From Thermoplasmata archaeon (lineage in GTDB: Archaea; Thermoplasmatota; Thermoplasmata; Lutacidiplasmatales; UBA184): a stretch of 64,000 bases of DNA. Below the pieces are notes generated by a model. That model worked only from the letters and a program-made list of their open reading frames with translations, was not told the origin of the DNA and did no database searches. The DNA is taken from positions 16,807 to 80,806 of the forward strand of contig JAJYXQ010000023.1 in assembly GCA_021796385.1 (NCBI GenBank), read 5' to 3'. Below are positions 1 to 64,000 of the stretch, piece after piece. The number at the start of each line of letters is the position of its first letter. The first letter of the stretch is position 1. The position numbers were made by a program, and so were the translations under genes.

Positions 1-186
1 GGCCCCGTTTCCGGAGGGGGCGGGACCCAAGGATCCCCGGGTCTGGTGAGGAAGGGCTCCTCGCAGGGGTTATCCGGTGTGGGGGCTATCGTTCACCGGA
101 GTACGATTCGTGAATGGTAACCTTTCACGGTTGAGCCCGGCGATGGCCCAGTCAAGCTGACCCATCGATTCCGACAAGTTCAGGGT

Positions 187-1641
187 TCACTTGGGGGCTG
201 GAGGACCCGGGCCAAACTGGAACGGGATCTCCCCCTTCAGCACTCGAGTCCCAAGCTCTCGGTAGGCGATCCCCTGTAGCTGTCCCGTCTGGATCACGCT
301 GGCCAGCAAGGCGGTGCGGTCCGCCCCCTTCTTCGTCCGGGATCCCCAGGACAGCTTCCGTTTCACGGCGATGTGAGGACGGAGTCCTTGCTCTGCGATG
401 TTGTTGTGAGCATCCACACCCATCTCCGCCCACCACCACAGCTCGTCCCAGTGCTTGCTCCCGTACTTTTGAAGGGTCAGGGCCACCGTGCCCTCACGCT
501 TCACTCCCAGCCATCGGCGGGCCCACGCCATCAACCGCTTGGCCTCCCGGGCCTTCTCTTCCCCGGTGGGCCACTTGGCCACCTCCAAGATCCGCCGGCA
601 CAGTTTCTCCATCGCTCGCAGACCGCGCCAGTCCGGGGCATCGGAGGGGCGTTCCCATCCCTCCTGCCCCTGCTTCGCCTTCCGTAGGAGGTGGACCCAG
701 CACCGTTGCTTCTTCCCGTGCACGGCGTTGAAGGCCACCCCTCCATCACAGTTCAACACCTGTCCCTTGGGTCGACGCTTCCCGAGGACTCCCTCGGGAA
801 CCTCGTGGCCTGCCGACTTGTCCACCCGGAAGAAGGCCGCCTTCACATCCGGGCTGATGAAGTCCCACAGGTTGTAGTTGACCCCGTCCACTCTCCATCC
901 GGTCCAGTCCGCATTGACCTGCTTGCCTTCCTTCAGCGCCCGCCGGATCGCCTCGTAGGCAGGGGCGAAGAGACGAGCCGACCTCGCCAGCATCTTGTCG
1001 ATCTCGCCCACGCTCACTTTCAGTCCGTAGTCCGAGCTGAGGAGATCCCTCAGCATCGAGGTGGTCAAGCCCTTCAGGGACCAGTAACCAACGAGGAAGT
1101 GCGTTCCCCACGAGAAGTTCGACTTCGGGGGAGCCACGTCGTGGGGGATGTGGGCTCTCCGGATCTTCTTGCATCCCCGGCATCGGTAGCGACCGATGCG
1201 CCACTTGGTGATGCGCACATGACCAGGGATGACGGACTCCACAGTGTGCTCGTCCCATTCGAAGGGGCCCTCCAAAGGCCCTCCGCAGTCGGGACAGGCG
1301 TTCAACTCCGCCTCCCGTGTCTCGTCGATTTGCTCGGGAGGTGGTCGATGGTGCGCCTCGTGCCCCTTCTTCGCACCACGCTTGTGTGAACTCTCCTCTC
1401 CCTCCTTCTTCACGTTGGGTTTGACCCAGGGAGGGGGAGGACTTCGCCTTCCCTCCTGGAGTTCGAGGAGATGGCGGAGTCGCTCGATCTCCTTGTCCTG
1501 CTCTTCGATGCGGTGCTGAAGGCGAGCCAGAAGCTCCTCGAGCTTCTTCTTGGAAATGATGAGGGTCTCCTCGGATGCCCCGTCTGCAAGAAGTCCGTCC
1601 ACCGCCGGAGAAACCATACTTCCGGCAATAGAGGAAGACAA
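187..1641 (-). CDS. IS66-family transposase (TnpC-like, single-ORF type); mobile element gene
   Basis: 484-aa ORF with an N-terminal leucine-zipper/coiled-coil (KKKLEELLARLQHRIEEQDKEIERLRHLLELQ), a CPDCGG zinc-finger motif and a conserved IS66 core (WVHLLRK, DETREAELN). Host-like high GC. No convincing TnpB-like orf2 upstream. Confidence 0.85.
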   Translation of the reverse strand: MSSSIAGSMVSPAVDGLLADGASEETLIISKKKLEELLARLQHRIEEQDKEIERLRHLLELQEGRRSPPPPWVKPNVKKEGEESSHKRGAKKGHEAHHRPPPEQIDETREAELNACPDCGGPLEGPFEWDEHTVESVIPGHVRITKWRIGRYRCRGCKKIRRAHIPHDVAPPKSNFSWGTHFLVGYWSLKGLTTSMLRDLLSSDYGLKVSVGEIDKMLARSARLFAPAYEAIRRALKEGKQVNADWTGWRVDGVNYNLWDFISPDVKAAFFRVDKSAGHEVPEGVLGKRRPKGQVLNCDGGVAFNAVHGKKQRCWVHLLRKAKQGQEGWERPSDAPDWRGLRAMEKLCRRILEVAKWPTGEEKAREAKRLMAWARRWLGVKREGTVALTLQKYGSKHWDELWWWAEMGVDAHNNIAEQGLRPHIAVKRKLSWGSRTKKGADRTALLASVIQTGQLQGIAYRELGTRVLKGEIPFQFGPGPPAPK

Positions 1642-1884
1642 TTCGCGCTTTAGACCTTTCGGTAGTAGCTCCGGTGTGAAAGTGGGAGTTCAACCGAAGG
1701 TAAAAACGCCTCGAGGGGCCCTACTGTGAAGGGTTACTCCACGGCATCCCAGATGACCAGAGGACACTCGACCAAATCCTGGGAGGGCGCCCAGAGATAC
1801 CGTCTGCGAAGGAGATAGCCTCTGAGAGCGAGTCCGAGCCCGGAGATTTCCCGGATTCGGGCGACGAGAAGGAGGACTAGGGTC

Positions 1885-3426
1885 GTGGGGTCTCTCAGTC
1901 TCACGCCCGCATTCTCTCAAAGGGCCTTTGTGTCTCCAGATCCTTTGCTGGTGTTTGGACGAGGGCAGAAGTCTGGGGATCAACGTATGGGGCTGGCACT
2001 TTACGGGCCAGCTCCACTTGTTGCGGGGCCGAGGGAAGACGCACCGATAGAACTCTCCGTGGGAATAGTCGGGACCGGGACATCCATCTCCAGCACAAAC
2101 GCATGGATGCGCTCCGTCAGCTCAGAAGTATACTGCCGTAGCAAGAAGGGTGTTACATCCTATTTTCCAGGTCTCAACGCGGACTCACCTCTTCGAACAA
2201 GCTTGCGAACTGACCCCAGAATCCAAATCATCTTGTCCACGTCTGAGGTGGCAGAGGCGGTCGCCCCGAAGGACTATGGCGAGCGTATTGACAAGGTCAC
2301 TGCTCTCTTCGCACGTTCCTTCAAAGCTCTGTCGAGCTCGGACCCTGCGCCTCAAGTGGTCCTCTGCCCACTTCCCGATCAGGTCATTGAGCGATGTGTC
2401 ACAGGGCTCGATCGGTTCGGGCGGTATCGTTCTCCCAAAAGATTGGCCCCACTGCCACGCGGACATCAGTCGAGCCTATATGACTTCCTCCCTGACATCG
2501 GTGGGATTGAGGCTGAGGCGGCCGCCGTGGACCACTACGGCAATCTTTGGAGGGCGTTGAAAATCGAAGCGATGAGGGTTGGGTTGCCGCTTCAGGTGAT
2601 ATGGTCGCGAACCTTGGAACAGGGAGTGGGGGTACAAAACTCCGCCGTCGTTGCATGGAATCTCTTCTCTGGACTTTATTACAAGGTGAAGGGGAGGCTC
2701 TGGCACCTTCCAGTGCAATCGACCACTACCTGCTACATCGGCCTTTCGTTCTACCATGAGAGGACGTCGGAGAACGACCGTCTCAACTGTAGCATGGCCC
2801 AAATCTTCTCCGATTCGGGTGATGGTTTGGTCTTCAGAGGAGGTGCTCTGGCCCGACGTTCCGAGATGGGGCTAACACCACGATTGGACGCGCACAGTGC
2901 AAAGTCCCTAGTGAGTCAATCACTCTCTCTCTACCACACTAGGATGCAGGGTGTTTATCCTGCCCGTGTGGTGGTTCACAAGAGCTCAAGGTTCTCACTG
3001 GAAGAACGGGAGGGTATCGAGTCAGCCATCACGGAGGCTGGAATCAAGCTGTTCGACATGGTTGCGATCGAGCCGGGAAGCACATACCAGTACTACCGGC
3101 TTGGAAGGTATCCCCCGCTGCGGGGGACCTCGATACGGATGCCGGATGGTCGGTGGTTAATCTACACAAGGGGGTACGTGCCCATCAACCACACGTATTC
3201 TGGGCCCGCGACTCCCTCGCCGCTCGCCGTGCTGGAGCATTTTGGGGAGTCCTCCACAGACCAAGTCCTCTCCGACATAATGGGGTTGACTCGCCTCAAC
3301 TGGAATAGTACCGACCACTCATGCCTACTTCCAGTGACCCTAGCTTCTTCCAAGAGGGTAGGAAGTGTCCTTTCGGAATACCGTGCCGAGGGCGAACCTG
3401 GCACACAGCTCAAGTTCTACATGTAG
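1885..3426 (+). CDS. PIWI-domain protein, short prokaryotic Argonaute-like (MID-PIWI), catalytically degenerate; possible true start near 2104 (MRSVSSEVY) where GC drops
   Basis: MID/PIWI junction motif NLWRALKIEAMRVGLPLQVIW (compare Ago NLxLKINxKLGG). PIWI strand motifs TCYIGLSFYH (in place of GxDVxH, D->S) and ARVVVHKSSRF (in place of HRDG). C-terminal LNWNSTDHSCLLPVTLASSKRVGSVL resembles the PIWI C-terminal PxxYYAxxAAxR region. Length 440-513 aa fits a short pAgo. Confidence 0.7.
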   Translation: MGSLSLTPAFSQRAFVSPDPLLVFGRGQKSGDQRMGLALYGPAPLVAGPREDAPIELSVGIVGTGTSISSTNAWMRSVSSEVYCRSKKGVTSYFPGLNADSPLRTSLRTDPRIQIILSTSEVAEAVAPKDYGERIDKVTALFARSFKALSSSDPAPQVVLCPLPDQVIERCVTGLDRFGRYRSPKRLAPLPRGHQSSLYDFLPDIGGIEAEAAAVDHYGNLWRALKIEAMRVGLPLQVIWSRTLEQGVGVQNSAVVAWNLFSGLYYKVKGRLWHLPVQSTTTCYIGLSFYHERTSENDRLNCSMAQIFSDSGDGLVFRGGALARRSEMGLTPRLDAHSAKSLVSQSLSLYHTRMQGVYPARVVVHKSSRFSLEEREGIESAITEAGIKLFDMVAIEPGSTYQYYRLGRYPPLRGTSIRMPDGRWLIYTRGYVPINHTYSGPATPSPLAVLEHFGESSTDQVLSDIMGLTRLNWNSTDHSCLLPVTLASSKRVGSVLSEYRAEGEPGTQLKFYM

Positions 3427-3479
3427 GTCACTTGAGAACGTTCGCAAAGCGATAAGTGCCCTGAGAAGTCACTCCCCCC

Positions 3480-5549
3480 ATGGCCAAGGGGGGAGGTAAA
3501 GTAACCTCAGAAGAAAACGGGACGATCGCGCCATTGGTCAAGCCACGGGGATCTGCGAGACTGGTTTGGAACTCTAAGCCTCACCGCGAGCCAAATCCGC
3601 GGGATCTTGAGTTCCAACCCGCGGAGGTAGTATTTCCTAATCGTGCCGCGGGTCAAACCGAGCTACTCTTACCTCGAACGTCAGAGGGTGAAGTGGATGA
3701 TAGTAAACTAAACCGTCTGATATGGGGAGACAATCTGCTTACCATGCAGGTGCTCTTGGCTCAAGGATTCGCGGGGAAATTTGAGCTCATCTACATCGAT
3801 CCCCCGTTCCTGAGTAACAGTGACTATTCCCACAACGTTTCTATAGCCGGAGTCAAAGACGTTAGACAGTCGCCTAGTATGATAGAAAGGCTTGCCTATC
3901 GCGACACTTGGAGTGGGGGTATCGACACCTACTTGGATTTTCTGTTCCCCAGACTGCAAACAATGCGGTCACTACTCAGTGACAATGGCACCATTTACAT
4001 CCACCTTGGACCGTCAGTTGCCCCATACGTCAGGGTGCTAACGGACGAAATCTTTGGAACTGCAAGGTTTCAGACCACGGTCATTTGGAAAAGAACTTCG
4101 GCTCACTCCGACACTCAGGGGTGGGGGAGAAATTATGACGAGATTCTCGTGTACTCTAAGGGAGACGCGCCAATCTGGAATCAAATGTATGGGGAGTACT
4201 CGGATGAGTACGTAAAATCGCATTACAACATGAAAGGTGAGGACGGGCGCCTCTTCATGCCAGACAACCTAACTGCGTCGGGTCTTAGTCACGGGAGCTC
4301 CGGGATGGCTTGGAAGGGTTTTGATCCTTCGACAAAGGGCTGTCACTGGAAATTTACTGTCGAGAAGCTTGACATACTTGACGCTCAGGGACGAATATAT
4401 TGGCCGCCGTCCGGGGGTTGGCCACGTTACAAGAGATATCTAGATGAAATGTCAGGGATACCGTTGCAAAGTATCTGGACAGATGTACCTCCAGTAAATA
4501 GCCAAGCAAGAGAAGATTCCGGATTTGACACCCAGAAACCACTCTCCTTACTGAAGAGGATTATCTCCGCGTCTTCAAACCCAGACGGTCTCGTTGGTGA
4601 CTTCTTCGCTGGTTCGGGCACCACCGCAGTTGCAGCAGAAACCCTAGGGCGAAGGTGGCTGTTGTGTGACCTTGGAAAGGTGGGAATCCAAGTTTCCAGG
4701 ACAAGACTCGTAGATATCGGTGCCAAGCCCTTTGTAATCGAGAACATCGGCAACTACCAACGGGAGTTGATATACAGAGAAGGAGGGAATATTGCGATGA
4801 TGCAACGCATTGTCATGAAACTTTACGGAGCAGAACCCCATCCAGCTCACACCGACATCGGGATTTTGGATGATGGTGGAAAGAGAATCCTTGTCTATGT
4901 CGGATACCCTGATCGTCCACTGACCGCGAAGAAGACCGCCGAGCTAGTCAAGATAGCACGGTCTCTCGACGGAGTCGGTTACGACAAGTTGGTACTACTC
5001 GCTTGGGACTATGAGTATAACTATGATGAGGGAATCGAGGTCCGCAGAAAGGGGTTTGGAGTCCAGGTTGAACCACGCCTCATTCCATCGAGTATCTATG
5101 ATTACTTGCGCAAGTCGAAGAACGAGGATGACTTGATCGAAAAGTTTGCTAAGAAGATTCAATTCGGCGCCAAGCCTTATCTCAAGGTCACGTCCCCCAA
5201 GGTTACCGATAGAGGCGGAGGTGAATACAACGTCGTAGTCGCCATCGAAAAGTATGTTCTCTCCGAGATTCCAGTTGAGAATGAAGACGACCGAATCGAG
5301 CTTCATAAGATATCGGCTGGAGATAGATTCGCCGTTCTCATTGACTACTGGGCTGTGGATTGGGACTACGACGGAAAAACTTTCCGCAGCAGATGGCAAG
5401 ACTTTCGATCGAACGAGAAGGGTGGCAGGTCAATCACCACTAGGGCGAATACAACGCTCACCGAGTCTAGGCGGTTCGACATTGCAGTCCGAGTAGTCGA
5501 CGTCTTCGGGAACGATGCTACCGCAACGACAAGTGTAGATCTGAGGTAA
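3480..5549 (+). CDS. mod: Type III-like DNA methyltransferase Mod subunit (beta-class N6A/N4C MTase) with about 290-aa C-terminal extension
   Basis: N-terminal LIWGDNLLTMQVLL followed by motif IV ELIYIDPPF, then motif I FFAGSGTTAVAAETLGRRWLLCDL about 260 aa later (IV...TRD...I order = beta class, typical of Type III Mod). Its stop lies 2 bp before the Res start. Confidence 0.85.
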   Translation: MAKGGGKVTSEENGTIAPLVKPRGSARLVWNSKPHREPNPRDLEFQPAEVVFPNRAAGQTELLLPRTSEGEVDDSKLNRLIWGDNLLTMQVLLAQGFAGKFELIYIDPPFLSNSDYSHNVSIAGVKDVRQSPSMIERLAYRDTWSGGIDTYLDFLFPRLQTMRSLLSDNGTIYIHLGPSVAPYVRVLTDEIFGTARFQTTVIWKRTSAHSDTQGWGRNYDEILVYSKGDAPIWNQMYGEYSDEYVKSHYNMKGEDGRLFMPDNLTASGLSHGSSGMAWKGFDPSTKGCHWKFTVEKLDILDAQGRIYWPPSGGWPRYKRYLDEMSGIPLQSIWTDVPPVNSQAREDSGFDTQKPLSLLKRIISASSNPDGLVGDFFAGSGTTAVAAETLGRRWLLCDLGKVGIQVSRTRLVDIGAKPFVIENIGNYQRELIYREGGNIAMMQRIVMKLYGAEPHPAHTDIGILDDGGKRILVYVGYPDRPLTAKKTAELVKIARSLDGVGYDKLVLLAWDYEYNYDEGIEVRRKGFGVQVEPRLIPSSIYDYLRKSKNEDDLIEKFAKKIQFGAKPYLKVTSPKVTDRGGGEYNVVVAIEKYVLSEIPVENEDDRIELHKISAGDRFAVLIDYWAVDWDYDGKTFRSRWQDFRSNEKGGRSITTRANTTLTESRRFDIAVRVVDVFGNDATATTSVDLR

Positions 5550-5550
5550 G

Positions 5551-8448
5551 TTGATGCCAAGGCAACGAAACCTCGAGGAGGAGGATATCACCCAACTCTT
5601 CCTCAGCAAGAAGCTCGCAGAGCTTGTTGACGATTGGGCGAGGGACGACTTGCCGATTGATCAACGCTGGCCAGGAACCACCCAGACCACTCACGAGCTA
5701 CTTCGGTACTGGTTCAACCGTGATGTGGATACCCCGAGTCGGTTCCACGACGCCCAACGGCGAGCGATTGAAACTCTGGTTTACTGTCACGAAGTCTTGA
5801 GAACAATCGATGGGAAGCCCATCGGGAAACTAGCTGATATCTATGAAAGGGTCGTCCCTGACAAGATTGACCAGTTCACCCATATTGCCACTGAAACTGC
5901 GGAAACTGACTACCAGAAATATTGCCTCAAGATGGCCACTGGGTCTGGGAAGACCTGGATTCTACAAGCCGCCCTCGTGTGGCAGTATTTCAATGCGGTT
6001 CGAGGAGAGGGGGCCCCTCGAAGGTTCTCGAAGCACTTTCTTGTGGTCACTCCTGGACTCGTGGTCCTATCGCGACTTCTCGATGCATTCCTAGGCAAGA
6101 AGGATGCTAGCGGAAATCGAGACCCCACCAAGGCCGACCTCCGTAACGACCTGTTCATTCCCCCAGAATGGCGGAAGGATTTCCATGTGCGTGTAATGAG
6201 TCCAGAGGATATCAATCCCTCTACCTCTGCTGGAGATGAAGCCTTTGTGCTGGTGCTCAACTGGCACAAGCTTGCGTCTAAGGATGGACGTGAGACGCTC
6301 GCTACGCAGATTTTCGGCCGAGATGAAGGAGACAACTCCGAGGTATACCTATCTTTCCTTTCTTCTTACCCAGACCTCGTGATCTTCAATGACGAGGCGC
6401 ATCATGTGCACAGCAAGGCGCGAAGTGAGGGGAGCAAGGACATCGATGCAAAGTGGTTAGAGGCCGTTAAGCGCCTCCGCGAACACAATCGCCGCCTCGG
6501 TAGCAGGGCGGGACTATTCTTGCAAGTTGACTTCTCGGCCACCCCATTCACGGGAACAGGCAATGCAAAGCGGTACTTTCCCCATATCGTCTTTGACTAC
6601 GATCTCAAAGACGCCATGAACGGCTGGTCTCCTGTCCAGAAGAAGGTGGTCCCGCTTCCCCTCGTAAAGCAGCTGTTCCTCGAAGAGAGGCAAACAACCA
6701 CAGCGGAACTGGCCACCCTTGACTTCAGAGCGATTCGAGAAGCCGCAGATGGCAAGAAGAGAGGGGCGGTGGCGGCTTTGAGCTCTGGACAACTCCTGAT
6801 GCTTGAGATTGGGCTCAAGAAATTGGATCAGATAGCCAAGGAGTTCGCACGATCAGGATTCTCGCAGAAGGCAGTCATGTTTGTCGCTTGCGAGGAGAAC
6901 GAGGTTGCCGACCTGGTCTACGATCACCTGAAATCCCGTTCGGACGACAGAGGGCGTCTTCTCAAAGACCAGATACTTGTGATTCACAGTGACGCCAAAG
7001 ACCGGATTGCAGAGGATGAGTGGAAGGAAAACCAGTTCCTCCTCGAATCGATCGATGACCCTGAGTCGGTGAACCCCAAACGCATCATCATCAGCGTCAT
7101 GATGCTCCGTGAGGGATTCGACGTTCGGAGCATCTGCGTCACCGTGGTCCTCCGGTCGAGTGAATCCGACATCCTCTTGGAACAGATGGTAGGGCGTGGA
7201 TTACGTCTGATGTTTACCGGCCCGGAGTTCTTTGAAACCAAGCTACATGCCCTTGAACAAGTTTCTCAGGGACAGACTCCTTCGGCGGCCCTCGACTTCC
7301 TGTTCGTGGTGGACCACCCCAGATTCCGACAGTTCTACGAGACTCTCAGGAACGAGGGATTCCCTATCTACTCAGGCGACAGTTCAGGAGTGAACACCAG
7401 CGGCGATCTCCAGCCTGTCAAAGTCGACCCAACGAGAGTCTCAACGTACGACGTGGGTTGGCCAATACAGTTCCACGATGAGGGAAGGATCCCAGACCCC
7501 CGTTTGATTGACCCCAAGACCTTACCGACCTTCGGCAAGACCTTCCCAGAAGTCAAAGCAGAATTCGATGCCATCCTGATTGCCGACAAGCACAAGGTCA
7601 CCGAAAACATTGTCTCGACTTGGGGCCTTCAGACAGAACTCTTCGATTACGGTTTCTTCCTTCGTCAGATAGCACTGAGGTTAACCACCGACGGAGGGGA
7701 CCGCACAACACTTTCTGCACGCCGTTCCGAGCTCATGGAACTCATCGACCGGTACACTAGTGACTATCTTTTCGGAGCGCCCGTAGATTTCACGCTCGCT
7801 GACAACTACCGTGTGCTGGTTCATGTCCCCATCTATGACTTCGTATCGCAACGACTTCGAATCGCACTGACGGACCTCCTCGGAAAAGTTGTCTTTGAGC
7901 CTCAATCCGAAGCGGTGTGGCAACGAGTATCTCGAGTGCCCGAGATTCTCACCCGCAGTAAAACCGCCGTCACCACAACCAAGTCGGTGTACCCCAAGCA
8001 AGCACCAGCGGCCAAAGGTGGGGGTTTCGAAGCCAAGTTTATGAGGGACGTCCTCGAGCGGAGTGGCAGTGTGCTTGCCTACGCCAAGCTCGATCAGAGA
8101 CACGATTTTCGTATCCGATACGTCAACGAGTACGGCATAGCTCGGGACTATTACCCTGACTTCTTAGTGAAGACCAAGGAGAAGATGTACCTTGTGGAGA
8201 CTAAGGCCAACAAGGACATGGGCACCGCAGTGGTGGCGAGGAAGGCGCGAGCCGCAACGGGGTGGTGCGAAGCGGCTAGCCGAATCAAGCCCCCTCCCGA
8301 GTTGAATCAGCCACAGGAGTGGGAGTACGTCCTCCTATCAGAGAGGACCTACGACCTCAACCGTGCAGTTGGGTTTGACGGACTCTTGGCCACTTGCAGG
8401 ACTGAGTTGCGTCATGTCCTGGCTTTTGGACAGGGCAGGTTGCAGTAA
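5551..8448 (+). CDS. res: Type III restriction enzyme Res subunit (SF2 DEAH helicase + C-terminal PD-(D/E)xK endonuclease)
   Basis: Walker A KMATGSGKTW, motif II VIFNDEAHHV, motif VI QMVGRGLRL. C-terminal nuclease motif YPDFLVKTKEKMYLVETK (PD...ExK). 965 aa matches the EcoP15I Res size class. Confidence 0.85.
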   Translation: MMPRQRNLEEEDITQLFLSKKLAELVDDWARDDLPIDQRWPGTTQTTHELLRYWFNRDVDTPSRFHDAQRRAIETLVYCHEVLRTIDGKPIGKLADIYERVVPDKIDQFTHIATETAETDYQKYCLKMATGSGKTWILQAALVWQYFNAVRGEGAPRRFSKHFLVVTPGLVVLSRLLDAFLGKKDASGNRDPTKADLRNDLFIPPEWRKDFHVRVMSPEDINPSTSAGDEAFVLVLNWHKLASKDGRETLATQIFGRDEGDNSEVYLSFLSSYPDLVIFNDEAHHVHSKARSEGSKDIDAKWLEAVKRLREHNRRLGSRAGLFLQVDFSATPFTGTGNAKRYFPHIVFDYDLKDAMNGWSPVQKKVVPLPLVKQLFLEERQTTTAELATLDFRAIREAADGKKRGAVAALSSGQLLMLEIGLKKLDQIAKEFARSGFSQKAVMFVACEENEVADLVYDHLKSRSDDRGRLLKDQILVIHSDAKDRIAEDEWKENQFLLESIDDPESVNPKRIIISVMMLREGFDVRSICVTVVLRSSESDILLEQMVGRGLRLMFTGPEFFETKLHALEQVSQGQTPSAALDFLFVVDHPRFRQFYETLRNEGFPIYSGDSSGVNTSGDLQPVKVDPTRVSTYDVGWPIQFHDEGRIPDPRLIDPKTLPTFGKTFPEVKAEFDAILIADKHKVTENIVSTWGLQTELFDYGFFLRQIALRLTTDGGDRTTLSARRSELMELIDRYTSDYLFGAPVDFTLADNYRVLVHVPIYDFVSQRLRIALTDLLGKVVFEPQSEAVWQRVSRVPEILTRSKTAVTTTKSVYPKQAPAAKGGGFEAKFMRDVLERSGSVLAYAKLDQRHDFRIRYVNEYGIARDYYPDFLVKTKEKMYLVETKANKDMGTAVVARKARAATGWCEAASRIKPPPELNQPQEWEYVLLSERTYDLNRAVGFDGLLATCRTELRHVLAFGQGRLQ

Positions 8449-8629
8449 CTATCAAGGTCTGTAGATACAATTCCTTGGGAATTTGACCTATGCCGAAGGT
8501 TGCATTCTTCAGCCATGTTTTCCAGGTGGCTCTTGACGATGCTTTCGCCTCGAGCTCGATTAACCAGCGAAGTTATTTACCCAAGTCCATCTCGAACGAG
8601 AGTTTCTCAGCCCGAGGGAGCGATGGTCT

Positions 8630-9982
8630 ATGACACAAACAATTGAAGAGTGCGTGAGGAAAGGTGTGGAAGAGGGGCTACTCAAGTTGGAGGACGGGGT
8701 CCTCACCTATGTTCAAGCCGACAAGTCCTACACGCTTACCGATGAGGAGCAGGTACGGGCAGCCCTCTTCGTCTACCTCGTTACGGAGAAATCAGTTGTT
8801 CCTAGGTCAGTCTCAATCGAACTCGATAAAGTGGATTTGCGTATCGTGAATGACGAGGGTGGAATCCAATCAATCTACGAATGCAAGGCTGAGTGTGGAG
8901 ACGAAGCCTCGGTTCAAGCGGCCATACAACAAGCTCGTGGATATGCGGCCACTCTAGGGGTCCGAGCCTTCTTCGTTGCCTTCAGCCAGGAGAATCACCT
9001 CAAGATTCGAACGGCTAGCATGGAGTTCCCCTCTCCCGTGGTACGTCCGGCCATTCCCTCGTTTCCAACGAAGATTATCTCAACAATCAACCTCAAAGGA
9101 GGGGTAGGGAAGACTTCCATTACGTGTGCTCTTGCTGAGTTTCTGACGATTGAACGACGCAAGCGAGTCCTTGTCATCGACCTTGATCCGCAGACCAACG
9201 CAACCGTTGTCCTAATGGGAGAAGAGCAGTGGCACACGACACGCGAGACAAGAGAACTCACCCTTGCCCATTACTTCAAACGGGTTCTGGAAGAGAAGTC
9301 ACCGTCGCCTTTCGACTTTGCCACGGCCCTTGTGAAGGATACGTCAAACATTGGTGGAGGGGTCAGAGGGCTTGACTTGATCCCCTCAAGTCCTCTCTTC
9401 ATTGAGATTCAGGATGATATCCCACGCATCACCACGAAGCGGTTCGGGGCAGTCTCGCATACAATGGTATTGGACAAAGCACTGCGCCCGCTCTTGAAGA
9501 AGAACCAGTACGACTACGTCCTGATCGATTGCCCTCCAAGTCTAGGGGCACTGACTTTAAACGGACTCTTCATGAGTCAGTTCTTTCTCGTGCCATGCAT
9601 CCCCGATTGGATTTCCACCTATGGAATCCCTCAGATTCTAAAGCAAGCGTACCGGTTCTCTAATGAGCACGACCGGCCTTTGAACTGCCTTGGAGTGGTT
9701 TTCTCACGGTACAAGAAGGTGAGCCGGCTCCACGAGACAACAGTACAAAGGTATCGTGCCCTTACTGGCAAGGGCATAGATAGTGAGCCGGAAGGGCCGG
9801 TCTTTCCTAAGGTATTCGACACAGTTATCAAGGATACGGGCAAGGCTGAGTCTGCTGTAGAGCCTGATCAGCCTGTGAACACTCTCAAGCAAAAATACGG
9901 TTACGGGACACCCTCCCTCTATGATCAGTACAACAACCTCTCCCTCGAGATGATGCAAGCGATAGATGCGTTTGGGGGGTAA
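8630..9982 (+). CDS. ParA/MinD(Soj)-family ATPase with about 150-aa N-terminal extension (possible PD-(D/E)xK-like fold)
   Basis: Deviant Walker A NLKGGVGKTSIT, A-prime VLVIDLDPQTNAT, Walker B YDYVLIDCPPSLG. The N-terminal 150 aa has a D...IYECK arrangement reminiscent of PD-(D/E)xK. Its own roughly 180-bp upstream region contains the palindrome ATTCCTTGGGAAT. Confidence 0.8.
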   Translation: MTQTIEECVRKGVEEGLLKLEDGVLTYVQADKSYTLTDEEQVRAALFVYLVTEKSVVPRSVSIELDKVDLRIVNDEGGIQSIYECKAECGDEASVQAAIQQARGYAATLGVRAFFVAFSQENHLKIRTASMEFPSPVVRPAIPSFPTKIISTINLKGGVGKTSITCALAEFLTIERRKRVLVIDLDPQTNATVVLMGEEQWHTTRETRELTLAHYFKRVLEEKSPSPFDFATALVKDTSNIGGGVRGLDLIPSSPLFIEIQDDIPRITTKRFGAVSHTMVLDKALRPLLKKNQYDYVLIDCPPSLGALTLNGLFMSQFFLVPCIPDWISTYGIPQILKQAYRFSNEHDRPLNCLGVVFSRYKKVSRLHETTVQRYRALTGKGIDSEPEGPVFPKVFDTVIKDTGKAESAVEPDQPVNTLKQKYGYGTPSLYDQYNNLSLEMMQAIDAFGG

Positions 9983-9991
9983 GCAGGAAAC

Positions 9992-10408
9992 ATGCCGCAC
10001 CAAGAGCATGGGTCACGCAAGTCTCCCCTGGCAAACCCAAGAGTCTCAAGCCGCGACCCCCAAGTGGTTGCGGCAGAGCTTCGAAAGCTGGCAACAAGGA
10101 TTGAGTCTGGTGACTTACGAGCACTCTCACGGGCGGTCCGCATTCTCAGGTCAAGCACCGTTCGACCGCAGCCCCGAAAGTTTCTCGGACCTGATTTGTT
10201 CAAGATCATCACTGAGGGAGGACACTTGGCTCTGGAACGGGAGATTGCGCCACTTTCATTAGAAGATCTTCGTGCTGTGGTTTCTTCCTACGGGTTGGAC
10301 TCACATGGGCGCGTTAGAAAGTGGAAGGACGTATCGAAGGTCAGGGAATTCGTGATTGCCAGACTGCTATCACACGCAGGTTCGGGTCAACGATTTCTAG
10401 AAGGATGA
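9992..10408 (+). CDS. small protein with SAP/HeH-like DNA-binding motif; possible centromere-binding (ParB/SegB-like) partner of the ParA-like gene
   Basis: 138-aa ORF 10 bp after parA-like, same strand and same low-GC composition. C-terminal LSLEDLRAVVSSYGLDSHGRVRKWKDVSKVREFVIARL fits the SAP motif pattern L..L.V.eLR..L...GL...G.K..Li.RL. Confidence 0.45.
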   Translation: MPHQEHGSRKSPLANPRVSSRDPQVVAAELRKLATRIESGDLRALSRAVRILRSSTVRPQPRKFLGPDLFKIITEGGHLALEREIAPLSLEDLRAVVSSYGLDSHGRVRKWKDVSKVREFVIARLLSHAGSGQRFLEG

Positions 10409-10728
10409 GTGTCCCTCTCCCTCAATCGCACGAGCCGTGGTAGCGGCAGGATTCTGGGACTCGGCAAGGAATTCTCCTCGACAAAGTTGGAATTGTGGAC
10501 TCCCGGGCCTGGATTCCGTGAGACTTACACCACAGGCGCCCGCTGAGATCCCTGAGTTCGACGTGAGAGGCTGATTTCACCCCGAAGGTGGCGTAGGCCT
10601 AACGAAGGGCTCCACGGTGTGGATGGAGGGAATGTTACACCGGAGTCGGCATCTCATCCAGCAACTTCAACCGGGAGACCAACTCTGCCTCCCCCAACCA
10701 TCTCCTCGAGCACCCATGCGGGCTAGGC

Positions 10729-10805
10729 CTATAGCGCGATTAGGTGTGCTTTCTTATCAGGTCTCACGCCGACAGGACACCCCAAACTCCCAACGGTGGA
10801 TCAAC
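10729..10805. repeat. about 75-bp repeat element, copy 1 (core GCGCGATTAGGTGTGCTTTCTTATCAGGTCTCACGCC)
   Basis: About 85% identical over roughly 75 bp to 14669-14745, including the exact run ATCAGGTCTCACGCCG. Non-coding context. Confidence 0.6.
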
Positions 10806-11112
10806 GCATTTCATGGCTTCATGATTTGCCCATGTTGCTTGACATTGGGTTCCCGCGTTCATGGGACTCCCCCAGCAGCGAATGTCGCAATGCCATGCCA
10901 AGGGCACGATTTACCATCATGGAATCGGACCACCAGCGATTCCGACACGGAAAACGATTCAACTCTTCAACCGCGGGGGGACCCGGGAGCAATGATAGTC
11001 GTTAGACGATTCAGCAGTTAATCGCGCATAAGGCCAGAACCATTCTGACAGCCGGGGAGTTCACGTCCTGGTCTCCCCGCCGTTGGTTCGGGGAGAACGG
11101 AGTGAAGATGGT

Positions 11113-11334
11113 TTAGGCACTGAGTTCAGGGCTAACCAACGTGAAGTGGAACTTCTCGAGAGGGTGTGCCTCGATTCTTTTCGAAGCGTCCAATATTTCG
11201 ATGGACACAATCTTCCTTCCCCTCCCGTAATCAATGACCAGTCCGTCCTCGGTCTCAACACTCTCCACGATCTTTCGGTTCTTGAGGAACTGGATGTTCA
11301 TCAGGTCGTGCTTTGCGTCGTACTCAATCTCCAT
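11113..11334 (-). CDS. DUF2283-family protein (antitoxin-like partner of DUF4258)
   Basis: 73 aa, MEIEYDAKHDLMNIQF...IVSIEILDASKRI, characteristic DUF2283 pattern. Lies 4 bp downstream of the DUF4258 gene. Confidence 0.7.
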   Translation of the reverse strand: MEIEYDAKHDLMNIQFLKNRKIVESVETEDGLVIDYGRGRKIVSIEILDASKRIEAHPLEKFHFTLVSPELSA

Positions 11335-11338
11335 GGTC

Positions 11339-11602
11339 TTACTTCCGATACCTCGTTACCTGTGATGTCAGATAGGCCGTCACGACTACATAATCCTTGT
11401 TCACACGTTCGTAGACGACACGTAGCATCATCCTCTTGCGGTTGACCACGTAGACTCTCTGCGCAACAAGCCGCCCTCCATAGCCGGGGACGGTCTCGTC
11501 CGGGGAACTGAGGGTCTCCTCCACCCACCTTCCCGGTATTCCTCGAAGACCCATCTTTCGGATGGCGAGCGGGATAATAATGATGGCTGGCATTACTTCC
11601 AC
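11339..11602 (-). CDS. DUF4258-family protein (RelE/ParE-fold toxin-like)
   Basis: 87 aa. C-terminal VYVVNRKRMMLRVVYERVNKDYVVVTAYL is typical of DUF4258. Paired with DUF2283. Confidence 0.7.
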   Translation of the reverse strand: MEVMPAIIIIPLAIRKMGLRGIPGRWVEETLSSPDETVPGYGGRLVAQRVYVVNRKRMMLRVVYERVNKDYVVVTAYLTSQVTRYRK

Positions 11603-11643
11603 CCTAACGACTCCCGCACATTAACCCTACATGAACCCTCGGT

Positions 11644-11826
11644 TCAGGCCCCCTTCCTCTGCTTCTTCGCCTTCAGCCCCAGGCGAAGAAGATAGTGGAC
11701 ATGGTCGCTTAGCGGCCGGATCTCCCTCTCGGCCTGGTCGCGGATCTCCCGCTCCAGCTCCTCGGGCAGGTAGACGGTCACCTTGACCTTTCCTTGGCTC
11801 GGCCGCCCTGGATGGCCCCCGGTCAT
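11644..11826 (-). CDS. ribbon-helix-helix (CopG/Arc-like) small DNA-binding protein, copy 1
   Basis: 60 aa: KVKVTVYLPEELEREIRDQAEREIRPLSDHVHYLLRLGL. TATA-like GGGGTATATAAGC about 25 nt upstream of the ATG on the coding strand. About 85% aa identity to 22843-23040. Confidence 0.7.
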   Translation of the reverse strand: MTGGHPGRPSQGKVKVTVYLPEELEREIRDQAEREIRPLSDHVHYLLRLGLKAKKQRKGA

Positions 11827-12023
11827 GGGGGGATCATGGGGTCTGGGGTATATAAGCTGTTGTAATAGATTACTAATGACGTATTACCGTTGTTATATGT
11901 CACGCACGGTTGGGAAGGACACCGTAGGTGTCCTAAGCGCGGCAGCAAGGGCCCCTCTCGAGTTATACGTCATGGGGAACCCTTCCCCCAGACTTGGTCT
12001 TGGTCGCTCATGCTTGTGGGCCC

Positions 12024-12206
12024 TCAACTCACACGGGCAGCCTGATCGCAGATCGGGAAGTAGGAGCATCTGCGACATTTCGGAACGGATGGGAGAGCGT
12101 CACCACTGTAAGGCTTCTGGAACTTGGCCACCCAGTCGGACAATTCCTGCCGAGCACGGCCGTCCCACGCAATCTTCCGAGGGATCAGGTCGCTGTAGAT
12201 CATCAA
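12024..12206 (-). pseudogene. C-terminal fragment of a Cas4/RecB-like PD-(D/E)xK nuclease (DUF83-type Cys cluster)
   Basis: Ends ...SVPKCRRCSYFPICDQ = C-x2-C-x-YF-x-I-C, the characteristic Cas4 C-terminal Fe-S cysteine motif. The upstream in-frame region is low-complexity, with no full-length N-terminal RecB motifs and no start codon. Confidence 0.45.
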
Positions 12207-12614
12207 CCCGTAGGGTGGAGCCGCTCCGTAGCGGTCCTCAACGATGACAGTAAGCGTAGAGCTGGAGGACGTGGGAGAAGTAAGGTGGACGCCCGGGCGC
12301 GGGCCCCCGGGACGACTTCACCTCGACGGGGACGACCCTTCCATCTGGGGCTCTCCGCAGCTCGTCGGGACGGCCCACGAGGCCGTGGACCTAGCTGGAC
12401 ATGGTGACCACCCTGCCGACCGTGGCCGAAGTCACGGACCCATCCACAGCTACCACCGGCCCGGGGAGAGCCTTCGGCGACAATGCCCGGTGGATGGCCC
12501 ATATGATGATGAGGACCAGGGTGAGGATGATCAGGGCTGGAAAAAGTGGAGCCACCATTGCACTGACCACGGGCAGCGCCCACCCCCCTCACTCCGGGCC
12601 AGCCGGGGGAAGCG

Positions 12615-13034
12615 CTAAGGCTGGCTCGGCAAGTGGCGTCGGGCCCAAGTAAGTATCCTCTCCGCCTGCGTTACCAGCCGTGCGGCTTCACTATGTTCGA
12701 CCTCCCGGTCCTCGTACTCGATGAGGTTCTTGAGGTGCAAGACGCTCCGGATTTGGCGGACCTTCTCCTCGCCTCCTTCTAGTCGGAGTCCCCTAACCAA
12801 CTCGGCCACCTCCTCATGCCCTTCGGCCGCGGACCGGATACCCTGATGGAAGGAAGTGAGGGAGTCGCACGTTGAGATCACAGCGTGGATGGCCGCCAGC
12901 CCGGCCCCGTTGGCATTGCCAGAGCCAAGGGCAAGAGAGGCAAGCCTGGCAAAGTCTGTGGCCTTGCGCAAGTACGTGCGATAGGCTCCTTGGGAGGCAT
13001 CCCTAGTTCGACCACTAGGTCTGGGCGGCGTCAT
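12615..13034 (-). CDS. HEPN-domain protein (partner of MNT nucleotidyltransferase)
   Basis: Start MTPPRPSG overlaps the MNT stop (ATGA). Rx5H-type motif IRSAAEGHEE in an all-alpha context. The longer 263-aa track ORF start is likely spurious. Confidence 0.65.
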   Translation of the reverse strand: MTPPRPSGRTRDASQGAYRTYLRKATDFARLASLALGSGNANGAGLAAIHAVISTCDSLTSFHQGIRSAAEGHEEVAELVRGLRLEGGEEKVRQIRSVLHLKNLIEYEDREVEHSEAARLVTQAERILTWARRHLPSQP

Positions 13035-13615
13035 TTGACAATCCACCCCTCGGTCTGGATGTTCCTCAGGAGAGACTGATTGCGGGGGGTGCGGACCTCG
13101 TCCTTGGTATAGGTCAATGTCGAGAGGGGATTCCCGTAGCGTTGGAAGACCTTGGATTCCAGCTTCTCCAGATCGGGTTGAATTCTTTCCTTGTCCCGAT
13201 CCCGGTCCACTTCGATGAGCAGGTCGATGTCGCTCCGGCTGCTCTCCTGACCCTTCGTGACGGAACCATACACCACTGCGCGGAGAATCTTGGGCGATAA
13301 CAGGCCGGCTCGTAACGTCTCCAGCAGATCCTCCCTCAAGGAGTCCTCCTTTCGGAATACTTCCCGGACGACAGGGACAAGGACGTGCTCTGCCTCCAGC
13401 CTCCACAGGACAGCCCGACCCGCCCGATGCATGTGTGCGATCCCCGCGCGCTCAAGGTCCTTGAGGGCCCCGATCGCCTGGGGTGCGGAGGACCCCGATA
13501 GCCGGGCCACCTCCCGGCCTGTGGATTCGCGCGTGGGAAATCGGCAAAGGACCCGGAGCACCTTCACTCGGGAGGATGAGGCGAAGAGTTCGTCCATCGG
13601 GTGCTGGAATCGCAT
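13031..13615 (-). CDS. minimal nucleotidyltransferase (MNT) with N-terminal winged-helix domain
   Basis: YGSVTKGQESSRSDIDLLIEV = GSx9-10 DxD nucleotidyltransferase motif. N-terminal HTH (RVLCRFPTRESTGREVARL). Confidence 0.8.
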   Translation of the reverse strand: MRFQHPMDELFASSSRVKVLRVLCRFPTRESTGREVARLSGSSAPQAIGALKDLERAGIAHMHRAGRAVLWRLEAEHVLVPVVREVFRKEDSLREDLLETLRAGLLSPKILRAVVYGSVTKGQESSRSDIDLLIEVDRDRDKERIQPDLEKLESKVFQRYGNPLSTLTYTKDEVRTPRNQSLLRNIQTEGWIVK

Positions 13616-13631
13616 AATGTTATGATACCCT

Positions 13632-13647
13632 GACAGATGTCAGGAAT
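13632..13647. promoter_or_regulatory. perfect palindrome CCTGACAGATGTCAGG (putative operator) between a TATA-like box and the MNT start
   Basis: 7-bp arms with a 2-bp spacer, 17 bp upstream of the MNT ATG. On the coding strand a GCTTATATG TATA-like element lies just upstream of it. Confidence 0.4.
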
Positions 13648-13983
13648 AGCTAACATATAAGCTTGCCCCCGCTCCCCGGCGATATGCCTGCGTCACAGGA
13701 CCCCGGGTTCGACATCCTGCCCCGATGACCCGCCTCCTTATCGAGGAACTGGGAAAGTGCCGGAAGGAGTGTATCGAGCGAAGTTGACCAGGTCTCCGCC
13801 TCGACAATCATGAGGTCACCTTGGTTCACTCGTGGCCGAAGTCCATACACAAGCCGCGATCCGACTTTGAGAAAGCAGGTTGATCAGCCGTGCCAAGACC
13901 CTGGCCACCTCCGGTAAATCCCGGAGGTTGCGGGTGGAAGGACTCGCGTAGTTGAAAAGCGACCCCACTCTTAACCATCGATA

Positions 13984-14607
13984 GTGATGCTGACAGTCAA
14001 GGGCCGTAGGGGCAGGTGGGGCATGTCCCGCAGTTCAAAGATACTCATTATCATCGCCACCGCAGTCCTGATTCTGGCCGCGGTCGCCTTGGTGTCCTTC
14101 TTTTATTCCGGGTGCAATGTATCGCCTGACTCGTGTTATGACCAACCGACTTCGATTCAGGTCACCTTCGGCAAGGTGGCGGATTCTCGCTCCCACGACG
14201 GACGGACGTACTACAGCAACCTATCCATATCGGTGGACACCTCGCTGGGCACGGATATGTTCGGTGTCGAGGTGCTCAACGTGACCACCTCAACACCCCA
14301 GTTGCTCCCCCTCGGGGTGCCTCCCTGCATCTCTTCTCAAGGTTCGGGAATATCGGGATGTAACGCCAGTTCGAAAGGCTGGTATGCGGTACTGGTGGAT
14401 GCTTCCGGTGCATGGCAAGACAGTTTCCCTTTCCCCATGAACAACTCGACTACATGGAGCACAGGGAACGTTTCCGTGCAAACCGGGGATGTCTTGGTCG
14501 TGATTAGCCCGTGGCCCTTGGCAGGCACCGGGGACTATCTCCTTCTTTACCCCACCAGTTCCGCCCAAGACAACAACATCGATGTCAACGGGCAGGCGAC
14601 TCTCTGA
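13984..14607 (+). CDS. hypothetical signal-anchored/secreted protein, sequon-rich
   Basis: An N-terminal basic stretch then a hydrophobic helix (ILIIIATAVLILAAVALVSFF). Many NxS/T sequons. Confidence 0.5.
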   Translation: MMLTVKGRRGRWGMSRSSKILIIIATAVLILAAVALVSFFYSGCNVSPDSCYDQPTSIQVTFGKVADSRSHDGRTYYSNLSISVDTSLGTDMFGVEVLNVTTSTPQLLPLGVPPCISSQGSGISGCNASSKGWYAVLVDASGAWQDSFPFPMNNSTTWSTGNVSVQTGDVLVVISPWPLAGTGDYLLLYPTSSAQDNNIDVNGQATL

Positions 14608-14668
14608 CGGACTAACGAAACGCACTTCAGGAATCGGCGCCTATGAACTCGGGTGAGATGTTTCCCCA

Positions 14669-14745
14669 GTAGGCCCTATGCGCGATTGAGTGTGGGTTTC
14701 TATCAGGTCTCACGCCGGTGCACCCCCCGAAACCACTGTGCAGTA
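14669..14745. repeat. about 75-bp repeat element, copy 2
   Basis: See 10729-10805. Located 60 bp downstream of the 13984-14607 gene. Confidence 0.6.
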
Positions 14746-14920
14746 CTTGGACGGCGTTGACCGATTCTCTCCGTGAGCTGGTGTAGTTGTACGCGCGGGA
14801 GGGAGCGGCTTCGCCCCTCACCCCAACTCGAGAATGAATCGCCCCAGGTTCGGCTTTGAGAACATCAATGCTCCCGCCAGCCCATTGGCCCCAGCAAGAT
14901 TTCGCGAACTGAAGACGCCC

Positions 14921-14938
14921 AACGCGGGTTATACATCA
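14921..14938 (+). promoter_or_regulatory. shared 18-mer CAACGCGGGTTATACATC (TATA-like) upstream of a surface-protein paralog, copy 1
   Basis: Exact 18-nt match to 18751-18768. Both copies lie upstream of YVTN surface protein genes. Contains TTATACA. Confidence 0.35.
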
Positions 14939-15331
14939 ATGATTCTTGGTGGGTGCGTGCGAACCACGGACAGCGAGCGGGACAAGGCGTTCTTCGATGG
15001 GAGTTGTTGCCGCGGACTCCACCTCGACAAACGTAAGAGTTCGCCGATGGGTTACTCCCAGCCGGATTCCATACAAAAACCGTGTTGGGCTCGCGGTACA
15101 TCCGAGTGGTCTACGGGTCGCTCTCCCACCTCGGAGAACGGTTCGCCAAGGTCACCCTCAGGGGCTTGACGGAGGCAAAACCCATCCTGACCCGTGAGGA
15201 TGGATTCACGACAGCGCGCAAGGCTTGCGGTCCAAAATAGAGCATTATACTGGTAACTTCTCCGCTTGTGCTCAATAGCGGTGTTCCACCAGGAACTCGG
15301 GCTTAAGTAGCTTGGCGGGCATAGATATCAC

Positions 15332-18300
15332 GTGCGACGTGGGTTGATTCGGCGGTTTCGCCGAGAGAAGATGTTAAATGGAGTCATAGCCATCTTTATC
15401 TTTTCTCTATTCGTTATTTCTCCCGCGGACGCTGGGACGTATTCTTCGTTCCCATTGGCGACGCAGTTAGGGCATGCCGACAGTGGGAAGCTTTCCTCCC
15501 TGAAACCCCCGCTCCCCACAGTTCCGGTTCAAACCAGATATCCTGATAGTGAGAAGAAGGGAAACCACACATCTTTGTCTCGGAGTGCTCCGGGAGCTGC
15601 GGAGGTGAAAGATACCCTTGATCTCTGGAACAACACGCTGGTTCAGGGAAATTATGTGCCCAAGAGTGGCTTGCAGCTATCTTCGGTGGTTGACGATGGC
15701 CCGGTACATGCGATATTCATAGCCGACTCCGCTTCTGACAATGTGGTGGAAATAAACACCACCACCCATCTTGCGGAAAAGTACATTGAGGTTGGTGGAG
15801 ATCCCACGGCTCTTGCACTCGACAGCTCCAACGGTGAGATCTTTGTAGCCAATGGTTGGACGAATAATCTTACCGTGATCAATGCTTCGTTGGGCGAGGT
15901 GGTCGGCTCAATTCCCGTCGGAATCGCACCAGTGAGCTTGGCGTTCGACCCATTGAGCGGACTCGTGTACGTCGCTAACCTGGGATGCCTCGCTACACCA
16001 ATCTATCCTTGCGCTGGAGTAGGGAACGCAACCAACATTAGCGTAGTCAACCCCACGGTCGATTCCGTCATTGATTGGATTCCCGTGCCATGTTTCTATC
16101 CGTCTCTCAACTTTGATTCTGCCAATGAACTGTTGTATGTGACGAGCGAAAATGGAAATCGTACGCAGATTATCGATACAATCACAGAAAGTGAGTTAGG
16201 ATGGATAAACACGACCAAATCATCCGGGGCAGCCGCCCTGGATTCCCAAATCGGCACATTATTTGTAGCATCAGTCTCCAGTGCGTTACAGGTAATCAAT
16301 CTTTCAAAAGGGATTGTTGTGATGAATTTCACTTCAGGTCTCAACGGTCCTATGGCCATCACTCTTGACGAAGCTACTCAGACACTCTTTGTTTTGAACA
16401 GCAATGGAACAATAGTGAGCCTGAGCACGAACGGTAGCGAGGAGGGTATGGTCCACTTGGGCGGGATCGAAAGTCTGTCCTTCGACCCGATCCAAGGGGT
16501 AATTGACGCTCTCACTTTCACTAACGTTGACTATCTTGCCCCCACAGTGCTGACGCTCATTGGCTCCACGACAGTCGGTACGGGAGCATCGATTCTCACT
16601 GGGAGCGGACCTGGTCCACCCATCACTACGCCAGACTCGGTTCTCTTAGATGCACAAGGTGGGTTGATTCTTGTCGCCAATTACTATGCAGGGAACATCT
16701 CGCTCATCTCCGAGAAGACCCATAGGGAGATCGCTGACGTCCCGCCTTCAACGTCTCGACAAAATCCAATTGCCTTGACTTTAGACCCTCTTAATGGATT
16801 GGTCTATGCCCTCTACTATGATGGTTGTTGCGTTGCGGGGACTCTGGCAGCCATAAATCCCAATAACGGAACAGTGGTGACATCCATTGCAGTTGGCCTC
16901 CAACCAACTGACGTAGTTTATGACCCGATAAACAATGTTCTATACGTGGTGAATTCAGGGAACAGGGACCTATCGATTATTGACCCCCAATCCAATATGG
17001 TCCTCAGGAGCATCGCAACTTGGGAGATTCCAGAGCAAGATGCGGTAGATCCGACCAATGGGTATCTCTACGTCAGCGAATGGGGTTGTGAGAATAGTCT
17101 TTACTGCCCTGGCATGTTGCAAGTTCTCGACCCCTCCACCGAGCAGTTCGTTGAACGGATCCCAATCGGTGAGCGGCCAGAAGGGATAGCGTTTGACCCT
17201 TGGGATTCCGAAGTCTTTGTTGCCGAATCGTACTCGAACGACCTGATGATCATTTCTTCGACTAATGGAACTCTCATCGGATCCATCCCAGTGGGGTCAT
17301 CCCCGTACGGGATCTGTTTCGACCCGCTCAACGGATTCCTGTATGTTACCGATTCGGACATGTACACATACCCAATCGTCGGCATAAGCCCTGTTGCGGA
17401 CCAAGGGCCCGACAACCTGACCGAGGTCAACGGGATGTCTAACACCGTGACAGGCGAGATCTCCGTGGGAGCTAGCCCACTGGCCGTGACGTGGGGAAGT
17501 TCCAATGATACTCTTCTCGTGGCCAACTCGGTTTCAGGTACGCTTTCGTTCGTGAATCCAGGGATAATCCCATCCCCCCTATTGAACATCACGCTGTCTC
17601 CGAGGAGCGCAGTGATTGGTTTGGGCGGAAATGTTTCCTTAAACGCATCGGTAGTGTGCCAACCCCTAGCTTGTCCCGAGGGGGTAAACTACACTTGGAA
17701 TATGACCACTTATCTTGTGGGGACACTCATCCAAAATCATGGAAGCACGGCCTCGTTCCACGCCAACGACTCGACGGGACGAGTGAATGTGACGGTAAAT
17801 GTCAGCATAGGAAAGTATTCGTTGGGAAGTCAACCGGCCACCATATCCATCACTAGCTTGACTTCGGTGGGAATCACTCCCGATCTTTCCCGCGTTGCCC
17901 CTGGGCAAAGCGTAACGTTAGTGCCTCATCTCCTTTGTGAGCCGGTGACATGTCCGTCCGCGGCGGTGAATCTGACCTGGATTGAGCGAGGGGTGAATGG
18001 TTCAATTCGAAACCTTCCCAATGGATCCGTACTCCTCGTCGCAGGGGCAGTGCCTGGAGCGATCAACATCACATTGGTCGTACTGATGGGAACCTTTACA
18101 ATGTCAGCGCGGGGGCAAGTGGTGATTGTAACCTTGCTTCGGGCTTTCATAAGCCCCAACCTGGTGACGCTAACCCCGCATCAATCCTTTACCTTACGAC
18201 TTCAACTCGAGTGCAGTAGCGACCCATGTCTTGGGGGCGAAACATACTCCTGGTCTTTAAGCGATCCCAGCCTCGGTACGCTAAGCGCTCTTCACAATGC

Positions 18301-18598
18301 GTCAACCAACTTCCGTGCTGGGGGCCAGGTGGGAAGTGTGACCATTCATGTGACCGTGACATTGGATCAAGCCAATGTGACCGCCTCCACGCAGGTTTCA
18401 ATCACAGCTCCTCAGTCGACTTTCGTTGGCTTGCCTAGTTATTATGGCTACACTATGATCGGAGTGGTGGTGGCGGCAGCAGTTACGGCGGTGGTAGTGC
18501 TGCTGGCACGGAAAAGGAAGGGTACCCCGGGATACAGAATCCACCAAGACTCGAAGAACATTACGGATGGGGCGGCGATGCCGGTGGCGGTGGAATAG
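15332..18598 (+). CDS. large cell-surface protein with YVTN/NHL-type beta-propeller repeats and C-terminal TM anchor
   Basis: Signal peptide MLNGVIAIFIFSLFVISPADA. Repeated (L/F)(Y/F)VAN..sn.v(t/s)vI units. Very many NxS/T sequons. C-terminal TMIGVVVAAAVTAVVVLLARKRKG. Confidence 0.8.
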   Translation: MRRGLIRRFRREKMLNGVIAIFIFSLFVISPADAGTYSSFPLATQLGHADSGKLSSLKPPLPTVPVQTRYPDSEKKGNHTSLSRSAPGAAEVKDTLDLWNNTLVQGNYVPKSGLQLSSVVDDGPVHAIFIADSASDNVVEINTTTHLAEKYIEVGGDPTALALDSSNGEIFVANGWTNNLTVINASLGEVVGSIPVGIAPVSLAFDPLSGLVYVANLGCLATPIYPCAGVGNATNISVVNPTVDSVIDWIPVPCFYPSLNFDSANELLYVTSENGNRTQIIDTITESELGWINTTKSSGAAALDSQIGTLFVASVSSALQVINLSKGIVVMNFTSGLNGPMAITLDEATQTLFVLNSNGTIVSLSTNGSEEGMVHLGGIESLSFDPIQGVIDALTFTNVDYLAPTVLTLIGSTTVGTGASILTGSGPGPPITTPDSVLLDAQGGLILVANYYAGNISLISEKTHREIADVPPSTSRQNPIALTLDPLNGLVYALYYDGCCVAGTLAAINPNNGTVVTSIAVGLQPTDVVYDPINNVLYVVNSGNRDLSIIDPQSNMVLRSIATWEIPEQDAVDPTNGYLYVSEWGCENSLYCPGMLQVLDPSTEQFVERIPIGERPEGIAFDPWDSEVFVAESYSNDLMIISSTNGTLIGSIPVGSSPYGICFDPLNGFLYVTDSDMYTYPIVGISPVADQGPDNLTEVNGMSNTVTGEISVGASPLAVTWGSSNDTLLVANSVSGTLSFVNPGIIPSPLLNITLSPRSAVIGLGGNVSLNASVVCQPLACPEGVNYTWNMTTYLVGTLIQNHGSTASFHANDSTGRVNVTVNVSIGKYSLGSQPATISITSLTSVGITPDLSRVAPGQSVTLVPHLLCEPVTCPSAAVNLTWIERGVNGSIRNLPNGSVLLVAGAVPGAINITLVVLMGTFTMSARGQVVIVTLLRAFISPNLVTLTPHQSFTLRLQLECSSDPCLGGETYSWSLSDPSLGTLSALHNASTNFRAGGQVGSVTIHVTVTLDQANVTASTQVSITAPQSTFVGLPSYYGYTMIGVVVAAAVTAVVVLLARKRKGTPGYRIHQDSKNITDGAAMPVAVE

Positions 18599-18750
18599 CG
18601 CAGGCTTGGAGTCATCCGTACTTGGACACCGGAGAGATTCTCGGGGAGAACCCTGTAGTTGTCGCACACCAGTCGCAGGCCCGACTCCGTCGCTTTCAGT
18701 TGGGTTGCCGGTTCAACCGCTCCAGCACCATCTCGCAGGCCGAGGGGATA

Positions 18751-18768
18751 CAACGCGGGTTATACATC
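18751..18768 (+). promoter_or_regulatory. shared 18-mer CAACGCGGGTTATACATC, copy 2 (about 90 bp upstream of 18855 gene)
   Basis: Exact match to 14921-14938. Confidence 0.35.
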
Positions 18769-18854
18769 GTTGGCGTTTGCCAATGTGAGGTGGGCAAAAT
18801 CGAAACGGCGGATAGCGAGAGGGACCGACCGATCTTGGAAGGGGGATTGATCCC

Positions 18855-21272
18855 ATGAAGTCGGTGGGGTTCCAATTTCTCCGCCAGACTACTTGTCTTG
18901 GCACGATGACATCCACAACCCCAAGAACAATGCAACATTTGCGAAACAAGCAGCTGTCGGGAACGGCCTTGTCAGTTCATGTCACCGTACTGGTGATCGC
19001 CCTTGTCCTTTTCCTCGAGACTCCCGTACTAGCGGAATCCATTGGGATACAAGGCAAGGCTCCGGTCAGCGCTGCAATCTTGGGCACCACTTCCGGGTAC
19101 TTTGTAAATCGAACTCTCGTGCTCTTCAATCACTCCGTGGTGCAAGGGAACTTCCTCCCCGCCAATGGGATATCTCCGATGAGCATTACAACGGATGGAA
19201 GTTATGGACACCTCTACGTGACGTCGATCGGCATCCAAGTCGCTGGGGGATTCCCTAGCCGGTACGGCAACGGTACGGTAAGCATAGTGAACGCATCCAC
19301 TCAAAGAGTGACTGGCACCGTCCTTGTCGGGAAAGACCCCGTCTCTATCACGTACGATCCCTCCACCCGGCAAGTTTTTGTGGCAAATTACCAATCGGGT
19401 GACATTTCAGTGATAAGCGCGCAAAATGACACCGTGGTCGATACAATCCACCCCCCCTGTGCACCTGCCGACATTGTGGCCGATAGTGTGGTCGGGTACA
19501 TCTACGCACTTTGTCTCAACATCGTTGGCTTCTCAGACTCGAAGCTGATCGACAGTGCAACCTTGCTAGCAATCGGTGATCGGACCTTGGTTACCGTGGC
19601 CAGTGAGTCGGTTCCTCTAGGATCCGATGCCATTGCCTTGGACAGTTCCACCGGTGACCTATACATAATTGGTGCTTACGGTCTCTCGGGAAATGTCACC
19701 ATTGTGTCCGGGTCAACGGACACCGTGGTGTCTGTGGTCTCTATCGGACAACCGACGTACGGATGGTCCTATGATGATCTCAATGGAGAGATGTATCTAT
19801 TGTCGGGGTCGAACCTAAGCGAGCTCAACACGACCAGTAACACTGTGGTTCCGGTGATTCCATTGCCGCCGGGAATCTCAGACACGGTGTTCGACTCGGC
19901 GGGTAATCTCCTCTATCTCTTGAACTCAAGCGCAAATCAGATCGATGTGCTCTCCGCGGGAAGCAACAAATTGGTGGGGACCTCGAACGTGGGTTCGTTT
20001 CCCATCGCAGGGACCTTCGACCCTGGCACCGGTCAGGCGTATATTTTGAACCTCGTTTCGAATGACGTCAGTGAGCTTTCCGGCATCACGTCGAAAGGAA
20101 TCATATCGCTAGGTGCGCTTCCCACCCAACTTGCCTTGAACGGTGACACCCATGATGTCTGTGTAGCAACCGGCGGAATAAATTATCAACCCGGCTACCT
20201 CGCATTGTTGAACGGCACTACCGGTGCCGTAACACGAACCACCTCAGTAAGTTATGTGCCGGAATATCTTTTCTGGGATAACTATAGCCGAGACTTTTAT
20301 CTCTCTAACGCGACTTCAAATGACGTTTTGGTCTTCAACGCTAGTCTCACGACCCGGCTCACCTCTGTTTCGATGGGCCTTTTCGAGCCCGAGGGGTTGG
20401 CCTCGGATGACGCAATCCACCGACTCTATGTTGCCAGCACCTACACGAACAATCTCAGCGTAATCAACGAGAGTGACAATAATCTGACAACCCCGATTGT
20501 GCTTGGGGGGGGGTCTTGGGGGGTTGCCTTTGACCCTGCCAACGGGATCGTGTATGTTACGGTCCCTGGATCCGATACGGTCAAAATGGTGAGAGCGACA
20601 GACGGTAGCGTGCTCGGAATGATCCCTGTAGGCACCCAACCTGAGGCGGTGTTGTATGATCCGGCCGATTCCGACCTCTATGTCGCTAATGTAGCTGATG
20701 GAACCGTTTCAGCCATTGACACCACGACTGGGTCGGTGGTCGACACGTTGCAGGTCGGTTTGCTGCCTGCCGCATTGACGTACGACCCCGACACGGGCGA
20801 TGTGCTGGTCGCAAACTCCGGATCTGACAGCGTGACTACGATTAATGCCACATCAAACTCAGTCCTAGGGACCGTGGAGGTCGGCCAGGACCCAACGGCC
20901 CTCGTCTACGATCCGGCGGACCGTGCCGTCTATGTCGCCGATGCCCTGTCCGGCTCACTGTCGATCTTGGGTTTCGCCGGATTGAAGTTTAACATCCCTC
21001 TGAACACACCCTTTCCGTCATCAGCGATAGTTTGGTTCGTGATCATTGCCGTCACGGTCACTGCGATCATCATTTTCGTCAAGGTGCGGAAAAAGCGGGA
21101 AAAGGAGAGCCAGAGTACGGTGGCGGTGTCCGCGCCCACAACGAAGCACCTACCGCGCAATTTGCCCCTACCCCCACGGGGGCACACTTGGCAGGTCATC
21201 GCAGGTCGAGACCCTAATGCGGAAAACAGGGTCGAGAATGACCTCCCTCAAGGCGACGAGGAGAGATCCTAA
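18855..21272 (+). CDS. cell-surface protein with YVTN/NHL beta-propeller repeats and C-terminal TM anchor (paralog)
   Basis: Signal-anchor ALSVHVTVLVIALVLFL. Repeats of type LYVTS/FVANY/YVAN...ISVI. C-terminal IVWFVIIAVTVTAIIIFVKVRKKREKE. Confidence 0.8.
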   Translation: MKSVGFQFLRQTTCLGTMTSTTPRTMQHLRNKQLSGTALSVHVTVLVIALVLFLETPVLAESIGIQGKAPVSAAILGTTSGYFVNRTLVLFNHSVVQGNFLPANGISPMSITTDGSYGHLYVTSIGIQVAGGFPSRYGNGTVSIVNASTQRVTGTVLVGKDPVSITYDPSTRQVFVANYQSGDISVISAQNDTVVDTIHPPCAPADIVADSVVGYIYALCLNIVGFSDSKLIDSATLLAIGDRTLVTVASESVPLGSDAIALDSSTGDLYIIGAYGLSGNVTIVSGSTDTVVSVVSIGQPTYGWSYDDLNGEMYLLSGSNLSELNTTSNTVVPVIPLPPGISDTVFDSAGNLLYLLNSSANQIDVLSAGSNKLVGTSNVGSFPIAGTFDPGTGQAYILNLVSNDVSELSGITSKGIISLGALPTQLALNGDTHDVCVATGGINYQPGYLALLNGTTGAVTRTTSVSYVPEYLFWDNYSRDFYLSNATSNDVLVFNASLTTRLTSVSMGLFEPEGLASDDAIHRLYVASTYTNNLSVINESDNNLTTPIVLGGGSWGVAFDPANGIVYVTVPGSDTVKMVRATDGSVLGMIPVGTQPEAVLYDPADSDLYVANVADGTVSAIDTTTGSVVDTLQVGLLPAALTYDPDTGDVLVANSGSDSVTTINATSNSVLGTVEVGQDPTALVYDPADRAVYVADALSGSLSILGFAGLKFNIPLNTPFPSSAIVWFVIIAVTVTAIIIFVKVRKKREKESQSTVAVSAPTTKHLPRNLPLPPRGHTWQVIAGRDPNAENRVENDLPQGDEERS

Positions 21273-21387
21273 GGGCTCGTTAGGGACTATGGCGACCAAC
21301 CGACTTCAGGATGATGGGGCAGCCCGACCCCTCTTCTAAAAAGTGAGACAGCGGACTTTCGCGCCTTTTGTGAGCCCTCCACCCATC

Positions 21388-21425
21388 GATAGATGGCCTT
21401 TCACTGGATTCCTTGGGCAAACTAT
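21388..21425. repeat. about 35-bp repeat TTTCACTGGATTCCTTGGGCAAACTAT (second copy at 22796-22833)
   Basis: Near-identical stretch in two intergenic/5' regions 1.4 kb apart. Confidence 0.4.
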
Positions 21426-21619
21426 CCATAAGTCCGTCGGGCGTTCCCACGTCGGCACGCCGAGGGAAGTGTAGGATGGGCAACTGTTCACGGTGTCGCA
21501 TGCTAAACCTGCCAACTGCCCCTCGCCGGAGCCAGTAATATGCGTGGTTCCCCCACCCTGATTTACGAATGAAATGCACACGCAATCCTGTGCAAGGCCG
21601 CAAAGGGTAAGTCGGTGCA

Positions 21620-22438
21620 GTGGTACTGAAGGTCGACATGGCAGAATTCGACCTCGTCGCCCCGATGTATGACGAGACGCGGCTTCCACCCACCCAGAAG
21701 CAGCTTGAGGCGGTGGCAAGGGCCCTGGGGGACGCGCGCAGGGTACTCGAGGGCGGCGTGGGAACCGGGCGGTATGCCCTCCCCCTTCTTCAGCGGGGAT
21801 TTCGCCTGACGGGGATCGATCTCTCGCTCCCGATGATGCATCGGGCCCGCGCCAAGGGATTAGACTCCCTGGTGCGGGGAGACCTCTACCACCTCCCGTT
21901 CCGGGATCGCTACTTCGAGGCCACGCTCATCGTCCACGTGCTGCAACTCCTCCCCGACCCCTTTCCCGTCCTTCGGGAGTTGGCCCGGGTGGCGGACTGC
22001 AGGGTGGTCACCTACCTGCCCGACCACCGGGGGGTGGGTCGTGCAATCCGTAGGGAGGTCCGGACGCGGTACATCGAACTCGCGCGTGAGATGGGGTATA
22101 CGGTGGAGGTGAAGACCCGGTACTGGGAGAACGGGAACAAGATCCTCGAACGGTTCCCCCCCGAAGAGATCTTCGAGCTTGAGGAGGAGCACACACCCGA
22201 CCCCGAGGCGGCCAAGCGATGGCGGGACCTCCGGTACTTCTGGGGTCTTGTGACGGTTCCCCCGGAGGTCCACGAGAAGATCGTGGAGCGGCTGCGCGCG
22301 GAGATACCCCGCCCTGAGAAGCCTTGGGAACCCCGGGTGCGCCACTCCCGGGTGGCCGCTTGGGACGCCCGAAAGCTCTACGATGCGATTGCCCGCTCTC
22401 TTGACCAGACCGGGGCCAGCTCAGCGGGAACGGTCTAG
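21620..22438 (+). CDS. class I SAM-dependent methyltransferase
   Basis: Motif I VLEGGVGTGRYALPL. Post-I acidic D in GIDLS. Motif II DLYHLPF. Confidence 0.75.
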   Translation: MVLKVDMAEFDLVAPMYDETRLPPTQKQLEAVARALGDARRVLEGGVGTGRYALPLLQRGFRLTGIDLSLPMMHRARAKGLDSLVRGDLYHLPFRDRYFEATLIVHVLQLLPDPFPVLRELARVADCRVVTYLPDHRGVGRAIRREVRTRYIELAREMGYTVEVKTRYWENGNKILERFPPEEIFELEEEHTPDPEAAKRWRDLRYFWGLVTVPPEVHEKIVERLRAEIPRPEKPWEPRVRHSRVAAWDARKLYDAIARSLDQTGASSAGTV

Positions 22439-22791
22439 GGCCGAGGTCAGCTCGGAGATCGTGGTCCGGTGCGATGCCCGGACATCGTACTTGTGGATCG
22501 ACTCCTCGCTCTCCGTTTCCGCAAGCACCTCGGTCAAAGGGGGGATGTCCTTGAAGCGTTCTGCGGCGAGGATCAGCACCGAGCGGACCACGTCCTCTAC
22601 GAACTTCGGCTTGCGGTGGGCATTGAGAACGAGGCGTCCCTCCCCCCTCGCTTCAGGATGGCATACGTGGGAGAGCCCTGGGCGTTGCCGATGACGTCGA
22701 GAATGTCCTCGACCCTGTCGTCCTCCCCCACGGTGAGAGACAGCTGCGTGCGGTTCCGCTGATTGTGGGTGATGATCGGAAGCTTGGCCAT
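22421..22791 (-). pseudogene. hypothetical protein interrupted by a frameshift at a G6 homopolymer (frames MAKLPIITHNQ... then ...RLVLNAHRKPKFVEDVV...)
   Basis: Two overlapping ORFs in different frames. Inserting one G in the run AAGCGAGGGGGGAGGGAC fuses them into one 124-aa ORF. Confidence 0.4.
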
Positions 22792-22842
22792 CGAGTCCTT
22801 TCACTGGATTCCCTGGGCGAACTATTCATCGTCCTTTGGGTG

Positions 22843-23040
22843 TCACTTCCTCTGCCTCTTCGCCTGAAGCCCCAGGCGGAGGAGATAGTGCACACGGTCG
22901 CTGAACGGCCGGATTTCCTCCTCGACCTGCGCGCGGATCTCCCGCTCCAGTTCCTCGGGCAGGTAGACGGTCACCTTGACCTTGCCTTGGCTCGGTTGCC
23001 CTAGGTGGCCCCGGGTCATGGGGGAAATCATGAGGCTCAA
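22843..23040 (-). CDS. ribbon-helix-helix (CopG/Arc-like) protein, copy 2 (likely true start at about 23019, MTRGHLGQ)
   Basis: QGKVKVTVYLPEELEREIRAQVEEEIRPFSDRVHYLLRLGLQAKRQRK. About 88% nt identity to copy 1, including the upstream region. Confidence 0.7.
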   Translation of the reverse strand: MSLMISPMTRGHLGQPSQGKVKVTVYLPEELEREIRAQVEEEIRPFSDRVHYLLRLGLQAKRQRK

Positions 23041-23306
23041 ACATAGAAACGGTTCTAATGGATTATTGATGTTGTATAACTGCAGCTATACGTCTTACAG
23101 AATAGAAAAGGCCTTGGAAGGCCGACTCTGGTCTCGTCCCGACCTTGATCTCTGCATGGGTCTTATCGGCGAGCCTTACGCTCTTTGCGGCCTCAACCTG
23201 GGGAAAGGCGCTCCCTGACATCAACCCCTTTTCAAGCAGCACTTACACACCTTCCATGGTCTGTCCTCTCGGCCACTTGAAATAGCGCGGCGGCATTGCA
23301 ATTACA

Positions 23307-25571
23307 GTGGTCGGGTTGAGGCGGGGCTGTTGGAATACCCGGATCCGCTTTGGACCCTGTGCCATCCTTGTCGTGGCCTTTCTCATGGTCCCCATTGTTC
23401 CGGGGATCCACTCGGCTTCGGAGCCGAGTGGTCTTACGGTCCCGAAGGCGAGCTTTTCTTCGCACCGAGCGGCGCCGCTCGCCGGGTCGCTACCGCACGG
23501 TATGGGCTCCGTGGCCTGGACCCTTTGTCTTTCTGATGGGATCCTATTGAACGGCACCCAAGGGTGCGCCGCCAACAACTTGAGCTCGGACGCCGGAGAC
23601 TGGGACCCGGCCGTGGGGGACCTCTACGTGGCGAACCGGGGCACTGCCAACGTTTCGATCGTGAACGTGGGGCAAGGGAGGGTCTTGGGCTCGATCAACG
23701 TCGGCAGCGGCCCGGACGCGGTCTTCCACGACTCCTCACGGAACCTCTTTGTGGGAAACTACGTTTCGAAGAACCTCTCCGTGATATTCACCGGGAACAA
23801 CTTGGCCGGTTCCTTCAACATCGGGACCGCCGTCTCCTCGGGTGTCTACGACCCCGATGACCAGCGGCTCTACTTCGTCGAACCCCTGAACAATACCGTC
23901 AAAGTGCTCGATGACATCCCACTTTACCTCGTGAAGAACGTCACGGTCGGCACGGCCCCGACCTCGATTGCCTTTGATGCTGCGGATGGGGACCTCTACG
24001 TAACGAACTCTGGCTCGAACAATGTCACGGTGGTCAACGGTACCCGCGACACCGTGCTCGCCAATATCCCGGTAGGGGTGAGACCGTCGGGGATTGCCTA
24101 CGACCCCGTCGCCAAGGAGCTTTTTGTCTCGAACCAAGGCAGCGACAACGTGACCATCATCAACGGCACCTCCTATGCCGTGGTCGGCAGCGTGGGGGTC
24201 GGGAGCCAGCCCGCGAGCCTTGCCTTCGACTCGTTCAACGGATTCGTCTACGTGGCCAATCAGAATTCGGGCAATCTGACCGTGATCAATGCGACGAGCC
24301 GAAGTGTCGTGGGTTCGATTCCCGTCGTAGGGGGTCCCTCCATGGGAGTTTCCGTGGACACGACCAATGGCTACGTCTGCGTGGAGAACTCGGGAGCCGG
24401 CTCGGTTGCGATCATTCCCACCGGGCGCCTTCCTCCCCATTATACCCTCTCCTTCTCCGAGACGGGCCTTCCCTCGGGTTTCACCTGGTCCGTATACGTA
24501 GGTGGCTACCGTTACACTTCGAGCCAGTCCCTGTTGAACGTGAGCGTAACGAATGGCACCTACTCGTATGTGGTGGGAACCCTCGGGAGATATGCCGTCT
24601 CCCCCACCGCCGGTAATGTCACGGTCCGGGGAGCTGCCGTGACTTCAGTGTCCCTCATCTTCTATCCGATCAGCACGAACAAGACGGTCTCCTTCCACGA
24701 GACGGGACTCCCCAGTGGCACGGGTTTCGGAGTGACGCTCAACCAGACCTTCATGAACGGATTCAGGTACATCAATTTCTCCATGGCGAATGGCACCTAC
24801 CCGTACTCCGTGCAAGATGACGTCGGGTACACGGAGACCCCGGCCTCCGGGAACGTTACCGTCAGTGGCGCCAATGTTATGGTGACGGTCACGTTCATCC
24901 CGCTTCCTCCGGGCGTCTATTCGGTGCAGTTCCAGGAAACCGGCTTACCTACGGGACACAGTTGGACGGTCCTGCTGGGATCTACCTCGTTGACCTCGAC
25001 GTCGAGCTCGATCACTTTTTCATCCCCGAATGGAACGGAGAATTACACCATCCCGAACACGGGCGCCTTCACCCCGGCAAAGGCCAAGGGTCAGGTCACG
25101 GTCAACGGCAACGGGATGCAGGTGTTCGTATACTTCTCCCCACTGCCACGACTGACCCATTTTAACGTGACATTCACGGAGTCGGGGCTCGCCAACGGGG
25201 TTTGGTGGTACGTGAACCTCACATACTCCAGTGGAGGGGAACGGAACACCACGACCAACCCCACCATCGTCATGTACCTCACCAACGGGACGTACAATTT
25301 CACGACGGGTACGTTGAACAAAAGCCAGTACCGGGTGAGCCCCAGTACCGGGCACCTCACCGTGAACGGCTCCTCGCTCACGGAGAGCATCCGGTTCACC
25401 TCCAACGCATCCGGCTCATCGAATCCGGGCCTTGGCGGCACATCGGGCAACGCTCTCGAGGTGATCGCCATCGTCATAGGGGTCGTGGCCGCGGCGTTGG
25501 TGGTCATCGTCGTCCTTTTCCTGCGCCAGAGGAAGCAACCCCCGAAGACCCAGACCCCGGGACCGACGTAG
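23307..25571 (+). CDS. cell-surface protein with YVTN/NHL beta-propeller repeats, Ig-like beta-sandwich region and C-terminal TM anchor (paralog)
   Basis: Signal peptide CAILVVAFLMVPIVPGIHSA. LYVANRGTANVSIVN / LYVTNSGSNNVTVVN repeats. C-terminal VIAIVIGVVAAALVVIVVLFLRQRKQ. Confidence 0.8.
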   Translation: MVGLRRGCWNTRIRFGPCAILVVAFLMVPIVPGIHSASEPSGLTVPKASFSSHRAAPLAGSLPHGMGSVAWTLCLSDGILLNGTQGCAANNLSSDAGDWDPAVGDLYVANRGTANVSIVNVGQGRVLGSINVGSGPDAVFHDSSRNLFVGNYVSKNLSVIFTGNNLAGSFNIGTAVSSGVYDPDDQRLYFVEPLNNTVKVLDDIPLYLVKNVTVGTAPTSIAFDAADGDLYVTNSGSNNVTVVNGTRDTVLANIPVGVRPSGIAYDPVAKELFVSNQGSDNVTIINGTSYAVVGSVGVGSQPASLAFDSFNGFVYVANQNSGNLTVINATSRSVVGSIPVVGGPSMGVSVDTTNGYVCVENSGAGSVAIIPTGRLPPHYTLSFSETGLPSGFTWSVYVGGYRYTSSQSLLNVSVTNGTYSYVVGTLGRYAVSPTAGNVTVRGAAVTSVSLIFYPISTNKTVSFHETGLPSGTGFGVTLNQTFMNGFRYINFSMANGTYPYSVQDDVGYTETPASGNVTVSGANVMVTVTFIPLPPGVYSVQFQETGLPTGHSWTVLLGSTSLTSTSSSITFSSPNGTENYTIPNTGAFTPAKAKGQVTVNGNGMQVFVYFSPLPRLTHFNVTFTESGLANGVWWYVNLTYSSGGERNTTTNPTIVMYLTNGTYNFTTGTLNKSQYRVSPSTGHLTVNGSSLTESIRFTSNASGSSNPGLGGTSGNALEVIAIVIGVVAAALVVIVVLFLRQRKQPPKTQTPGPT

Positions 25572-26297
25572 CGGGACATCGACGCGCCTTCCTTGTACTC
25601 TCAGTTGCGCCTAGTTGCCCTCACCCCATTCGAAGCGCATGATTGGTGGGAGTCCTGTGGTTCGGTTAAGACTCAAGGGCTTGAGGAAGGACAACGTAGG
25701 TGTCCCTCGTATGCTTCCATGGACCTCCTCCAAGCTTACTCGTAAAGGTCTCGGGTTTCGTCCTGAGCCGACCTTGAGGTGGGAAAACTCGACCAGTGGG
25801 GTGCAACCCGTAGCCCCCACCCCTCTCGTCGTGCCATTCGGGGTGCAGGAAATGGATGTCTTGGTCCTCCCTGTGGAAATGTTTGTCCAAGTAGAGGGCA
25901 TGTAGGTCTCAGCAACCCCCGCGCAAGGAGTCGCCGCACAGCCGTAAAAGGTCAAGTGACCCGAGAGACCTGCGAGCGCGCAAGTCACGGTAGGCCGATA
26001 GGGCGGGCAGCCGTCGCCGCCCCGAAAGCCCCAACTTTCAGACTGCGAGCGCTCAAAGGGGTCGCCGAGAAGCTCCTCCCAACCCACCCTCTGTGAATCC
26101 TAAGCGATTCAAACCTTCGCTCCTCCTGAAGAATTGGAGCGAGCACACCTGCATCCTCAGACCTTCCCCGCAGACTAAAGCGATGGTGCAAACGAAACAC
26201 ATTCCTCGCCGAGGATCTCAAGACCGACAAGCTTGCGGAACAACGTCAGAGTGAGCTTGGTCCCGGGAGCGATGGGCCCCCGGTGGTTTGGCCAGGA

Positions 26298-27344
26298 CTA
26301 TTCGAGGTGGTCCGAAGGGCCTAGGGAGAGCCGAGTGGCGAGGTTGATTCCCTCCCGCCTCCATACGTAGACCAAGAGCAATAGGAAGACGATCGCGAAC
26401 GGCACCGAGAGACCGTCCCCGATCAGGGTCCCGAAGACGGCATCCCAGAGCAGAAACGCCGCCCCCATACCCATAGCGAAGGCTGTCTGATGGAGCCGGT
26501 TCTCTTTCCAGCCGGCCCGGGTGAGGAGGAAGTACAACACGAGCCCACTGCTGAGGATGTAGAAGGCGCCCAACACCTCCCAGTAGGCCACGGAGTGGGA
26601 TCCGATGATGTATACGAACAGGAGCGAGAAGAGCCAGCAGAATGCCACAAGGAAGAACTGGCGAGGGGGTGCCGACGGCCGAGGTGTTCGCATCACCGAG
26701 GTGAACCCATCCATGGGGATCTTCCAGGCAAGGAGGATCAGGCCAAGTCCCAACGCGGCAATGAAGAGTAGGGCCGGGAGGAAGGCCATGATGCCATCGG
26801 GGTCCGACTTCAGGAACTGCAAGCCGATGTCGACAGTGAAGCATGCTGCGACGACCGGAGTCCCTCGGGAACCTAGGAGTGGCTTTCCCTTATACACAGG
26901 GAAGAGCAGCGCCACGACCAGCAGTTGGAGGCCGATACTGACCGCGGCATGGAAGATGTCGATGGGAATGAAGGTCGCCCACTCAATCCCCAGGGCGCGT
27001 CCGTACCCCCCCGGGATCTGGGTGATCCGGAACTGGGCGCCCGGGTCCACGAACGTCTTGGTCGCAAACCCTTCCTCGGCGATCCCGTATGCGGCACCCA
27101 GGGGCAGCACGGAGAGCCAGCCCTTCCCCCAACGAGCGGCGGCCTCCCAGACAAGGAGGGCGCCGCACCCGTACATGCCCAAGAGCGTCACGAACCCAAC
27201 GGCGCCGCGTGGGCTCAGCAATTCCGGGACCGGTGTCGAGAGCGAGAGGACCTCGGGGAAAGCCGCCGCGAAGACCAGCAAGACCAGCACGGGGACCCAT
27301 CGAGGGTGACCTGGAGAAACCATCGAGGTCGAGGGACGGTTCAT
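26298..27344 (-). CDS. polytopic integral membrane protein, function unknown
   Basis: 348 aa with about 9 hydrophobic helices. Convincing high-GC third-position codon usage. Confidence 0.6.
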   Translation of the reverse strand: MNRPSTSMVSPGHPRWVPVLVLLVFAAAFPEVLSLSTPVPELLSPRGAVGFVTLLGMYGCGALLVWEAAARWGKGWLSVLPLGAAYGIAEEGFATKTFVDPGAQFRITQIPGGYGRALGIEWATFIPIDIFHAAVSIGLQLLVVALLFPVYKGKPLLGSRGTPVVAACFTVDIGLQFLKSDPDGIMAFLPALLFIAALGLGLILLAWKIPMDGFTSVMRTPRPSAPPRQFFLVAFCWLFSLLFVYIIGSHSVAYWEVLGAFYILSSGLVLYFLLTRAGWKENRLHQTAFAMGMGAAFLLWDAVFGTLIGDGLSVPFAIVFLLLLVYVWRREGINLATRLSLGPSDHLE

Positions 27345-27634
27345 GCGCGAAACGGGGCGGAACCCGCGTGGTTATCACCCGTAACGCAGATCTGCCCAGG
27401 CGAACCCAAGGAGCTCCCCTTCACGCACCGTGCCCTGAGCGGGATGGGTCTCCCAGCTTATGGACCTTTGCATTGAAGGGATCCGGCTGAAACTCCTGGC
27501 GAGTGGGGCGAACTGGTTGGAGGGTGCCGTGCCGTTCGTGACGACTTCGACACCCTCGGAGCAGAGGGAGCCGCACTCCCTCTGCCGGCGGGCTACGAGT
27601 TTTCGGTCTGTGCCACCTGGTGTACCCGGCCCCC

Positions 27635-30316
27635 CTATGCTGTGAAGCCCGACGGGAAGGCCAGCACCGTACCCCCCGCCGTCACCAAGACGTATCCACT
27701 GTCGGTGGGAGAAGCCCAGAGGGCCACAACGTCCGTGCTACCGCCGGCGCCGTAGAACTTGGTGCTGAAAGCGAACACCCCAGCATCCTGTGCGGCCAGT
27801 GTGTAGCCAACGTTGTTGGGACCGGCGGCCATCCCGATGACGTAGTGTCCCGCCTTCAGGCTGATGTGCAGCCCAGGCACGGACCCGTAGTAGTGGGCGT
27901 CCCCGAAGGTGAAGATCCCACCATCCTCCGCAACGAGCCAGTACCCATGGCCGTCCGAGGTTGCCGCCATCCCGACGATGGGCATGTTCAAGTGGTGGCC
28001 TCCCATCGATCCGTAGAAGTGGGCGTCCCCGAAGGCGAAGATCCCACCGTCCGCGGCAACAAGCCAGTATCCCCTGCCGTCGGGTGTCGAAGTTATGCCC
28101 ACGATCGGGGCGTTCAGGCGTTGGCCGCCCATGCTCCCGTAGAACTCGACGGCCCCGAAGCTGAACACGCCTCCGTCCGCCCCCACCATCCAGTAGCCGG
28201 TCCCGGTCGGGTTCGCGGCCATCCCAACGATCGGCGCGTTGAGGTACTTCCCGCCCATGGATCCATAATACTTGGCCCCGGCCTCGGTGAAGATCCCGCC
28301 ATCCGTCCCGACCATCCAGTAGCCGGGTCCCGCCCCATCCCGCGCGGTTCCCGAGATGCACCCATTGATCTTTGGGTTCTCTGGGCAACCGATCTTCAGG
28401 AGGTTCAGGGTGAGGGTTCCAATCAAGGAACTCACCAGGACCTTGCTCGAGGCTGAGGGGTACCACAGGGAGAGCCCACCCATTACTGTCCAACTCCCGA
28501 AGACGTATCCGACCCCCTTGGGGAGGACCGGGGTCACGGAGAGGATGGTGTTGTCGGGATAGGCTATGACCTGGCCGTTAGCCACGGCTCGGCCGTTCAC
28601 CTCGATACCGACGGTGGGGATCGCGGGAGAGACCTTGAAGGTCGTTCCGCTCGGGGTCGGGTCCGAGCTCTTGATGTGGAGCACGTAGTAGACCCCTCCG
28701 AACCCGTTGATGGCGTCGATGGCAGGCTGGTCCCAAGCGGAGGCCGTATGCGAGGCCAGGAGCGCCGTGGTCGGGGAGAAGGTCCCATCAGCGGCGGTGG
28801 TCCCGACGATGATCTCGATGTGATCCCCATTGCCAAAGACCAGCATATCCCCCAGCTGGACCTGCGCCCAGTTGGTCCCCTCGTTCACACCATCATCCTT
28901 GTTCTCGAGCTGGGTCACAAGGTCGGGAACGTTCAGGACCCCGTAGATGTGCGAAGTGCCGGCAAAGTCGGACCCGAGGTAGAGTCCCCCGCCAGAGAAC
29001 CCGTCCCCAAAGTCGGTACCGATCGCTGCACTCACAAAGTGGGCACAGTCGACACCATGATTGAGCGCGGTTCCCGCCGGGTTCCCGAAGGAACTGAGCG
29101 GCTGGTCCGGGCCCCATTGGCACTCGTAGTTGTACCCGCCGTTGCTGGATTCCCATGCTTGGCTATCCCAGACGCACTGGGAGGCGCCTGCACCACTGAT
29201 CGCGTTCGGGGCCCCGTTGTTGTTGGCGCTGAAGGTCTCCGAGTCTGCGTAGAAGTAGCCATCCGGGACGACCTGGTTGTAGTAGTGTTGGGCGAAGGAT
29301 ACCACCGCGGCCCGGTTGTAGCTGATGCCCGTCCCACCCGCCGTGACCGCCGAAGGTGTCGTGCAACCGCCATTCGCTCCGACGGTTGCGGCGCTCTGGA
29401 CGGCGGCGACTGAGCCGAAGATCGAGGTCACCGCGCTCTCGATGTCAGAGGCGTAGGCGGCTTCCGTAGAACCGGGCCTGAACATCGCGAAGGTTCCACC
29501 GGACCAGGTTGCGATGTTACATGTGTTCTGAATAGACGAGCCATGCCATTGATTTTCGTAGATGGCCCCAAGGTTCTGCGAGATGTAATGGGTGAGCCCT
29601 ACCGGCCCCGTCGTGGCGGCCTGCAACGAATCTAAGGCCTGCGCTTCTGAGTCTGGATTCGTCCCGACTCCGCCAGGAGCCACATTGAAGTCCGTCATAT
29701 CGTACGCTCGATCCGAGGGGTTGTAGCACCGCCAACCATAGCCTGAGATGGACTCCGCCTCGACACCGTTGGGAGGAGCCCAGTAGTTGGATTGACTATA
29801 GCCCCCGGGCCCCCCAGGGGTGGAGCTCCACCAGTTGAAGCAGTTCTGCCCGCTGTTGACGTCCCCTGCACCGGGGCCCGGGAACTGCGCGTATTGACAC
29901 TGACTGCACTCAACCCCCTGCATCTGGGCGAAGATGTACTCCCAGGGGAATCCATACTCTTGCCCGATGGTCTCGGAACCTTGGATCACGATCCCGAGAA
30001 AAGCGTCATTGGTAAGGAAGCTGCTTCCGCTTGATCCCGAGAGCTCGTTCTGGAGGCAGGAGAAGAGCGCCGAGCTCATCGCGGGATTACAGCCACTGCT
30101 GGCAATGCTTGCGGAAGTTTTCGATGTGCCTCCGGACACGCTCATGTTGGATTGTTCGCCGAGTCCCCCCTCCAAGTGGGTGGAGGGGACTCCCGTCCCG
30201 AGGAGGAGACCCGCCGACACCACACCGGCGAGGGATGCCCCAAGCATGGCGAGGACTCCGAACAGGGCAAAGGAATAACCCCGTGCTTTCACGGGCACAC
30301 CTCCACTTCCACCCAA
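27635..30316 (-). CDS. secreted NlpC/P60-CHAP-like cysteine peptidase/amidase domain protein with six C-terminal tandem about 39-aa repeats (predicted beta-propeller)
   Basis: Signal peptide KARGYSFALFGVLAMLGASLAGVV. Cys motif GVDCAHFVSAAIG and His motif GDHIEIIVG. Repeats GYW(M/L)V..DGG(I/V)F.FGDA.(F/Y)YGS(M)GG x6. Confidence 0.75.
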   Translation of the reverse strand: MGGSGGVPVKARGYSFALFGVLAMLGASLAGVVSAGLLLGTGVPSTHLEGGLGEQSNMSVSGGTSKTSASIASSGCNPAMSSALFSCLQNELSGSSGSSFLTNDAFLGIVIQGSETIGQEYGFPWEYIFAQMQGVECSQCQYAQFPGPGAGDVNSGQNCFNWWSSTPGGPGGYSQSNYWAPPNGVEAESISGYGWRCYNPSDRAYDMTDFNVAPGGVGTNPDSEAQALDSLQAATTGPVGLTHYISQNLGAIYENQWHGSSIQNTCNIATWSGGTFAMFRPGSTEAAYASDIESAVTSIFGSVAAVQSAATVGANGGCTTPSAVTAGGTGISYNRAAVVSFAQHYYNQVVPDGYFYADSETFSANNNGAPNAISGAGASQCVWDSQAWESSNGGYNYECQWGPDQPLSSFGNPAGTALNHGVDCAHFVSAAIGTDFGDGFSGGGLYLGSDFAGTSHIYGVLNVPDLVTQLENKDDGVNEGTNWAQVQLGDMLVFGNGDHIEIIVGTTAADGTFSPTTALLASHTASAWDQPAIDAINGFGGVYYVLHIKSSDPTPSGTTFKVSPAIPTVGIEVNGRAVANGQVIAYPDNTILSVTPVLPKGVGYVFGSWTVMGGLSLWYPSASSKVLVSSLIGTLTLNLLKIGCPENPKINGCISGTARDGAGPGYWMVGTDGGIFTEAGAKYYGSMGGKYLNAPIVGMAANPTGTGYWMVGADGGVFSFGAVEFYGSMGGQRLNAPIVGITSTPDGRGYWLVAADGGIFAFGDAHFYGSMGGHHLNMPIVGMAATSDGHGYWLVAEDGGIFTFGDAHYYGSVPGLHISLKAGHYVIGMAAGPNNVGYTLAAQDAGVFAFSTKFYGAGGSTDVVALWASPTDSGYVLVTAGGTVLAFPSGFTA

Positions 30317-30534
30317 TTCCCCCCTGGGAGACAGGTGAGCACCATCACCGGAAGGTGAAGGGACATCCTCCGCTTGGCCATGGCGATCCTTTCGCTTATC
30401 TTCGAGCTCTTTGGGTGTGTCGGTTTCGCTGACATGCCGGTAGCATCCGGGGGCCTGCTATTTGAACCTCCGCGCTACATGTGACACTCTAGTGACCCCT
30501 GTGACGGTGCGGCGAGGGATCCTATCCCTTCGGT

Positions 30535-33507
30535 TCAGCGGCGGAGGTGCTCCTCGCCCATCTGGGTCAAGAGGTAGACTTTCAGTTTGCGGGGCGAACC
30601 CCGAACGAAACGAGTTCGTCCTGTGATCAGGCCGCGTTTTTCCAAGCGCCGGAGGGCCACGCTGAACTGGTTGCGAGGGATCCCAAGACCGGCCGCAATC
30701 CCCTTTTGGGTCAAGGACAAGGGGGCCATTTCATTGGCCCCCAGGGTGGAGCTCAGCCCCCCTTGCCCAAAGAGGTGATGCAAGATCCGTAGGGATACGG
30801 CCTGCTTGGCCCCTCCTTGTACCGAAGCCTCCGTTGGTCCTGGGGTGCGGGCTTCGGAAAGGACTGGCGCCAGACCGGGTTCGTATACCCCACAGCTCCG
30901 AAGGATCCTTTCCGCCATGGAACGTACGGCAGCCGCCCTTTCCGAGACCCCGAAAGAACGTTCCCAATCGGCGAGGGCCAACAGGGCCTCCCCCTCTCGG
31001 TACCTCATGCCTCTCTGGCGTGCCTCGGCCAGGGCCCGATCGAGCGCCATTCGCGCCTCGACGGAGCGGTTGAGAGCCATGAGCGCCTTCCCTTTGACCA
31101 CCAGCAACTCCGAAATCCCCCCTTGGGGGATATGCGGGGACTCGAGCGCCGTCAACTCTTCTACCGCGCGTTCGTGCTCCCCCATCATGGCCCGCGCCTG
31201 CGCCATGTCGAGGCGCAACCCCAACGCTTCTTCCGAAGTGCAGTGGCGTTCCACGATCGCCTTGGCCTTTTCGAAGCACTGCATCGCTAGGGTGGGCTGA
31301 CCTCGCCTCATCAGGACGGCTCCGAGGTACTGCATAGCCATGGCGGTCTCGCGGGGGAGACCGAAGGTCTCCGCTACGTGAAGGCCCTTCCGTGCGGCCA
31401 CTTCGGCCCCCGCCAGATCCCCGCGATGCATCTTGGCTCCGCTAAGGTTTGTGAGCGATATCGAGTGACCCCCTTGCTTACCTTGCCTACCGCTGGCTTC
31501 GGCTGCGGCCTCGTAGAGTGCCTCGGCTCGGGGGAGGTCCCCGCAGAGCGAACTCACGGCAGCCTCGAAGGAGAAGAGGATGAGCTCGAGCCCCCAATGA
31601 CGTCCCTCTTGGGCGGCACTCCGGGCGTCCGCAAGGTAGCGTCGGGCCTCTTCCCAATGACAGGAATCCATGGCGACCCATCCCAGGTCGTAGAGCGCCA
31701 GCCCACGATAGTACGTGTCCCCTGCGGGAAGCTGCGTGAGCGCTTCCGAAGCCTCCCTTACGGACTTTTCCACCGACCCTTCATAATAGGAGAGCTCGGA
31801 GGACCGAAGGAGTATCCGACCTTCGAGTTCAGGGGTGGCTCCCCCGAGGGTCTTGATCTCTGCCCGGACCAGCTCCAGCTCTTGCCGAGCCTCCTGCAAG
31901 GGTATAACGTTCGTCACGTCCCGTTGTACCTTGATGCTCCAAGACCAAGGGGGCGGGGGATTGAGGTCCAAGAGCTTGACGCTGACCTTGTGGATGAGCT
32001 TCCCATCAGCACCATCCCCCAACAACCTCTCCAGAATGGAGATCCCCCACCGAGCGATAGGCTCAGGTCCCCAGGATCGGCCGGTCAGGAATTCCAACCC
32101 GCGCTCGAACATACGGAACACTCTCTGGTGGGCGTGGTCGCGAAAGGCAAGAGTGATCGCCTCGTCCAGCCAGCGCATCGCCCGTTCCTCTTCTTGCCCG
32201 GCCGAGTAGAGCTGGAATATTCTCTCGGGGTCTGCCGGGTGATGTTGTTCCCACCATCGTGCCAAACGACGGGAAAGTTCGACCTTGGTCGCCTCCGGGG
32301 TGGCGTCCTTGACCGCCTCCCACATCAGGCTGTGCGGAAAGGCATACTCCTGACGTGTCTCTTCCTTCGGGATGATGATTCCCTTCTCTCGGCACAACCG
32401 TACCAATACCCTGTGGACAGGTTCCCTCCCGAGCTCGAGAACTGCCCGTAGAGGTTCTTCCTCGAATTCTTCCCCGACGATGGCAGCGGCCTGCAAAATT
32501 CGAGCTTCTTCAGGAGAGAGCAGGCTTAGCCTCCTTTGGAGAAGGTCGGAGACGGTCTGGGGAATCCCCAGATCCGTTTCGGATGGGTTCCCATGGGATC
32601 CTTCCGGGAGGACCATCTTTCCGGCGACCTGCCGAACTCCTCCGGAATCCTGCAGCTGATGGGCGGTCTCCACAAGGAAGTAGGGGTTCCCCCCCGTCCG
32701 CCGCAGCAGCGAAACGAGGGCACCCCTCACCTTTCCCGTATCGAAGGGAGCCTTCAGGACGCTTTCGAGGAGTTGCCTCGCTTCTTCCCTCTGTAACCCC
32801 GCCAGGGGGATCGTGCGCACCAGGTGTTCCCGTCGGATGTCTTGAAGCACACCCCGGAGAAGAGGGTTGTCCACTTCGTCCTCTCGGAATGCGACGACGA
32901 GGAGGGCGGGCAGACGAGGCATGTTTCGGCCAAGGAAGCGGAGCGCCTGCACCGAGTCCGGGTCAGCCCAATGGAAGTCGTCCAGGAGGATGACGAGGGG
33001 GGCCAACAACGCCTCCCGCTCCAATGTCCAGAGATATTCGAGGAGAAGGGAACCCCGGGAACGGGGTTCGGCTGCCCTTCGATTCGTACGACGCCCGCCC
33101 GGATCCCTAGGTGAGGGGCGGGACCCTTCCCTCCCTCTCCCGGAACCTGCCGAGGGTGGGTGTGGCCTTCGGGGCGGCTTCGCCTCCTCCGGTATCGACA
33201 AGGACGCTGTAGCTTCGGCCCCGGGGGAGTCCTTCGGTCCGGGGAAGACCTGTCTCAGCGGAAAGTAGCGGTCCTCGATCCCCGGTAGACAGTACCCCCA
33301 ACGGGCCTGGACCCGCTGTCGTCCCGCCTCTTCTTCCAACCACCGGAGAAGGGACGTCTTCCCGATCCCCGCGGGCCCGGTGATGAGCACGGTCGCCCCG
33401 CGGCCGCTCTTCGCCTGTTCCAAGCACGCTCTCAGGATCCCGGTCTCTGTACGGCGTCCCACGAAGTGGAATTCCGGGGAAGAGGCCGCGTCCGGGTCAA
33501 GCTTCAC
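30535..33507 (-). CDS. STAND-family P-loop NTPase with TPR repeats and C-terminal winged-helix DNA-binding domain (signal-transduction regulator)
   Basis: Walker A LITGPAGIGKTSLL. Walker B ILLDDFHWAD. Long TPR-like region. C-terminal wHTH LTQKGIAAGLGIPRNQFSVALRRLEKRGLI. Arg/Pro-rich low-complexity insert after the P-loop. Confidence 0.8.
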   Translation of the reverse strand: MKLDPDAASSPEFHFVGRRTETGILRACLEQAKSGRGATVLITGPAGIGKTSLLRWLEEEAGRQRVQARWGYCLPGIEDRYFPLRQVFPGPKDSPGAEATASLSIPEEAKPPRRPHPPSAGSGRGREGSRPSPRDPGGRRTNRRAAEPRSRGSLLLEYLWTLEREALLAPLVILLDDFHWADPDSVQALRFLGRNMPRLPALLVVAFREDEVDNPLLRGVLQDIRREHLVRTIPLAGLQREEARQLLESVLKAPFDTGKVRGALVSLLRRTGGNPYFLVETAHQLQDSGGVRQVAGKMVLPEGSHGNPSETDLGIPQTVSDLLQRRLSLLSPEEARILQAAAIVGEEFEEEPLRAVLELGREPVHRVLVRLCREKGIIIPKEETRQEYAFPHSLMWEAVKDATPEATKVELSRRLARWWEQHHPADPERIFQLYSAGQEEERAMRWLDEAITLAFRDHAHQRVFRMFERGLEFLTGRSWGPEPIARWGISILERLLGDGADGKLIHKVSVKLLDLNPPPPWSWSIKVQRDVTNVIPLQEARQELELVRAEIKTLGGATPELEGRILLRSSELSYYEGSVEKSVREASEALTQLPAGDTYYRGLALYDLGWVAMDSCHWEEARRYLADARSAAQEGRHWGLELILFSFEAAVSSLCGDLPRAEALYEAAAEASGRQGKQGGHSISLTNLSGAKMHRGDLAGAEVAARKGLHVAETFGLPRETAMAMQYLGAVLMRRGQPTLAMQCFEKAKAIVERHCTSEEALGLRLDMAQARAMMGEHERAVEELTALESPHIPQGGISELLVVKGKALMALNRSVEARMALDRALAEARQRGMRYREGEALLALADWERSFGVSERAAAVRSMAERILRSCGVYEPGLAPVLSEARTPGPTEASVQGGAKQAVSLRILHHLFGQGGLSSTLGANEMAPLSLTQKGIAAGLGIPRNQFSVALRRLEKRGLITGRTRFVRGSPRKLKVYLLTQMGEEHLRR

Positions 33508-34500
33508 GGGAGTTGGGGACCATCACCCGCGGGAAAGTGGGGCGCTGTCCGGCCCAAACCCGGAGAACATGGCCCCAGCAAGGCTGCGAGCGGATTCGGG
33601 CGACCTGGCGAACCCCCTCGAATAGACGGGGCGGCCATCGAACCAGAGGTCGGGCTCACAGCACGCGAGGGTGGGACTCCACCTCGTCGGCACCCGCGAC
33701 CCTCCCCCACGGAGACCTGGATATGGCCGTGCGTTTATCAACCCTGCTAGGCTTCGCAGGGTGACCAACGAACGCACCTCGGTGTCTTGTGCACGGGGGT
33801 CAACCCCTAGTGCGGCTCAGACAGAGTAACATGGATGGAGAAACACCGTGAGCGACCCGCTCGCGGACAAAGTCGTGTTCGCAGTAACGCGCGTGAACTG
33901 GGACAACTTGAGGCGCGCTGTGTCCTCCTCGTGCGGAGGTCAGCCGCTTTACCCGATGACGCTCAGAATACCCGGACGAACGGCTTGACGCTAGGGCACT
34001 CGAATCCCTTCGGACGGGGGGGGTGTTGCCCTAGGATGCCCCGTCACCTCGGAAGGGTCCCGCTCCCCACAGCAGCAAGGAAAGGCAGGTCATCGCTCGG
34101 GTCCGAGCCTTCCCAACGCGTCGGCAAATACTCATCTGAACGGTGAAAGAGGGGCGGACCGACCCTCTTTACAGCTGATCTAAAGGTCTTGCGATGGGAA
34201 GCTGTTAAGACGGCGACCATCTCCGAACATCGTCGTGAATACGGAGTTCGGTCGTGTTCCTGACCAAAGGGAGGCATGCTTCCCTTCGGATGAGCGTGGG
34301 ACCGGGAAGTCTCCCGATGCGCCGGAATACGTTATAAGTCAGTACCATGGGAGGTCGTTCAGGAGCCTCTCTCACCTCCCGGAGCCATCTGAAGTGAAAG
34401 CACCTTGGATTTCCACCGACCGCTCCGCGCGGTCTCTCCCAGAAGGGCTTGTGATCTACCTCCGCTCAAGGGCCAGGGACACTTCGGCCCGAGGGGGTTC

Positions 34501-37500
34501 ATGAAGGCCGTTGCGAACCCGCCGTCCCGCTCGCGGCGGTCCGACCCTCGGCCGGCCTTCGAAAGACTCGGGAGGAGCGTGGTCCGACATCCCTGGCGTT
34601 ACCTCGGGTTCTGGCTCGTGCTCATGCTGATCTCTCTCCCTGCGGTGGCGAGTCTCGGGTCGGTCTTCTCGAACTCCATGTCCGCCTCGCTGCCGAACTC
34701 GGACACGAGCGTGGTCGCCCAGCAGAAGTTCTCTGCGGAGTTCCCGAACGTCACCCAGCCCCCTTCCTCCTCCACGGTGCTCCTCGTGGGGAACGATATC
34801 ACAGGACCGGTGGGTCAGAACGCCACCCTGGCGGTCATCCACTCCATCGAGGGTGACCCCCAGGTGCGGTACCTGGGAGGAATGGAGTCCCTCTACTCGG
34901 TCTATGGGGAGTACCTCGGGGGCGAGGCCGATCTCGGGCTCGGAGTGCTCGAAGGTGCGCTCGGGTCGACCCCTTCGCTACCCGCTTCGCTCAACTTGAC
35001 GGCGATGATTGTCTGGGGGCCCTCGGCGACCTATGTCCGATCGTGGGAGGTGGCCGTAGCGGGCCTCCCTGCCGGGTCCCCTCCCTCTGATGCAAACTGG
35101 CCTGCGTACGAGTCGGCAATGCGCGCGTTGAATGCAAGCGCCGTCGAGGAGCAGATCCTCACGACGTTCTACAACGGGACGCCTTCGGTGCCCGGCTTCA
35201 ACGCCACCGTCACCCCGGTTTGTCTGACCTCCCACAACGTCACCCCGTGCGCCGATGTTGCGACGAGGACGACGTTTTCGACACTCCTGCCCACCCTGTT
35301 CCCCAATGCCACGGAGCGAGCCCTTCCCCAACTCATCGTAACTGATCTCGTCATCGAGAACATGACCTCTTGGGGGGCCCTCCAAGGGATCGGGGCGACC
35401 CTGCTCGGGGAGGAGACGGGACTGCCCTCCGCCTTCCTGTTGCGCCTCTGGACGGACTTCCCCAATGGGACAGCGTCCCAGGCCGCGATCATGGCTTGGA
35501 GTGCCGGGATCGCCGAAGGGACACCCGTGGCGGATTGGCCGCTCCCCGCACCCCGGTCGATCCTTTCCGGTTTTGTCAGCCCGGGCAACAACGCGACCCT
35601 CCTACTCGTGGCCTTCACCAAGCCCGACAACTTCACGGAAGGAGGGCAGACCCCTATTTTCCAGGATGTCAGTCGGATCAACACCGACGGCCCCGCGGCA
35701 CTCGCCTCTTCCCCCGCCTACGATGGGATCGCGTTCTACCAGACAGGCTCGGCACCCTTGGACGATGCGGTAAGCTACGAGGCCACTTCGACGTTGGGCC
35801 TCCTCCTCGTCCTGACGATCGCACTCCTCGTCGTGATCATGATGATCTACTTCCGGGCCCCGGCCGCCCCGGGAGTGACCTTCCTTGCCATCGGGGTCGC
35901 GATGCTCGTGACGCTCGCCGGACTCTACCTCGTGGGCAGGTACGTGACGACCATCTCCTCACTGCTCGAGTCGATCCTATTGGTCTTCCTCATGGCCATC
36001 GTGACGGACTACTCGATCTTCATGATGGCCCGCTATCGGGAGGAGCTCGTCCGGGGGCGCACCTCCTCCGAAGCCCTGGTCCTGGCCGTGCGCTGGGCGG
36101 GCCAGAGCATCACCACGAGCGGGCTCACGGTCTTCGTGGTGGCGATCGCCCTCACCTTCTCGGGGTTGAGCTTCCTGAGCCAGCTCGGCATGGCGCTCGC
36201 GATCGCCGTCGTCGTGGCGATCCTCGCGGGACTGACTGTGATCCCCGCCGTCCTCCGGCTGGTCGGCCCCCGCGTCTTCTGGCCCTACACCGGGGATCGC
36301 TTCGCACGCCACGCGAAGCAGCGGCGACACCACATCCGTTCCGGGCGGACCTACTTCAGCTGGGCCGGTCGCACCGCGACGCGCCACCCGATTGCCATCC
36401 TCCTGGTCATCGCCCTCCTCTCAGTGCCCATCGTCTTTGTTGCGGTGAACGTACCGGTCTCCTACGACCTCACGAACACCGGCCTCCCCTCATCCGACGC
36501 CGCCCAGAAGGGACTGACCGTGTTCGAACAGCAGTTCGGTCAGTCCTCCCTGTCCTCGAGCTATGTGCTCGTCACCTTCTCGGCTCCGCTCATCACCGGG
36601 GGAATGGTGGACGCCCAGGAGTTCGAGGAGGTGGCTTCGCTCACCGGGCTCATGAACTCGACACCCGGCATCTCGCAGGTTGGTTCCCTAGTCGGCCCCG
36701 GAGGAGGACCCCTTTCCGCGTGGCTCAACCTCTCCTCGCTTCCCATCGCCTCTCGGACGGCCCTCCTGATGGAAGTGCCGTCCTACATCGGCGTTGATGG
36801 GAAGACCGTCCAATTCCTGGTGGTGACGGCCGGTAGTGGCTACTCGGCGGCCGCCAGCACCACCTTCGGGACCCTGGAGGACAAGGTCCGGTCCTTCCAG
36901 TCGGGGCATCCCGATGTCTCCGCGGTGTATTTTGGGGGAGCCGCCCCGACCACCGCAGACTACCAAACCCTTACCAACAACGCCATGACCGGGATGCTGC
37001 TTGGAGCGGTGATCGGGATCTTCGTAGTACTTCTCGTGATCCTGGGCGCCGCGTTCGTACCGGTGCTCGCCCTCGGGGCGATCGGGCTCTCGATCGTCTG
37101 GTCGTGGGCCCTCGTCTATTACGTGGTAGGGGTTTTGGAGGGGGTCTCGCTCCTGTTCTTCCTCCCCTTGATCCTCATCGTACTCGTCCTCGGCCTCGGG
37201 ATGGATTACAATGCCCTGTTCCTCACCCGTGTCAAGGAGGAGCGGCTCAAGGGTTACACCCCCATCCGGGCGGTGCGGAGGGCAGTGACCCACGCTGGGG
37301 GAGTGATCACGGCTGCGGCGGTCATTTTGGGCGGTCCCTTCCTCATCCTGGGCCTCACGAGCTCGCTCGGGCTCGTCGCCGCGATTGGGCTTGGGATCGG
37401 CCTGGCCACCCTGCTCCAAGCGTTCGTCGCTCAGACCTATCTCACCCCTGCCATCCTTTCGGTGGGGAAGGACCGGATCTGGTGGGGCTTCGGGAAGCGG

Positions 37501-37554
37501 AAGACCGCGGTTCCCGACCCGAAGCCAGCCCTGACCACTCAGGACAAGGACTGA
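34501..37554 (+). CDS. MMPL/RND-superfamily membrane transporter (two SSD-like 6-TM bundles with large extracytoplasmic loops); longest ORF starts at 34405
   Basis: MKAVANPP...RLGRSVVRHPWRYLGFWLVLMLISL N-terminus typical of MMPL. Two repeats of large loop + 5-6 TM cluster. 1017-1049 aa. Confidence 0.8.
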   Translation: MKAVANPPSRSRRSDPRPAFERLGRSVVRHPWRYLGFWLVLMLISLPAVASLGSVFSNSMSASLPNSDTSVVAQQKFSAEFPNVTQPPSSSTVLLVGNDITGPVGQNATLAVIHSIEGDPQVRYLGGMESLYSVYGEYLGGEADLGLGVLEGALGSTPSLPASLNLTAMIVWGPSATYVRSWEVAVAGLPAGSPPSDANWPAYESAMRALNASAVEEQILTTFYNGTPSVPGFNATVTPVCLTSHNVTPCADVATRTTFSTLLPTLFPNATERALPQLIVTDLVIENMTSWGALQGIGATLLGEETGLPSAFLLRLWTDFPNGTASQAAIMAWSAGIAEGTPVADWPLPAPRSILSGFVSPGNNATLLLVAFTKPDNFTEGGQTPIFQDVSRINTDGPAALASSPAYDGIAFYQTGSAPLDDAVSYEATSTLGLLLVLTIALLVVIMMIYFRAPAAPGVTFLAIGVAMLVTLAGLYLVGRYVTTISSLLESILLVFLMAIVTDYSIFMMARYREELVRGRTSSEALVLAVRWAGQSITTSGLTVFVVAIALTFSGLSFLSQLGMALAIAVVVAILAGLTVIPAVLRLVGPRVFWPYTGDRFARHAKQRRHHIRSGRTYFSWAGRTATRHPIAILLVIALLSVPIVFVAVNVPVSYDLTNTGLPSSDAAQKGLTVFEQQFGQSSLSSSYVLVTFSAPLITGGMVDAQEFEEVASLTGLMNSTPGISQVGSLVGPGGGPLSAWLNLSSLPIASRTALLMEVPSYIGVDGKTVQFLVVTAGSGYSAAASTTFGTLEDKVRSFQSGHPDVSAVYFGGAAPTTADYQTLTNNAMTGMLLGAVIGIFVVLLVILGAAFVPVLALGAIGLSIVWSWALVYYVVGVLEGVSLLFFLPLILIVLVLGLGMDYNALFLTRVKEERLKGYTPIRAVRRAVTHAGGVITAAAVILGGPFLILGLTSSLGLVAAIGLGIGLATLLQAFVAQTYLTPAILSVGKDRIWWGFGKRKTAVPDPKPALTTQDKD

Positions 37555-37950
37555 ACCAGTTCTCCCATACCTAGACATTGGTGACAAGCACCGATGACAC
37601 GGGATTCCGGATTCATAGGACCGCACCTGACATTACCAGCATGGACCTCGTTCCTCCACCAGCGGTTATCCTCTCCGCCGAATTGGCGGCGAGCCTCATC
37701 CTAGGATGCGGATGATCACAGGACCCGTCGGTTCGTTGGTTGTACGCGCGGGTCGCGCAACCGGATACCCCCATCGGTCCATTCCCCGTCGGGCGTGGAC
37801 TTCATTCTCGGTCATCGCACCGGGCTTGGCCCTCGCCTCGGTACTCGCTATCCCATGGATGAATTCTGACTTGTCTATACTTCTCCCCATTAGCTGCTAA
37901 GCCCCTTCATGGTTGGCATCGGGAACGGGGACCAAGAGGGCATCCGTCCA

Positions 37951-38023
37951 TGGGCTCGGCCGGATTCGAACCGGCGACCTGGTGTGTGTGAGACACCCGT
38001 CATAACCACTAGACCACGAGCCC
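37951..38023 (-). tRNA. tRNA-Val (anticodon CAC), CCA not encoded
   Basis: Minus-strand sequence GGGCTCG-TG-GTCTAGTGGTTATGAC-G-GGTGT-CTCACAC-ACACC-AGGTC-GCCGG-TTCGAAT-CCGGC-CGAGCCC-A. 7-bp acceptor stem, GGTTCGAATCC T-arm, 7-nt anticodon loop with CAC. Confidence 0.85.
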
Positions 38024-38104
38024 TTGGCGGACCGACTGCTCTCCCTTCTTCGACCGATCCCACCCAACCCCGGAAAGGGGATGCTCCGGCGAAAGAAGGG
38101 TCGG

Positions 38105-39487
38105 CTAATATAAGTTTGCATCCGGGGTCCCGTCGGGACGGTCCGAGCCGTCCCAGGACCCGGGCCACTCGCGCAGCCCTCGCCGGGCGCCCGGGAAGAC
38201 CGCCTCCTCCCGGCCCGGACCGTAGCTCACGAAGAGGTACGGTACTCCGGTCGCCTGCGTGATGAAGGAAAGGTACTTCCGTAGCGCGGGAGGCAGGGCG
38301 CCATAGCCCTCCTTCCAGATCCGCGCGCGCAGCGCGGGGGTGAACTCGGGCCATCCCGGGAACTCCTCGTACACCGGCTCGAGATCGGCATAATCCTCCG
38401 GGAATGTCGGGGGTGTTGCGAGAACCTCGCCGGTCTTGGCATTGCGGTACCCCGTGGCCACCTTCACGCGCTCCTCCCCACCCAGTACATCGACCTTGGT
38501 GATGGCGAAGGAGGTGAACCCATTGACCTGGTGGGCGTAGCGAAGGAGCACGAGGTCAAGCCAGCCGCAGCGGCGGGGGCGTCCGGTGGTCGCTCCCCGC
38601 TCTCCGCCCTTTTCCCGGATCCTCTCGCCGAGCTCGTCCGCGAGTTCGGTCGGGAAGGGCCCGGTCCCCACCCGGGTGCAGTAGGCCTTCGTGACCCCGA
38701 CGACGGCATCGGGGGTGCGGGGCGGGATCCCTGCCCCCACGAAGGCTCCGGCGGAGGTCGTATGGGAAGAGGTCACGAAAGGGTATGTGCCGTAGTCCAC
38801 ATCCAAAAGGGTACCCTGGGCCCCCTCGAAGAGGACCCGTTCCTGGGACTCGAGGGCCTTCCAAAGGATGGGCTCCGTGGGTCCGATGAAACCGGAGAGC
38901 TTCTCCCGGGCGGTCTCCAGCTCCGAAAGGGTCTCTTCCAGGGACGGAAGGGCGTGGCCCTTGTCCGACTTCACGTAAGCGCGGGCCTTGTACAGACGCT
39001 CGACCTTCTCCTTCAGAGTGTCCGGGCGCAGGAGATCGCCCATGCGAATCCCCCACCGTCCCACCCGGTCCATGTACGCGGGGCCGATGCCCCGGAGCGT
39101 GGTGCCGGCCGGGGAAGCACCTCGCTGGTGCTCTTCCCACGCATCCGCCGTCCGGTGGAGGGGGAGGATGACGTGGGCCCGCTCACTGATGTGCAGCTTC
39201 CCATGAAGGAGGCCGGCCTTCTTGACCCGGGCGATCTCCTCGACCATGTCCGGGGGGGACAACACCATGCCCGTCCCCGCGATCGCAGTGCAACCGGGAC
39301 GGAGGATGCCACTCGGGAGTTGGTGGAGCACGATGTGCTTGTCTCCGATGTGGATCGAGTGGCCCGCGTTCGGTCCTCCTTGGAACCGGACAACGCAATC
39401 CGCCTGACCCGCCAGGAAATCGGTGACGCGGCCCTTGCCTTCGTCCCCGAACTGGGCCCCGATGACGATCGTGAGGGTCGTGGCCAG
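38105..39487 (-). CDS. purA: adenylosuccinate synthetase; N-terminal P-loop region lies upstream of the track ORF start and lacks an in-frame canonical start codon
   Basis: The in-frame upstream translation gives LATTLTIVIGAQFGDEGKGRVTDFLAGQADCVVRFQGGPNAGHSI, the conserved AdSS N-terminus, followed by the rest of AdSS (GIGPAYMDRVGRWGIRMGDL, TKVDVLGG). The in-frame TGA sits 16 codons before IVIG, with no ATG/GTG/TTG between. Confidence 0.85.
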   Translation of the reverse strand: MATTLTIVIGAQFGDEGKGRVTDFLAGQADCVVRFQGGPNAGHSIHIGDKHIVLHQLPSGILRPGCTAIAGTGMVLSPPDMVEEIARVKKAGLLHGKLHISERAHVILPLHRTADAWEEHQRGASPAGTTLRGIGPAYMDRVGRWGIRMGDLLRPDTLKEKVERLYKARAYVKSDKGHALPSLEETLSELETAREKLSGFIGPTEPILWKALESQERVLFEGAQGTLLDVDYGTYPFVTSSHTTSAGAFVGAGIPPRTPDAVVGVTKAYCTRVGTGPFPTELADELGERIREKGGERGATTGRPRRCGWLDLVLLRYAHQVNGFTSFAITKVDVLGGEERVKVATGYRNAKTGEVLATPPTFPEDYADLEPVYEEFPGWPEFTPALRARIWKEGYGALPPALRKYLSFITQATGVPYLFVSYGPGREEAVFPGARRGLREWPGSWDGSDRPDGTPDANLY

Positions 39488-39502
39488 ATCACCCCGGGAG
39501 CG

Positions 39503-41947
39503 TCACTGGGAGGGGGGCGGCATCGGTGGAGGGTACTCTGCTCCCGGTTCGGAGGCCGGAGCGGCCCCCTGCTCCGCGGCGGGGGGCGCTCCCCCTTCTG
39601 GCGCGGGTTGCTCCCAGGTTTGAACTCCCCCGGCGTTCGCCGGCTCGGGCTCGGACTTCCCGAAGCGCTTCTTGTGGGGCCGGACCATCCCGGGCTCGCG
39701 GGGATGCCGGCGCCGCCACAGGAGGAAGACGAGCAACGCGGCGACGATCAGGATGACGATCACGAGGATGTCGGAGACCGTGAACCCGCTGCCGGCGCCG
39801 ATCTCGTAGTTGAGCGCGGAGGGAGAGGGGTTCACGAGGAGCGCCACGTCGGTCCCGACCGTCTGACCACCGGTGGGGGTGGGGATCCCCGCATTGAACA
39901 CGACGAGGGAGATCCCGGTGCCGGTCGACGACGGCACCTGCAACGTGAAGGAGCCGCTCGTCGAGGTCTCCTGGATGACCGTCTCACCCTGTTGGGTGTT
40001 GAGGAAGCCCGCGCTTAAGGTGAAGAACTTGGGGGGAGTCGCCAGTCCGAGGGACGCCAACGTGTACGAGAACGTCACGCTCTCCCCGGGCTGGTAGCTC
40101 CCATCCGAGTATTGGGATGGGGTCGCGATGGACACCACGAGCGCATAGCCCGAGTACTCGTAGAGCTGGAGGTCCTGGCCTGCGATCACGCCGGTCGTGT
40201 TTTGGGCGATCACGGTGAGCGTGTAGGTGGGGAGGGTGCCCGAAGACGGGATGGTGAACTGGAAGCTGGTCGAAGTGCCCAAGGTCTGGTTGTAAATGAT
40301 CACCGTGTTCCCATTGGTGCCGGTCCCGGACACGCTGGCGAAGTAGGAGGCGGTGTTGAATACCTGCCCCTCCGGCGTGAAGCTCACATGGATGGTGTCC
40401 CCGGAGTGGTAGACGACCTCGCTCGGCTGCACGAGCAACTTGGGGGGGCTGACGAGCGTGCAGACGCTGCCGTAGACCGAGGCCGTGGCATTGTTCGCCT
40501 GGACTTCGATGGTCAGCACACCGCTGAAGGAGGTGGGGATCGCATAGCTCGGGACGTTCCCGGAAGTGCCGGAGAGCGGCCCCTCCGCCAGGAAGAGGTT
40601 GGTGACGCCACAGGCACCGGTCGTGGTGAGCGAACCGGCGTCCCCGAAGATGTAGTAGGCGTTCGCCGACCAACCGGACACGGGGTGCCCCGTGAACGAG
40701 GTGACCACGAAGCTCGCGGCCAGCGTGTCCCCGCCATAGTAACCCGCCGAGCCCACGGTCACCTGGACCTGAGCGGCCGGGGAGGCGGCGATGTTCACGA
40801 AGACCGTCTCGTGCATGGCCTGGACGGCGGCGTTGGATGGGTCGCTGATCGCGGCCGTGATGTTGAGGTCACCGGTGCCGAGGCCCGCGGTCTGCACCAC
40901 ACCCTGCGCCACGCCGGAACTGTTGGTGATCAAGGGGTACTTCGGGAAGCCCGGGGAAACCTGTTGGTTGTTGAGGTAGAAGGTGACGAGGACGGACCCG
41001 CCGACCCACGGTTCGGTTCCCGAGGGTCCGCTCACGCTCCCGTAGATGGTCAGGACGAAGTTCTGACCGGGCTGGATCTGGGCCGTGTTCGGGGCACAGG
41101 CGGAGCCGCCTCCCCCGATGGTGCTGCCCACACAGACGTTCGGGAGCTGCGGGGAGGATATCCAGAGGTTGGTCACGGAGCTGTTCTCACTGAAGAGCCC
41201 CGTGGGAAGGGTGGCATTCGCTTCGACCTGGACCGTCAGGGTGCTGTCCCCGATCGCATCCGGGGGGACCGTGAAGGGGATGGCCGTGGCGTTGGTCGCT
41301 GCCGGGTGGGAACTGATCGTGTTGACGGGCGTGCAGACGCCCGGGTTGGTCTGCTGGTCGTAGCACGTCGTAACGAAGAAGGTAAGCGAGGAAGTGGAGG
41401 TCTGGAGCCCGCCCGTGGTGGAGTTGTACACATTGATGTACAGCACGGCGCGGTCCCCGGGAAGGTGATAGGCCCGGTCGAAGGCCACCTGCACATCGTA
41501 CGGGGGTCCGTGGACGGCCAGCACCAGGTTGGAGGTGGTGGAGAGGCCGCTCGAATCCCGGGCCGTCACGGTCACCGGGTAGGACCCGGCCGTGGCGTAG
41601 TTGTGGGTGAAACTGAAGTTCGCCTGGTAGGAGAAGTTGTACTGGGTGTTCGTGGCCCCATCTCCCCACTGGATCGTGATGATGTTGATTAGGCATCCGG
41701 CACCCGCGCCGGCGATCGCCGTGCCGGAGACGGTGGCGAAGAATCCCCGGACGCTCTGGGATTGGATCGTCAAGGAGGGCGCGTTCGTGCAAGCATGGGG
41801 TGTGGAAGGCTGGATGGGGGCTCCCGAAACTCCCCCGAGGCTCGCGACCAGCCCCGAGAGCAACAACAATGCCGTGGCGTACACTACAGGCTTCCAGAAA
41901 GACCCCATGATTTTGAGATAACCGAGGGTGATATAAGGCTGATTCAT
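39503..41947 (-). CDS. large sequon-rich cell-surface glycoprotein (S-layer-like candidate) with C-terminal TM anchor and Pro/Ala-rich cytoplasmic tail
   Basis: Signal peptide MGSFWKPVVYATALLLLSGLVASLG. Multiple Ig-like beta-rich segments. C-terminal ILVIVILIVAALLVFLLWRRRHPREP. Confidence 0.7.
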   Translation of the reverse strand: MNQPYITLGYLKIMGSFWKPVVYATALLLLSGLVASLGGVSGAPIQPSTPHACTNAPSLTIQSQSVRGFFATVSGTAIAGAGAGCLINIITIQWGDGATNTQYNFSYQANFSFTHNYATAGSYPVTVTARDSSGLSTTSNLVLAVHGPPYDVQVAFDRAYHLPGDRAVLYINVYNSTTGGLQTSTSSLTFFVTTCYDQQTNPGVCTPVNTISSHPAATNATAIPFTVPPDAIGDSTLTVQVEANATLPTGLFSENSSVTNLWISSPQLPNVCVGSTIGGGGSACAPNTAQIQPGQNFVLTIYGSVSGPSGTEPWVGGSVLVTFYLNNQQVSPGFPKYPLITNSSGVAQGVVQTAGLGTGDLNITAAISDPSNAAVQAMHETVFVNIAASPAAQVQVTVGSAGYYGGDTLAASFVVTSFTGHPVSGWSANAYYIFGDAGSLTTTGACGVTNLFLAEGPLSGTSGNVPSYAIPTSFSGVLTIEVQANNATASVYGSVCTLVSPPKLLVQPSEVVYHSGDTIHVSFTPEGQVFNTASYFASVSGTGTNGNTVIIYNQTLGTSTSFQFTIPSSGTLPTYTLTVIAQNTTGVIAGQDLQLYEYSGYALVVSIATPSQYSDGSYQPGESVTFSYTLASLGLATPPKFFTLSAGFLNTQQGETVIQETSTSGSFTLQVPSSTGTGISLVVFNAGIPTPTGGQTVGTDVALLVNPSPSALNYEIGAGSGFTVSDILVIVILIVAALLVFLLWRRRHPREPGMVRPHKKRFGKSEPEPANAGGVQTWEQPAPEGGAPPAAEQGAAPASEPGAEYPPPMPPPSQ

Positions 41948-42000
41948 CCCCCTGCTGTGTTGAATGAACCCTAGCCGATACGTAGCGGGAGCGCCCTCAA

Positions 42001-42876
42001 ATGTTATCTTCCTTCGACCCTCGATCGGTCATGGCCGTGCCCCTTCCCTCCCAGTCCCCCCTTCAAGTCGACCGAACCCCGGACTTCTCCCCGTTCAACG
42101 CCAAGTTGGGGTCCTCACAAATGTTCCATCTTCGAGAGAGCCAACTCGAGGAGTCGGGCTTTCGCTTCACCCTTCTGGATGGTGCCAAGACCCCCATTCT
42201 AGATTTCGAGCCCCAGTCGCTCTGCCACTGGTACCCCGGTCCCTCCCACGGATTCGCACCGCGATCCCTCGGTGTTTACCGGGTGCTCGGGAATGGCGGA
42301 GAGATCGTCGGCACCTTACAAAGAGAAGTCACCACTACGGACCCTTCGGGGAGTCAGATTGTATGCGTTCCCCTCTGGCCCTTGCCCAGAGGCGACGACA
42401 CCCCCCGAGGGCTTCGTCGGTCAGCCGCCACATTCTTTGATAACGCCGGACACGCGATGCTCATCTCCCGAACCGTGGCAGGGTTCCCGATCTGGCACCG
42501 ATATCCGCTGTTAGACGAGGGTGCAACCTTCCCCTCGGGATCCCTGCAGTCGCGGACCAACCCGCCTACCCTTTCCTCCGTTGTGGTGACCCATTCTATC
42601 CCACTGGTGGATGGGTATGGTCGCCAGGTGACGCAGGCCGTTCACGAGGGGTTCCTTGGCATGAGCTACGAGATCCCTTGGAGTGGCCCCACGCCTCCGT
42701 TCCCATTCCTCATCCATCTGCTGTCGGTCCTGTTGGAAGCCAAGGCGACCGCGGTTCTTGCCTCCAGCTTGAACATTGTTGCAGCGACAACTTTTAACGC
42801 CAGCATCAACATGGGAGGAGCTCCTCCGCTGATTGGTAACGTTTCGGTAGTACAAGATACGGCGCCGCAAGGGTGA
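42001..42876 (+). CDS. hypothetical protein (weak call)
   Basis: 291-aa ORF with no recognisable motifs and moderate GC. Not overlapped by a better ORF. Confidence 0.3.
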   Translation: MLSSFDPRSVMAVPLPSQSPLQVDRTPDFSPFNAKLGSSQMFHLRESQLEESGFRFTLLDGAKTPILDFEPQSLCHWYPGPSHGFAPRSLGVYRVLGNGGEIVGTLQREVTTTDPSGSQIVCVPLWPLPRGDDTPRGLRRSAATFFDNAGHAMLISRTVAGFPIWHRYPLLDEGATFPSGSLQSRTNPPTLSSVVVTHSIPLVDGYGRQVTQAVHEGFLGMSYEIPWSGPTPPFPFLIHLLSVLLEAKATAVLASSLNIVAATTFNASINMGGAPPLIGNVSVVQDTAPQG

Positions 42877-43677
42877 AATCCCCGGACTCAACCTCGATTC
42901 CGGCGGGCCCCCGGCTTCGCGACCCGTATCGTGTAGCCCATCTCGGTCGGTTCTCGGGTAGCGCCATCCTCGCTGAACCTGAGCCACACTTGAGGTCGGG
43001 GAGATTCTTTGGTCGCCGCTCAACTCCAAACCGAACTTCGACATGGATAGCATGACCGTACACGCCGATATTTCGGGAGAGGCGCACCCCCCCTTTGTTA
43101 TGCTAGCTTCTCGAGGTGGACTACCCCTCCATCTCGATCACGTCGAGCCCCGTCCAGCCCTTCGCGAACTGCTCGACCCTTAGCCCCACCACCTCACGAT
43201 CACCCTGTGCTGGGCATCCAGCTCTGTGAACTGGTTGAACCTCACACCCGTGTCTGCAATACGAGGAAGTCATTCAACAGAGCATCATCCCCCAGAACAT
43301 CGCTTCCCGGGCCGGAGCGAGTCCGGCTGGATGCGGTCCGCACCGGGTCGCTTCCCCCCGTTCTTAGACGCGCGCGTGTGGCCTACCTCCCGATCCTCGG
43401 TGGAACCGAACGCGAACCCTCGGGAACACCTACGCCACTATCTATGCCTGATAAATACACATATGTTCGTTAACTGATGTCTTCACGAAACATAATTCCT
43501 ATTGGTCGTGTTTCTTGTAAGGTTGACGCAACAGTAACAAAGCGCGACGATGACAGCACCGCGGCTAGCCACCTGAATCGCCCCCGAGAATCCCCCGAAC
43601 CCCTCTCGATTTTCAGACGGTGTACCGCCGGTGGCTTGAAATACTCCCGGTGTAATGTCCGTACCCGGGTGTTCCCC

Positions 43678-43893
43678 ATGGGACAAAAGATCGGAAAGGA
43701 GCAAATAAAGAGGGAGAGCGGCTATCTGTACTATCTCGGCAAGGACGGCTTTATGTGGAAGTCGCCCATGAAGATGAACAAGAAGGGCAAGAAGGCCAAG
43801 GTTGGTACGGAGAAATTCAGCCGGGAGTCGGGATACATGTACTATCTCGACAAGAACGGCTACGTATCCAAGGCCAAGATGAAGAACGCCTGA
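43678..43893 (+). CDS. small basic protein with internal tandem repeat RESGY(L/M)YYL(G/D)K(D/N)G(F/Y)
   Basis: MGQKIGKEQIKRESGYLYYLGKDGFMWKSPMKMNKKGKKAKVGTEKFSRESGYMYYLDKNGYVSKAKMKNA. Local AT-richer region. The longer track ORF begins at 43477. Confidence 0.4.
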   Translation: MGQKIGKEQIKRESGYLYYLGKDGFMWKSPMKMNKKGKKAKVGTEKFSRESGYMYYLDKNGYVSKAKMKNA

Positions 43894-44066
43894 AGGGCGT
43901 TCTCTCATTTCTCCCCGACAGACCATCCCCCGCGCCGCTATGGTGCGGGGGGTGAACCCCTTTCCCTTTTTTCTGGCCCTTTCTTTGGTCCCGGGCCCGC
44001 AGGCTTTCCCTCCGGGACGGAAGCATCAAGAGCCCCGGCGCCTACGTCCCGGCAAGGGGGGTATTC

Positions 44067-44477
44067 TTGAGCGAGATAACACAGTCCCGGCGGGTGAGAT
44101 GGGGAGAGGTGGACAGCGCGGGCATCGTGTTCTATCCCAATTACTTCCAATGGTTCGACAACGCGACCCACGATCTCTTCCGCGCGAACGGTATCGCGCT
44201 CAAGGACCTCGCCCGGGAAGGCGTGGTCGTGCCGATCCTCTCGGCCGGGGTCGAGTTCAAAGCGCCGTTGCACTATGATGAGGAGTTCCGCCTGCGGTCG
44301 CGGTTTGCCGATCTGACGGAGAAGACCTTCCGGGTGCGGCACGAAGTGTCCTCTCCCGAGGGCAAGACGCTCTCCGAGGGCTGGGAGCTTCGGGGCTGGG
44401 CCCGGTTGGGACCCGAGGGGATCCATCTCGAACCCGTCCCGGCCCGTCACCGGGCTGTGCTCGAGGGAGGCCCCTGA
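44067..44477 (+). CDS. hotdog-fold acyl-CoA thioesterase (4HBT/YbgC-like)
   Basis: RVRWGEVDSAGIVFYPNYFQWFDNATHDLF, typical 4HBT N-terminus. ATGA overlap with the downstream FAH gene. Confidence 0.7.
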   Translation: MSEITQSRRVRWGEVDSAGIVFYPNYFQWFDNATHDLFRANGIALKDLAREGVVVPILSAGVEFKAPLHYDEEFRLRSRFADLTEKTFRVRHEVSSPEGKTLSEGWELRGWARLGPEGIHLEPVPARHRAVLEGGP

Positions 44478-45355
44478 TGCAACGCTATCTTTTGCGGGCC
44501 CGGTTCGGGTCCGAGGCCTCCTGGGGCGTGCGCGAGGGCGATCGCTTCCTCGTGCCGGTGGACCGCAAGGCCTACCCCTCTGACACCCCGGAAAGCATGC
44601 TCAAGCTCTGGGCGGAGCGCGACCACGCCCCGCTAGAGTGGGTGGAACCGCCGGGGACCTTCCTGCCCCCGCTCCCCATCCACCGGATCTTCTGCCCGGC
44701 GGTCAATTTCCGGATGCACGGGAAGGAGGCCCACATGGAGGTCCCCTCGGAGCCCTACTTCTTCCTGAAGTTCCCCTCCTCCGCCGTTCCCCACGGGGGT
44801 GCGGTCGTCCTCCCCCACCAGGTGACCCAGGCCGACTATGAGGGGGAGATCGGGATCATCGTGGGCCGGAAAGGAAAGCACTGGGACCGGAAGGAGGCGG
44901 AAGAGGCCATCTTCGGCTACACGATCGTGGATGACGTCAGCCTCCGCGACTACCAGTTCCGGGAGGCGCCCCGCTACGGGAAGAACTGGGTCATGGGCAA
45001 GGCCTTCGACGATTCGTTCCCCATCGGCCCCTGGATCCTCCCGAGGGAAAACGCGCCCGACTTCAACTTCACCATCGAGACCAAGGTAAATGGGGAACTC
45101 CGGCAGTCGGGCTCGACCGAGGACATGATCTACAGCCCCGGGGAACTGCTTTCCTATCTCAGCGAGGTCAACACCCTCGGTCCCGGGGATGTGGTCACCA
45201 CCGGGACCCCCTCCGGGGTCGCTGCCCACAACGACCGGCGGTACCTGCGGGCGGGGGACGTGGTCGAGATCGAGGTGAGCCGGATCGGGACGCTCCGCCA
45301 CCACATCTCGGTCGAGGAGATGCCCCCGGCTCATCAGACCCGGAGTGCCCACTGA
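44477..45355 (+). CDS. fumarylacetoacetate hydrolase (FAH)-family protein (hydratase/hydrolase/decarboxylase)
   Basis: GKNWVMGKAFDDSFPIGPWI, GTPSGV, YEGEIGIIVG, conserved FAH-family blocks. Confidence 0.85.
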   Translation: MQRYLLRARFGSEASWGVREGDRFLVPVDRKAYPSDTPESMLKLWAERDHAPLEWVEPPGTFLPPLPIHRIFCPAVNFRMHGKEAHMEVPSEPYFFLKFPSSAVPHGGAVVLPHQVTQADYEGEIGIIVGRKGKHWDRKEAEEAIFGYTIVDDVSLRDYQFREAPRYGKNWVMGKAFDDSFPIGPWILPRENAPDFNFTIETKVNGELRQSGSTEDMIYSPGELLSYLSEVNTLGPGDVVTTGTPSGVAAHNDRRYLRAGDVVEIEVSRIGTLRHHISVEEMPPAHQTRSAH

Positions 45356-45415
45356 GGGCATGCGCACCGGCAGGTCCCCGCGGTCCGGCAGCATGATCGA
45401 ACGTCTTCGGTCCCC

Positions 45416-48028
45416 TTGAGGAGAACGGGCATGTCGCAGGAGGGACCGGCCGCACCATCATCCCCTCCTCTCCCGTTGTCCCCCCCCGAGGGGCGGACGG
45501 GGCTCTCTGCGTCCGAGGTGCGCGAACGCCTCGAACGGTTCGGGCCGAACGAGCTTCCCAAGGGGAAGGGGCATGGCATCGCCGCCTTGCTGTGGGAGGT
45601 CCTCGGCGAACCGATGGTCCTCCTGCTGCTCTTCGCCGGAGGGATCTACTTCTTCCTTGGAGAGCCGCGGGATGCCGTCATCCTGCTCGGTTCCGTCGGG
45701 GTCATCATCGCCATCACGGTCGTGCAGAACGGCAAGACGGAGCGAGCCCTCGAGGCCCTCCGGACGCTCTCCACCCCCCCAGCCATCGTCGTGCGCGAGG
45801 GACGGCAGCAACGCATCCCGCGTGCGGAGGTGGTCCCGGACGACCTCCTGGTCCTCCTGGAGGGGGACCGCATCCCGGCCGACGGCCTCGTCCTCGAGAC
45901 CAATGACCTCCAGGTGGACGAATCCCTGTTGACCGGCGAATCCGTGCCCGTACGGAAGAGCGCCCGGACCCCCACGGGAGGGAACGCGGTCCCGGGCGGG
46001 GAGGACACTCCCTATGTCTTCGCCGGCACGCTCGTGGTGCGCGGGACGGGATACGCCCGGACCCTCCGCACGGGTGCCCGCACCGAACTCGGCCGGATCG
46101 GGGAGTCGCTCCGGCTCCTCGAAGAGTCGACGACCCACCTCCAGCAGGAGAGTCACCGCCTCGTCCGCGGGATGGCCCTGGCGGCCCTGATCTCTTGCGC
46201 CAGCGTCGTGCTCCTCTTCGGTCTGCTGCGTGGCAGCTGGATTGGCGGGCTCCTCGCCGGGGTCACGCTCGCCATGTCGGTGATCCCGGAGGAGATACCG
46301 CTCATACTCACGGTCTTCCTCGCCATCGGGGCGGCCCAGATCGCCCGGGAGGGGGCCCTCACCCGCCGCTTCGCGGCCATCGAGGGGCTGGGCGCCACGA
46401 CCGTCCTCTGTGTCGACAAGACCGGCACGCTCACGAAGAACCAGATGGCCATCCGCACGATCGTGACGAGCGCGGGGGTATCCACGCTCGATCCCCTGAC
46501 GCCCGTTCCCCTCGGTCCCGGGGCCGCGCTGGTCCTCGACCGAGCGATGCTGGCCTCGGACCTCCACCCCTACGACCCGATCGACCAGGCCTTCCGCCGC
46601 CTCGGGGAGTCCGAAGGGCTCCTTCTCCCGGAGAACCGGCCAGGCTACCGGCTCCTCCGGAGGTACCCCCTTCGATCGGATTTCCTCGCCGTCTGCCAAG
46701 CGTGGTCCGGGGCCGCTCCCGACCACCCTGTCCTCGCCGCGAAAGGCGCTCCTGAGGCGATCCTAGACCTGTGTGCGATGACAGGCCCCGAGCGGGTCCG
46801 TTGGGAGGACGTCATCACCGCGAACGCCCTGCAGGGGTTCCGCCTCCTCGGGGTCGCGGAGAGCGTGGTTCCCCAGGAGGCTCTGCCCGAGGACCCCCGG
46901 GATCGGCGCTTCCGCTTCCTGGGGCTCGTGGCCCTGGAGGACCCCCTCCGACCGGACGTCCCGGCGGCCGTCCGCGCCTGTCACCAGGCCGGAATCCGGC
47001 TGATCATGATCACCGGGGATTACCCGGTGACCGCGGTCCAGATCGCCAAGCGGGCCGGATTCCCCGACGGAAAGGTCATCACGGGAAACGAGATCACGGC
47101 CATTCCCCCCGGATTGCTCGCTTCCCGCCTCAAGGAGGTGAACGTCTGTGCACGGGTCACCCCCGATCAGAAGCTGACCATCGTCCGGGCCCTGCAACAG
47201 GCGGGCGAGATCGTGGCCATGACCGGGGATGGGGTGAACGATGCCCCCGCCCTCAAGGCGGCCGACGTGGGGGTGGCGATGGGCCGCCGGGGAACGGACG
47301 TGGCCCGTGAGGCGGCGGACGTCGTCCTCCTCGAGGACTCCTTTCCGACCATGGTCGTCGCCATCCGGGCCGGTCGGAAGATCGTGGACAACCTGCGGAA
47401 AGCGGTCTCCTTCCTCCTTTCGGTGCACATCCCCATCATCGGGCTCGTGCTGCTTCCCGTCCTCATCGGTCTCCCGCTCCTCCTCTTCCCGATCCACATC
47501 GTCATGCTGGAGTTCCTCATCGATCCGGCAGTCTCGGTGGGCTTCGAGTCCGAGCCCGCCGATCCGAACGTGATGGAGCGCCCCCCGCGGGACCCGAACC
47601 GGCCCATCTTCGATCGCACCCTCATACTGCGCGCCCTTACCGAGGGCGGAATCGTCCTGGCGGGCAGCTTCCTCCTGTTCCTCCTGGCGCTCGACCTCGG
47701 GTATGCGGAAGCCGTGGCCCGGAGCCTGTCGTTCACGTGCCTCGTGGCCGCCTCGCTCGCCCTGATGATCTCCAACCGGAGAGAGGCGGACGCCGACCCC
47801 CGTACCGGAAAGGAGGCGAACCGCAACATGCGGCTCATGGTCGTGCTGGTGGCGGCGGTCCTCGCCGTGGCGCTCTTCGTCCCTCCCGTGGCGGCGGTGT
47901 TCCACTTCGGCGTCGCCCCCCTCCCCGAGCTCACGCTGTCCATCCTCATCGGACTCCTCGCCGGAGGTTGGCGCGTGGTGAGACGATGGATCCGGTCCTT
48001 GGGAGAGGCGGCGGCCGCGCCCGCCTGA
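45416..48028 (+). CDS. P-type cation-transporting ATPase (type II, Ca2+/Mg2+-like)
   Basis: TGES, phosphorylation site CVDKTGTLT, hinge MTGDGVNDAPALKAADVGVAMG. 10 TM organisation. Confidence 0.9.
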   Translation: MRRTGMSQEGPAAPSSPPLPLSPPEGRTGLSASEVRERLERFGPNELPKGKGHGIAALLWEVLGEPMVLLLLFAGGIYFFLGEPRDAVILLGSVGVIIAITVVQNGKTERALEALRTLSTPPAIVVREGRQQRIPRAEVVPDDLLVLLEGDRIPADGLVLETNDLQVDESLLTGESVPVRKSARTPTGGNAVPGGEDTPYVFAGTLVVRGTGYARTLRTGARTELGRIGESLRLLEESTTHLQQESHRLVRGMALAALISCASVVLLFGLLRGSWIGGLLAGVTLAMSVIPEEIPLILTVFLAIGAAQIAREGALTRRFAAIEGLGATTVLCVDKTGTLTKNQMAIRTIVTSAGVSTLDPLTPVPLGPGAALVLDRAMLASDLHPYDPIDQAFRRLGESEGLLLPENRPGYRLLRRYPLRSDFLAVCQAWSGAAPDHPVLAAKGAPEAILDLCAMTGPERVRWEDVITANALQGFRLLGVAESVVPQEALPEDPRDRRFRFLGLVALEDPLRPDVPAAVRACHQAGIRLIMITGDYPVTAVQIAKRAGFPDGKVITGNEITAIPPGLLASRLKEVNVCARVTPDQKLTIVRALQQAGEIVAMTGDGVNDAPALKAADVGVAMGRRGTDVAREAADVVLLEDSFPTMVVAIRAGRKIVDNLRKAVSFLLSVHIPIIGLVLLPVLIGLPLLLFPIHIVMLEFLIDPAVSVGFESEPADPNVMERPPRDPNRPIFDRTLILRALTEGGIVLAGSFLLFLLALDLGYAEAVARSLSFTCLVAASLALMISNRREADADPRTGKEANRNMRLMVVLVAAVLAVALFVPPVAAVFHFGVAPLPELTLSILIGLLAGGWRVVRRWIRSLGEAAAAPA

Positions 48029-48180
48029 CCCGCTTTAATGGCCCCACGACCTGGGGCGGGATCGTGCTCTAACCCGCGCCCCGGATTCCCCCGGGCACAC
48101 ATTCGGGAGAACGAACCCCCAGGGGGAGGGTCCCGCTGGGACCTCCGTTCCTGGAGCGCATTCCATTCTTTCCCGGGAAG

Positions 48181-50307
48181 GTGCCCGCACACACAACTTC
48201 ATCTGTGGCGGCGGCTCACCCTTCCATGCGCTCGCTCCCGCCCTATCCCGCCTCCCCGCGGCGGAAGGTACAGACGACCTACCATGGCGTCCGGGTGAGC
48301 GAGGACTACCGGTGGCTCGAGCCGTCCAATGCTCCTGAGGTCCGCCGGTGGACCGCCGCGCAGAACCGCTACACGCGGAGCTACCTCGACGCCCTGCCCG
48401 ACCTTCCGGCAATCCGGGCGCGGTACCAGGAAGTGCTCCGGAAGGGCTTCGTGGTCCACGACATGCCGCACGCCGCGGGTGGGCGCTTGTTCGCTCTCCG
48501 CATCGACACCCGGGTCGACCATCCCGTGCTGTCGGTCTATTCCCCGCTGGAGGACCTGGCGGGCATGCGCGTACTGGTCGATCCCTCCCGATGGGACCGC
48601 CGGGGGATGCCGGCGGCCATCAACCATTACGCCGTCTCTCCGGACGGGCGCTACGTGGCCGTGTGCGCCTCCCGGGGAGGAACGGAAGAGGGAGACCTCG
48701 AGGTGCTCGATGGTCGGACCGGACGCTCGACCGGCGAGCTCGTGCACGGGGTGGCCCGGGCCGGCGGCGGGGGCGACATGGTCTGGACCCGGGATGCCCG
48801 GGGGTTCTTCTATTCCCGGTACCCCCGGAAGGGGGAACGGCCGGACCGGGACCTCGACTTCTACCAGCAGGTGTACTTCCACACGCTCGGGACGCCCGAA
48901 CGGTCGGACCGCTACGTCCTCGGCCGGGAATTCCCCCGCATCGCGGAGGTCAAGTTCGAAGGGTCCACCACCCAGGACGCCTATCTCCTCTCGGTGGCCC
49001 ACGGGGACGGGGGAGATTTCGAGCACTGGGGTGGGGACGGTCAAAAGCCTTGGACGCGCCTTTCCCGCCCCGAGGACCGGGTCGTGGGAGGAACCCTCGG
49101 TGCGGATGGCCGGGTCTTTCTCGTATCCCGGAAGGGCGCCCCCTACGGAAAAGTGCTCTCAACGAGGCTCTCCGGAGGCTCCGCCCGGACGGCCTCTTGC
49201 GTGATCGAGGAAGGAGAGTGGATCATCGAGGAGATCCTGGCCACCCCGTCCTTCCTCGTCCTCCGGGAGCAGCTCGGTGGCACCGAGCGTCTTCGGGCCC
49301 TCGAGCTTTCTACCGGGAAGTTCACTTCCCCGATGCTCCCGGAGATCTGTGCGATCCCCTGGTTGACTCGGCTCTTAGGGGACGAAGTCCTCTTCGAAGT
49401 CTCCACCCATCTCGCTCCTCCCCGGGTGCTCCGCTGGCGCTGCGGCGCGAAGGATGCCTGCGAAACCCCCCTATCGGCGAAGCCCCTTGCGGACCTTTCC
49501 CGGTTCGAGGTGGTGCGGGAGGTGGCGGTCTCCCGGGACGGGACCCGGGTCCCCATGAGCCTCGTGCTCCCCCGAGGGCTTCCCAAGAACGGGGAGAATC
49601 CCGTGCTGCTGACCGGCTATGGGGGCTACGGCATCTCCTCCCTGCCCGAGTACGTCCTCTGGGACCTTCCGTGGATCGAGTCCGGAGGCGTAGTGGCCGT
49701 GGCCCACCTCCGGGGGGGAGGGGAGTACGGGGACCGCTGGCATAGGGAGGGGATGCTGACCCGGAAGCAGAACGTCTTCGACGACTTCCTCGCCTGCGCC
49801 GAGCACCTCGTCCGACAAGGATACACCCGGCCCGAACGGTTGGCGATCGAGGGAGGGAGCAACGGCGGCCTTCTGGTCGGCGCAGCGCTCGTCCAGCGGC
49901 CGGACCTGTTCAGCGCCGTCGCGGCGCACGTGGGCATCTTCGACTCCCTGCGCAGCGAACAGGATGTGAACGGCCAGTACAACGTCACCGAGTTCGGAAC
50001 GGTGAAGGACCCGAAGCAGTTCCGCGCGCTCCATGCCTATTCCCCGTACCACCATGTGACCGACGGGACCCGCTACCCGGCGGTACTCTTCACCGCCGGA
50101 GAGAACGACCGGCGGGTGAACCCGTTCCAGTCCCGGAAGATGACCGCGCGTTTGCAAGCGGCGACCGCGTCCGGAGAACCGGTGCTGCTGCGCACGCAGG
50201 CCACGTCGGGCCACTCCTTCACCCGGATCAGCGAGATCGTCGAGGCGCTCTCCGACACCATGGCCTTCCTGATGGACCGTACGCATTTTCCGTACCGCCC
50301 GGTCTGA
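48181..50307 (+). CDS. prolyl oligopeptidase (S9A family); likely true start at about 48226 (MRSLPPYP)
   Basis: N-terminal YHGVRVSEDYRWLE. Catalytic GGSNGG serine motif. Beta-propeller + alpha/beta hydrolase layout. Confidence 0.9.
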   Translation: MPAHTTSSVAAAHPSMRSLPPYPASPRRKVQTTYHGVRVSEDYRWLEPSNAPEVRRWTAAQNRYTRSYLDALPDLPAIRARYQEVLRKGFVVHDMPHAAGGRLFALRIDTRVDHPVLSVYSPLEDLAGMRVLVDPSRWDRRGMPAAINHYAVSPDGRYVAVCASRGGTEEGDLEVLDGRTGRSTGELVHGVARAGGGGDMVWTRDARGFFYSRYPRKGERPDRDLDFYQQVYFHTLGTPERSDRYVLGREFPRIAEVKFEGSTTQDAYLLSVAHGDGGDFEHWGGDGQKPWTRLSRPEDRVVGGTLGADGRVFLVSRKGAPYGKVLSTRLSGGSARTASCVIEEGEWIIEEILATPSFLVLREQLGGTERLRALELSTGKFTSPMLPEICAIPWLTRLLGDEVLFEVSTHLAPPRVLRWRCGAKDACETPLSAKPLADLSRFEVVREVAVSRDGTRVPMSLVLPRGLPKNGENPVLLTGYGGYGISSLPEYVLWDLPWIESGGVVAVAHLRGGGEYGDRWHREGMLTRKQNVFDDFLACAEHLVRQGYTRPERLAIEGGSNGGLLVGAALVQRPDLFSAVAAHVGIFDSLRSEQDVNGQYNVTEFGTVKDPKQFRALHAYSPYHHVTDGTRYPAVLFTAGENDRRVNPFQSRKMTARLQAATASGEPVLLRTQATSGHSFTRISEIVEALSDTMAFLMDRTHFPYRPV

Positions 50308-50323
50308 ATCCGGGACCCCGGCC

Positions 50324-52984
50324 GTGCGCTGCCGTGGCACTAGCATAATAACTCCCCATGCCCTCTCGGCCTTCTTGATGGAGGCGGCGGTTCTCCGGCG
50401 GTCCCGGTCGATCGGCGGGAGAGGGCGCCTAGGCCCTCCTGTGGTATGCTCATCCTCCGCCCTAGTCCTCCTCCTCGCCATCGGGCTCCTCCTTTCGAGT
50501 TCCGTCCCGGTGGCCGAAGCGGCGAGCCTCGTCCACTCCCCGACGGCCCCCCGCCTCACCGCCACGAGCGATTGGACCGATCTCAGCGCGAACTATCCGA
50601 CCCCGCCCTCCAAGCGGGCCTACGGCGGCATGGCCTACGACACCGCCGCCGGTGCGTACATCCTGTTCGGCGGGGAGAACGGCGGTGCGGTCCTCGGGGA
50701 CACCTGGAACTTCACCCTCGCCCATGGCTGGAACGAGCTCTCCTCCTCTTCATCCGTCGCGGCCCGGGCCGACCCGGCTTTCGCCTACGACAGCACCTCC
50801 TCCGAGATCGTCCTCTTCGGGGGGTGCGAAGGGCTCTCGAACTGCCCCGCCGGGGACACCTGGCTCTACTCCGGGGGTGCCTGGACCCAGGACACGACCG
50901 GTACCGCGCCCGCCGCCATGTTGTCCGCCACGATGGCCGACGACCCGGCCGTCGGCGGGGCCGTCATGTTCGGTGGCTGTACCTCGTTCGCCGTCCTGTC
51001 CGGCACGTGCAACACCTTCGTCGCCACCACCTACATCTTCACCGCAACGGCGGGATGGAAACAGATCGCTCCGTCTTCCTCCCCTTCCGCCCGCAGTTCC
51101 CCCTGCATGGCCTACGACCCGACCGACGGCTACCTCCTCTTATTCGGAGGGTACTCGGGCTCGGTCGGCTTCGGCGACACCTGGACCTTCAAGAACAACC
51201 AGTGGACCAACATCACATCGACCCTGTCCGTTTCCCCCGCCCCCCGGTCGTCCTGCGTGATGTTCTGGGACCCCACCCTCGGGCAGGTGGTCATGTTCGG
51301 CGGCAGCGGGCCTTCCTCTTCGGACTTCGGGGACACCTGGGCGTTCATCGGGGGGCATTGGACGGAGCTTGCCGCCTCGGGTGGCCCGTCCCCCCGGGAA
51401 GGAGCGATGTGGGGCGCCCCGAACTCCGGGCCCCCCGTCCTCTTCGCGGGACAGTCGAACGGCACCTATGACACGGACACCTGGAGCTTCAGCGTGCCCC
51501 TCACGGTGACCGCGGCCGTCACTCCCAGTTCCGTCGATGTCAACCAATCCGTGTCCTTCTCGGCCACGGCCGCCGGAGGACAGGGCCCGTATTCCTACTC
51601 TTGGAGCTTCGGGGACGGACAGCAATCCGCCGTGGGGAACACTTCCCATACCTACACCTCTCCGAGCGCCCCGACCTACACCGCCGTCGTGACGTTGAAG
51701 GATGGCGCCGGCGGGACGGTGACCCACTCCTTCACCGTGACGGTGGCACCGGACCCTCAGGTATCGGCGGCCGCCTCCCCCACGACGGCGCTCGAGGGAA
51801 AGAACATCTCCTTCTCGGCGAGCCCCACGGGGGGGACCGGACCGTTCCAATACCTGTGGACCTTCGGGGATGGCTCGAACGCCACCCTGCAGAACCCCAC
51901 CCATGCATACAAGGGCGCGGGCAACTACTCATCCCGCGTCGTCCTCACGGATGCCACCGGGGTCACCGCATCCGCGACCGTGAACGTCTCCATCGCGGCG
52001 CCCCCGGGCGCCCTCTCGGTCTCCTTCACGGCGACCCCCACCTCGGGCACGGCTCCCCTCACCGTGCACTTCACCCCCCACGTCACGGGAGGGAAGACGC
52101 CCTATGCATACCGGTGGACGTTCGGCAACGGCTCGGCGTCCTCGACCGTGACGAACCCGGTGTACACCTACGGAGCGAGCGGGGTGTTTCCGGCGGAACT
52201 CAATGTCACCGACGGTTCAGGCAACACCTCCACCTACAGCCAGTCCATCTCGGTGTCCGCGCCCGCCTTCTCCGTGCTCGTCTCGGCGACCCCCACGAGC
52301 GGCCCGGCCCCCCTCACGGTCTCGTTCGTCTCGACGATCTTAGGCGGCGCCGCCCCTTTCACCTACGCCTGGGATTTCGGAGGCACGCAGGTCTCCACCG
52401 CCGCCAATCCCACGCACACGTTCAACAGTTCCGGATCCTACAACGTCACGCTCCGAGTGACCGATGCGCCCTCCGCAGGACAGGTAGCCGATGCCTGGGT
52501 CCTCGTGAACGTGACCGCCATCGCCCCGCTCCAGGCGACCGTCCAACCCGGCGGTTGCGTGAGCGCGGGATCCGCCATGACCTTCAGCACGAGCGTGAGC
52601 GGGGGGACCGCCCCCTATGCCTACAATTGGACCTTCGGGGATGGTACCCCGGTGGTCACGACGAGCGCCCCCTCGGTCACCCACACCTACAATCTCTCCG
52701 GAAGTTACGCTCTTTCGGTGCGGGTGACGGACTCCGCGCAACGGTCCACCGTGACCAACCTTTCGGTGACCGTGGTCGGGGCGGGACAGTGCACATCGTC
52801 CGGCCACCCCGGGACGGCGGGAAGCGCGGGCTTCACCCCGATGACGTGGCTCGCCCTCTTTGCCCCGATCGCGCTCCTATCGGCGATCACGCTCCTCACG
52901 TTCGCGGGATTCCGCGGACGACCCCCGAAGCAACGGACCGTTCCATCTCCCGAGGCAGAGACGGAGCCACCCGCCTTCGCTTGA
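50324..52984 (+). CDS. cell-surface protein with Kelch-type beta-propeller, multiple PKD domains and C-terminal TM anchor
   Basis: Kelch-like GDTW..F repeats. Five PKD repeats (W.FGDG..S....P.HTY...G.Y...L.VTD). C-terminal TWLALFAPIALLSAITLLTFAGFRGRP. Confidence 0.8.
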   Translation: MRCRGTSIITPHALSAFLMEAAVLRRSRSIGGRGRLGPPVVCSSSALVLLLAIGLLLSSSVPVAEAASLVHSPTAPRLTATSDWTDLSANYPTPPSKRAYGGMAYDTAAGAYILFGGENGGAVLGDTWNFTLAHGWNELSSSSSVAARADPAFAYDSTSSEIVLFGGCEGLSNCPAGDTWLYSGGAWTQDTTGTAPAAMLSATMADDPAVGGAVMFGGCTSFAVLSGTCNTFVATTYIFTATAGWKQIAPSSSPSARSSPCMAYDPTDGYLLLFGGYSGSVGFGDTWTFKNNQWTNITSTLSVSPAPRSSCVMFWDPTLGQVVMFGGSGPSSSDFGDTWAFIGGHWTELAASGGPSPREGAMWGAPNSGPPVLFAGQSNGTYDTDTWSFSVPLTVTAAVTPSSVDVNQSVSFSATAAGGQGPYSYSWSFGDGQQSAVGNTSHTYTSPSAPTYTAVVTLKDGAGGTVTHSFTVTVAPDPQVSAAASPTTALEGKNISFSASPTGGTGPFQYLWTFGDGSNATLQNPTHAYKGAGNYSSRVVLTDATGVTASATVNVSIAAPPGALSVSFTATPTSGTAPLTVHFTPHVTGGKTPYAYRWTFGNGSASSTVTNPVYTYGASGVFPAELNVTDGSGNTSTYSQSISVSAPAFSVLVSATPTSGPAPLTVSFVSTILGGAAPFTYAWDFGGTQVSTAANPTHTFNSSGSYNVTLRVTDAPSAGQVADAWVLVNVTAIAPLQATVQPGGCVSAGSAMTFSTSVSGGTAPYAYNWTFGDGTPVVTTSAPSVTHTYNLSGSYALSVRVTDSAQRSTVTNLSVTVVGAGQCTSSGHPGTAGSAGFTPMTWLALFAPIALLSAITLLTFAGFRGRPPKQRTVPSPEAETEPPAFA

Positions 52985-52995
52985 GGGGACCGGAC

Positions 52996-53475
52996 CTACG
53001 GGAATGCGTTCGCTTCCGGGGGAAGCCGCGCCTTCAGGAGGAAGCCGGCATGCATCATCAGGGAGAAGGCGATGCCCCGCACCACGAGCCCGCTCCCCAG
53101 AAGCCCGAGGCTCGAAAGCGTGAGGTCCATCTCGAGCGTCCCCGAGGAACTGCCGGAGGAGCCCCCCACCACCCCGTTGATGATCAGCGCAAGGTCGAGC
53201 GCGAGGAGCACGACGGCGATCCCGATGGCGAGCCATGCGATGCTGTAGAGGAACGCCCCCTGCTTGTGCCGACGGAGCGCGTTGGCCATCCACGGGTCCA
53301 GATCCTCTAACGACTGCGGCACCGGGACCGGGATGGGAGGGCCGAAGGCGGGGCCTGGCACATTCCCGGGCATCGAGGAGTATCCCTGATGGACCTGCTG
53401 GGGAGAGTACACGGCCCGAGGTGGGGGAGCCACGACACTTTGCGAAGGGTGGGAGCACATTAGCCTTTTGCCCAC
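52996..53475 (-). CDS. small Pro-rich membrane protein (weak call)
   Basis: Pro-rich N-terminus then two hydrophobic helices. Convergent with the upstream gene. Confidence 0.35.
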   Translation of the reverse strand: MGKRLMCSHPSQSVVAPPPRAVYSPQQVHQGYSSMPGNVPGPAFGPPIPVPVPQSLEDLDPWMANALRRHKQGAFLYSIAWLAIGIAVVLLALDLALIINGVVGGSSGSSSGTLEMDLTLSSLGLLGSGLVVRGIAFSLMMHAGFLLKARLPPEANAFP

Positions 53476-55612
53476 CGGAAATGCGGTGGTATCCCATGAA
53501 TACTTCCTCCCGAGCGGGAGAGAACGTAGATGGAGGACTGGTGGCGGGACCGAAGGCAGCGGCGGTCGAGGACCTCTTGGACATAACTGGGGAAAACCTG
53601 CTCAGTGGGTTCACCCAGGGCTTCGAGAAGAAGGAAGTTATCGTGGGATACTATACCCGCTCGTGCCCCAGCAAATGCTCATATACCCAAAACCAGATTG
53701 GAATGTCGTGGCGTATCCCTGCCGCTGGAGGCTCTGGCGCAGCGCGACGCTCGTGGTTGTCCTTTCGTCTCTGGTAGCCGTGGGAGGGTTACAACCTGGC
53801 TTCGGTTCTCCGGGGACTGCTCTAGGGACAAGGCTCCAAGCGGCAGAGCCCCCTGTTCTGAGCCCTTACATTGCACCGCTATCCCGCCCGCCAGGGGTAC
53901 CGCCCCTCACCGCGACTGGATGGCGCGTTTCCCATACGCTGGATCTTTGCACCAACACGTTGTACCCAGGCAATGACCTGCCCACAGATTGCCCTGGTTT
54001 GTACCCGGATGCCTTGGCGTACGACAGCGGCAAGGGGGAGGCGTTCGTATTGAACGAGCACTCGGACAACGTGAGTGTGGTCTCCGATGCGACGAACAAG
54101 GTGGTCGCATCTATCCCGGTGGGTACCTTTGCGCAAGGGATCGTCTATGACCGTGGGAAAGGGGAAATCTTCGTCAGCAACTACGGTTCGAACAACGTGA
54201 CCGTGATCTCCGATGCCACGAACAAAGCTGTGGCGAGCATCCCCCTCAGCGTCCCTCTGGGGCTCGACTACGATAGTGGAAAGGGCGAGGTCTTCGTGGC
54301 GGACGGGGTCGCGAACAATGTGAGCATCGTCTCGGATTCCACGAACAAGGTGGTGGCCGGGATCCCGGTGGGGCCTAACTCTAATCCGGATGGCGTGGCC
54401 TATGACAGCGGCAAGGGTGAGATCTTCGTCTCGAACGAGAACGCCGGCAACGTGAGCATCATCTCGGATGCGACCGACAAGATCGTAGCCTCGGTCGCCG
54501 CGGGGACCAATCCCGACGCGGAGGCTTATGACAGCGCCAAGGGCGAGGTCTTCGTGGGGTTCGCTTTCGTCGCTTCGTCTAGTGTGAGCGTGATCTCAGA
54601 CTCCAAAGACTCCATGCTAACGACTGTCAGCGGATTGGGCTATGCTCAGAGTGGCATCGCTTATGACAGCGCGACGGGTCAGGTCCTTGTGTCGAACTTG
54701 GACTCGGACAACGTCAGCGTGATCTCGGACGCAACGAACACGGTCACGGCGGGCATCGCCGTGGGTTCAGAACCGACGGACTTGGTGGTCGACAGCGGGA
54801 ATGGCGAAGTCTTGGTCACCAATGCCAAGTCGGGGACCCTCTCCATTTTGACTCCTAGTGCACCCACAGGGGGTCCCACCATAAGTTCCTTCATGGCAAG
54901 TCCGTCGACCCTAAGTTTGGGAGAAAGCACGACGTTCACGGTAACCGCCAGTGGGGGCACCGGAGTCCTGGGATACGCTTACGCCGGCCTGCCGTCCGGA
55001 TGCTCGAGCGCGGATTCCGACAACCTAGTGTGCACTCCCAGCGAATCCGGGACCTTCTCCGTGCGCGCGTACGTGAACGATACGGTGGGAAACAGCGCGA
55101 ACGATACCACCGTTCTGACGGTTTCTGGGACGACGGGAACCGGGGGCATGACCATCTCCTCGTTCCTCGCTTCCCCCAACCCGGTCTCGGTTGACCAGTC
55201 CACGACTTTCATTGTGATCTCAAGTGGTGGAACGCCACCCTATGTCTATACTTACACGGGTCTCCCTCCCGGGTGCGCTTCGTCGAACTCCCCCACGATG
55301 ACCTGCACTCCCTCTACGGCCGGTGGCTACGTGCCCCGGGTTTTCGTGAACGACAGTGCGGGGCACTACGTGACGACCACCACCACGCTGACCGTCACGC
55401 CGAACCCCCAGGCGCAGAGTGGGTCCAGTGGCTTCCTCGGTTTCTGGGGCGTGGCCGCAGACCTCGTCGTCTTGGGTGTCCTAGTTTCTACAGTCGTCGC
55501 GGTCGTCGTTGCACTCTACCTGGTCCGGAAGAGCAGGTCCTCGCCGCCACCTCCCCCACCCCCCCCCGGACCCGTCTACCCACCGGCTAACCCGCCCCCT
55601 CCACTCCACTAA
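53468..55612 (+). CDS. cell-surface protein with YVTN/NHL beta-propeller repeats, Ig-like repeats and C-terminal TM anchor with PPPPPPPG tail (paralog)
   Basis: Repeats GKGE(A/I/V)FV.N..S.NVSV(V/I)SD x8. C-terminal FWGVAADLVVLGVLVSTVVAVVVALYLVRKSRSSPPPPPPPP. Confidence 0.75.
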   Translation: MPTGNAVVSHEYFLPSGRERRWRTGGGTEGSGGRGPLGHNWGKPAQWVHPGLREEGSYRGILYPLVPQQMLIYPKPDWNVVAYPCRWRLWRSATLVVVLSSLVAVGGLQPGFGSPGTALGTRLQAAEPPVLSPYIAPLSRPPGVPPLTATGWRVSHTLDLCTNTLYPGNDLPTDCPGLYPDALAYDSGKGEAFVLNEHSDNVSVVSDATNKVVASIPVGTFAQGIVYDRGKGEIFVSNYGSNNVTVISDATNKAVASIPLSVPLGLDYDSGKGEVFVADGVANNVSIVSDSTNKVVAGIPVGPNSNPDGVAYDSGKGEIFVSNENAGNVSIISDATDKIVASVAAGTNPDAEAYDSAKGEVFVGFAFVASSSVSVISDSKDSMLTTVSGLGYAQSGIAYDSATGQVLVSNLDSDNVSVISDATNTVTAGIAVGSEPTDLVVDSGNGEVLVTNAKSGTLSILTPSAPTGGPTISSFMASPSTLSLGESTTFTVTASGGTGVLGYAYAGLPSGCSSADSDNLVCTPSESGTFSVRAYVNDTVGNSANDTTVLTVSGTTGTGGMTISSFLASPNPVSVDQSTTFIVISSGGTPPYVYTYTGLPPGCASSNSPTMTCTPSTAGGYVPRVFVNDSAGHYVTTTTTLTVTPNPQAQSGSSGFLGFWGVAADLVVLGVLVSTVVAVVVALYLVRKSRSSPPPPPPPPGPVYPPANPPPPLH

Positions 55613-56053
55613 GGATCGCTTGGTGAGGTTACTTCACAGAGCTCCTCCACTCTGGGAGGGCCCCCCATTCAAAGCACGAATCCGGGAGCGCCCCCTCACC
55701 GTGAACTAAGCGAACCTCTCGACCGTGGTGGCGAGCCCCTCTTGGACGGTGTATCCCCGAATGGGCTGCGATCCGTGCTCTCGCGAGCACCATCCCCACA
55801 TCCCGCCACCGGCGAGAATCCTTCTTCCGGGTTGCAAGTTGAATGTCAAGAGGCTTCGATGGGACCGCTGAACCAGTACGGCCTAACCTTGGGTTGTTCG
55901 CTTTCGACACTTACGGTGGAGGTGACGGCCTTACCCATGACTTGTTTGAACAATCCCCCGAAACCCTGGTTCGGGTCCGGGTTCCGCAAGGCGCCATGCG
56001 GAGGACCTCTTTCACCGCGATAGCCTAAAGCCCGGTGCGGCTCCCTGGCCTTT

Positions 56054-56956
56054 GTGGTACCCACCCGGCCGACACGATCGAAGCGATCGCTCCGACCCGC
56101 TCCCCTGAAACGCATCGACCCACGCGTGGTCCGTGGCTTCAGTCTCGGGTCGGAAGCCTACGAGAAGTCCCGTCCGGATTACCCCGACGAGGCGCGTGCG
56201 TTCCTCACCCGGACCTTTGGTCTCGGGCCCGGCAAGACGATCGTCGAGATCGGCGCCGGGACGGGAAAATGGACCCGGCAACTCTGCGCCACGGGGGCAC
56301 GGGTGATCGCCGTGGAACCGTTGCCCGCGATGCGCCGGATGCTCCGTCAGGCCGTCCCTGGGGTCCGGGTCGTGGCCCGCCGGGGCGAGAGGACCGGTCT
56401 CCCCGCCGCCTCCACCGACCTCGTCACCATCGCCCAGGCCATGCACTGGCTGGATGCCCCCCGTGCGCTCGAGGAGTTCCGTCGCATCCTCCGTCCGGGG
56501 GGCGGAGTGGCCGTGGTCTACAACGAGCGCCGGGAACAGGGGATCCGCGGGAAGCGGATGAAGGCCCTCCTGGATTCCTACCGGCCCAAACGGGCGTGGG
56601 AATACACCTCCGGCCGATGGAAGTGGGCCCTCCGGGAGGATGCCGCCTTCGAGCCACTCCGGCTCTTCCGGTTCCGGAACCGGCAACTCTTCGACAAGGC
56701 GGGGATGATGGACCGCTACCGAAGCATCAGCTTCATCTCCGCACTACCCCCCGGTCGCCGGGCGGCATTCTTCCGAAAGCTCGACCGATTGCTCGATGAG
56801 GAGGCGGCCCGGACCGGGAGCCGGCACTACACCATCCACTACCACGGCAAGATCTACTGGACCCGGCTCGCCCGGAATTCAGGTGGGGTGGACCGTTCGC
56901 CCGCACCCCGGAGGCTCCGTCCACCGAAGACCCGGTCTGCCCCAGTTGCAAATTAG
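56054..56956 (+). CDS. class I SAM-dependent methyltransferase (type 11-like)
   Basis: Motif I IVEIGAGTGKWTRQL, VIAVEP, motif II DLVTIAQAMHWL. Confidence 0.8.
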   Translation: MVPTRPTRSKRSLRPAPLKRIDPRVVRGFSLGSEAYEKSRPDYPDEARAFLTRTFGLGPGKTIVEIGAGTGKWTRQLCATGARVIAVEPLPAMRRMLRQAVPGVRVVARRGERTGLPAASTDLVTIAQAMHWLDAPRALEEFRRILRPGGGVAVVYNERREQGIRGKRMKALLDSYRPKRAWEYTSGRWKWALREDAAFEPLRLFRFRNRQLFDKAGMMDRYRSISFISALPPGRRAAFFRKLDRLLDEEAARTGSRHYTIHYHGKIYWTRLARNSGGVDRSPAPRRLRPPKTRSAPVAN

Positions 56957-57284
56957 TGAGGTTTGTGAACGTACGGGTTTCATTACCGGTCGATGCGTTC
57001 GGGGTCCATGCCGCACCCGAGGAACCCTGGGCGCCACCGAAGTGGCCGCGCTCAAGGAGGTCGACGCTTTCGTGATGTTCTGGGGTCCCGGCGATAGCGA
57101 CCGGTTCGATCTGCTGGACGGCAAGGCCGCCGACGAGGTCACCGCTTGGGACGCATCCCCGAATCCGCAGCAGATCCCAAACGAACTCCGGCACCCGCAG
57201 GAAGGAAAAGATGGATGTCGGACCCACCCAAGGGACCTTCACCACGATCTCCCCGGCCGGTGTGTCCTGCTCTCGTACCGGGGA

Positions 57285-58184
57285 TCAGACCCCGACAACG
57301 CCGGGCCTGAGGATGTGTGCGATGGTGAGGGGGACCAGGGGGTCCACCCCCGGTTCGGACTTCACATGATACGTGTCTTGTGTGGTGAACTGCTGGGTGT
57401 GGACCCGGGCGAGTACCGTCCGACCCGTGGCATCGGTGACCTTCAGGTTGTCGCTGACGGCATCGGCCGAACTCTTCCAAGAGACGGGACCTCCGGGGAA
57501 GCCCCCGGTCAACTTGTCCCCAGAAACGAGTCGCGGGTCCGTCCGGAACTCAAGGCAGGGAGTCCACCCTGCCCCCACGAGCGTGTGGACCTGGGTCGAG
57601 TCCGGATAGATCCGATCGAAGACCACCGCCCCGACCTCCCCCCCTCGGAGGAGGGCGAACTGCAGGTCCCCGAGGTGAGCCAATTCTTGCGGAGGGGGAT
57701 TCGTGGACGAGGAAACGCACGGTGAAAAACGAAAGATCTCCCGGTCCGCCTCGTCGAAGACCCCGTACGTCTTCTGTACGGGATGGTTGACCGGGATGGG
57801 GATGAGTCCGATCCCCCGTCCGTAGAACATCTTTAGGGACGAACTGGAAGGACCCGAGCCGGCCTTGAGGTCCCGGACCGTGAACTGGGTGTGCCCGGTG
57901 ACCCCCAGCCAAGAGGAAAGTTGCGAGAGGGTGGTTTGCGCTTTGGAGGGATCCTGCCCGGGTGTGGGTTGGGACCGCTCTCGAGCGGTCATCTTGGCCT
58001 CCTGCTGCCCCTGGACGAGGTAAATCCCGCCGCCCAGCGCGATGATCCCGCCAAGGAGGAGGAGAAGCAGGGAGAGATCGCCCCTCCCGAGTCCCCCCCA
58101 CCCCAACACCCCAACGAGGCCGACTAAGAACAGGAGGAGCCCAAAAACCAAGGCGGCAGCGCCGGTGGCGAGGTCCTTGTTCAT
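57285..58184 (-). CDS. membrane-anchored hypothetical protein
   Basis: Two N-terminal TM helices rich in G/L, then a soluble domain without known motifs. Confidence 0.5.
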   Translation of the reverse strand: MNKDLATGAAALVFGLLLFLVGLVGVLGWGGLGRGDLSLLLLLLGGIIALGGGIYLVQGQQEAKMTARERSQPTPGQDPSKAQTTLSQLSSWLGVTGHTQFTVRDLKAGSGPSSSSLKMFYGRGIGLIPIPVNHPVQKTYGVFDEADREIFRFSPCVSSSTNPPPQELAHLGDLQFALLRGGEVGAVVFDRIYPDSTQVHTLVGAGWTPCLEFRTDPRLVSGDKLTGGFPGGPVSWKSSADAVSDNLKVTDATGRTVLARVHTQQFTTQDTYHVKSEPGVDPLVPLTIAHILRPGVVGV

Positions 58185-58398
58185 GCCCTACCCCCAAGCG
58201 GTGTCCAAGCCTTCATTGGCTCACACCGTGCATAAGGATCCATGGTGGCCCTAAGACCAAAGGATACGACTTCGACCCTATCAATCCTGCGACCCTATTC
58301 GGGGTACCTCGTTCGCCAAGGTCTCGCAAGGGACCCTCATGGTCGAACGGGTGGTGGAGCCTCCTGTCGCACGTTCCGGTCGGGCTCCCCCTTGGGGG

Positions 58399-58839
58399 CT
58401 ACTCGAGCCGGGCGGTGACCGAGATCGCCACGTTCCCGGCGAGGGCCTGGGAGATCGGGCATCCCTTCTCCCCGGTGGTACGGGCAAGCTCCGCGAACTT
58501 GGCCGCGTCCACTCCGGGCACCTTGGCCGCCACCGTAAGATGCATCCGCGTGACCTTGAAGCCGTCCCCCACCTTCTCAAAGGTCGCCTCGGCCTGCACC
58601 TGCAAGTGCTCGACCGGGGTTCCCGCCTTCGCCAGGCCATGCGAGAGCGCCATGGCAAAGCAGGCGGCGTGGGCTCCGGCAAGCAGTTCTTCCGGGCTCG
58701 TCTTGCCCTCTGCAGCTTCCGCTCGGGCGCGCCAGGAAATCGGTACTTCGGGCAGGGCCTTCGATTCGAACCCCACCGTCCCTTTGCCGCTCATCAGGTC
58801 TCCTTGCCAGTGTGCGCTCGCCTTGCGTATCATCGCCAT
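58399..58839 (-). CDS. OsmC/Ohr-family peroxiredoxin-like protein
   Basis: ELLAGAHAACFAMAL and GCPIS motifs containing the two conserved OsmC cysteines. Confidence 0.85.
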   Translation of the reverse strand: MAMIRKASAHWQGDLMSGKGTVGFESKALPEVPISWRARAEAAEGKTSPEELLAGAHAACFAMALSHGLAKAGTPVEHLQVQAEATFEKVGDGFKVTRMHLTVAAKVPGVDAAKFAELARTTGEKGCPISQALAGNVAISVTARLE

Positions 58840-58914
58840 GGGCCGGATACCGCGTCATGGCTGATAATCCTTCTGACCGGAGCTGGGCTACTGGGCCATT
58901 GCGTCGCCCCAGGT

Positions 58915-60078
58915 TCAATCCAGCGTGAAGCCCGACTGGGGAGCGAACGGGGTGTGCGGGGGAGGGAAACGCAGGGCCGAGCAGGGTCCGAGCGGGGCGA
59001 GGTCTCCCGTCACCATGCTCTCGGCGAGACGCCGCATGGCGCCGCCGGCGCGCATCAGGCCGAACCCATTGAAACCCGTGGCGAGGAACAGGCCGGGGAC
59101 CCCTGGATACGGACCGAGCAGCGGCCGCCGGTCCGGCGTGGAGGTGATGACCCCGTGCCAGGCGCTCGAGAGCGGAGCCTCGGCCCAGTCCGGGAACCGG
59201 ACCTCGAGGAACTCGGCGATGTGCTCGACGAAGGCAAGGTTGTCCGTCGGCGCGACGCGATCCGGGTCCACCTCGACGAGCTCCGTCCCGTCCCCGGCGA
59301 GGATGTCCCCTCCCGGGAACGTCCGCAGGTAGACGTCCCGATCGGCATCATGGAAGTAGGGGAAACGCTGCGAGTTGCCCACCTTGAGGAGGCAGGCCCG
59401 AGTGAGATAGGGGGCGAGCGGCGCCGAGAGGCCCATCGTGGCGAGCACCTTCTTCGACCAGGCCCCCGCGGCGATGACCAGGGTCGGAGCCGCGGCCTCC
59501 CCCTCCGCGGTCTCCAACGACCAGAGGTCTCCCTTCCGCTGGACCGTTCCTTCCACGGGAGCGGGCAGCCCCCGTGTCCCCGCCTCCACCGCCTGACGGT
59601 AGTATAGCTGGGTCATGTCTGTGGGGAGGACGAGGGCATCCTCCGGGGTGAAGAGCGCCTGTCGGATACCGGCAAAGTTGCCGTGGGGATAGAGGGCGGC
59701 GAGCTCCGAGGGCCGCAGGATCTCGGCTGGGATCCCGTGCGATCGCAACCGGTCCAAGGTCCGGGCGATCGATCGTTCCCCTTCCGGGGTGCCGACCGCG
59801 CGGATCCCACCGGACGGCTCGTAGAGCCCGGTGTCCGCGAGCCTCGAGAGCTGGAGGTACTCCTTACGGGACTCCTCGACGGCCACCATGTCCCAGTCGT
59901 TCCAGCACTGGGCGGAGACAAGCCCGCCCGCCTTGCCCGAGGCGCCCGCGGCGGGCGAGTCCCTTTCGCACACGGCGACGGTCTTCCGATGGTCCCGTGC
60001 AAGATGATAGGCGAGCGCACTCCCCATGATGCCCGCGCCCACGATGAGCACGTCGAAGCGTTCCCTGTGCGGGGCCAT
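58915..60078 (-). CDS. FAD-dependent oxidoreductase (DAO family, sarcosine/glycine oxidase-like)
   Basis: N-terminal FDVLIVGAGIMGSALAYHLA dinucleotide-binding motif. C-terminal G..T.DG.P.IG motif. Confidence 0.85.
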   Translation of the reverse strand: MAPHRERFDVLIVGAGIMGSALAYHLARDHRKTVAVCERDSPAAGASGKAGGLVSAQCWNDWDMVAVEESRKEYLQLSRLADTGLYEPSGGIRAVGTPEGERSIARTLDRLRSHGIPAEILRPSELAALYPHGNFAGIRQALFTPEDALVLPTDMTQLYYRQAVEAGTRGLPAPVEGTVQRKGDLWSLETAEGEAAAPTLVIAAGAWSKKVLATMGLSAPLAPYLTRACLLKVGNSQRFPYFHDADRDVYLRTFPGGDILAGDGTELVEVDPDRVAPTDNLAFVEHIAEFLEVRFPDWAEAPLSSAWHGVITSTPDRRPLLGPYPGVPGLFLATGFNGFGLMRAGGAMRRLAESMVTGDLAPLGPCSALRFPPPHTPFAPQSGFTLD

Positions 60079-60202
60079 GGACTCTCCCGGGGACGGAGCG
60101 TCCGGGCCCTATTACGCTTCTTCCCGGGCGTTCCGGCTTCCTATCCGGGGTCCGGTCCGCGGCCGCTTCAAATCTTATCCCTCTCACTGCTATTTGGTAG
60201 CG

Positions 60203-61432
60203 ATGATCGCCATCGAGCCCTACCTCCTCCTTCTCCTGGCGGCCATCATCATCGTCATCATCTCGACCCGGTTCCACTTCCCCTACACGGTCGCGCTCGT
60301 GGTCCTCGGCGCCCTCCTCGGGCTTGCGGCGGAATGGACGGGGCTGCGGGGGGTCATCGGGGGAGCGAGCAACGTCCTCACCCCGGACCTCTTCTTCTAC
60401 GTCCTCCTCCCGCCGATCATCTTCGAGGCGGCACTGCACGTGAACTTCCGGAAGCTCCGGGCCCGGGCACCGCTCATCCTGTCCCTCGTGTTCTTCGGCG
60501 TGCTCTTCACGGCCTTCTTCACGGGCCTCGTCGTGAGCTACCTCTTGGCGATCCCGCTCGCCCTCGCCCTCCTCCTCTCGGCGATCCTCTCCCCCACCGA
60601 CCCCATCTCGGTCATCGATCTTCTCCACCGGCTCAAGGTGCCCGAGGAGCTCTCCACGATCGTGGAGAGCGAATCGCTCCTCAACGATGCCGTGGGCGTG
60701 ATCCTATTCGTGGTCGTGCTCCAGTACATCGAGAGCGGGGTGTTCGAACCGCTCTTCTCCGCCGTCGACTTTTTGTGGGTTGCGGGGGCCGGGGTCGGGG
60801 TGGGGGTGCTTGCCGCCATCGCCGTCTACGTGCTCCATCGCCACCTGGACGATCCTGCAGTCGAGACCGCACTCTCGGTCGTCGTGGCCTACGGGTCCTT
60901 CCTCCTGGCCCAAGACATCGGCGCCTCCGGGATCGCCGCCACCGCGATCGCTGGCATCGCGGTGGGGACCTGGGTCGCCCCCCGGGCCATGCGCCCCGAG
61001 GTACGCCTGACCCTCACCACCTTCTGGAAGGTGGTGGTGTACATCTCGACCTCGGTCATCTTCCTTTCGATGGGTCTCATCTTCGCCATCAGCAACGTGC
61101 TGCAGTACCTCGACATCGTCGTGATCGTGCTCGTCGCCCTCTTCGTGGGCCGGGCCCTCTTCGTCTATGCCCACCGGCCGCTCGCCCGGATCCTCCGGGG
61201 CCCGGATGCCCAGCTCCCACGGTCCTGGTACGGTGTCGTGACGCTCGCAGGCGTCCGGGGCGCCATCCCCGTGGCGCTATCGTTCTCGCTCCTCAGTGCG
61301 TCCACATCGCTCACCGGAAAGAACGTGTCCATGATCATCTCCGTCGTGATCGGAGTCGCCATCTTCTCGGTGATCATCGGTAACCTCATCTCCGGCTGGT
61401 ACGTGGAGGAGCACTTCCGCACCCCCACCTGA
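60203..61432 (+). CDS. Na+/H+ antiporter (CPA1/NhaP-type)
   Basis: 10-12 TM helices. SAILSPTDPISV motif typical of NhaP/CPA1. Start MIAIEPYLLLL. Confidence 0.85.
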   Translation: MIAIEPYLLLLLAAIIIVIISTRFHFPYTVALVVLGALLGLAAEWTGLRGVIGGASNVLTPDLFFYVLLPPIIFEAALHVNFRKLRARAPLILSLVFFGVLFTAFFTGLVVSYLLAIPLALALLLSAILSPTDPISVIDLLHRLKVPEELSTIVESESLLNDAVGVILFVVVLQYIESGVFEPLFSAVDFLWVAGAGVGVGVLAAIAVYVLHRHLDDPAVETALSVVVAYGSFLLAQDIGASGIAATAIAGIAVGTWVAPRAMRPEVRLTLTTFWKVVVYISTSVIFLSMGLIFAISNVLQYLDIVVIVLVALFVGRALFVYAHRPLARILRGPDAQLPRSWYGVVTLAGVRGAIPVALSFSLLSASTSLTGKNVSMIISVVIGVAIFSVIIGNLISGWYVEEHFRTPT

Positions 61433-61496
61433 CCCGAGCTCCCGCACTTGCGACCGCGCAGAAGGCCTATGTAACTGCGGTCTCTCCCGTTCTCCC

Positions 61497-62417
61497 ATGG
61501 ACGTCAAGGGAAGCGTGGCGCTGGTGACCGGAGGGGCCCGCGGGATCGGCCTCTCCATCGTCCGCTCCCTAGCGGAGGGAGGGGCCCGGGTCATCCTCGA
61601 CGACGCAGGGCTCTCGATCGACGGTCGGGAGGAGGACCCCACCCTGGCGGCCACCGTAGCGGCTGACCTACGCAAGGAGGGCTGGGAAGTCCGGCCGAGC
61701 GCCCTCAACGTCAGCCGCTGGGAAGATTGTCAAGCCCTCTACCGGTTCGCCCGGGAGACCTACGGCAAGGTCGACATCCTCGTGAACAACGCGGCGATCC
61801 TGCAGGACCGCATGGTGTTCAACATGGAGGAGCGGTCCTTTGAGCAGGTCCTCCGGAACAACCTCTTCTCGGCGTTCTACCTCACCCACCTCTGCTCCCG
61901 GGACATGCGGGAGGGCCTTCAGGGACGCATCCTCAATGTGGTGTCGACCTCGGGGCTCATCGGGAACCGGGGCCAGGCGAACTACGGGACAGCGAAGGGC
62001 GGGCTCGTGGCCCTCTCCCGGATCGCCGCGCTCGAGCTCGCCCGGTACGGGATCACAGTGAACGCCATCGCTCCGTTCGCCCATACCCGGGTGACCGAGA
62101 CGATCGAGCCCACGACCCCCTGGCTCGCGGAATACCTCGCCACGGTCAAGAACGTCGCACCCCCGGCGAGCGTCGGCACGCTCGTGCGCTATCTGTGCTC
62201 CGCCCGGGCCAAGGTGATCACGGGGCAGGTCTTCGGCGTCCGGGGGGGTGAGGTGTTCCTGTTCTCCCAGCCCCGACCGGTGGGCGTCGCCCGGACTGCC
62301 GGAAAGGAGACGCTCGATGAGGACTTCCTCGCCCAGACGTTCGACACCTGGGACAAGGAGGGGCTGTTCACCCCCTTGGAGACCGACCTCATGCACTTTT
62401 CGCGCAGATTTAAATAG
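61497..62417 (+). CDS. short-chain dehydrogenase/reductase (SDR) with C-terminal extension
   Basis: VTGGARGIG, NNAAIL, catalytic YGTAKGG. Confidence 0.85.
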   Translation: MDVKGSVALVTGGARGIGLSIVRSLAEGGARVILDDAGLSIDGREEDPTLAATVAADLRKEGWEVRPSALNVSRWEDCQALYRFARETYGKVDILVNNAAILQDRMVFNMEERSFEQVLRNNLFSAFYLTHLCSRDMREGLQGRILNVVSTSGLIGNRGQANYGTAKGGLVALSRIAALELARYGITVNAIAPFAHTRVTETIEPTTPWLAEYLATVKNVAPPASVGTLVRYLCSARAKVITGQVFGVRGGEVFLFSQPRPVGVARTAGKETLDEDFLAQTFDTWDKEGLFTPLETDLMHFSRRFK

Positions 62418-62442
62418 CCGAATAGGGTTCTTCGACCCTGCC

Positions 62443-63165
62443 ATGGACCCCGAGCGATTCCAGGGGGAGGTCCGGTCGGCCCAGGAGCTCGATGCCCACC
62501 CTCCCGAATACCGCACCGCGATCTCGAAGATCGTGGTGAGCCACGCGGTGAACGAGCTCAAAGGGGCGCTCACGTTCGATGAGCCGGCCATCCGGCTCGC
62601 CCCGACCCCCAAGTTCAAATGGCTCGTGAGCCGCAACACGATGGAGGAGTTCGGGCATCACATCCTCTTCGCCCGTCTCGCCGACGAGCTCCACGCGCCG
62701 TGGAAGGACAAGAAGTCCCTGACCCTCTTCGACTTCCCCGTCGTGGACTGGGTGGACTTCGGCGTCATCAAGGCGACCGTGGACATCGCCGAGCTCATCG
62801 AGCTCGACGACCTCGTCCAGTGCACGTACCTTCCGCTCCGGAAGGTCGCCAAGGACACGTACCCGGAAGAGAAGTTCCACGTGGGCCTCGGACGGGAGAT
62901 CATCAGCACGCTCCTTGACGAAGACCCGGGGAACCGGGAGCGGATCAACGCGACCCTCGCGCGCCTCTTCCCCGAGGCGCTGGACTTCTTTGGTGCAGCC
63001 CACTCCAAGAACAACGAGCTCTTCGTCCGCTGGGGCCTCAAGCGGCGCTCGAACAGCGCCATGCGGGCCGACTACGTCCGTCAGGTCCAGGAGTTCGCCC
63101 GGAAATACGAGCTGAAGATGCCGGACGTGCCCGCCAAGTACGCAGGGGAGATACCGGGAGGATGA
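62443..63165 (+). CDS. ferritin-like di-iron-carboxylate family protein (PaaA/PaaC-like), weakly assigned
   Basis: All-alpha with E..EE..H-like segments (NTMEEFGHHILF). ATGA overlap with the downstream cupin dioxygenase gene. Confidence 0.45.
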   Translation: MDPERFQGEVRSAQELDAHPPEYRTAISKIVVSHAVNELKGALTFDEPAIRLAPTPKFKWLVSRNTMEEFGHHILFARLADELHAPWKDKKSLTLFDFPVVDWVDFGVIKATVDIAELIELDDLVQCTYLPLRKVAKDTYPEEKFHVGLGREIISTLLDEDPGNRERINATLARLFPEALDFFGAAHSKNNELFVRWGLKRRSNSAMRADYVRQVQEFARKYELKMPDVPAKYAGEIPGG

Positions 63166-64000
63166 CCGCCGCGTCCTCTCGGCCACGCCCCGCAACGGCC
63201 TCGGCGGACCTCTCGGAGTATTTCGAAAGGGTCCGACAGCAGGGGATGGGTCCCCTCTGGAAGGCGATGGGGGAGCTCATGCCCACGACCCCGAAACCCC
63301 GGGAGGTCCCATACCAGTGGCGCTGGGCCGACATCCGGGACCTCGTCTACGAGAGCTCTAAGGTGGTCCGCGTCGAGGATGCCGTCCGGCGGGTCCTCAT
63401 GCTCCTCAACCCCGGCCTCCCTCCCGAGCAGGCTGCGGTCACCCAGACGCTCTATGCAGGCATCCAGATCATCCTCCCGGGCGAGGTCGCCCCCGCCCAC
63501 CGCCATACCCCGAACGCCCTCCGGTTCGTCATGGAGGGTGAGGGAGCCTTCACCACCGTCGAGGGGGAGAAGACGATCCTCCGCAAGGGCGATGTCGTCA
63601 CGACCCCGAACTGGACCTGGCACGACCATGGGAACGAGTCCAAAGGGCCGGTCGTCTGGCTCGATGCGCTCGACATCCCGCTCGTCAACGCCCTCTCCGG
63701 CATGTTCTACGAGGACTATCCGCAGAAGACCCACCCCGTGCGCGACGCGGCCAACAGCTCCCAACGGACGTACGGCCGGGCCCTGCGCCCCACCGGGGAA
63801 ACTCGCGCCTCCAACTATTCCCCGATCCTCAATTATACCTACGCGAGCGCCCGGGAGGCGCTGGAGAGCATGCCGAGCACCGCGTGGAGCCCGACCGAGG
63901 GCCGCGTCATCGAGTACATCAACCCGCTGACCGGCGGGCCCATCCTCCCCACGATGGATGCGTTCCTCCAGCAGGTCGACCCCGGCATGGACCTCAAAGC
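63162..64000 (+). CDS. gentisate 1,2-dioxygenase-like bicupin (3' partial, runs off window)
   Basis: HRHTPNALRFVMEGEGAFTTVEGEK and WHDHGNES cupin metal-binding motifs. Confidence 0.75.
   Translation, partial: MTAASSRPRPATASADLSEYFERVRQQGMGPLWKAMGELMPTTPKPREVPYQWRWADIRDLVYESSKVVRVEDAVRRVLMLLNPGLPPEQAAVTQTLYAGIQIILPGEVAPAHRHTPNALRFVMEGEGAFTTVEGEKTILRKGDVVTTPNWTWHDHGNESKGPVVWLDALDIPLVNALSGMFYEDYPQKTHPVRDAANSSQRTYGRALRPTGETRASNYSPILNYTYASAREALESMPSTAWSPTEGRVIEYINPLTGGPILPTMDAFLQQVDPGMDLK

Follow-up and report, generated by a model that had tools for sequence, protein, structure and literature searches.

Type Ib partition modules (ParF/ParG of TP228, delta/omega of pSM19035 and the archaeal SegA/SegB) consist of a small ParA ATPase with a deviant Walker A motif followed by a coupled partner of the ribbon-helix-helix class (ParG, omega or SegB). 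In type Ia ParA proteins (P1 ParA, F SopA), about 100 or more residues stand ahead of the Walker A motif and form a helix and a winged-HTH domain for operator binding. ParA/MinD ATPases are known as positioning machines, and HSDR_N_2 domains are the cutting heads of restriction enzymes, among them type I HsdR and the type IIG/IIB enzymes BpuSI, BsaXI and DrdV. Another combination of an ATPase with a nuclease is found in OLD/Gabija, PARIS, Lamassu and Septu, where ABC/SMC-type ATPases act with Toprim, HNH or Cap4 nucleases. Our literature searches revealed no described ParA/MinD ATPase joined to an HSDR_N_2 domain.

A two-gene locus with a fused ParA ATPase

Our analysis shows the locus to be a self-contained two-gene module within the window (the whole stretch of DNA analysed, 64,000 nucleotides). 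Both open reading frames lie where the original prediction had placed them:

8449..8629, no strand: upstream intergenic region, in which iterated repeats are absent
8462-8490: single imperfect 13-nt palindrome within the upstream intergenic region
8612-8618: GAGGGAG, Shine-Dalgarno-like, within the upstream intergenic region
8630..9982, + strand: CDS of the 450-aa fusion protein with an ATG start; HSDR_N_2-like PD-(D/E)xK domain, Pro-rich linker and ParA/Soj-type ATPase
9068..9979, + strand: ParA/Soj-type ATPase domain, aa 147-450, with Pfam AAA_31 and CbiA and PDB Soj/ParA matches
9095..9115, + strand: deviant Walker A motif K156-GGVG-K161-T162, signature lysine included; columns invariant in alignment A1
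9992..10408, + strand: CDS of the 138-aa partner, starting 10 nt past the first gene
10409..11112, no strand: downstream non-coding stretch of about 700 nt, in which centromere-like repeats and Rfam families are absent

The module resembles the type Ib systems in the order of its genes and in the traits of the partner, which has a flexible basic segment and a predicted DNA-binding domain. Unlike them, its ATPase carries a putative N-terminal nuclease domain, a HeH/SAP-like domain is predicted for its partner, the repeat scans revealed no centromere repeats, and the family is mostly chromosomal. The long extension ahead of Walker A is shared with type Ia ParA proteins, but here it models as a PD-(D/E)xK fold, and P1 ParA aligns only from residue 149. 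In comparison to HsdR and the type IIG enzymes, the nuclease-like domain is joined to a ParA ATPase instead of an SF2 motor or a methyltransferase/specificity module. By analogy, the combination recalls the logic of OLD/Gabija GajA, PARIS AriA/B, Lamassu and Septu, in which a DNA-sensing, dimerising ATPase is paired with a nuclease effector, and the restriction-modification (R-M) and toxin-antitoxin genes of the surrounding island add to this resemblance; unlike these defence proteins, however, the window ATPase has a sequence match limited to the P-loop.

The window copy lies within a low-GC accessory island (GC of 0.49-0.56, vs 0.60-0.70 across most of the remaining window) that also holds an IS66 transposase and toxin-antitoxin pairs. 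Upstream of the fusion gene, at a distance of 181 nt, lies a complete type III Mod/Res pair, with Res on the same strand; DUF4258/DUF2283, RHH and HEPN/nucleotidyltransferase genes follow, and these neighbours give this copy a conflict-type context. No promoter-like site was found on the + strand of 8449..8629, where the counts of promoter and terminator sites were not above those of shuffled sequence, and the Rfam search of 10409..11112 revealed no family.

The N-terminal extension

The Pfam ATPase match begins at aa 147, so that the N-terminal extension comprises 146 aa, close to the approximately 150 residues initially proposed. The following elements were distinguished within it:

8630..9016, + strand: predicted nuclease-fold domain, aa 1-129, with an alpha-beta-beta-beta-alpha-beta-beta core at aa 38-129
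8744..8749, + strand: acidic pair E39-E40 at the position of PD-(D/E)xK motif I, start of the first core helix; invariant (n = 29 sequences)
8834..8836, + strand: D69, putative catalytic aspartate of PD-(D/E)xK motif II; invariant, at the start of the modelled strand 68-73
8879..8887, + strand: E84-C85-K86, ExK motif III, at the end of the modelled strand 79-86
8930..8944, + strand: Q101-A-R-G-Y105, a motif of the QxxxY type known from HsdR and RecB-family nucleases
9017..9067, + strand: Pro-rich linker of about 17 aa, aa 130-146, MEFPSPVVRPAIPSFPT

Direct searches with the N-domain against Pfam, NCBIfam and PDB sequences gave nothing significant, its profile had zero matches to PDB by sequence, and the window domain itself missed the threshold of Pfam HSDR_N_2 (PF13588; 13.9 bits, E 0.058, cut-off 25). 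Sub-threshold matches to this family were present in 4 of the 7 fusion N-domains (best E 5.7e-4). The N-domain profile (A3) retrieved 149 matches at E<=1e-3 by hmmsearch of representative proteins, and each of the 16 non-fusion matches scanned against Pfam scored above threshold for HSDR_N_2 (35-69 bits) over the matched region. The linking matches, at E 1e-12 to 1e-9, were type IIG/type I-like methyltransferase fusions. Judged transitively by these profile matches, the N-domain is homologous to HSDR_N_2; the homology runs over the whole length, including the lead of about 35 aa, and the signature E...D...ExK...QxxxY/N is common to both.

The catalytic residues were compared in an alignment of 29 sequences, comprising the ParA fusions and bona fide HSDR_N_2 proteins. 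In addition to D69, the residues E84, E39, E40, G12 and Y27 were invariant, K86 and Q101 were present in 90% or more of the sequences, and Y105 was kept in 6 of the 7 fusions. The N-domains of the other fusions are 30-37% identical to that of the window protein, and conservation of D69/E84/K86 across the alignment at such divergence indicates that the motif is more than a chance likeness. The stretch VDLRI...IYECK, which had first drawn attention to this region, thus holds up: D69 and E84-C85-K86 are found in the translation and are conserved. The QxxxY motif has been described for EcoR124I HsdR (PMC2475608).

The predicted structure of the N-domain matches nucleases, as expected for a restriction-endonuclease fold. 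In the model, the core is preceded by a small helix and three strands (aa 5-35), and the linker, poorly conserved among the fusions, is without secondary structure, its pLDDT falling to about 84-85. Profile homology and the model together identify the N-terminal 146 aa as a divergent HSDR_N_2 domain of predicted restriction-endonuclease fold, which bears out the endonuclease-like core suggested originally, and this nuclease domain is complete and apparently catalytically competent. The opposite outcome envisaged at that time, a known ParA N-terminal HTH domain on an ordinary SegA, differs from what was found, since the ParA matches start at about 144-149 and the N-domain models as a nuclease. 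A winged-HTH extension of the type Ia kind is ruled out on the same grounds, by the alignment of P1 ParA from 149 only and by the alpha-beta-beta-beta-alpha-beta-beta order of the model. Compared with free HSDR_N_2 domains, the fused N-domains lack a 9-residue loop between E64 and D69; this common deletion points to an old, adapted lineage.

The ATPase, its partner and the parent module

The fusion protein matches Pfam AAA_31 (E 2.5e-33, 115.9 bits, cut-off 27) and CbiA (E 1.5e-14, 54.4 bits, cut-off 25.4), which together span aa 147-375. As with the deviant Walker A residues, Walker A' D184/D186 and Walker B D300 are invariant in alignment A1. By its motifs and by these curated models, the protein is assigned to the ParA/Soj (deviant Walker A, SIMIBI-class) ATPases. 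No equivalog cut-off of NCBIfam was reached by the fusion protein, and the closest models, all far under their cut-offs, were the RepA, ParA and PrgP partition ATPases. Among the solved structures in PDB, P1 ParA and other ParA proteins align from residue 144 on, mostly from about 147-149, and the match to the P1 ParA structures 3ez2, 3ez9 and 3ez7 starts at residue 149. In the PDB sequence search, ParF (4dzz) and 7dut matched over only about 45 residues around Walker A; 7dut is deposited as Soj, and we take it to be SegA. The ATPase domain also has a C-terminal motif, NTLKQKYGYG, that is specific to the ParA subfamily of the window protein, and many ParA proteins of about 285 aa are approximately 48% identical to the window ATPase.

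In the model of the partner, predicted from a 27-sequence alignment, the N-terminus is disordered; a helical hairpin follows at aa 23-55, then a basic linker at aa 56-68, and a helical domain of HeH/SAP-like type is predicted at the C-terminus (aa 69-137). The SAP/HeH-like motif noticed earlier in the 138-aa ORF corresponds to a predicted domain of a conserved partner gene. Eighteen members of the partner family had no significant match in Pfam, NCBIfam or PDB sequences, one of them matching SAP_RNF34_RFFL at E 0.22 only, and word-indexed homology searches with the partner returned only 11 and 19 proteins, every name given being "hypothetical protein." In other fusion loci, the ORF immediately behind the ATPase gene shares 37-42% identity with the window partner. 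A partner homologue adjoins a related ParA in 77 of 90 loci, and its start mostly overlaps or abuts the stop codon of the ATPase gene.

Both genes belong to a widespread, unannotated two-gene family of ParA and partner, a point absent from the original prediction, and the window pair is a rare nuclease-bearing offshoot of this module. The family spans from Nitrosopumilus to Streptomyces; its ParA has roughly 285-370 aa and its partner 110-230 aa, and it occurs in bacteria and archaea in varied contexts. It is mostly chromosomal (the partner family was found on 5 of 72,556 plasmid records) and 17 predicted viral or proviral contigs also carry it. No third gene is conserved: the fusion loci, and likewise 80 related loci, have only the ATPase and the partner in common. 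The immediate neighbours of the parent module are heterogeneous and include housekeeping genes, and no integrase, replication or conjugation families recur among them. A GH15 and DUF6884 pair recurs upstream of the module in Ktedonobacterales only. On a Methylocystis plasmid with a separate repABC and ParB, a nuclease-less module is flanked by T4SS genes on one side and, on the other, by a ubiquitin-like (multiubiquitin/E2/ThiF) cluster that includes a Fic protein.

No clear defence-island signature was observed around the nuclease-less parent module. GajA/AriA/Old/AbiL-like ATPases accounted for at most about 5 of 143 neighbours, some of these matches being ordinary ABC transporters; defence enrichment is suggestive at best and confounded by generic ABC ATPases. 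In PADLOC-DB 2.0, the ATPase matched PDC-M28B at the P-loop only (aa 149-186, E 6e-5), the N-domain matched a type I MTase model (E 7e-4), and the partner was without a match.

The full-length fusion was found in only two clusters (50%-identity) among 1.84 billion representative proteins, and the architecture is indeed as unusual as it had first seemed. In the window, the fusion gene is intact, and 15 metagenome contigs encode the identical protein (P0001). Full-length homologues share 47-52% (P0002-P0006) or 37% (P0112) identity with the window fusion; the core fusions form one clade, and a second deep lineage exists. A metagenome scan added one further fusion, on a 1.9-kb contig, the remaining matches being type IIG-like enzymes or lying on contigs too short to show an ORF. 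The one other long contig with a fusion, L009, encodes an SNF2/PLD helicase and an MmeI-like methyltransferase just downstream. Two candidates for a split version were rejected: P0132 on L101, considered as separate nuclease and ParA genes, has instead a frameshift inside the fusion, present in three assemblies and at least two sequencing runs, and L104 is a fragmented fusion copy. These frameshifted and fragmented copies suggest that the fusion may be easily lost.

Possible function of the module

Rather than an ordinary partition system, this rare fusion suggests a DNA cutter that is switched by ATP. ParA ATPases assemble into ATP-sandwich dimers, which bind DNA non-specifically, and the nuclease domains of HsdR and type IIG enzymes have a single active site each, and a double-strand break needs two copies. 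We therefore propose that dimerisation of the ParA moieties on DNA with ATP would place two nuclease domains side by side and thereby permit cleavage. Partners of the ParB, ParG and MinE type stimulate ATP hydrolysis; in the module, the HeH domain of the partner may bind DNA, and its basic segment may stimulate hydrolysis, which would reset or restrain the nuclease. The role would be one of conflict, either defence against incoming DNA or addiction that stabilises the island, and not faithful segregation. We infer this mechanism in its entirety and tentatively regard the module as a partner-regulated, ATP-dimerisation-gated nuclease of a conflict or addiction system, a reading to which we assign somewhat less than an even chance. 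A broader version, in which the whole family of ParA and HeH partner is a DNA-surveillance or conflict module (defence or addiction) and the nuclease fusion its self-contained effector form, seems rather unlikely; if it held, the fusion would reveal what the family does and would represent a gated nuclease system, based on ATP-driven dimerisation, that is the first to use a SIMIBI-class ATPase and not an ABC/SMC or AAA+ ATPase.

Partition, a live rival, is also rather improbable in our estimation: the locus would be a type Ib-like system that partitions or positions the island or a former plasmid, with the ParA moiety using the usual nucleoid-gradient mechanism, the HeH partner as centromere or cargo adaptor, and the PD-(D/E)xK domain as an extra DNA-binding/anchoring or site-specific nicking/resolving module. 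The order and sizes of the genes are those of a small par operon, with a translationally coupled small partner of predicted DNA-binding-type fold behind the ATPase, and the NCBIfam similarities, the few plasmids, the viral or proviral contigs and the position of the window copy beside an IS66 transposase in a horizontally acquired island are consistent with such a role. However, iterated repeats are absent beside the module, in the window and family-wide. The parS-like repeats sought on the suggestion of the original prediction did not materialise: repeats in 8300-8750 and 10300-11150 were at chance level (7-mer recurrence p = 0.85 upstream, p = 0.997 and 0.19 downstream), and repeats at p<=0.02 occurred in 2 of 66 upstream and 3 of 70 downstream flanks across the family, in scans that would miss a single-site or intragenic centromere. 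The overwhelmingly chromosomal distribution and the lack of recurrent integrase, replication or conjugation neighbours also speak against partition, which is weakened further by the Methylocystis plasmid, the one plasmid examined, having its own repABC. Full conservation of the catalytic residues would be unexpected in a mere anchoring domain, and for a segregation ATPase it would be hazardous to tether an active, non-specific nuclease to the nucleoid.

Two further explanations were considered. That the fusion is an evolutionary accident, recent, rare and neutral or decaying, with a nuclease of no selected function, could be argued from its extreme rarity and from the frameshifted and fragmented relatives, but appears very unlikely, as every catalytic residue has been retained in N-domains only 30-37% identical to that of the window protein, the core fusions form a clade beside a second deep lineage, the intact window protein recurs on 15 contigs, and the loop deletion is common to the fused N-domains. 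A role as an accessory of the adjacent type III R-M system, for example in recruiting or regulating Res/Mod on DNA, is less probable still. The gene follows Res closely on the same strand, its nuclease domain family is used by restriction enzymes, and the second long fusion contig has a helicase and a methyltransferase nearby; yet Mod and Res are complete alone, Res has its own C-terminal nuclease region, and the R-M-like neighbours differ by type and side between the two fusion contexts, the only informative ones for R-M adjacency. Moreover, nothing beyond the ATPase and partner is common to the fusion loci, and the parent module is without R-M genes in nearly all loci.

If the locus is an ordinary partition system after all, the fusion would be a mere curiosity of domain shuffling. 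If, instead, the ParA switch gates the nuclease, the module would represent a new, simple way of controlling DNA cleavage with two proteins and bring an ATPase class new to conflict systems. The fusion also serves as a Rosetta-stone hint for the larger family of ParA proteins and their "hypothetical protein" partners.

The fusion protein and its nuclease-type domain

According to our analysis, both open reading frames lie exactly where the original prediction had placed them and are separated by a gap of 9 nt:

8630-9982, plus strand, fusion gene, 450 aa, ATG start
9992-10408, plus strand, partner gene, 138 aa

On every sequence criterion tested, the larger product is a ParA-family ATPase. The ParA-type domain spans aa 147-375 in Pfam (AAA_31, E 2.5e-33; CbiA, E 1.5e-14), and the solved Soj/ParA structures in the PDB align only from residue 144 on, mostly from about 147-149; therefore, some 146 residues lie ahead of the ATPase. 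The deviant Walker A motif (K156-GGVG-K161-T162), the Walker A' aspartates D184 and D186, and the Walker B D300 were invariant in the alignment with relatives, and by these motifs the ATPase looks functional.

The N-terminal domain had been predicted to be PD-(D/E)xK-like. Profile homology, conservation of the catalytic residues and the structural model show this call to be correct and sharpen it: the domain is predicted to be a restriction-enzyme-type nuclease domain, a divergent HSDR_N_2 (PF13588), and not the helix-turn-helix extension known from ParA proteins. By itself, the domain scored 13.9 bits against HSDR_N_2, below the cut-off of 25, and gave a weak PADLOC match to a type I methyltransferase model, while the NCBIfam and PDB sequence searches of it were empty. 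A profile of seven such domains from full-length fusion homologues (A3), searched against 1.84 billion representative proteins, gave 149 matches. Besides the fusions, these were the N-termini of type IIG/type I-like enzymes of 667-1186 aa (HSDR_N_2 with N6_Mtase, with or without Methylase_S) and of shorter HSDR_N_2 proteins, about 200-400 aa long, that stand alone. Among 20 matches scanned with Pfam, all 16 from outside the fusion lineage exceeded the HSDR_N_2 threshold across the matched region.

In a 29-sequence alignment of the domain, G12, Y27, E39, E40, D69 and E84 were invariant, and K86 and Q101 were kept in at least 90% of the sequences. The fusion in the window carries Q101-A-R-G-Y105, the QxxxY motif described in the HsdR nuclease of EcoR124I (PMC2475608). 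Compared with free HSDR_N_2 domains, a deletion of 9 residues between E64 and D69 is common to the ParA-fused domains. In the AlphaFold2 model from this alignment (mean pLDDT 95, pTM 0.86), a small helix and three strands lead into the classic alpha-beta-beta-beta-alpha-beta-beta core, with D69 at the start of one strand and E84-x-K86 at the end of the next. It matched tRNA-splicing endonucleases, Hjc, DrdV and BsaXI, the last over 126 aligned residues with 21% identity.

The partner and the two-gene family

The small downstream ORF, suggested earlier to be a partner, is, from comparison of the loci, a real partner gene: wherever the contig is long enough, a fusion homologue is followed by a 124-125-aa ORF that overlaps the fusion stop codon and is 37-42% identical to the 138-aa protein. 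The partner model (pLDDT 78 overall, about 90 in the C-terminal half) begins with a predicted disordered N-terminus and continues with a helical hairpin (aa 23-55); a basic linker at aa 56-68, also disordered, leads to a C-terminal three-helix domain that is putatively HeH/SAP-like, in line with the motif originally proposed. All names found for proteins of the partner family were "hypothetical protein," and the partner in the window is itself unnamed.

Many ParA proteins of about 285 aa share about 48% identity with the ATPase domain of the fusion; they come from bacteria and archaea, the latter including Nitrosarchaeum, Bathyarchaeia, Hadesarchaea and Thermoplasmatota. Scanning of species-representative genomes revealed at least 80 loci with a related ATPase; those listed range over Nitrosopumilus, Streptomyces, Mycobacterium, Clostridium, Paenibacillus, Agrobacterium and many Ktedonobacterales. 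In an iterative search, 77 of 90 loci had a homologue of the window partner next to the ATPase; with few exceptions it comes immediately downstream, and it usually overlaps or abuts the ATPase stop codon. An independent hhalign comparison matched the window partner with one from Bathyarchaeia at 98.4% probability. When all neighboring ORFs were clustered, only the ATPase and the partner recurred across related loci, and likewise across the fusion loci. Judged from these sequence comparisons, both genes are members of a large, unannotated two-gene family, in which the nuclease is a rare add-on.

Some Ktedonobacterales loci differ in their neighbors. The usual small partner is absent from L079-L081, L086 and L093, four of which have a 250-310-aa ORF 3' of the ATPase that may be an alternative partner (in the one copy scanned, the sole match was TIC20-like and weak). 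In L047, L063, L066, L076 and L096, a GH15 glycoside hydrolase of about 680 aa and a DUF6884 protein of about 155 aa are encoded upstream of the pair on the same strand, and the DUF6884 protein is also upstream in L034, L058 and L061; the association is confined to the Ktedonobacterales lineage.

In the set of 1.84 billion representatives, full-length fusions fell into just two clusters, one P0005-like, including the window protein, and one P0133-like; a metagenome scan added one more fusion, on a short contig. In a neighbor-joining tree without support values, the seven core fusions were monophyletic, and P0112 with P0133 formed a second fusion lineage. Of two further relatives, one is frameshifted near the linker (locus L101, 859-2228), where the nuclease-domain ORF (859-1386) overlaps in a different frame a ParA ORF (1311-2228) starting at VVSTINLKGG; three assemblies, which derive from two or more sequencing runs, show the frameshift. 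The other (locus L104, 3623-5366, adjoining thiolase genes) is fragmented into a 140-aa nuclease domain, pieces of 62, 109 and 71 aa (two or more of them matching the ATPase) and a 150-aa ORF. This fragmented copy indicates that the fusion can decay; as an explanation of the window protein, we consider a neutral or decaying fusion improbable.

Island context and the partition question

A complete type III restriction-modification (R-M) pair ends 181 nt before the fusion gene, and small genes follow the module on the 3' side:

1885-3426, same strand as the R-M genes, 513-aa ORF, no Pfam match
3480-5549, Mod, N6_N4_Mtase
5551-8448, Res, ResIII helicase with a TnsA-like/REase_III C-terminal nuclease region
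11113-11334, minus strand, DUF2283
11339-11602, minus strand, DUF4258
11644-11826, minus strand, RHH/CopG-like protein
12615-12971 (12615-13406 by longest ORF), minus strand, HEPN protein, paired with the next gene
13031-13615, minus strand, nucleotidyltransferase

The minus-strand genes at 11113-13615 form a group of small genes of the toxin-antitoxin type. The GC content is 0.49-0.56 between about 2 kb and 21 kb, against 0.60-0.70 for most of the remaining window, and an IS66-family transposase (DDE_Tnp_IS66 and zf-IS66; 187-1641, minus strand) marks the left edge; these features point to an island of about 20 kb gained by horizontal transfer. The 90%-identity clusters hold 2-3 members for island genes and 8-12 for core genes, which fits a strain-variable island. 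On L009, the only other long fusion contig, the P0005 module is followed by a restriction-like three-gene block (6196-12681) of a 92-aa ORF, a SNF2/PLD-domain helicase (1014 aa) and an MmeI/Eco57I-like methyltransferase (1057 aa). Together, the R-M and toxin-antitoxin neighbors, low GC, cluster sizes and L009 context speak for the fusion having a conflict role. That the module is an accessory subunit of the type III R-M system is very unlikely; the adjacency favors it, but only the ATPase and partner recur among fusion loci. No convincing defense-island signature was found for the nuclease-less parent module, whose immediate neighbors were heterogeneous (75 loci); defense-like ATPases made up at most about 5 of 143, some being ordinary ABC transporters.

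Elsewhere in the window, the low-GC island also encodes two NHL/YNCE-type beta-propeller proteins of very large size, 1088 and 805 aa (15332-21272, plus strand). A 99-nt tRNA-Ser(CGA) called by ARAGORN at 26265-26363 fell below the threshold of the Rfam tRNA model, and only tRNA-Val (37951-38023) is confirmed; no PDB relative was found for the 348-aa ORF beside the former (26298-27344, minus strand). The intergenic stretch separating Res from the ATPase gene contains an imperfect palindrome, TAGATACAATTCC-TTG-GGAATTTGACCTA (8462-8490), which could be an operator.

The module resembles a type Ib par operon in layout, and a classical partition or positioning system, in which the nuclease domain would serve as an anchor or a site-specific enzyme, is the next explanation to be weighed. 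In the flanks originally suggested for a search for parS-like repeats, repeats were at chance level (7-mer recurrence in the window, p = 0.85, 0.997 and 0.19). Family-wide, p ≤ 0.02 was reached in only 2 of the 66 upstream flanks and 3 of the 70 downstream ones, close to chance; on this measure, the module fails the centromere test. The partner family occurred on 5 of 72,556 plasmid records, and no close ATPase relative was found among 50,697 phage records, but 17 predicted viral/proviral contigs (IMG/VR) carried the complete module. The Methylocystis iwaonis plasmid pSS37A-Re-4 (L100) carries a nuclease-less module (36-41 kb of the record; an AAA family ATPase, then two hypothetical proteins) as well as repA/repB/repC and a ParB-family gene of its own. 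The neighbors of the module are a multiubiquitin/E2/ThiF/DUF6527 cluster with CopG and Fic proteins on one side and type IV secretion genes on the other, with a relaxase and VirB/VirD4 genes in the flanks; the sister plasmid NZ_AP027145.1 also has a partner gene copy. The repeat results, plasmid and phage counts and separate repABC argue against classical partition, which we consider unlikely, although less so than decay or an R-M subunit.

A putative dimerization-gated nuclease

ParA ATPases dimerize around ATP and then bind DNA, and nuclease domains of the HsdR/type IIG kind have one active site each, so that a double-strand break takes two copies. In the fusion, the nuclease is joined to the ParA domain through a Pro-rich, flexible linker of about 17 aa, and the nuclease domains would therefore be paired only in the ATP- and DNA-bound ParA dimer. 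The partner, which has a putative DNA-binding-type domain and a basic disordered segment resembling the ATPase-stimulating tails of ParB, ParG and MinE, would trigger ATP hydrolysis, dissolve the dimer and thereby act as a regulator or antidote. Of the mechanisms considered, we tentatively favor such an ATP-dimerization-gated nuclease, though at somewhat less than even odds.

In its logic the module is similar to ATPase-nuclease defense proteins. It is a full member neither of these nor of the type Ib par operons: it fails the centromere test, its N-terminal domain scores below the Pfam threshold for HSDR_N_2, and no PADLOC system was matched. Literature searches returned nothing relevant on a ParA-nuclease fusion or a ParA-like anti-phage ATPase. 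Overall, the rare fusion points to a large two-gene family that is seemingly unstudied.

Follow-up and report, generated by a model that had tools for sequence, protein, structure and literature searches.

The window analysed here, a 64,000-nucleotide stretch of DNA, encodes a protein of 893 residues that is probably an exported, modular cell-wall hydrolase aimed at bacterial peptidoglycan; the probability of this reading may be put at about 0.55. The host is a Thermoplasmata archaeon, and gene order near the adenylosuccinate synthetase gene matches that of named Thermoplasmata MAGs. Pseudomurein production is known only in Methanobacteria and Methanopyri (PMC12352652); the host thus belongs to an archaeal class without known murein or pseudomurein production, in agreement with the remark in the first-pass annotation that archaea lack murein. 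Bacterial peptidoglycan is the substrate suggested by the solved relatives of the catalytic domain and by the associations of the protein's domains. As an archaeon without a bacterial-type wall here carries a propeller that is used elsewhere on wall-cutting enzymes, the protein would most likely attack or digest bacterial walls, conceivably under the control of a STAND-type regulator encoded upstream.

Domain architecture and catalytic core

The open reading frame of the hydrolase (27635..30316) lies on the reverse strand, downstream of the co-oriented 990-residue frame of the STAND-type protein (30535..33507), and the list of open reading frames bears out the positions, lengths and order first given for both. 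The true start is likely to be a GTG codon at 30292 (residue 9), which would give a protein of 885 residues. A GGAGGTG sequence is present upstream of this codon, and a near-identical public protein (P0001, with the single substitution E724K) also starts at residue 9. The 893-residue protein has five parts: a hydrophobic segment, an orphan Cys-rich N-domain, an Amidase_6-like domain, a beta-sandwich and a propeller. The first-pass annotation described the catalytic core and the repeats, but omitted the N-domain (residues 71–330) and the beta-sandwich (residues 558–640). Scanned whole, the protein matches nothing in Pfam, NCBIfam, PHROGs or PADLOC, a phmmer search against PDB sequences returned nothing, and the matches obtained in a homologue search were confined to the repeat region.

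On the Kyte-Doolittle scale, the hydrophobic segment (30185..30277, reverse strand; residues 14–44) is the only sustained stretch above 1.6, a value otherwise exceeded in a single isolated window at residue 626. Lys and Arg stand before it and give a positively charged N-terminus, and there is a candidate cleavage site between VSA and G; a twin-arginine motif is absent from the N-terminus. These features fit a Sec-type signal peptide as well as a signal anchor; at about 27 residues, the segment could serve as a membrane anchor. The hydrolase is thus predicted to be exported, and would be either released after Sec translocation or kept tethered to the cell surface.

The catalytic domain (28661..29326, reverse strand; residues 331–552) is a divergent relative of Amidase_6, a family grouped with the NlpC/P60-CHAP wall amidases (PMC10318531). 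Scanned alone against Pfam, the segment matches Amidase_6 (PF12671) with an E value of 1.6e-3 and 19.0 bits, over profile positions 2–148 of 163; this score is below the gathering cutoff of 23.2 bits, so that the domain is not a member of the family by the Pfam criterion. P0009, a homologue with 48% identity, reaches 21.8 bits, and the relatives P0012–14 score above the Amidase_6 cutoff, two of them (P0012 and P0013) also exceeding that of NLPC_P60. The motifs VDCAHFVS (residues 422–429) and GDHIEIIVG (residues 497–505) are present as reported earlier. Cys424 (29045–29047), His499 (28820–28822) and His523 (28748–28750), all on the reverse strand, are invariant in alignment A1, the conservation on which a Cys/His amidase was expected to depend. 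A profile built from A1 matches about 25 NlpC/P60 endopeptidases of solved structure (best E value 5.5e-4, range 5e-4 to 0.1), including CwlO, Spr/MepS, RipA and about 20 other NlpC/P60 peptidoglycan endopeptidases. The alignments pair the His motif of the hydrolase with the catalytic His in CwlO and in Spr, and its Cys motif with the DCSGFV of Spr. Compared by hhalign with one NlpC/P60 sequence, the catalytic profile gave no significant result, and a viral scan with the domain was empty. With a Cys followed by a His and a third polar residue, and with significant sequence similarity, the domain falls within the NlpC/P60 superfamily (Peptidase_CA). The papain-like core of the first-pass annotation is therefore retained, but not its affinity to CHAP (PF05257): at E ≤ 10, this family matches neither the hydrolase nor its catalytic segment, and Amidase_6 is the Pfam family that comes nearest. 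The hydrolase shares with Amidase_6 proteins, such as YhbB and YjcM of B. subtilis (both uncharacterised), the helix motif Y.R..AV.YA..Y, the motifs DC.HFVS and GD...H, and a second His. It differs from them in its archaeal host and in its other domains, and about 70 inserted residues, Cys among them, separate its nucleophile from the first helix.

The N-domain (29327..30106, reverse strand), with its motifs YGFPWEY.FAQM.G.EC..C.Y and QNCFNWWS, is known in only four proteins, the hydrolase, P0007, P0008 and P0010, from a search of 1.84 billion representatives. Used as a query in a homologue search, the alignment of the domain returned only P0007, and a metagenome scan merely recovered the contig of P0008. 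No counterpart of the domain was found in Pfam, the PDB, PHROGs or viral sequences: a Pfam scan of all four family members at E ≤ 10 gave nothing, and comparison of the profile with the PDB gave only a spurious match to a polyketide synthase (E value 0.09). An AF2 model from the four-sequence alignment had a pLDDT of 34.7 and was discarded. In P0008, the domain is immediately followed by a canonical NlpC/P60 domain, and it is joined to a papain-fold amidase in two of its four carriers. It may be an accessory part of the hydrolase, with a second lytic activity or as a second binding module. A bolder proposal is that it represents a new fold for degrading or binding walls, perhaps confined to archaea, making the protein a bifunctional lytic weapon composed of one archaeal invention and two bacterial modules, which the STAND protein would switch on at bacterial signals; this is speculative and quite improbable.

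The propeller and its bearing on the target

The catalytic domain is followed by a predicted beta-sandwich spacer resembling InlB B-repeats (28397..28645, reverse strand). It has no direct Pfam match, and is related to the repeated domain of P0011 (E value 1.7e-6), classified by Pfam as Flg_new_2. The C-terminus (27638..28324, reverse strand; residues 665–893) consists of six repeats with the motif GYWxV...DGG.F.FG.A.FYGS, and is a putative cell-wall-targeting module. The number of units is as first counted, and a confident structure model indicates that they fold as a six-bladed beta-propeller, with three strands per blade according to DSSP. Two details of the earlier description had to be revised. 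The period is 42 residues (successive spacings of 42, 42, 42, 46 and 37) rather than about 39, and is also apparent in the DNA as a 126-nt period (Tandem Repeats Finder, score 312, 77% matches). The repeats, said to be near-perfect, are 60–64% identical in units 1–3, whereas unit 4 is 33–50% identical to these and units 5 and 6 are degenerate. The resemblance to NHL propellers (Brat, TRIM71 and the M. tuberculosis PknD sensor; 1q7f, 9jur and 1rwi) and to the Ralstonia fucose lectin RSL (4csd) is at fold level only: identity is 7–12% (10–12% for the NHL structures), the repeat motif is different, and a Pfam search of the repeat region gave only spurious weak matches, none of them to the NHL repeat (PF01436). 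Foldseek searches of the PDB and BFVD with the model returned only generic WD40/RCC1-type propellers.

This propeller belongs to a family with a 42-residue repeat, at least 8000 proteins and no Pfam model, for which the named sources are mostly Actinomycetota. Some sources misname its members 'ribosomal protein L24E'. Among 104 propeller homologues, the partner domains recognized by Pfam include CHAP (13), YkuD (7), NlpC/P60 (3), Amidase_3 (2), PG_binding_1 (2) and one each of M23, VanY, 3D and an Rpf-like transglycosylase; in about 60% of the homologues listed, no partner can be recognized. Partners unrelated to the wall also occur, CAP in nine of the 104, together with subtilases, sedolisins (P0002 and P0003), GDSL lipases and Ig-type domains. 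On IMG/VR contigs, the repeats come after GH25 and Amidase_2 domains, as in endolysins, and in phage MK557849 they lie within a coding sequence annotated as GH25. A literature search for beta-propellers acting as wall-binding domains of actinobacterial lysins found nothing relevant. The company kept by the propeller, peptidoglycan enzymes in bacteria and lysin domains on phage-like contigs, points to the bacterial cell wall, and this is the target favoured here among the three offered by the first-pass annotation, the others being pseudomurein and other envelope polymers.

On the proposed reading, the propeller would dock on a component of the bacterial wall and the Amidase_6/NlpC-P60 domain would cut an amide bond of the peptide stem or cross-link, with Cys424 as the nucleophile, His499 as the general base and His523 as the third residue. 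Weakening of the wall could then kill neighbouring bacteria, actinobacteria perhaps among them, or free nutrients from bacterial remains. Horizontal transfer from bacteria may account for the propeller, and perhaps for the entire lytic cassette.

The substrates of characterized NlpC/P60 superfamily enzymes also include non-wall amides and acyl groups, which counts against a wall substrate, and the non-wall amidases of the superfamily, such as poly-gamma-glutamate hydrolases, count in favour of a general extracellular peptidase or amidase. Such an enzyme would scavenge proteins, peptides or gamma-glutamyl polymers, with the propeller as a tether to particles or to a biofilm matrix; the fusions of the propeller to sedolisins, subtilase and CAP, and the presence in the window of a gene for a secreted prolyl oligopeptidase, are compatible with this. 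It is nevertheless unlikely, given that every one of the closest relatives of solved structure, as ranked by the profile, is a peptidoglycan endopeptidase and that the N-domain has a canonical NlpC/P60 domain as its other fusion partner.

The same enzyme could instead be directed at the archaeon itself, anchored by its hydrophobic helix and processing the surface glycoproteins or lipoglycan of its own envelope, or acting in cell-cell contact. The propeller has non-wall partners and may be a general surface, protein or glycan binder, and genes for surface proteins with propeller or PKD domains abound in the window. Anchoring may fit such a role: the hydrophobic segment is sufficiently long, and P0009 ends with a transmembrane helix and a basic tail, as is usual for archaeal surface proteins that are anchored. 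We know of no self substrate with amide bonds of the NlpC/P60 type in this class, which counts against this possibility. It is made distinctly unlikely by the absence of the host class from the producers of pseudomurein (PMC12352652), by the recognizable catalytic partners of the propeller, which are for the most part peptidoglycan enzymes and lysin domains of phages, and by the rarity of the gene even in related MAGs (two homologues in an archaeal context), which is ill-suited to a housekeeping role in the envelope.

Relation to known wall hydrolases

Experiments have demonstrated the killing of bacteria by secreted archaeal peptidoglycan hydrolases, and such enzymes are reported to be encoded in about 5% of archaeal genomes, prominently in Thermoplasmatota (PMC12352652). 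The first-pass annotation described an enzyme of this architecture as uncommon in archaea; this description requires qualification, the unusual features being the architecture and its invisibility to Pfam screens. A close comparison is with Woldo and Danwoldo, peptidoglycan hydrolases of Halogranum salarium (Strock et al., PLoS Biol 2025; PMC12352652). Like them, the hydrolase is archaeal and combines a catalytic and a putative targeting module of bacterial type in a host without the substrate, and it has a putative export signal. Woldo (a homologue of zoocin A) and Danwoldo (a glucosaminidase with PG_binding_1) have Tat signals, whereas the N-terminus of the hydrolase appears to be of the Sec type. 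The hydrolase also differs from both in its divergent Amidase_6-like core, its use of a propeller instead of a classical binding domain, and the additional orphan domain.

Also comparable in layout are proteins from Acidimicrobiia and other Actinomycetota in which a CHAP or NlpC-P60 domain is followed by a propeller (for example P0046, P0029, P0057 and P0104), P0046 being named 'CHAP domain-containing protein [Acidimicrobiales bacterium]'. They follow the same logic, a papain-fold amidase and then a propeller, and the six 42-residue units of their propellers are 50–60% identical to those of the hydrolase. Unlike the latter, they are two-domain proteins of about 400–480 residues with a standard CHAP or NlpC/P60 domain, from bacterial hosts, and are presumably autolysins of the host's own wall.

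Peptidoglycan hydrolases of archaea are thus already known, and the architecture described here is a new version that is hidden from standard domain searches. Archaeal enzymes acting on bacterial walls were shown only in 2025, and were counted in that study by Pfam domain searches (PMC12352652). The published set is defined by Pfam catalytic domains together with Pfam peptidoglycan-binding domains; since the whole hydrolase has no Pfam match, surveys of this kind would miss such proteins, and the arsenal of archaea against bacteria, particularly in Thermoplasmatota, may be undercounted. The propeller family appears to act as a wall-targeting module of actinobacterial autolysins and phage lysins. 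Its definition as a family would improve the annotation of many wall enzymes and lysins, and the propeller could provide a new targeting domain for engineered lysins.

The STAND-type regulator and the locus

The product of the upstream gene was described as a STAND ATPase with TPR and wHTH domains and an Arg/Pro-rich insertion, and this identification holds. On the reverse strand, Pfam detects an AAA_16 domain (32893–33465; E value 7e-24), TPR repeats (TPR_MalT and TPR_12; 30979–31794) and a C-terminal wHTH (HTH_Crp_2/MarR_2; 30538–30729). The protein has a Walker A motif (GPAGIGKT) at residue 44 and a Walker B motif (VILLDD) at residue 172, and thus combines a P-loop NTPase, a TPR sensor and a DNA-binding domain. 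All curated NCBIfam equivalogs scored far below their cutoffs. It shares the AAA_16 domain, intact Walker motifs, MalT-like TPR and a DNA-binding domain with regulators of the MalT, LAL and AfsR types, but its C-terminal winged helix is Crp/MarR/PadR-like rather than of the LuxR type or SARP, and an insert of 60 residues (94–153; 33049–33228), 67% Arg, Pro, Gly and Ser, separates the two Walker motifs. An Avs-like defence system was considered and rejected for this gene, as there is no PADLOC match and the C-terminus is a wHTH rather than an effector domain.

The two genes might form one regulated unit, in which the TPR would sense a ligand and the wHTH turn on the hydrolase gene, as would be allowed by its layout of AAA_16, TPR and C-terminal wHTH, which is that of MalT/AfsR-type transcription activators that sense signals. 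The genes adjoin on the same strand, separated by a spacer (30317..30534) of 218 bp, or 242 bp up to the GTG. This arrangement is repeated in assembly L001, which is the same organism (99.5% nucleotide identity) and thus no independent evidence for the pairing. The gap could accommodate a separate promoter, neither an operator nor a shared motif, defence-system or phage link was found, and the 98-kb contig carrying P0009 has no STAND gene within the roughly 10 kb upstream and 3.7 kb downstream examined. The adjacency and co-orientation noted earlier therefore stand, but a regulatory link is unproven, since the adjacency is missing beside the only close homologue, and a common unit is at present a tentative and rather doubtful proposal. 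Within the spacer, the L001 gene call has an ORF of 48 residues; a scan for sigma-70 promoters and intrinsic terminators, which is unsuited to archaea, gave nothing over chance there.

A tRNA-bounded island was also rejected: the ARAGORN tRNA-Ser call has no Rfam support, GC content is uniform over 26–38 kb, and none of the ORFs scanned between the two tRNA calls matched an integrase family. On the same strand, 290 bp downstream of the hydrolase, lies the gene for a multi-pass membrane protein of 348 residues (26298..27344). Family scans gave no match for it, and a homologue with 36% identity is encoded about 5 kb from the gene for P0009, in L083; the membrane protein is only possibly associated with the hydrolase. 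Elsewhere, the window is rich in genes for propeller and PKD surface proteins and includes that of the secreted prolyl oligopeptidase.

Domain organization of the hydrolase

The hydrolase is a real, well-defined feature, and the reading given in the first-pass annotation was largely right. Both of the open reading frames it proposed exist, on the minus strand and separated by 218 bp: the 893-aa hydrolase (27635-30316) and a 990-aa STAND protein (30535-33507). A public copy of the hydrolase with one substitution (P0001) is encoded on an ENA contig of 11.3 kb that shares 99.5% identity with the window; its gene call begins eight codons downstream, at a GTG preceded by GGAGGTG, which is the more likely start. 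A hairpin (CCCGTG-AAAG-CACGGG, 30280-30295, minus strand) takes in this probable start; hairpins of this kind are no more numerous in the region than chance would give. Hydrophobicity is sustained over a single segment of the protein (residues 14-44), which has Lys and Arg ahead of it and no twin-arginine motif; this is consistent with Sec export, as a cleaved signal or a signal anchor. A 348-aa multi-pass membrane protein (26298-27344, minus strand) adjoins the hydrolase on its downstream side. It has a homologue (36% identical; L083, 3618-4715) about 5 kb from the gene for P0009, the closest catalytic-domain relative of the hydrolase, which could reflect a weak functional link or mere residual synteny. 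A 99-nt tRNA-Ser(cga) called by ARAGORN over the 3' end of this membrane-protein ORF (26265-26363, plus strand) is probably false, the Rfam tRNA model giving no match at E ≤ 1.

The whole hydrolase matches nothing in Pfam or NCBIfam at E ≤ 1 and no sequence in the PDB. When 1.84 billion cluster representatives were searched exhaustively by HMMER with residues 60-660, only eight other proteins emerged, the matches of which delimit its domains. An amidase core and a propeller had already been recognized, but an N-terminal domain (residues 71-330) and a beta-sandwich (residues 558-640) had been missed. The beta-sandwich matches a repeated domain of another relative, P0011, assigned by Pfam to Flg_new_2, a divergent InlB B-repeat.

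The two motifs originally cited for the core are present (VDCAHFVS, residues 422-429; GDHIEIIVG, residues 497-505). Residues 331-552 alone match positions 2-148 of the 163 of Pfam Amidase_6 at 19.0 bits (E 1.6e-3), under the Pfam cutoff of 23.2 bits. The match of P0009 (48% identity) is likewise sub-cutoff; the remoter relatives P0012-P0014 are above it, P0012 and P0013 also exceeding the NLPC_P60 cutoff. Among papain-like enzymes, Amidase_6 is grouped with the NlpC/P60-CHAP amidases (PMC10318531), and its B. subtilis members are candidate wall hydrolases listed as uncharacterised (PMC10653849). Cys424, His499 and His523 are invariant in an alignment of five sequences. Searched with the profile of this alignment, solved structures yielded some 25 peptidoglycan endopeptidases of the NlpC/P60 type, among them CwlO, Spr/MepS and RipA (best E 5.5e-4), and the catalytic histidines lined up; comparison of the profile with one single NlpC/P60 sequence was not significant. 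The description of the core as NlpC/P60-CHAP-like is borne out by NlpC/P60-type matches; among Pfam families Amidase_6, not CHAP, comes closest. Given these matches and the three invariant residues, the objection that the catalytic Cys and His might not be conserved fails.

The newest element of the hydrolase is its orphan, Cys-rich N-domain (residues 71-330; 29327-30106, minus strand), whose only other carriers are P0008, P0010 and the fragment P0007, making four proteins in total among the 1.84 billion representatives, two of them fused to papain-fold amidases. The motifs YGFPWE, G.EC..C.Y and NC.N.WS are invariant across its members, none of which has a match to this domain in Pfam, and scans of the PDB, PHROGs, metagenomes and viruses were also negative. 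Structure prediction from the four sequences was unusable (pLDDT 34.7). The sole clue to its function comes from P0008, where a canonical NlpC/P60 domain (PF00877, 6.5e-12) follows it directly. An STT3/AglB gene lies two genes upstream of the one for P0010; this accords with an archaeal host without proving it.

The propeller family and its partners

Six repeat units occupy residues 665-893 (27638-28324, minus strand), at spacings of 42, 42, 42, 46 and 37 residues. The count of six was correct, but 'near-perfect' repeats of about 39 aa was an overstatement: units 1-3 are 60-64% identical to one another in protein and 65-67% in DNA, unit 4 is 33-50% identical to these, and units 5-6 are degenerate. 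The six-bladed propeller proposed earlier is supported at fold level by a confident AlphaFold2 model built from a 105-sequence alignment (pLDDT 92.5, pTM 0.90; 18 strands, three per unit), with which Foldseek retrieved generic propellers only. The repeat is absent from solved and curated families.

With a cutoff of E ≤ 1e-5, a six-repeat profile matches at least 8000 proteins; among the matches listed, the sources named, few in number, are Acidimicrobiales, Acidimicrobiia, Actinoplanes, Mycobacterium and Saccharimonadales. Homologues looked at closely also have six units. Peptidoglycan-active domains are the main recognisable partners, as judged from Pfam counts in 104 homologues: CHAP (13), CAP (9), YkuD (7), TIG (4), NlpC/P60 (3), Amidase_3, PG_binding_1 and subtilase (2 each), and M23, VanY, 3D and an Rpf-like transglycosylase (1 each). 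The module is also found on 29 IMG/VR contigs, in shorter repeat runs C-terminal to a muramidase (GH25) or Amidase_2 domain; a catalytic domain with a wall-binding domain behind it is the usual architecture of endolysins. In the GenBank phage MK557849, the repeats lie within a CDS annotated as glycoside hydrolase family 25. From these associations, we infer that the propeller probably serves to target the wall, mainly in proteins of Actinomycetota and their phages, an interpretation limited by its occurrence with CAP, peptidase and lipase domains, so that it is not wall-exclusive.

This large family of 42-aa GYWxV repeats has no Pfam or NCBIfam model and constitutes the most widely useful by-product of the analysis. 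Several members are named 'ribosomal protein L24E' by JGI, apparently due to weak, spurious matches to Ribosomal_L24e (PF01246). Two proteins of about 1020-1040 aa encoded on viral contigs of IMG/VR (L093, 1714-4782; L097, 1666-4800) carry more than 10 repeat copies flanked by conserved N- and C-terminal regions, and may be tail-associated wall-binding proteins.

Host and probable role

The archaeal host initially assumed holds, on the following grounds. An adenylosuccinate synthetase 8 kb from the hydrolase shares 93% identity with its counterpart in an unclassified MAG, where the MMPL gene follows in the same order as in the window, and 75% and 71% with the counterparts in two MAGs bearing the name Thermoplasmata archaeon; the order PKD protein, adenylosuccinate synthetase, tRNA-Val is common to the window and both named MAGs; and GC content is even (0.62-0.63) over 26-38 kb. 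Only two classes are known to make pseudomurein, and that of the host is not among them (PMC12352652). As the host has no bacterial-type wall, the substrate would have to belong to other organisms.

The favoured explanation, with a probability of roughly 0.55, is an exported modular enzyme aimed at bacterial peptidoglycan. It would leave the cell by Sec export, dock through its propeller and cut an amide bond with its Cys424-His499-His523 centre, the orphan N-domain playing an accessory role; the outcome would be antagonism or the scavenging of bacterial remains. The analysis establishes the domain identities, the catalytic residues, the fold, the partner domains and the host; export, substrate, biological role and regulation are deduced from these. 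A general extracellular amidase or peptidase seems unlikely, and less likely still is a surface enzyme directed at the producing cell itself, for which the anchor-like N-terminus of the hydrolase and the C-terminal anchor of P0009 speak.

In 2025, archaea were shown to secrete peptidoglycan hydrolases that kill bacteria; such enzymes have been reported in about 5% of archaeal genomes, Thermoplasmatota being prominent (PMC12352652), so an enzyme directed at bacterial peptidoglycan would fall into a known class. Four features set the hydrolase apart from these enzymes: it escapes the Pfam-based definition of the survey, the core is related to Amidase_6 below the threshold, a propeller takes the place of a classical peptidoglycan-binding domain, and there is an additional orphan domain. 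Its amidase-propeller design is common in Actinomycetota. Bacteria have the module in abundance; archaeal contexts yielded just two carriers (the hydrolase and P0009), a distribution suggesting transfer from bacteria.

The STAND gene and genomic surroundings

The STAND protein (30535-33507, minus strand) was correctly described as a P-loop, TPR and winged-helix protein with an Arg/Pro-rich insertion: it has an AAA_16 domain (7e-24), a MalT-like TPR region and a C-terminal winged helix, with intact Walker A (GPAGIGKT, residue 44) and Walker B (VILLDD, residue 172) motifs separated by a 60-residue insert that is 67% Arg/Pro/Gly/Ser. It matches no defence system. The regulatory link proposed between the two genes may exist but is unsupported, the pairing being seen only in the window organism. 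The P0009 gene, near one end of a 98-kb contig, is surrounded by genes for a lysine exporter, RecQ helicase, amidohydrolase, HAD hydrolase, MFS transporter and PKD proteins; about 10 kb upstream and the 3.7 kb downstream to the contig end contain no STAND gene. Nothing stood out on a scan of the 218-242 bp spacer, which could accommodate a separate promoter. Whatever the role of the enzyme, its control by the STAND regulator is doubtful.

The 897-bp gap between the divergent STAND and MMPL genes (33508-34404) has no family-matching ORF or Rfam match. A mobile or defence island is probable at 187-9982, where an IS66-family transposase and a ParA-like ATPase accompany a type III restriction-modification pair (N6_N4_Mtase and ResIII) and where GC content is 0.51-0.55 over 2-10 kb versus about 0.62 in the remainder. 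The surface-protein content of the region is unusually high, with large YVTN/NHL-propeller, Kelch and PKD proteins in runs at 15332-25571 (plus), 39503-41947 (minus) and 50324-55612 (plus); one of these proteins (23307-25571) is rich in N-x-S/T sequons and ends in a transmembrane anchor.
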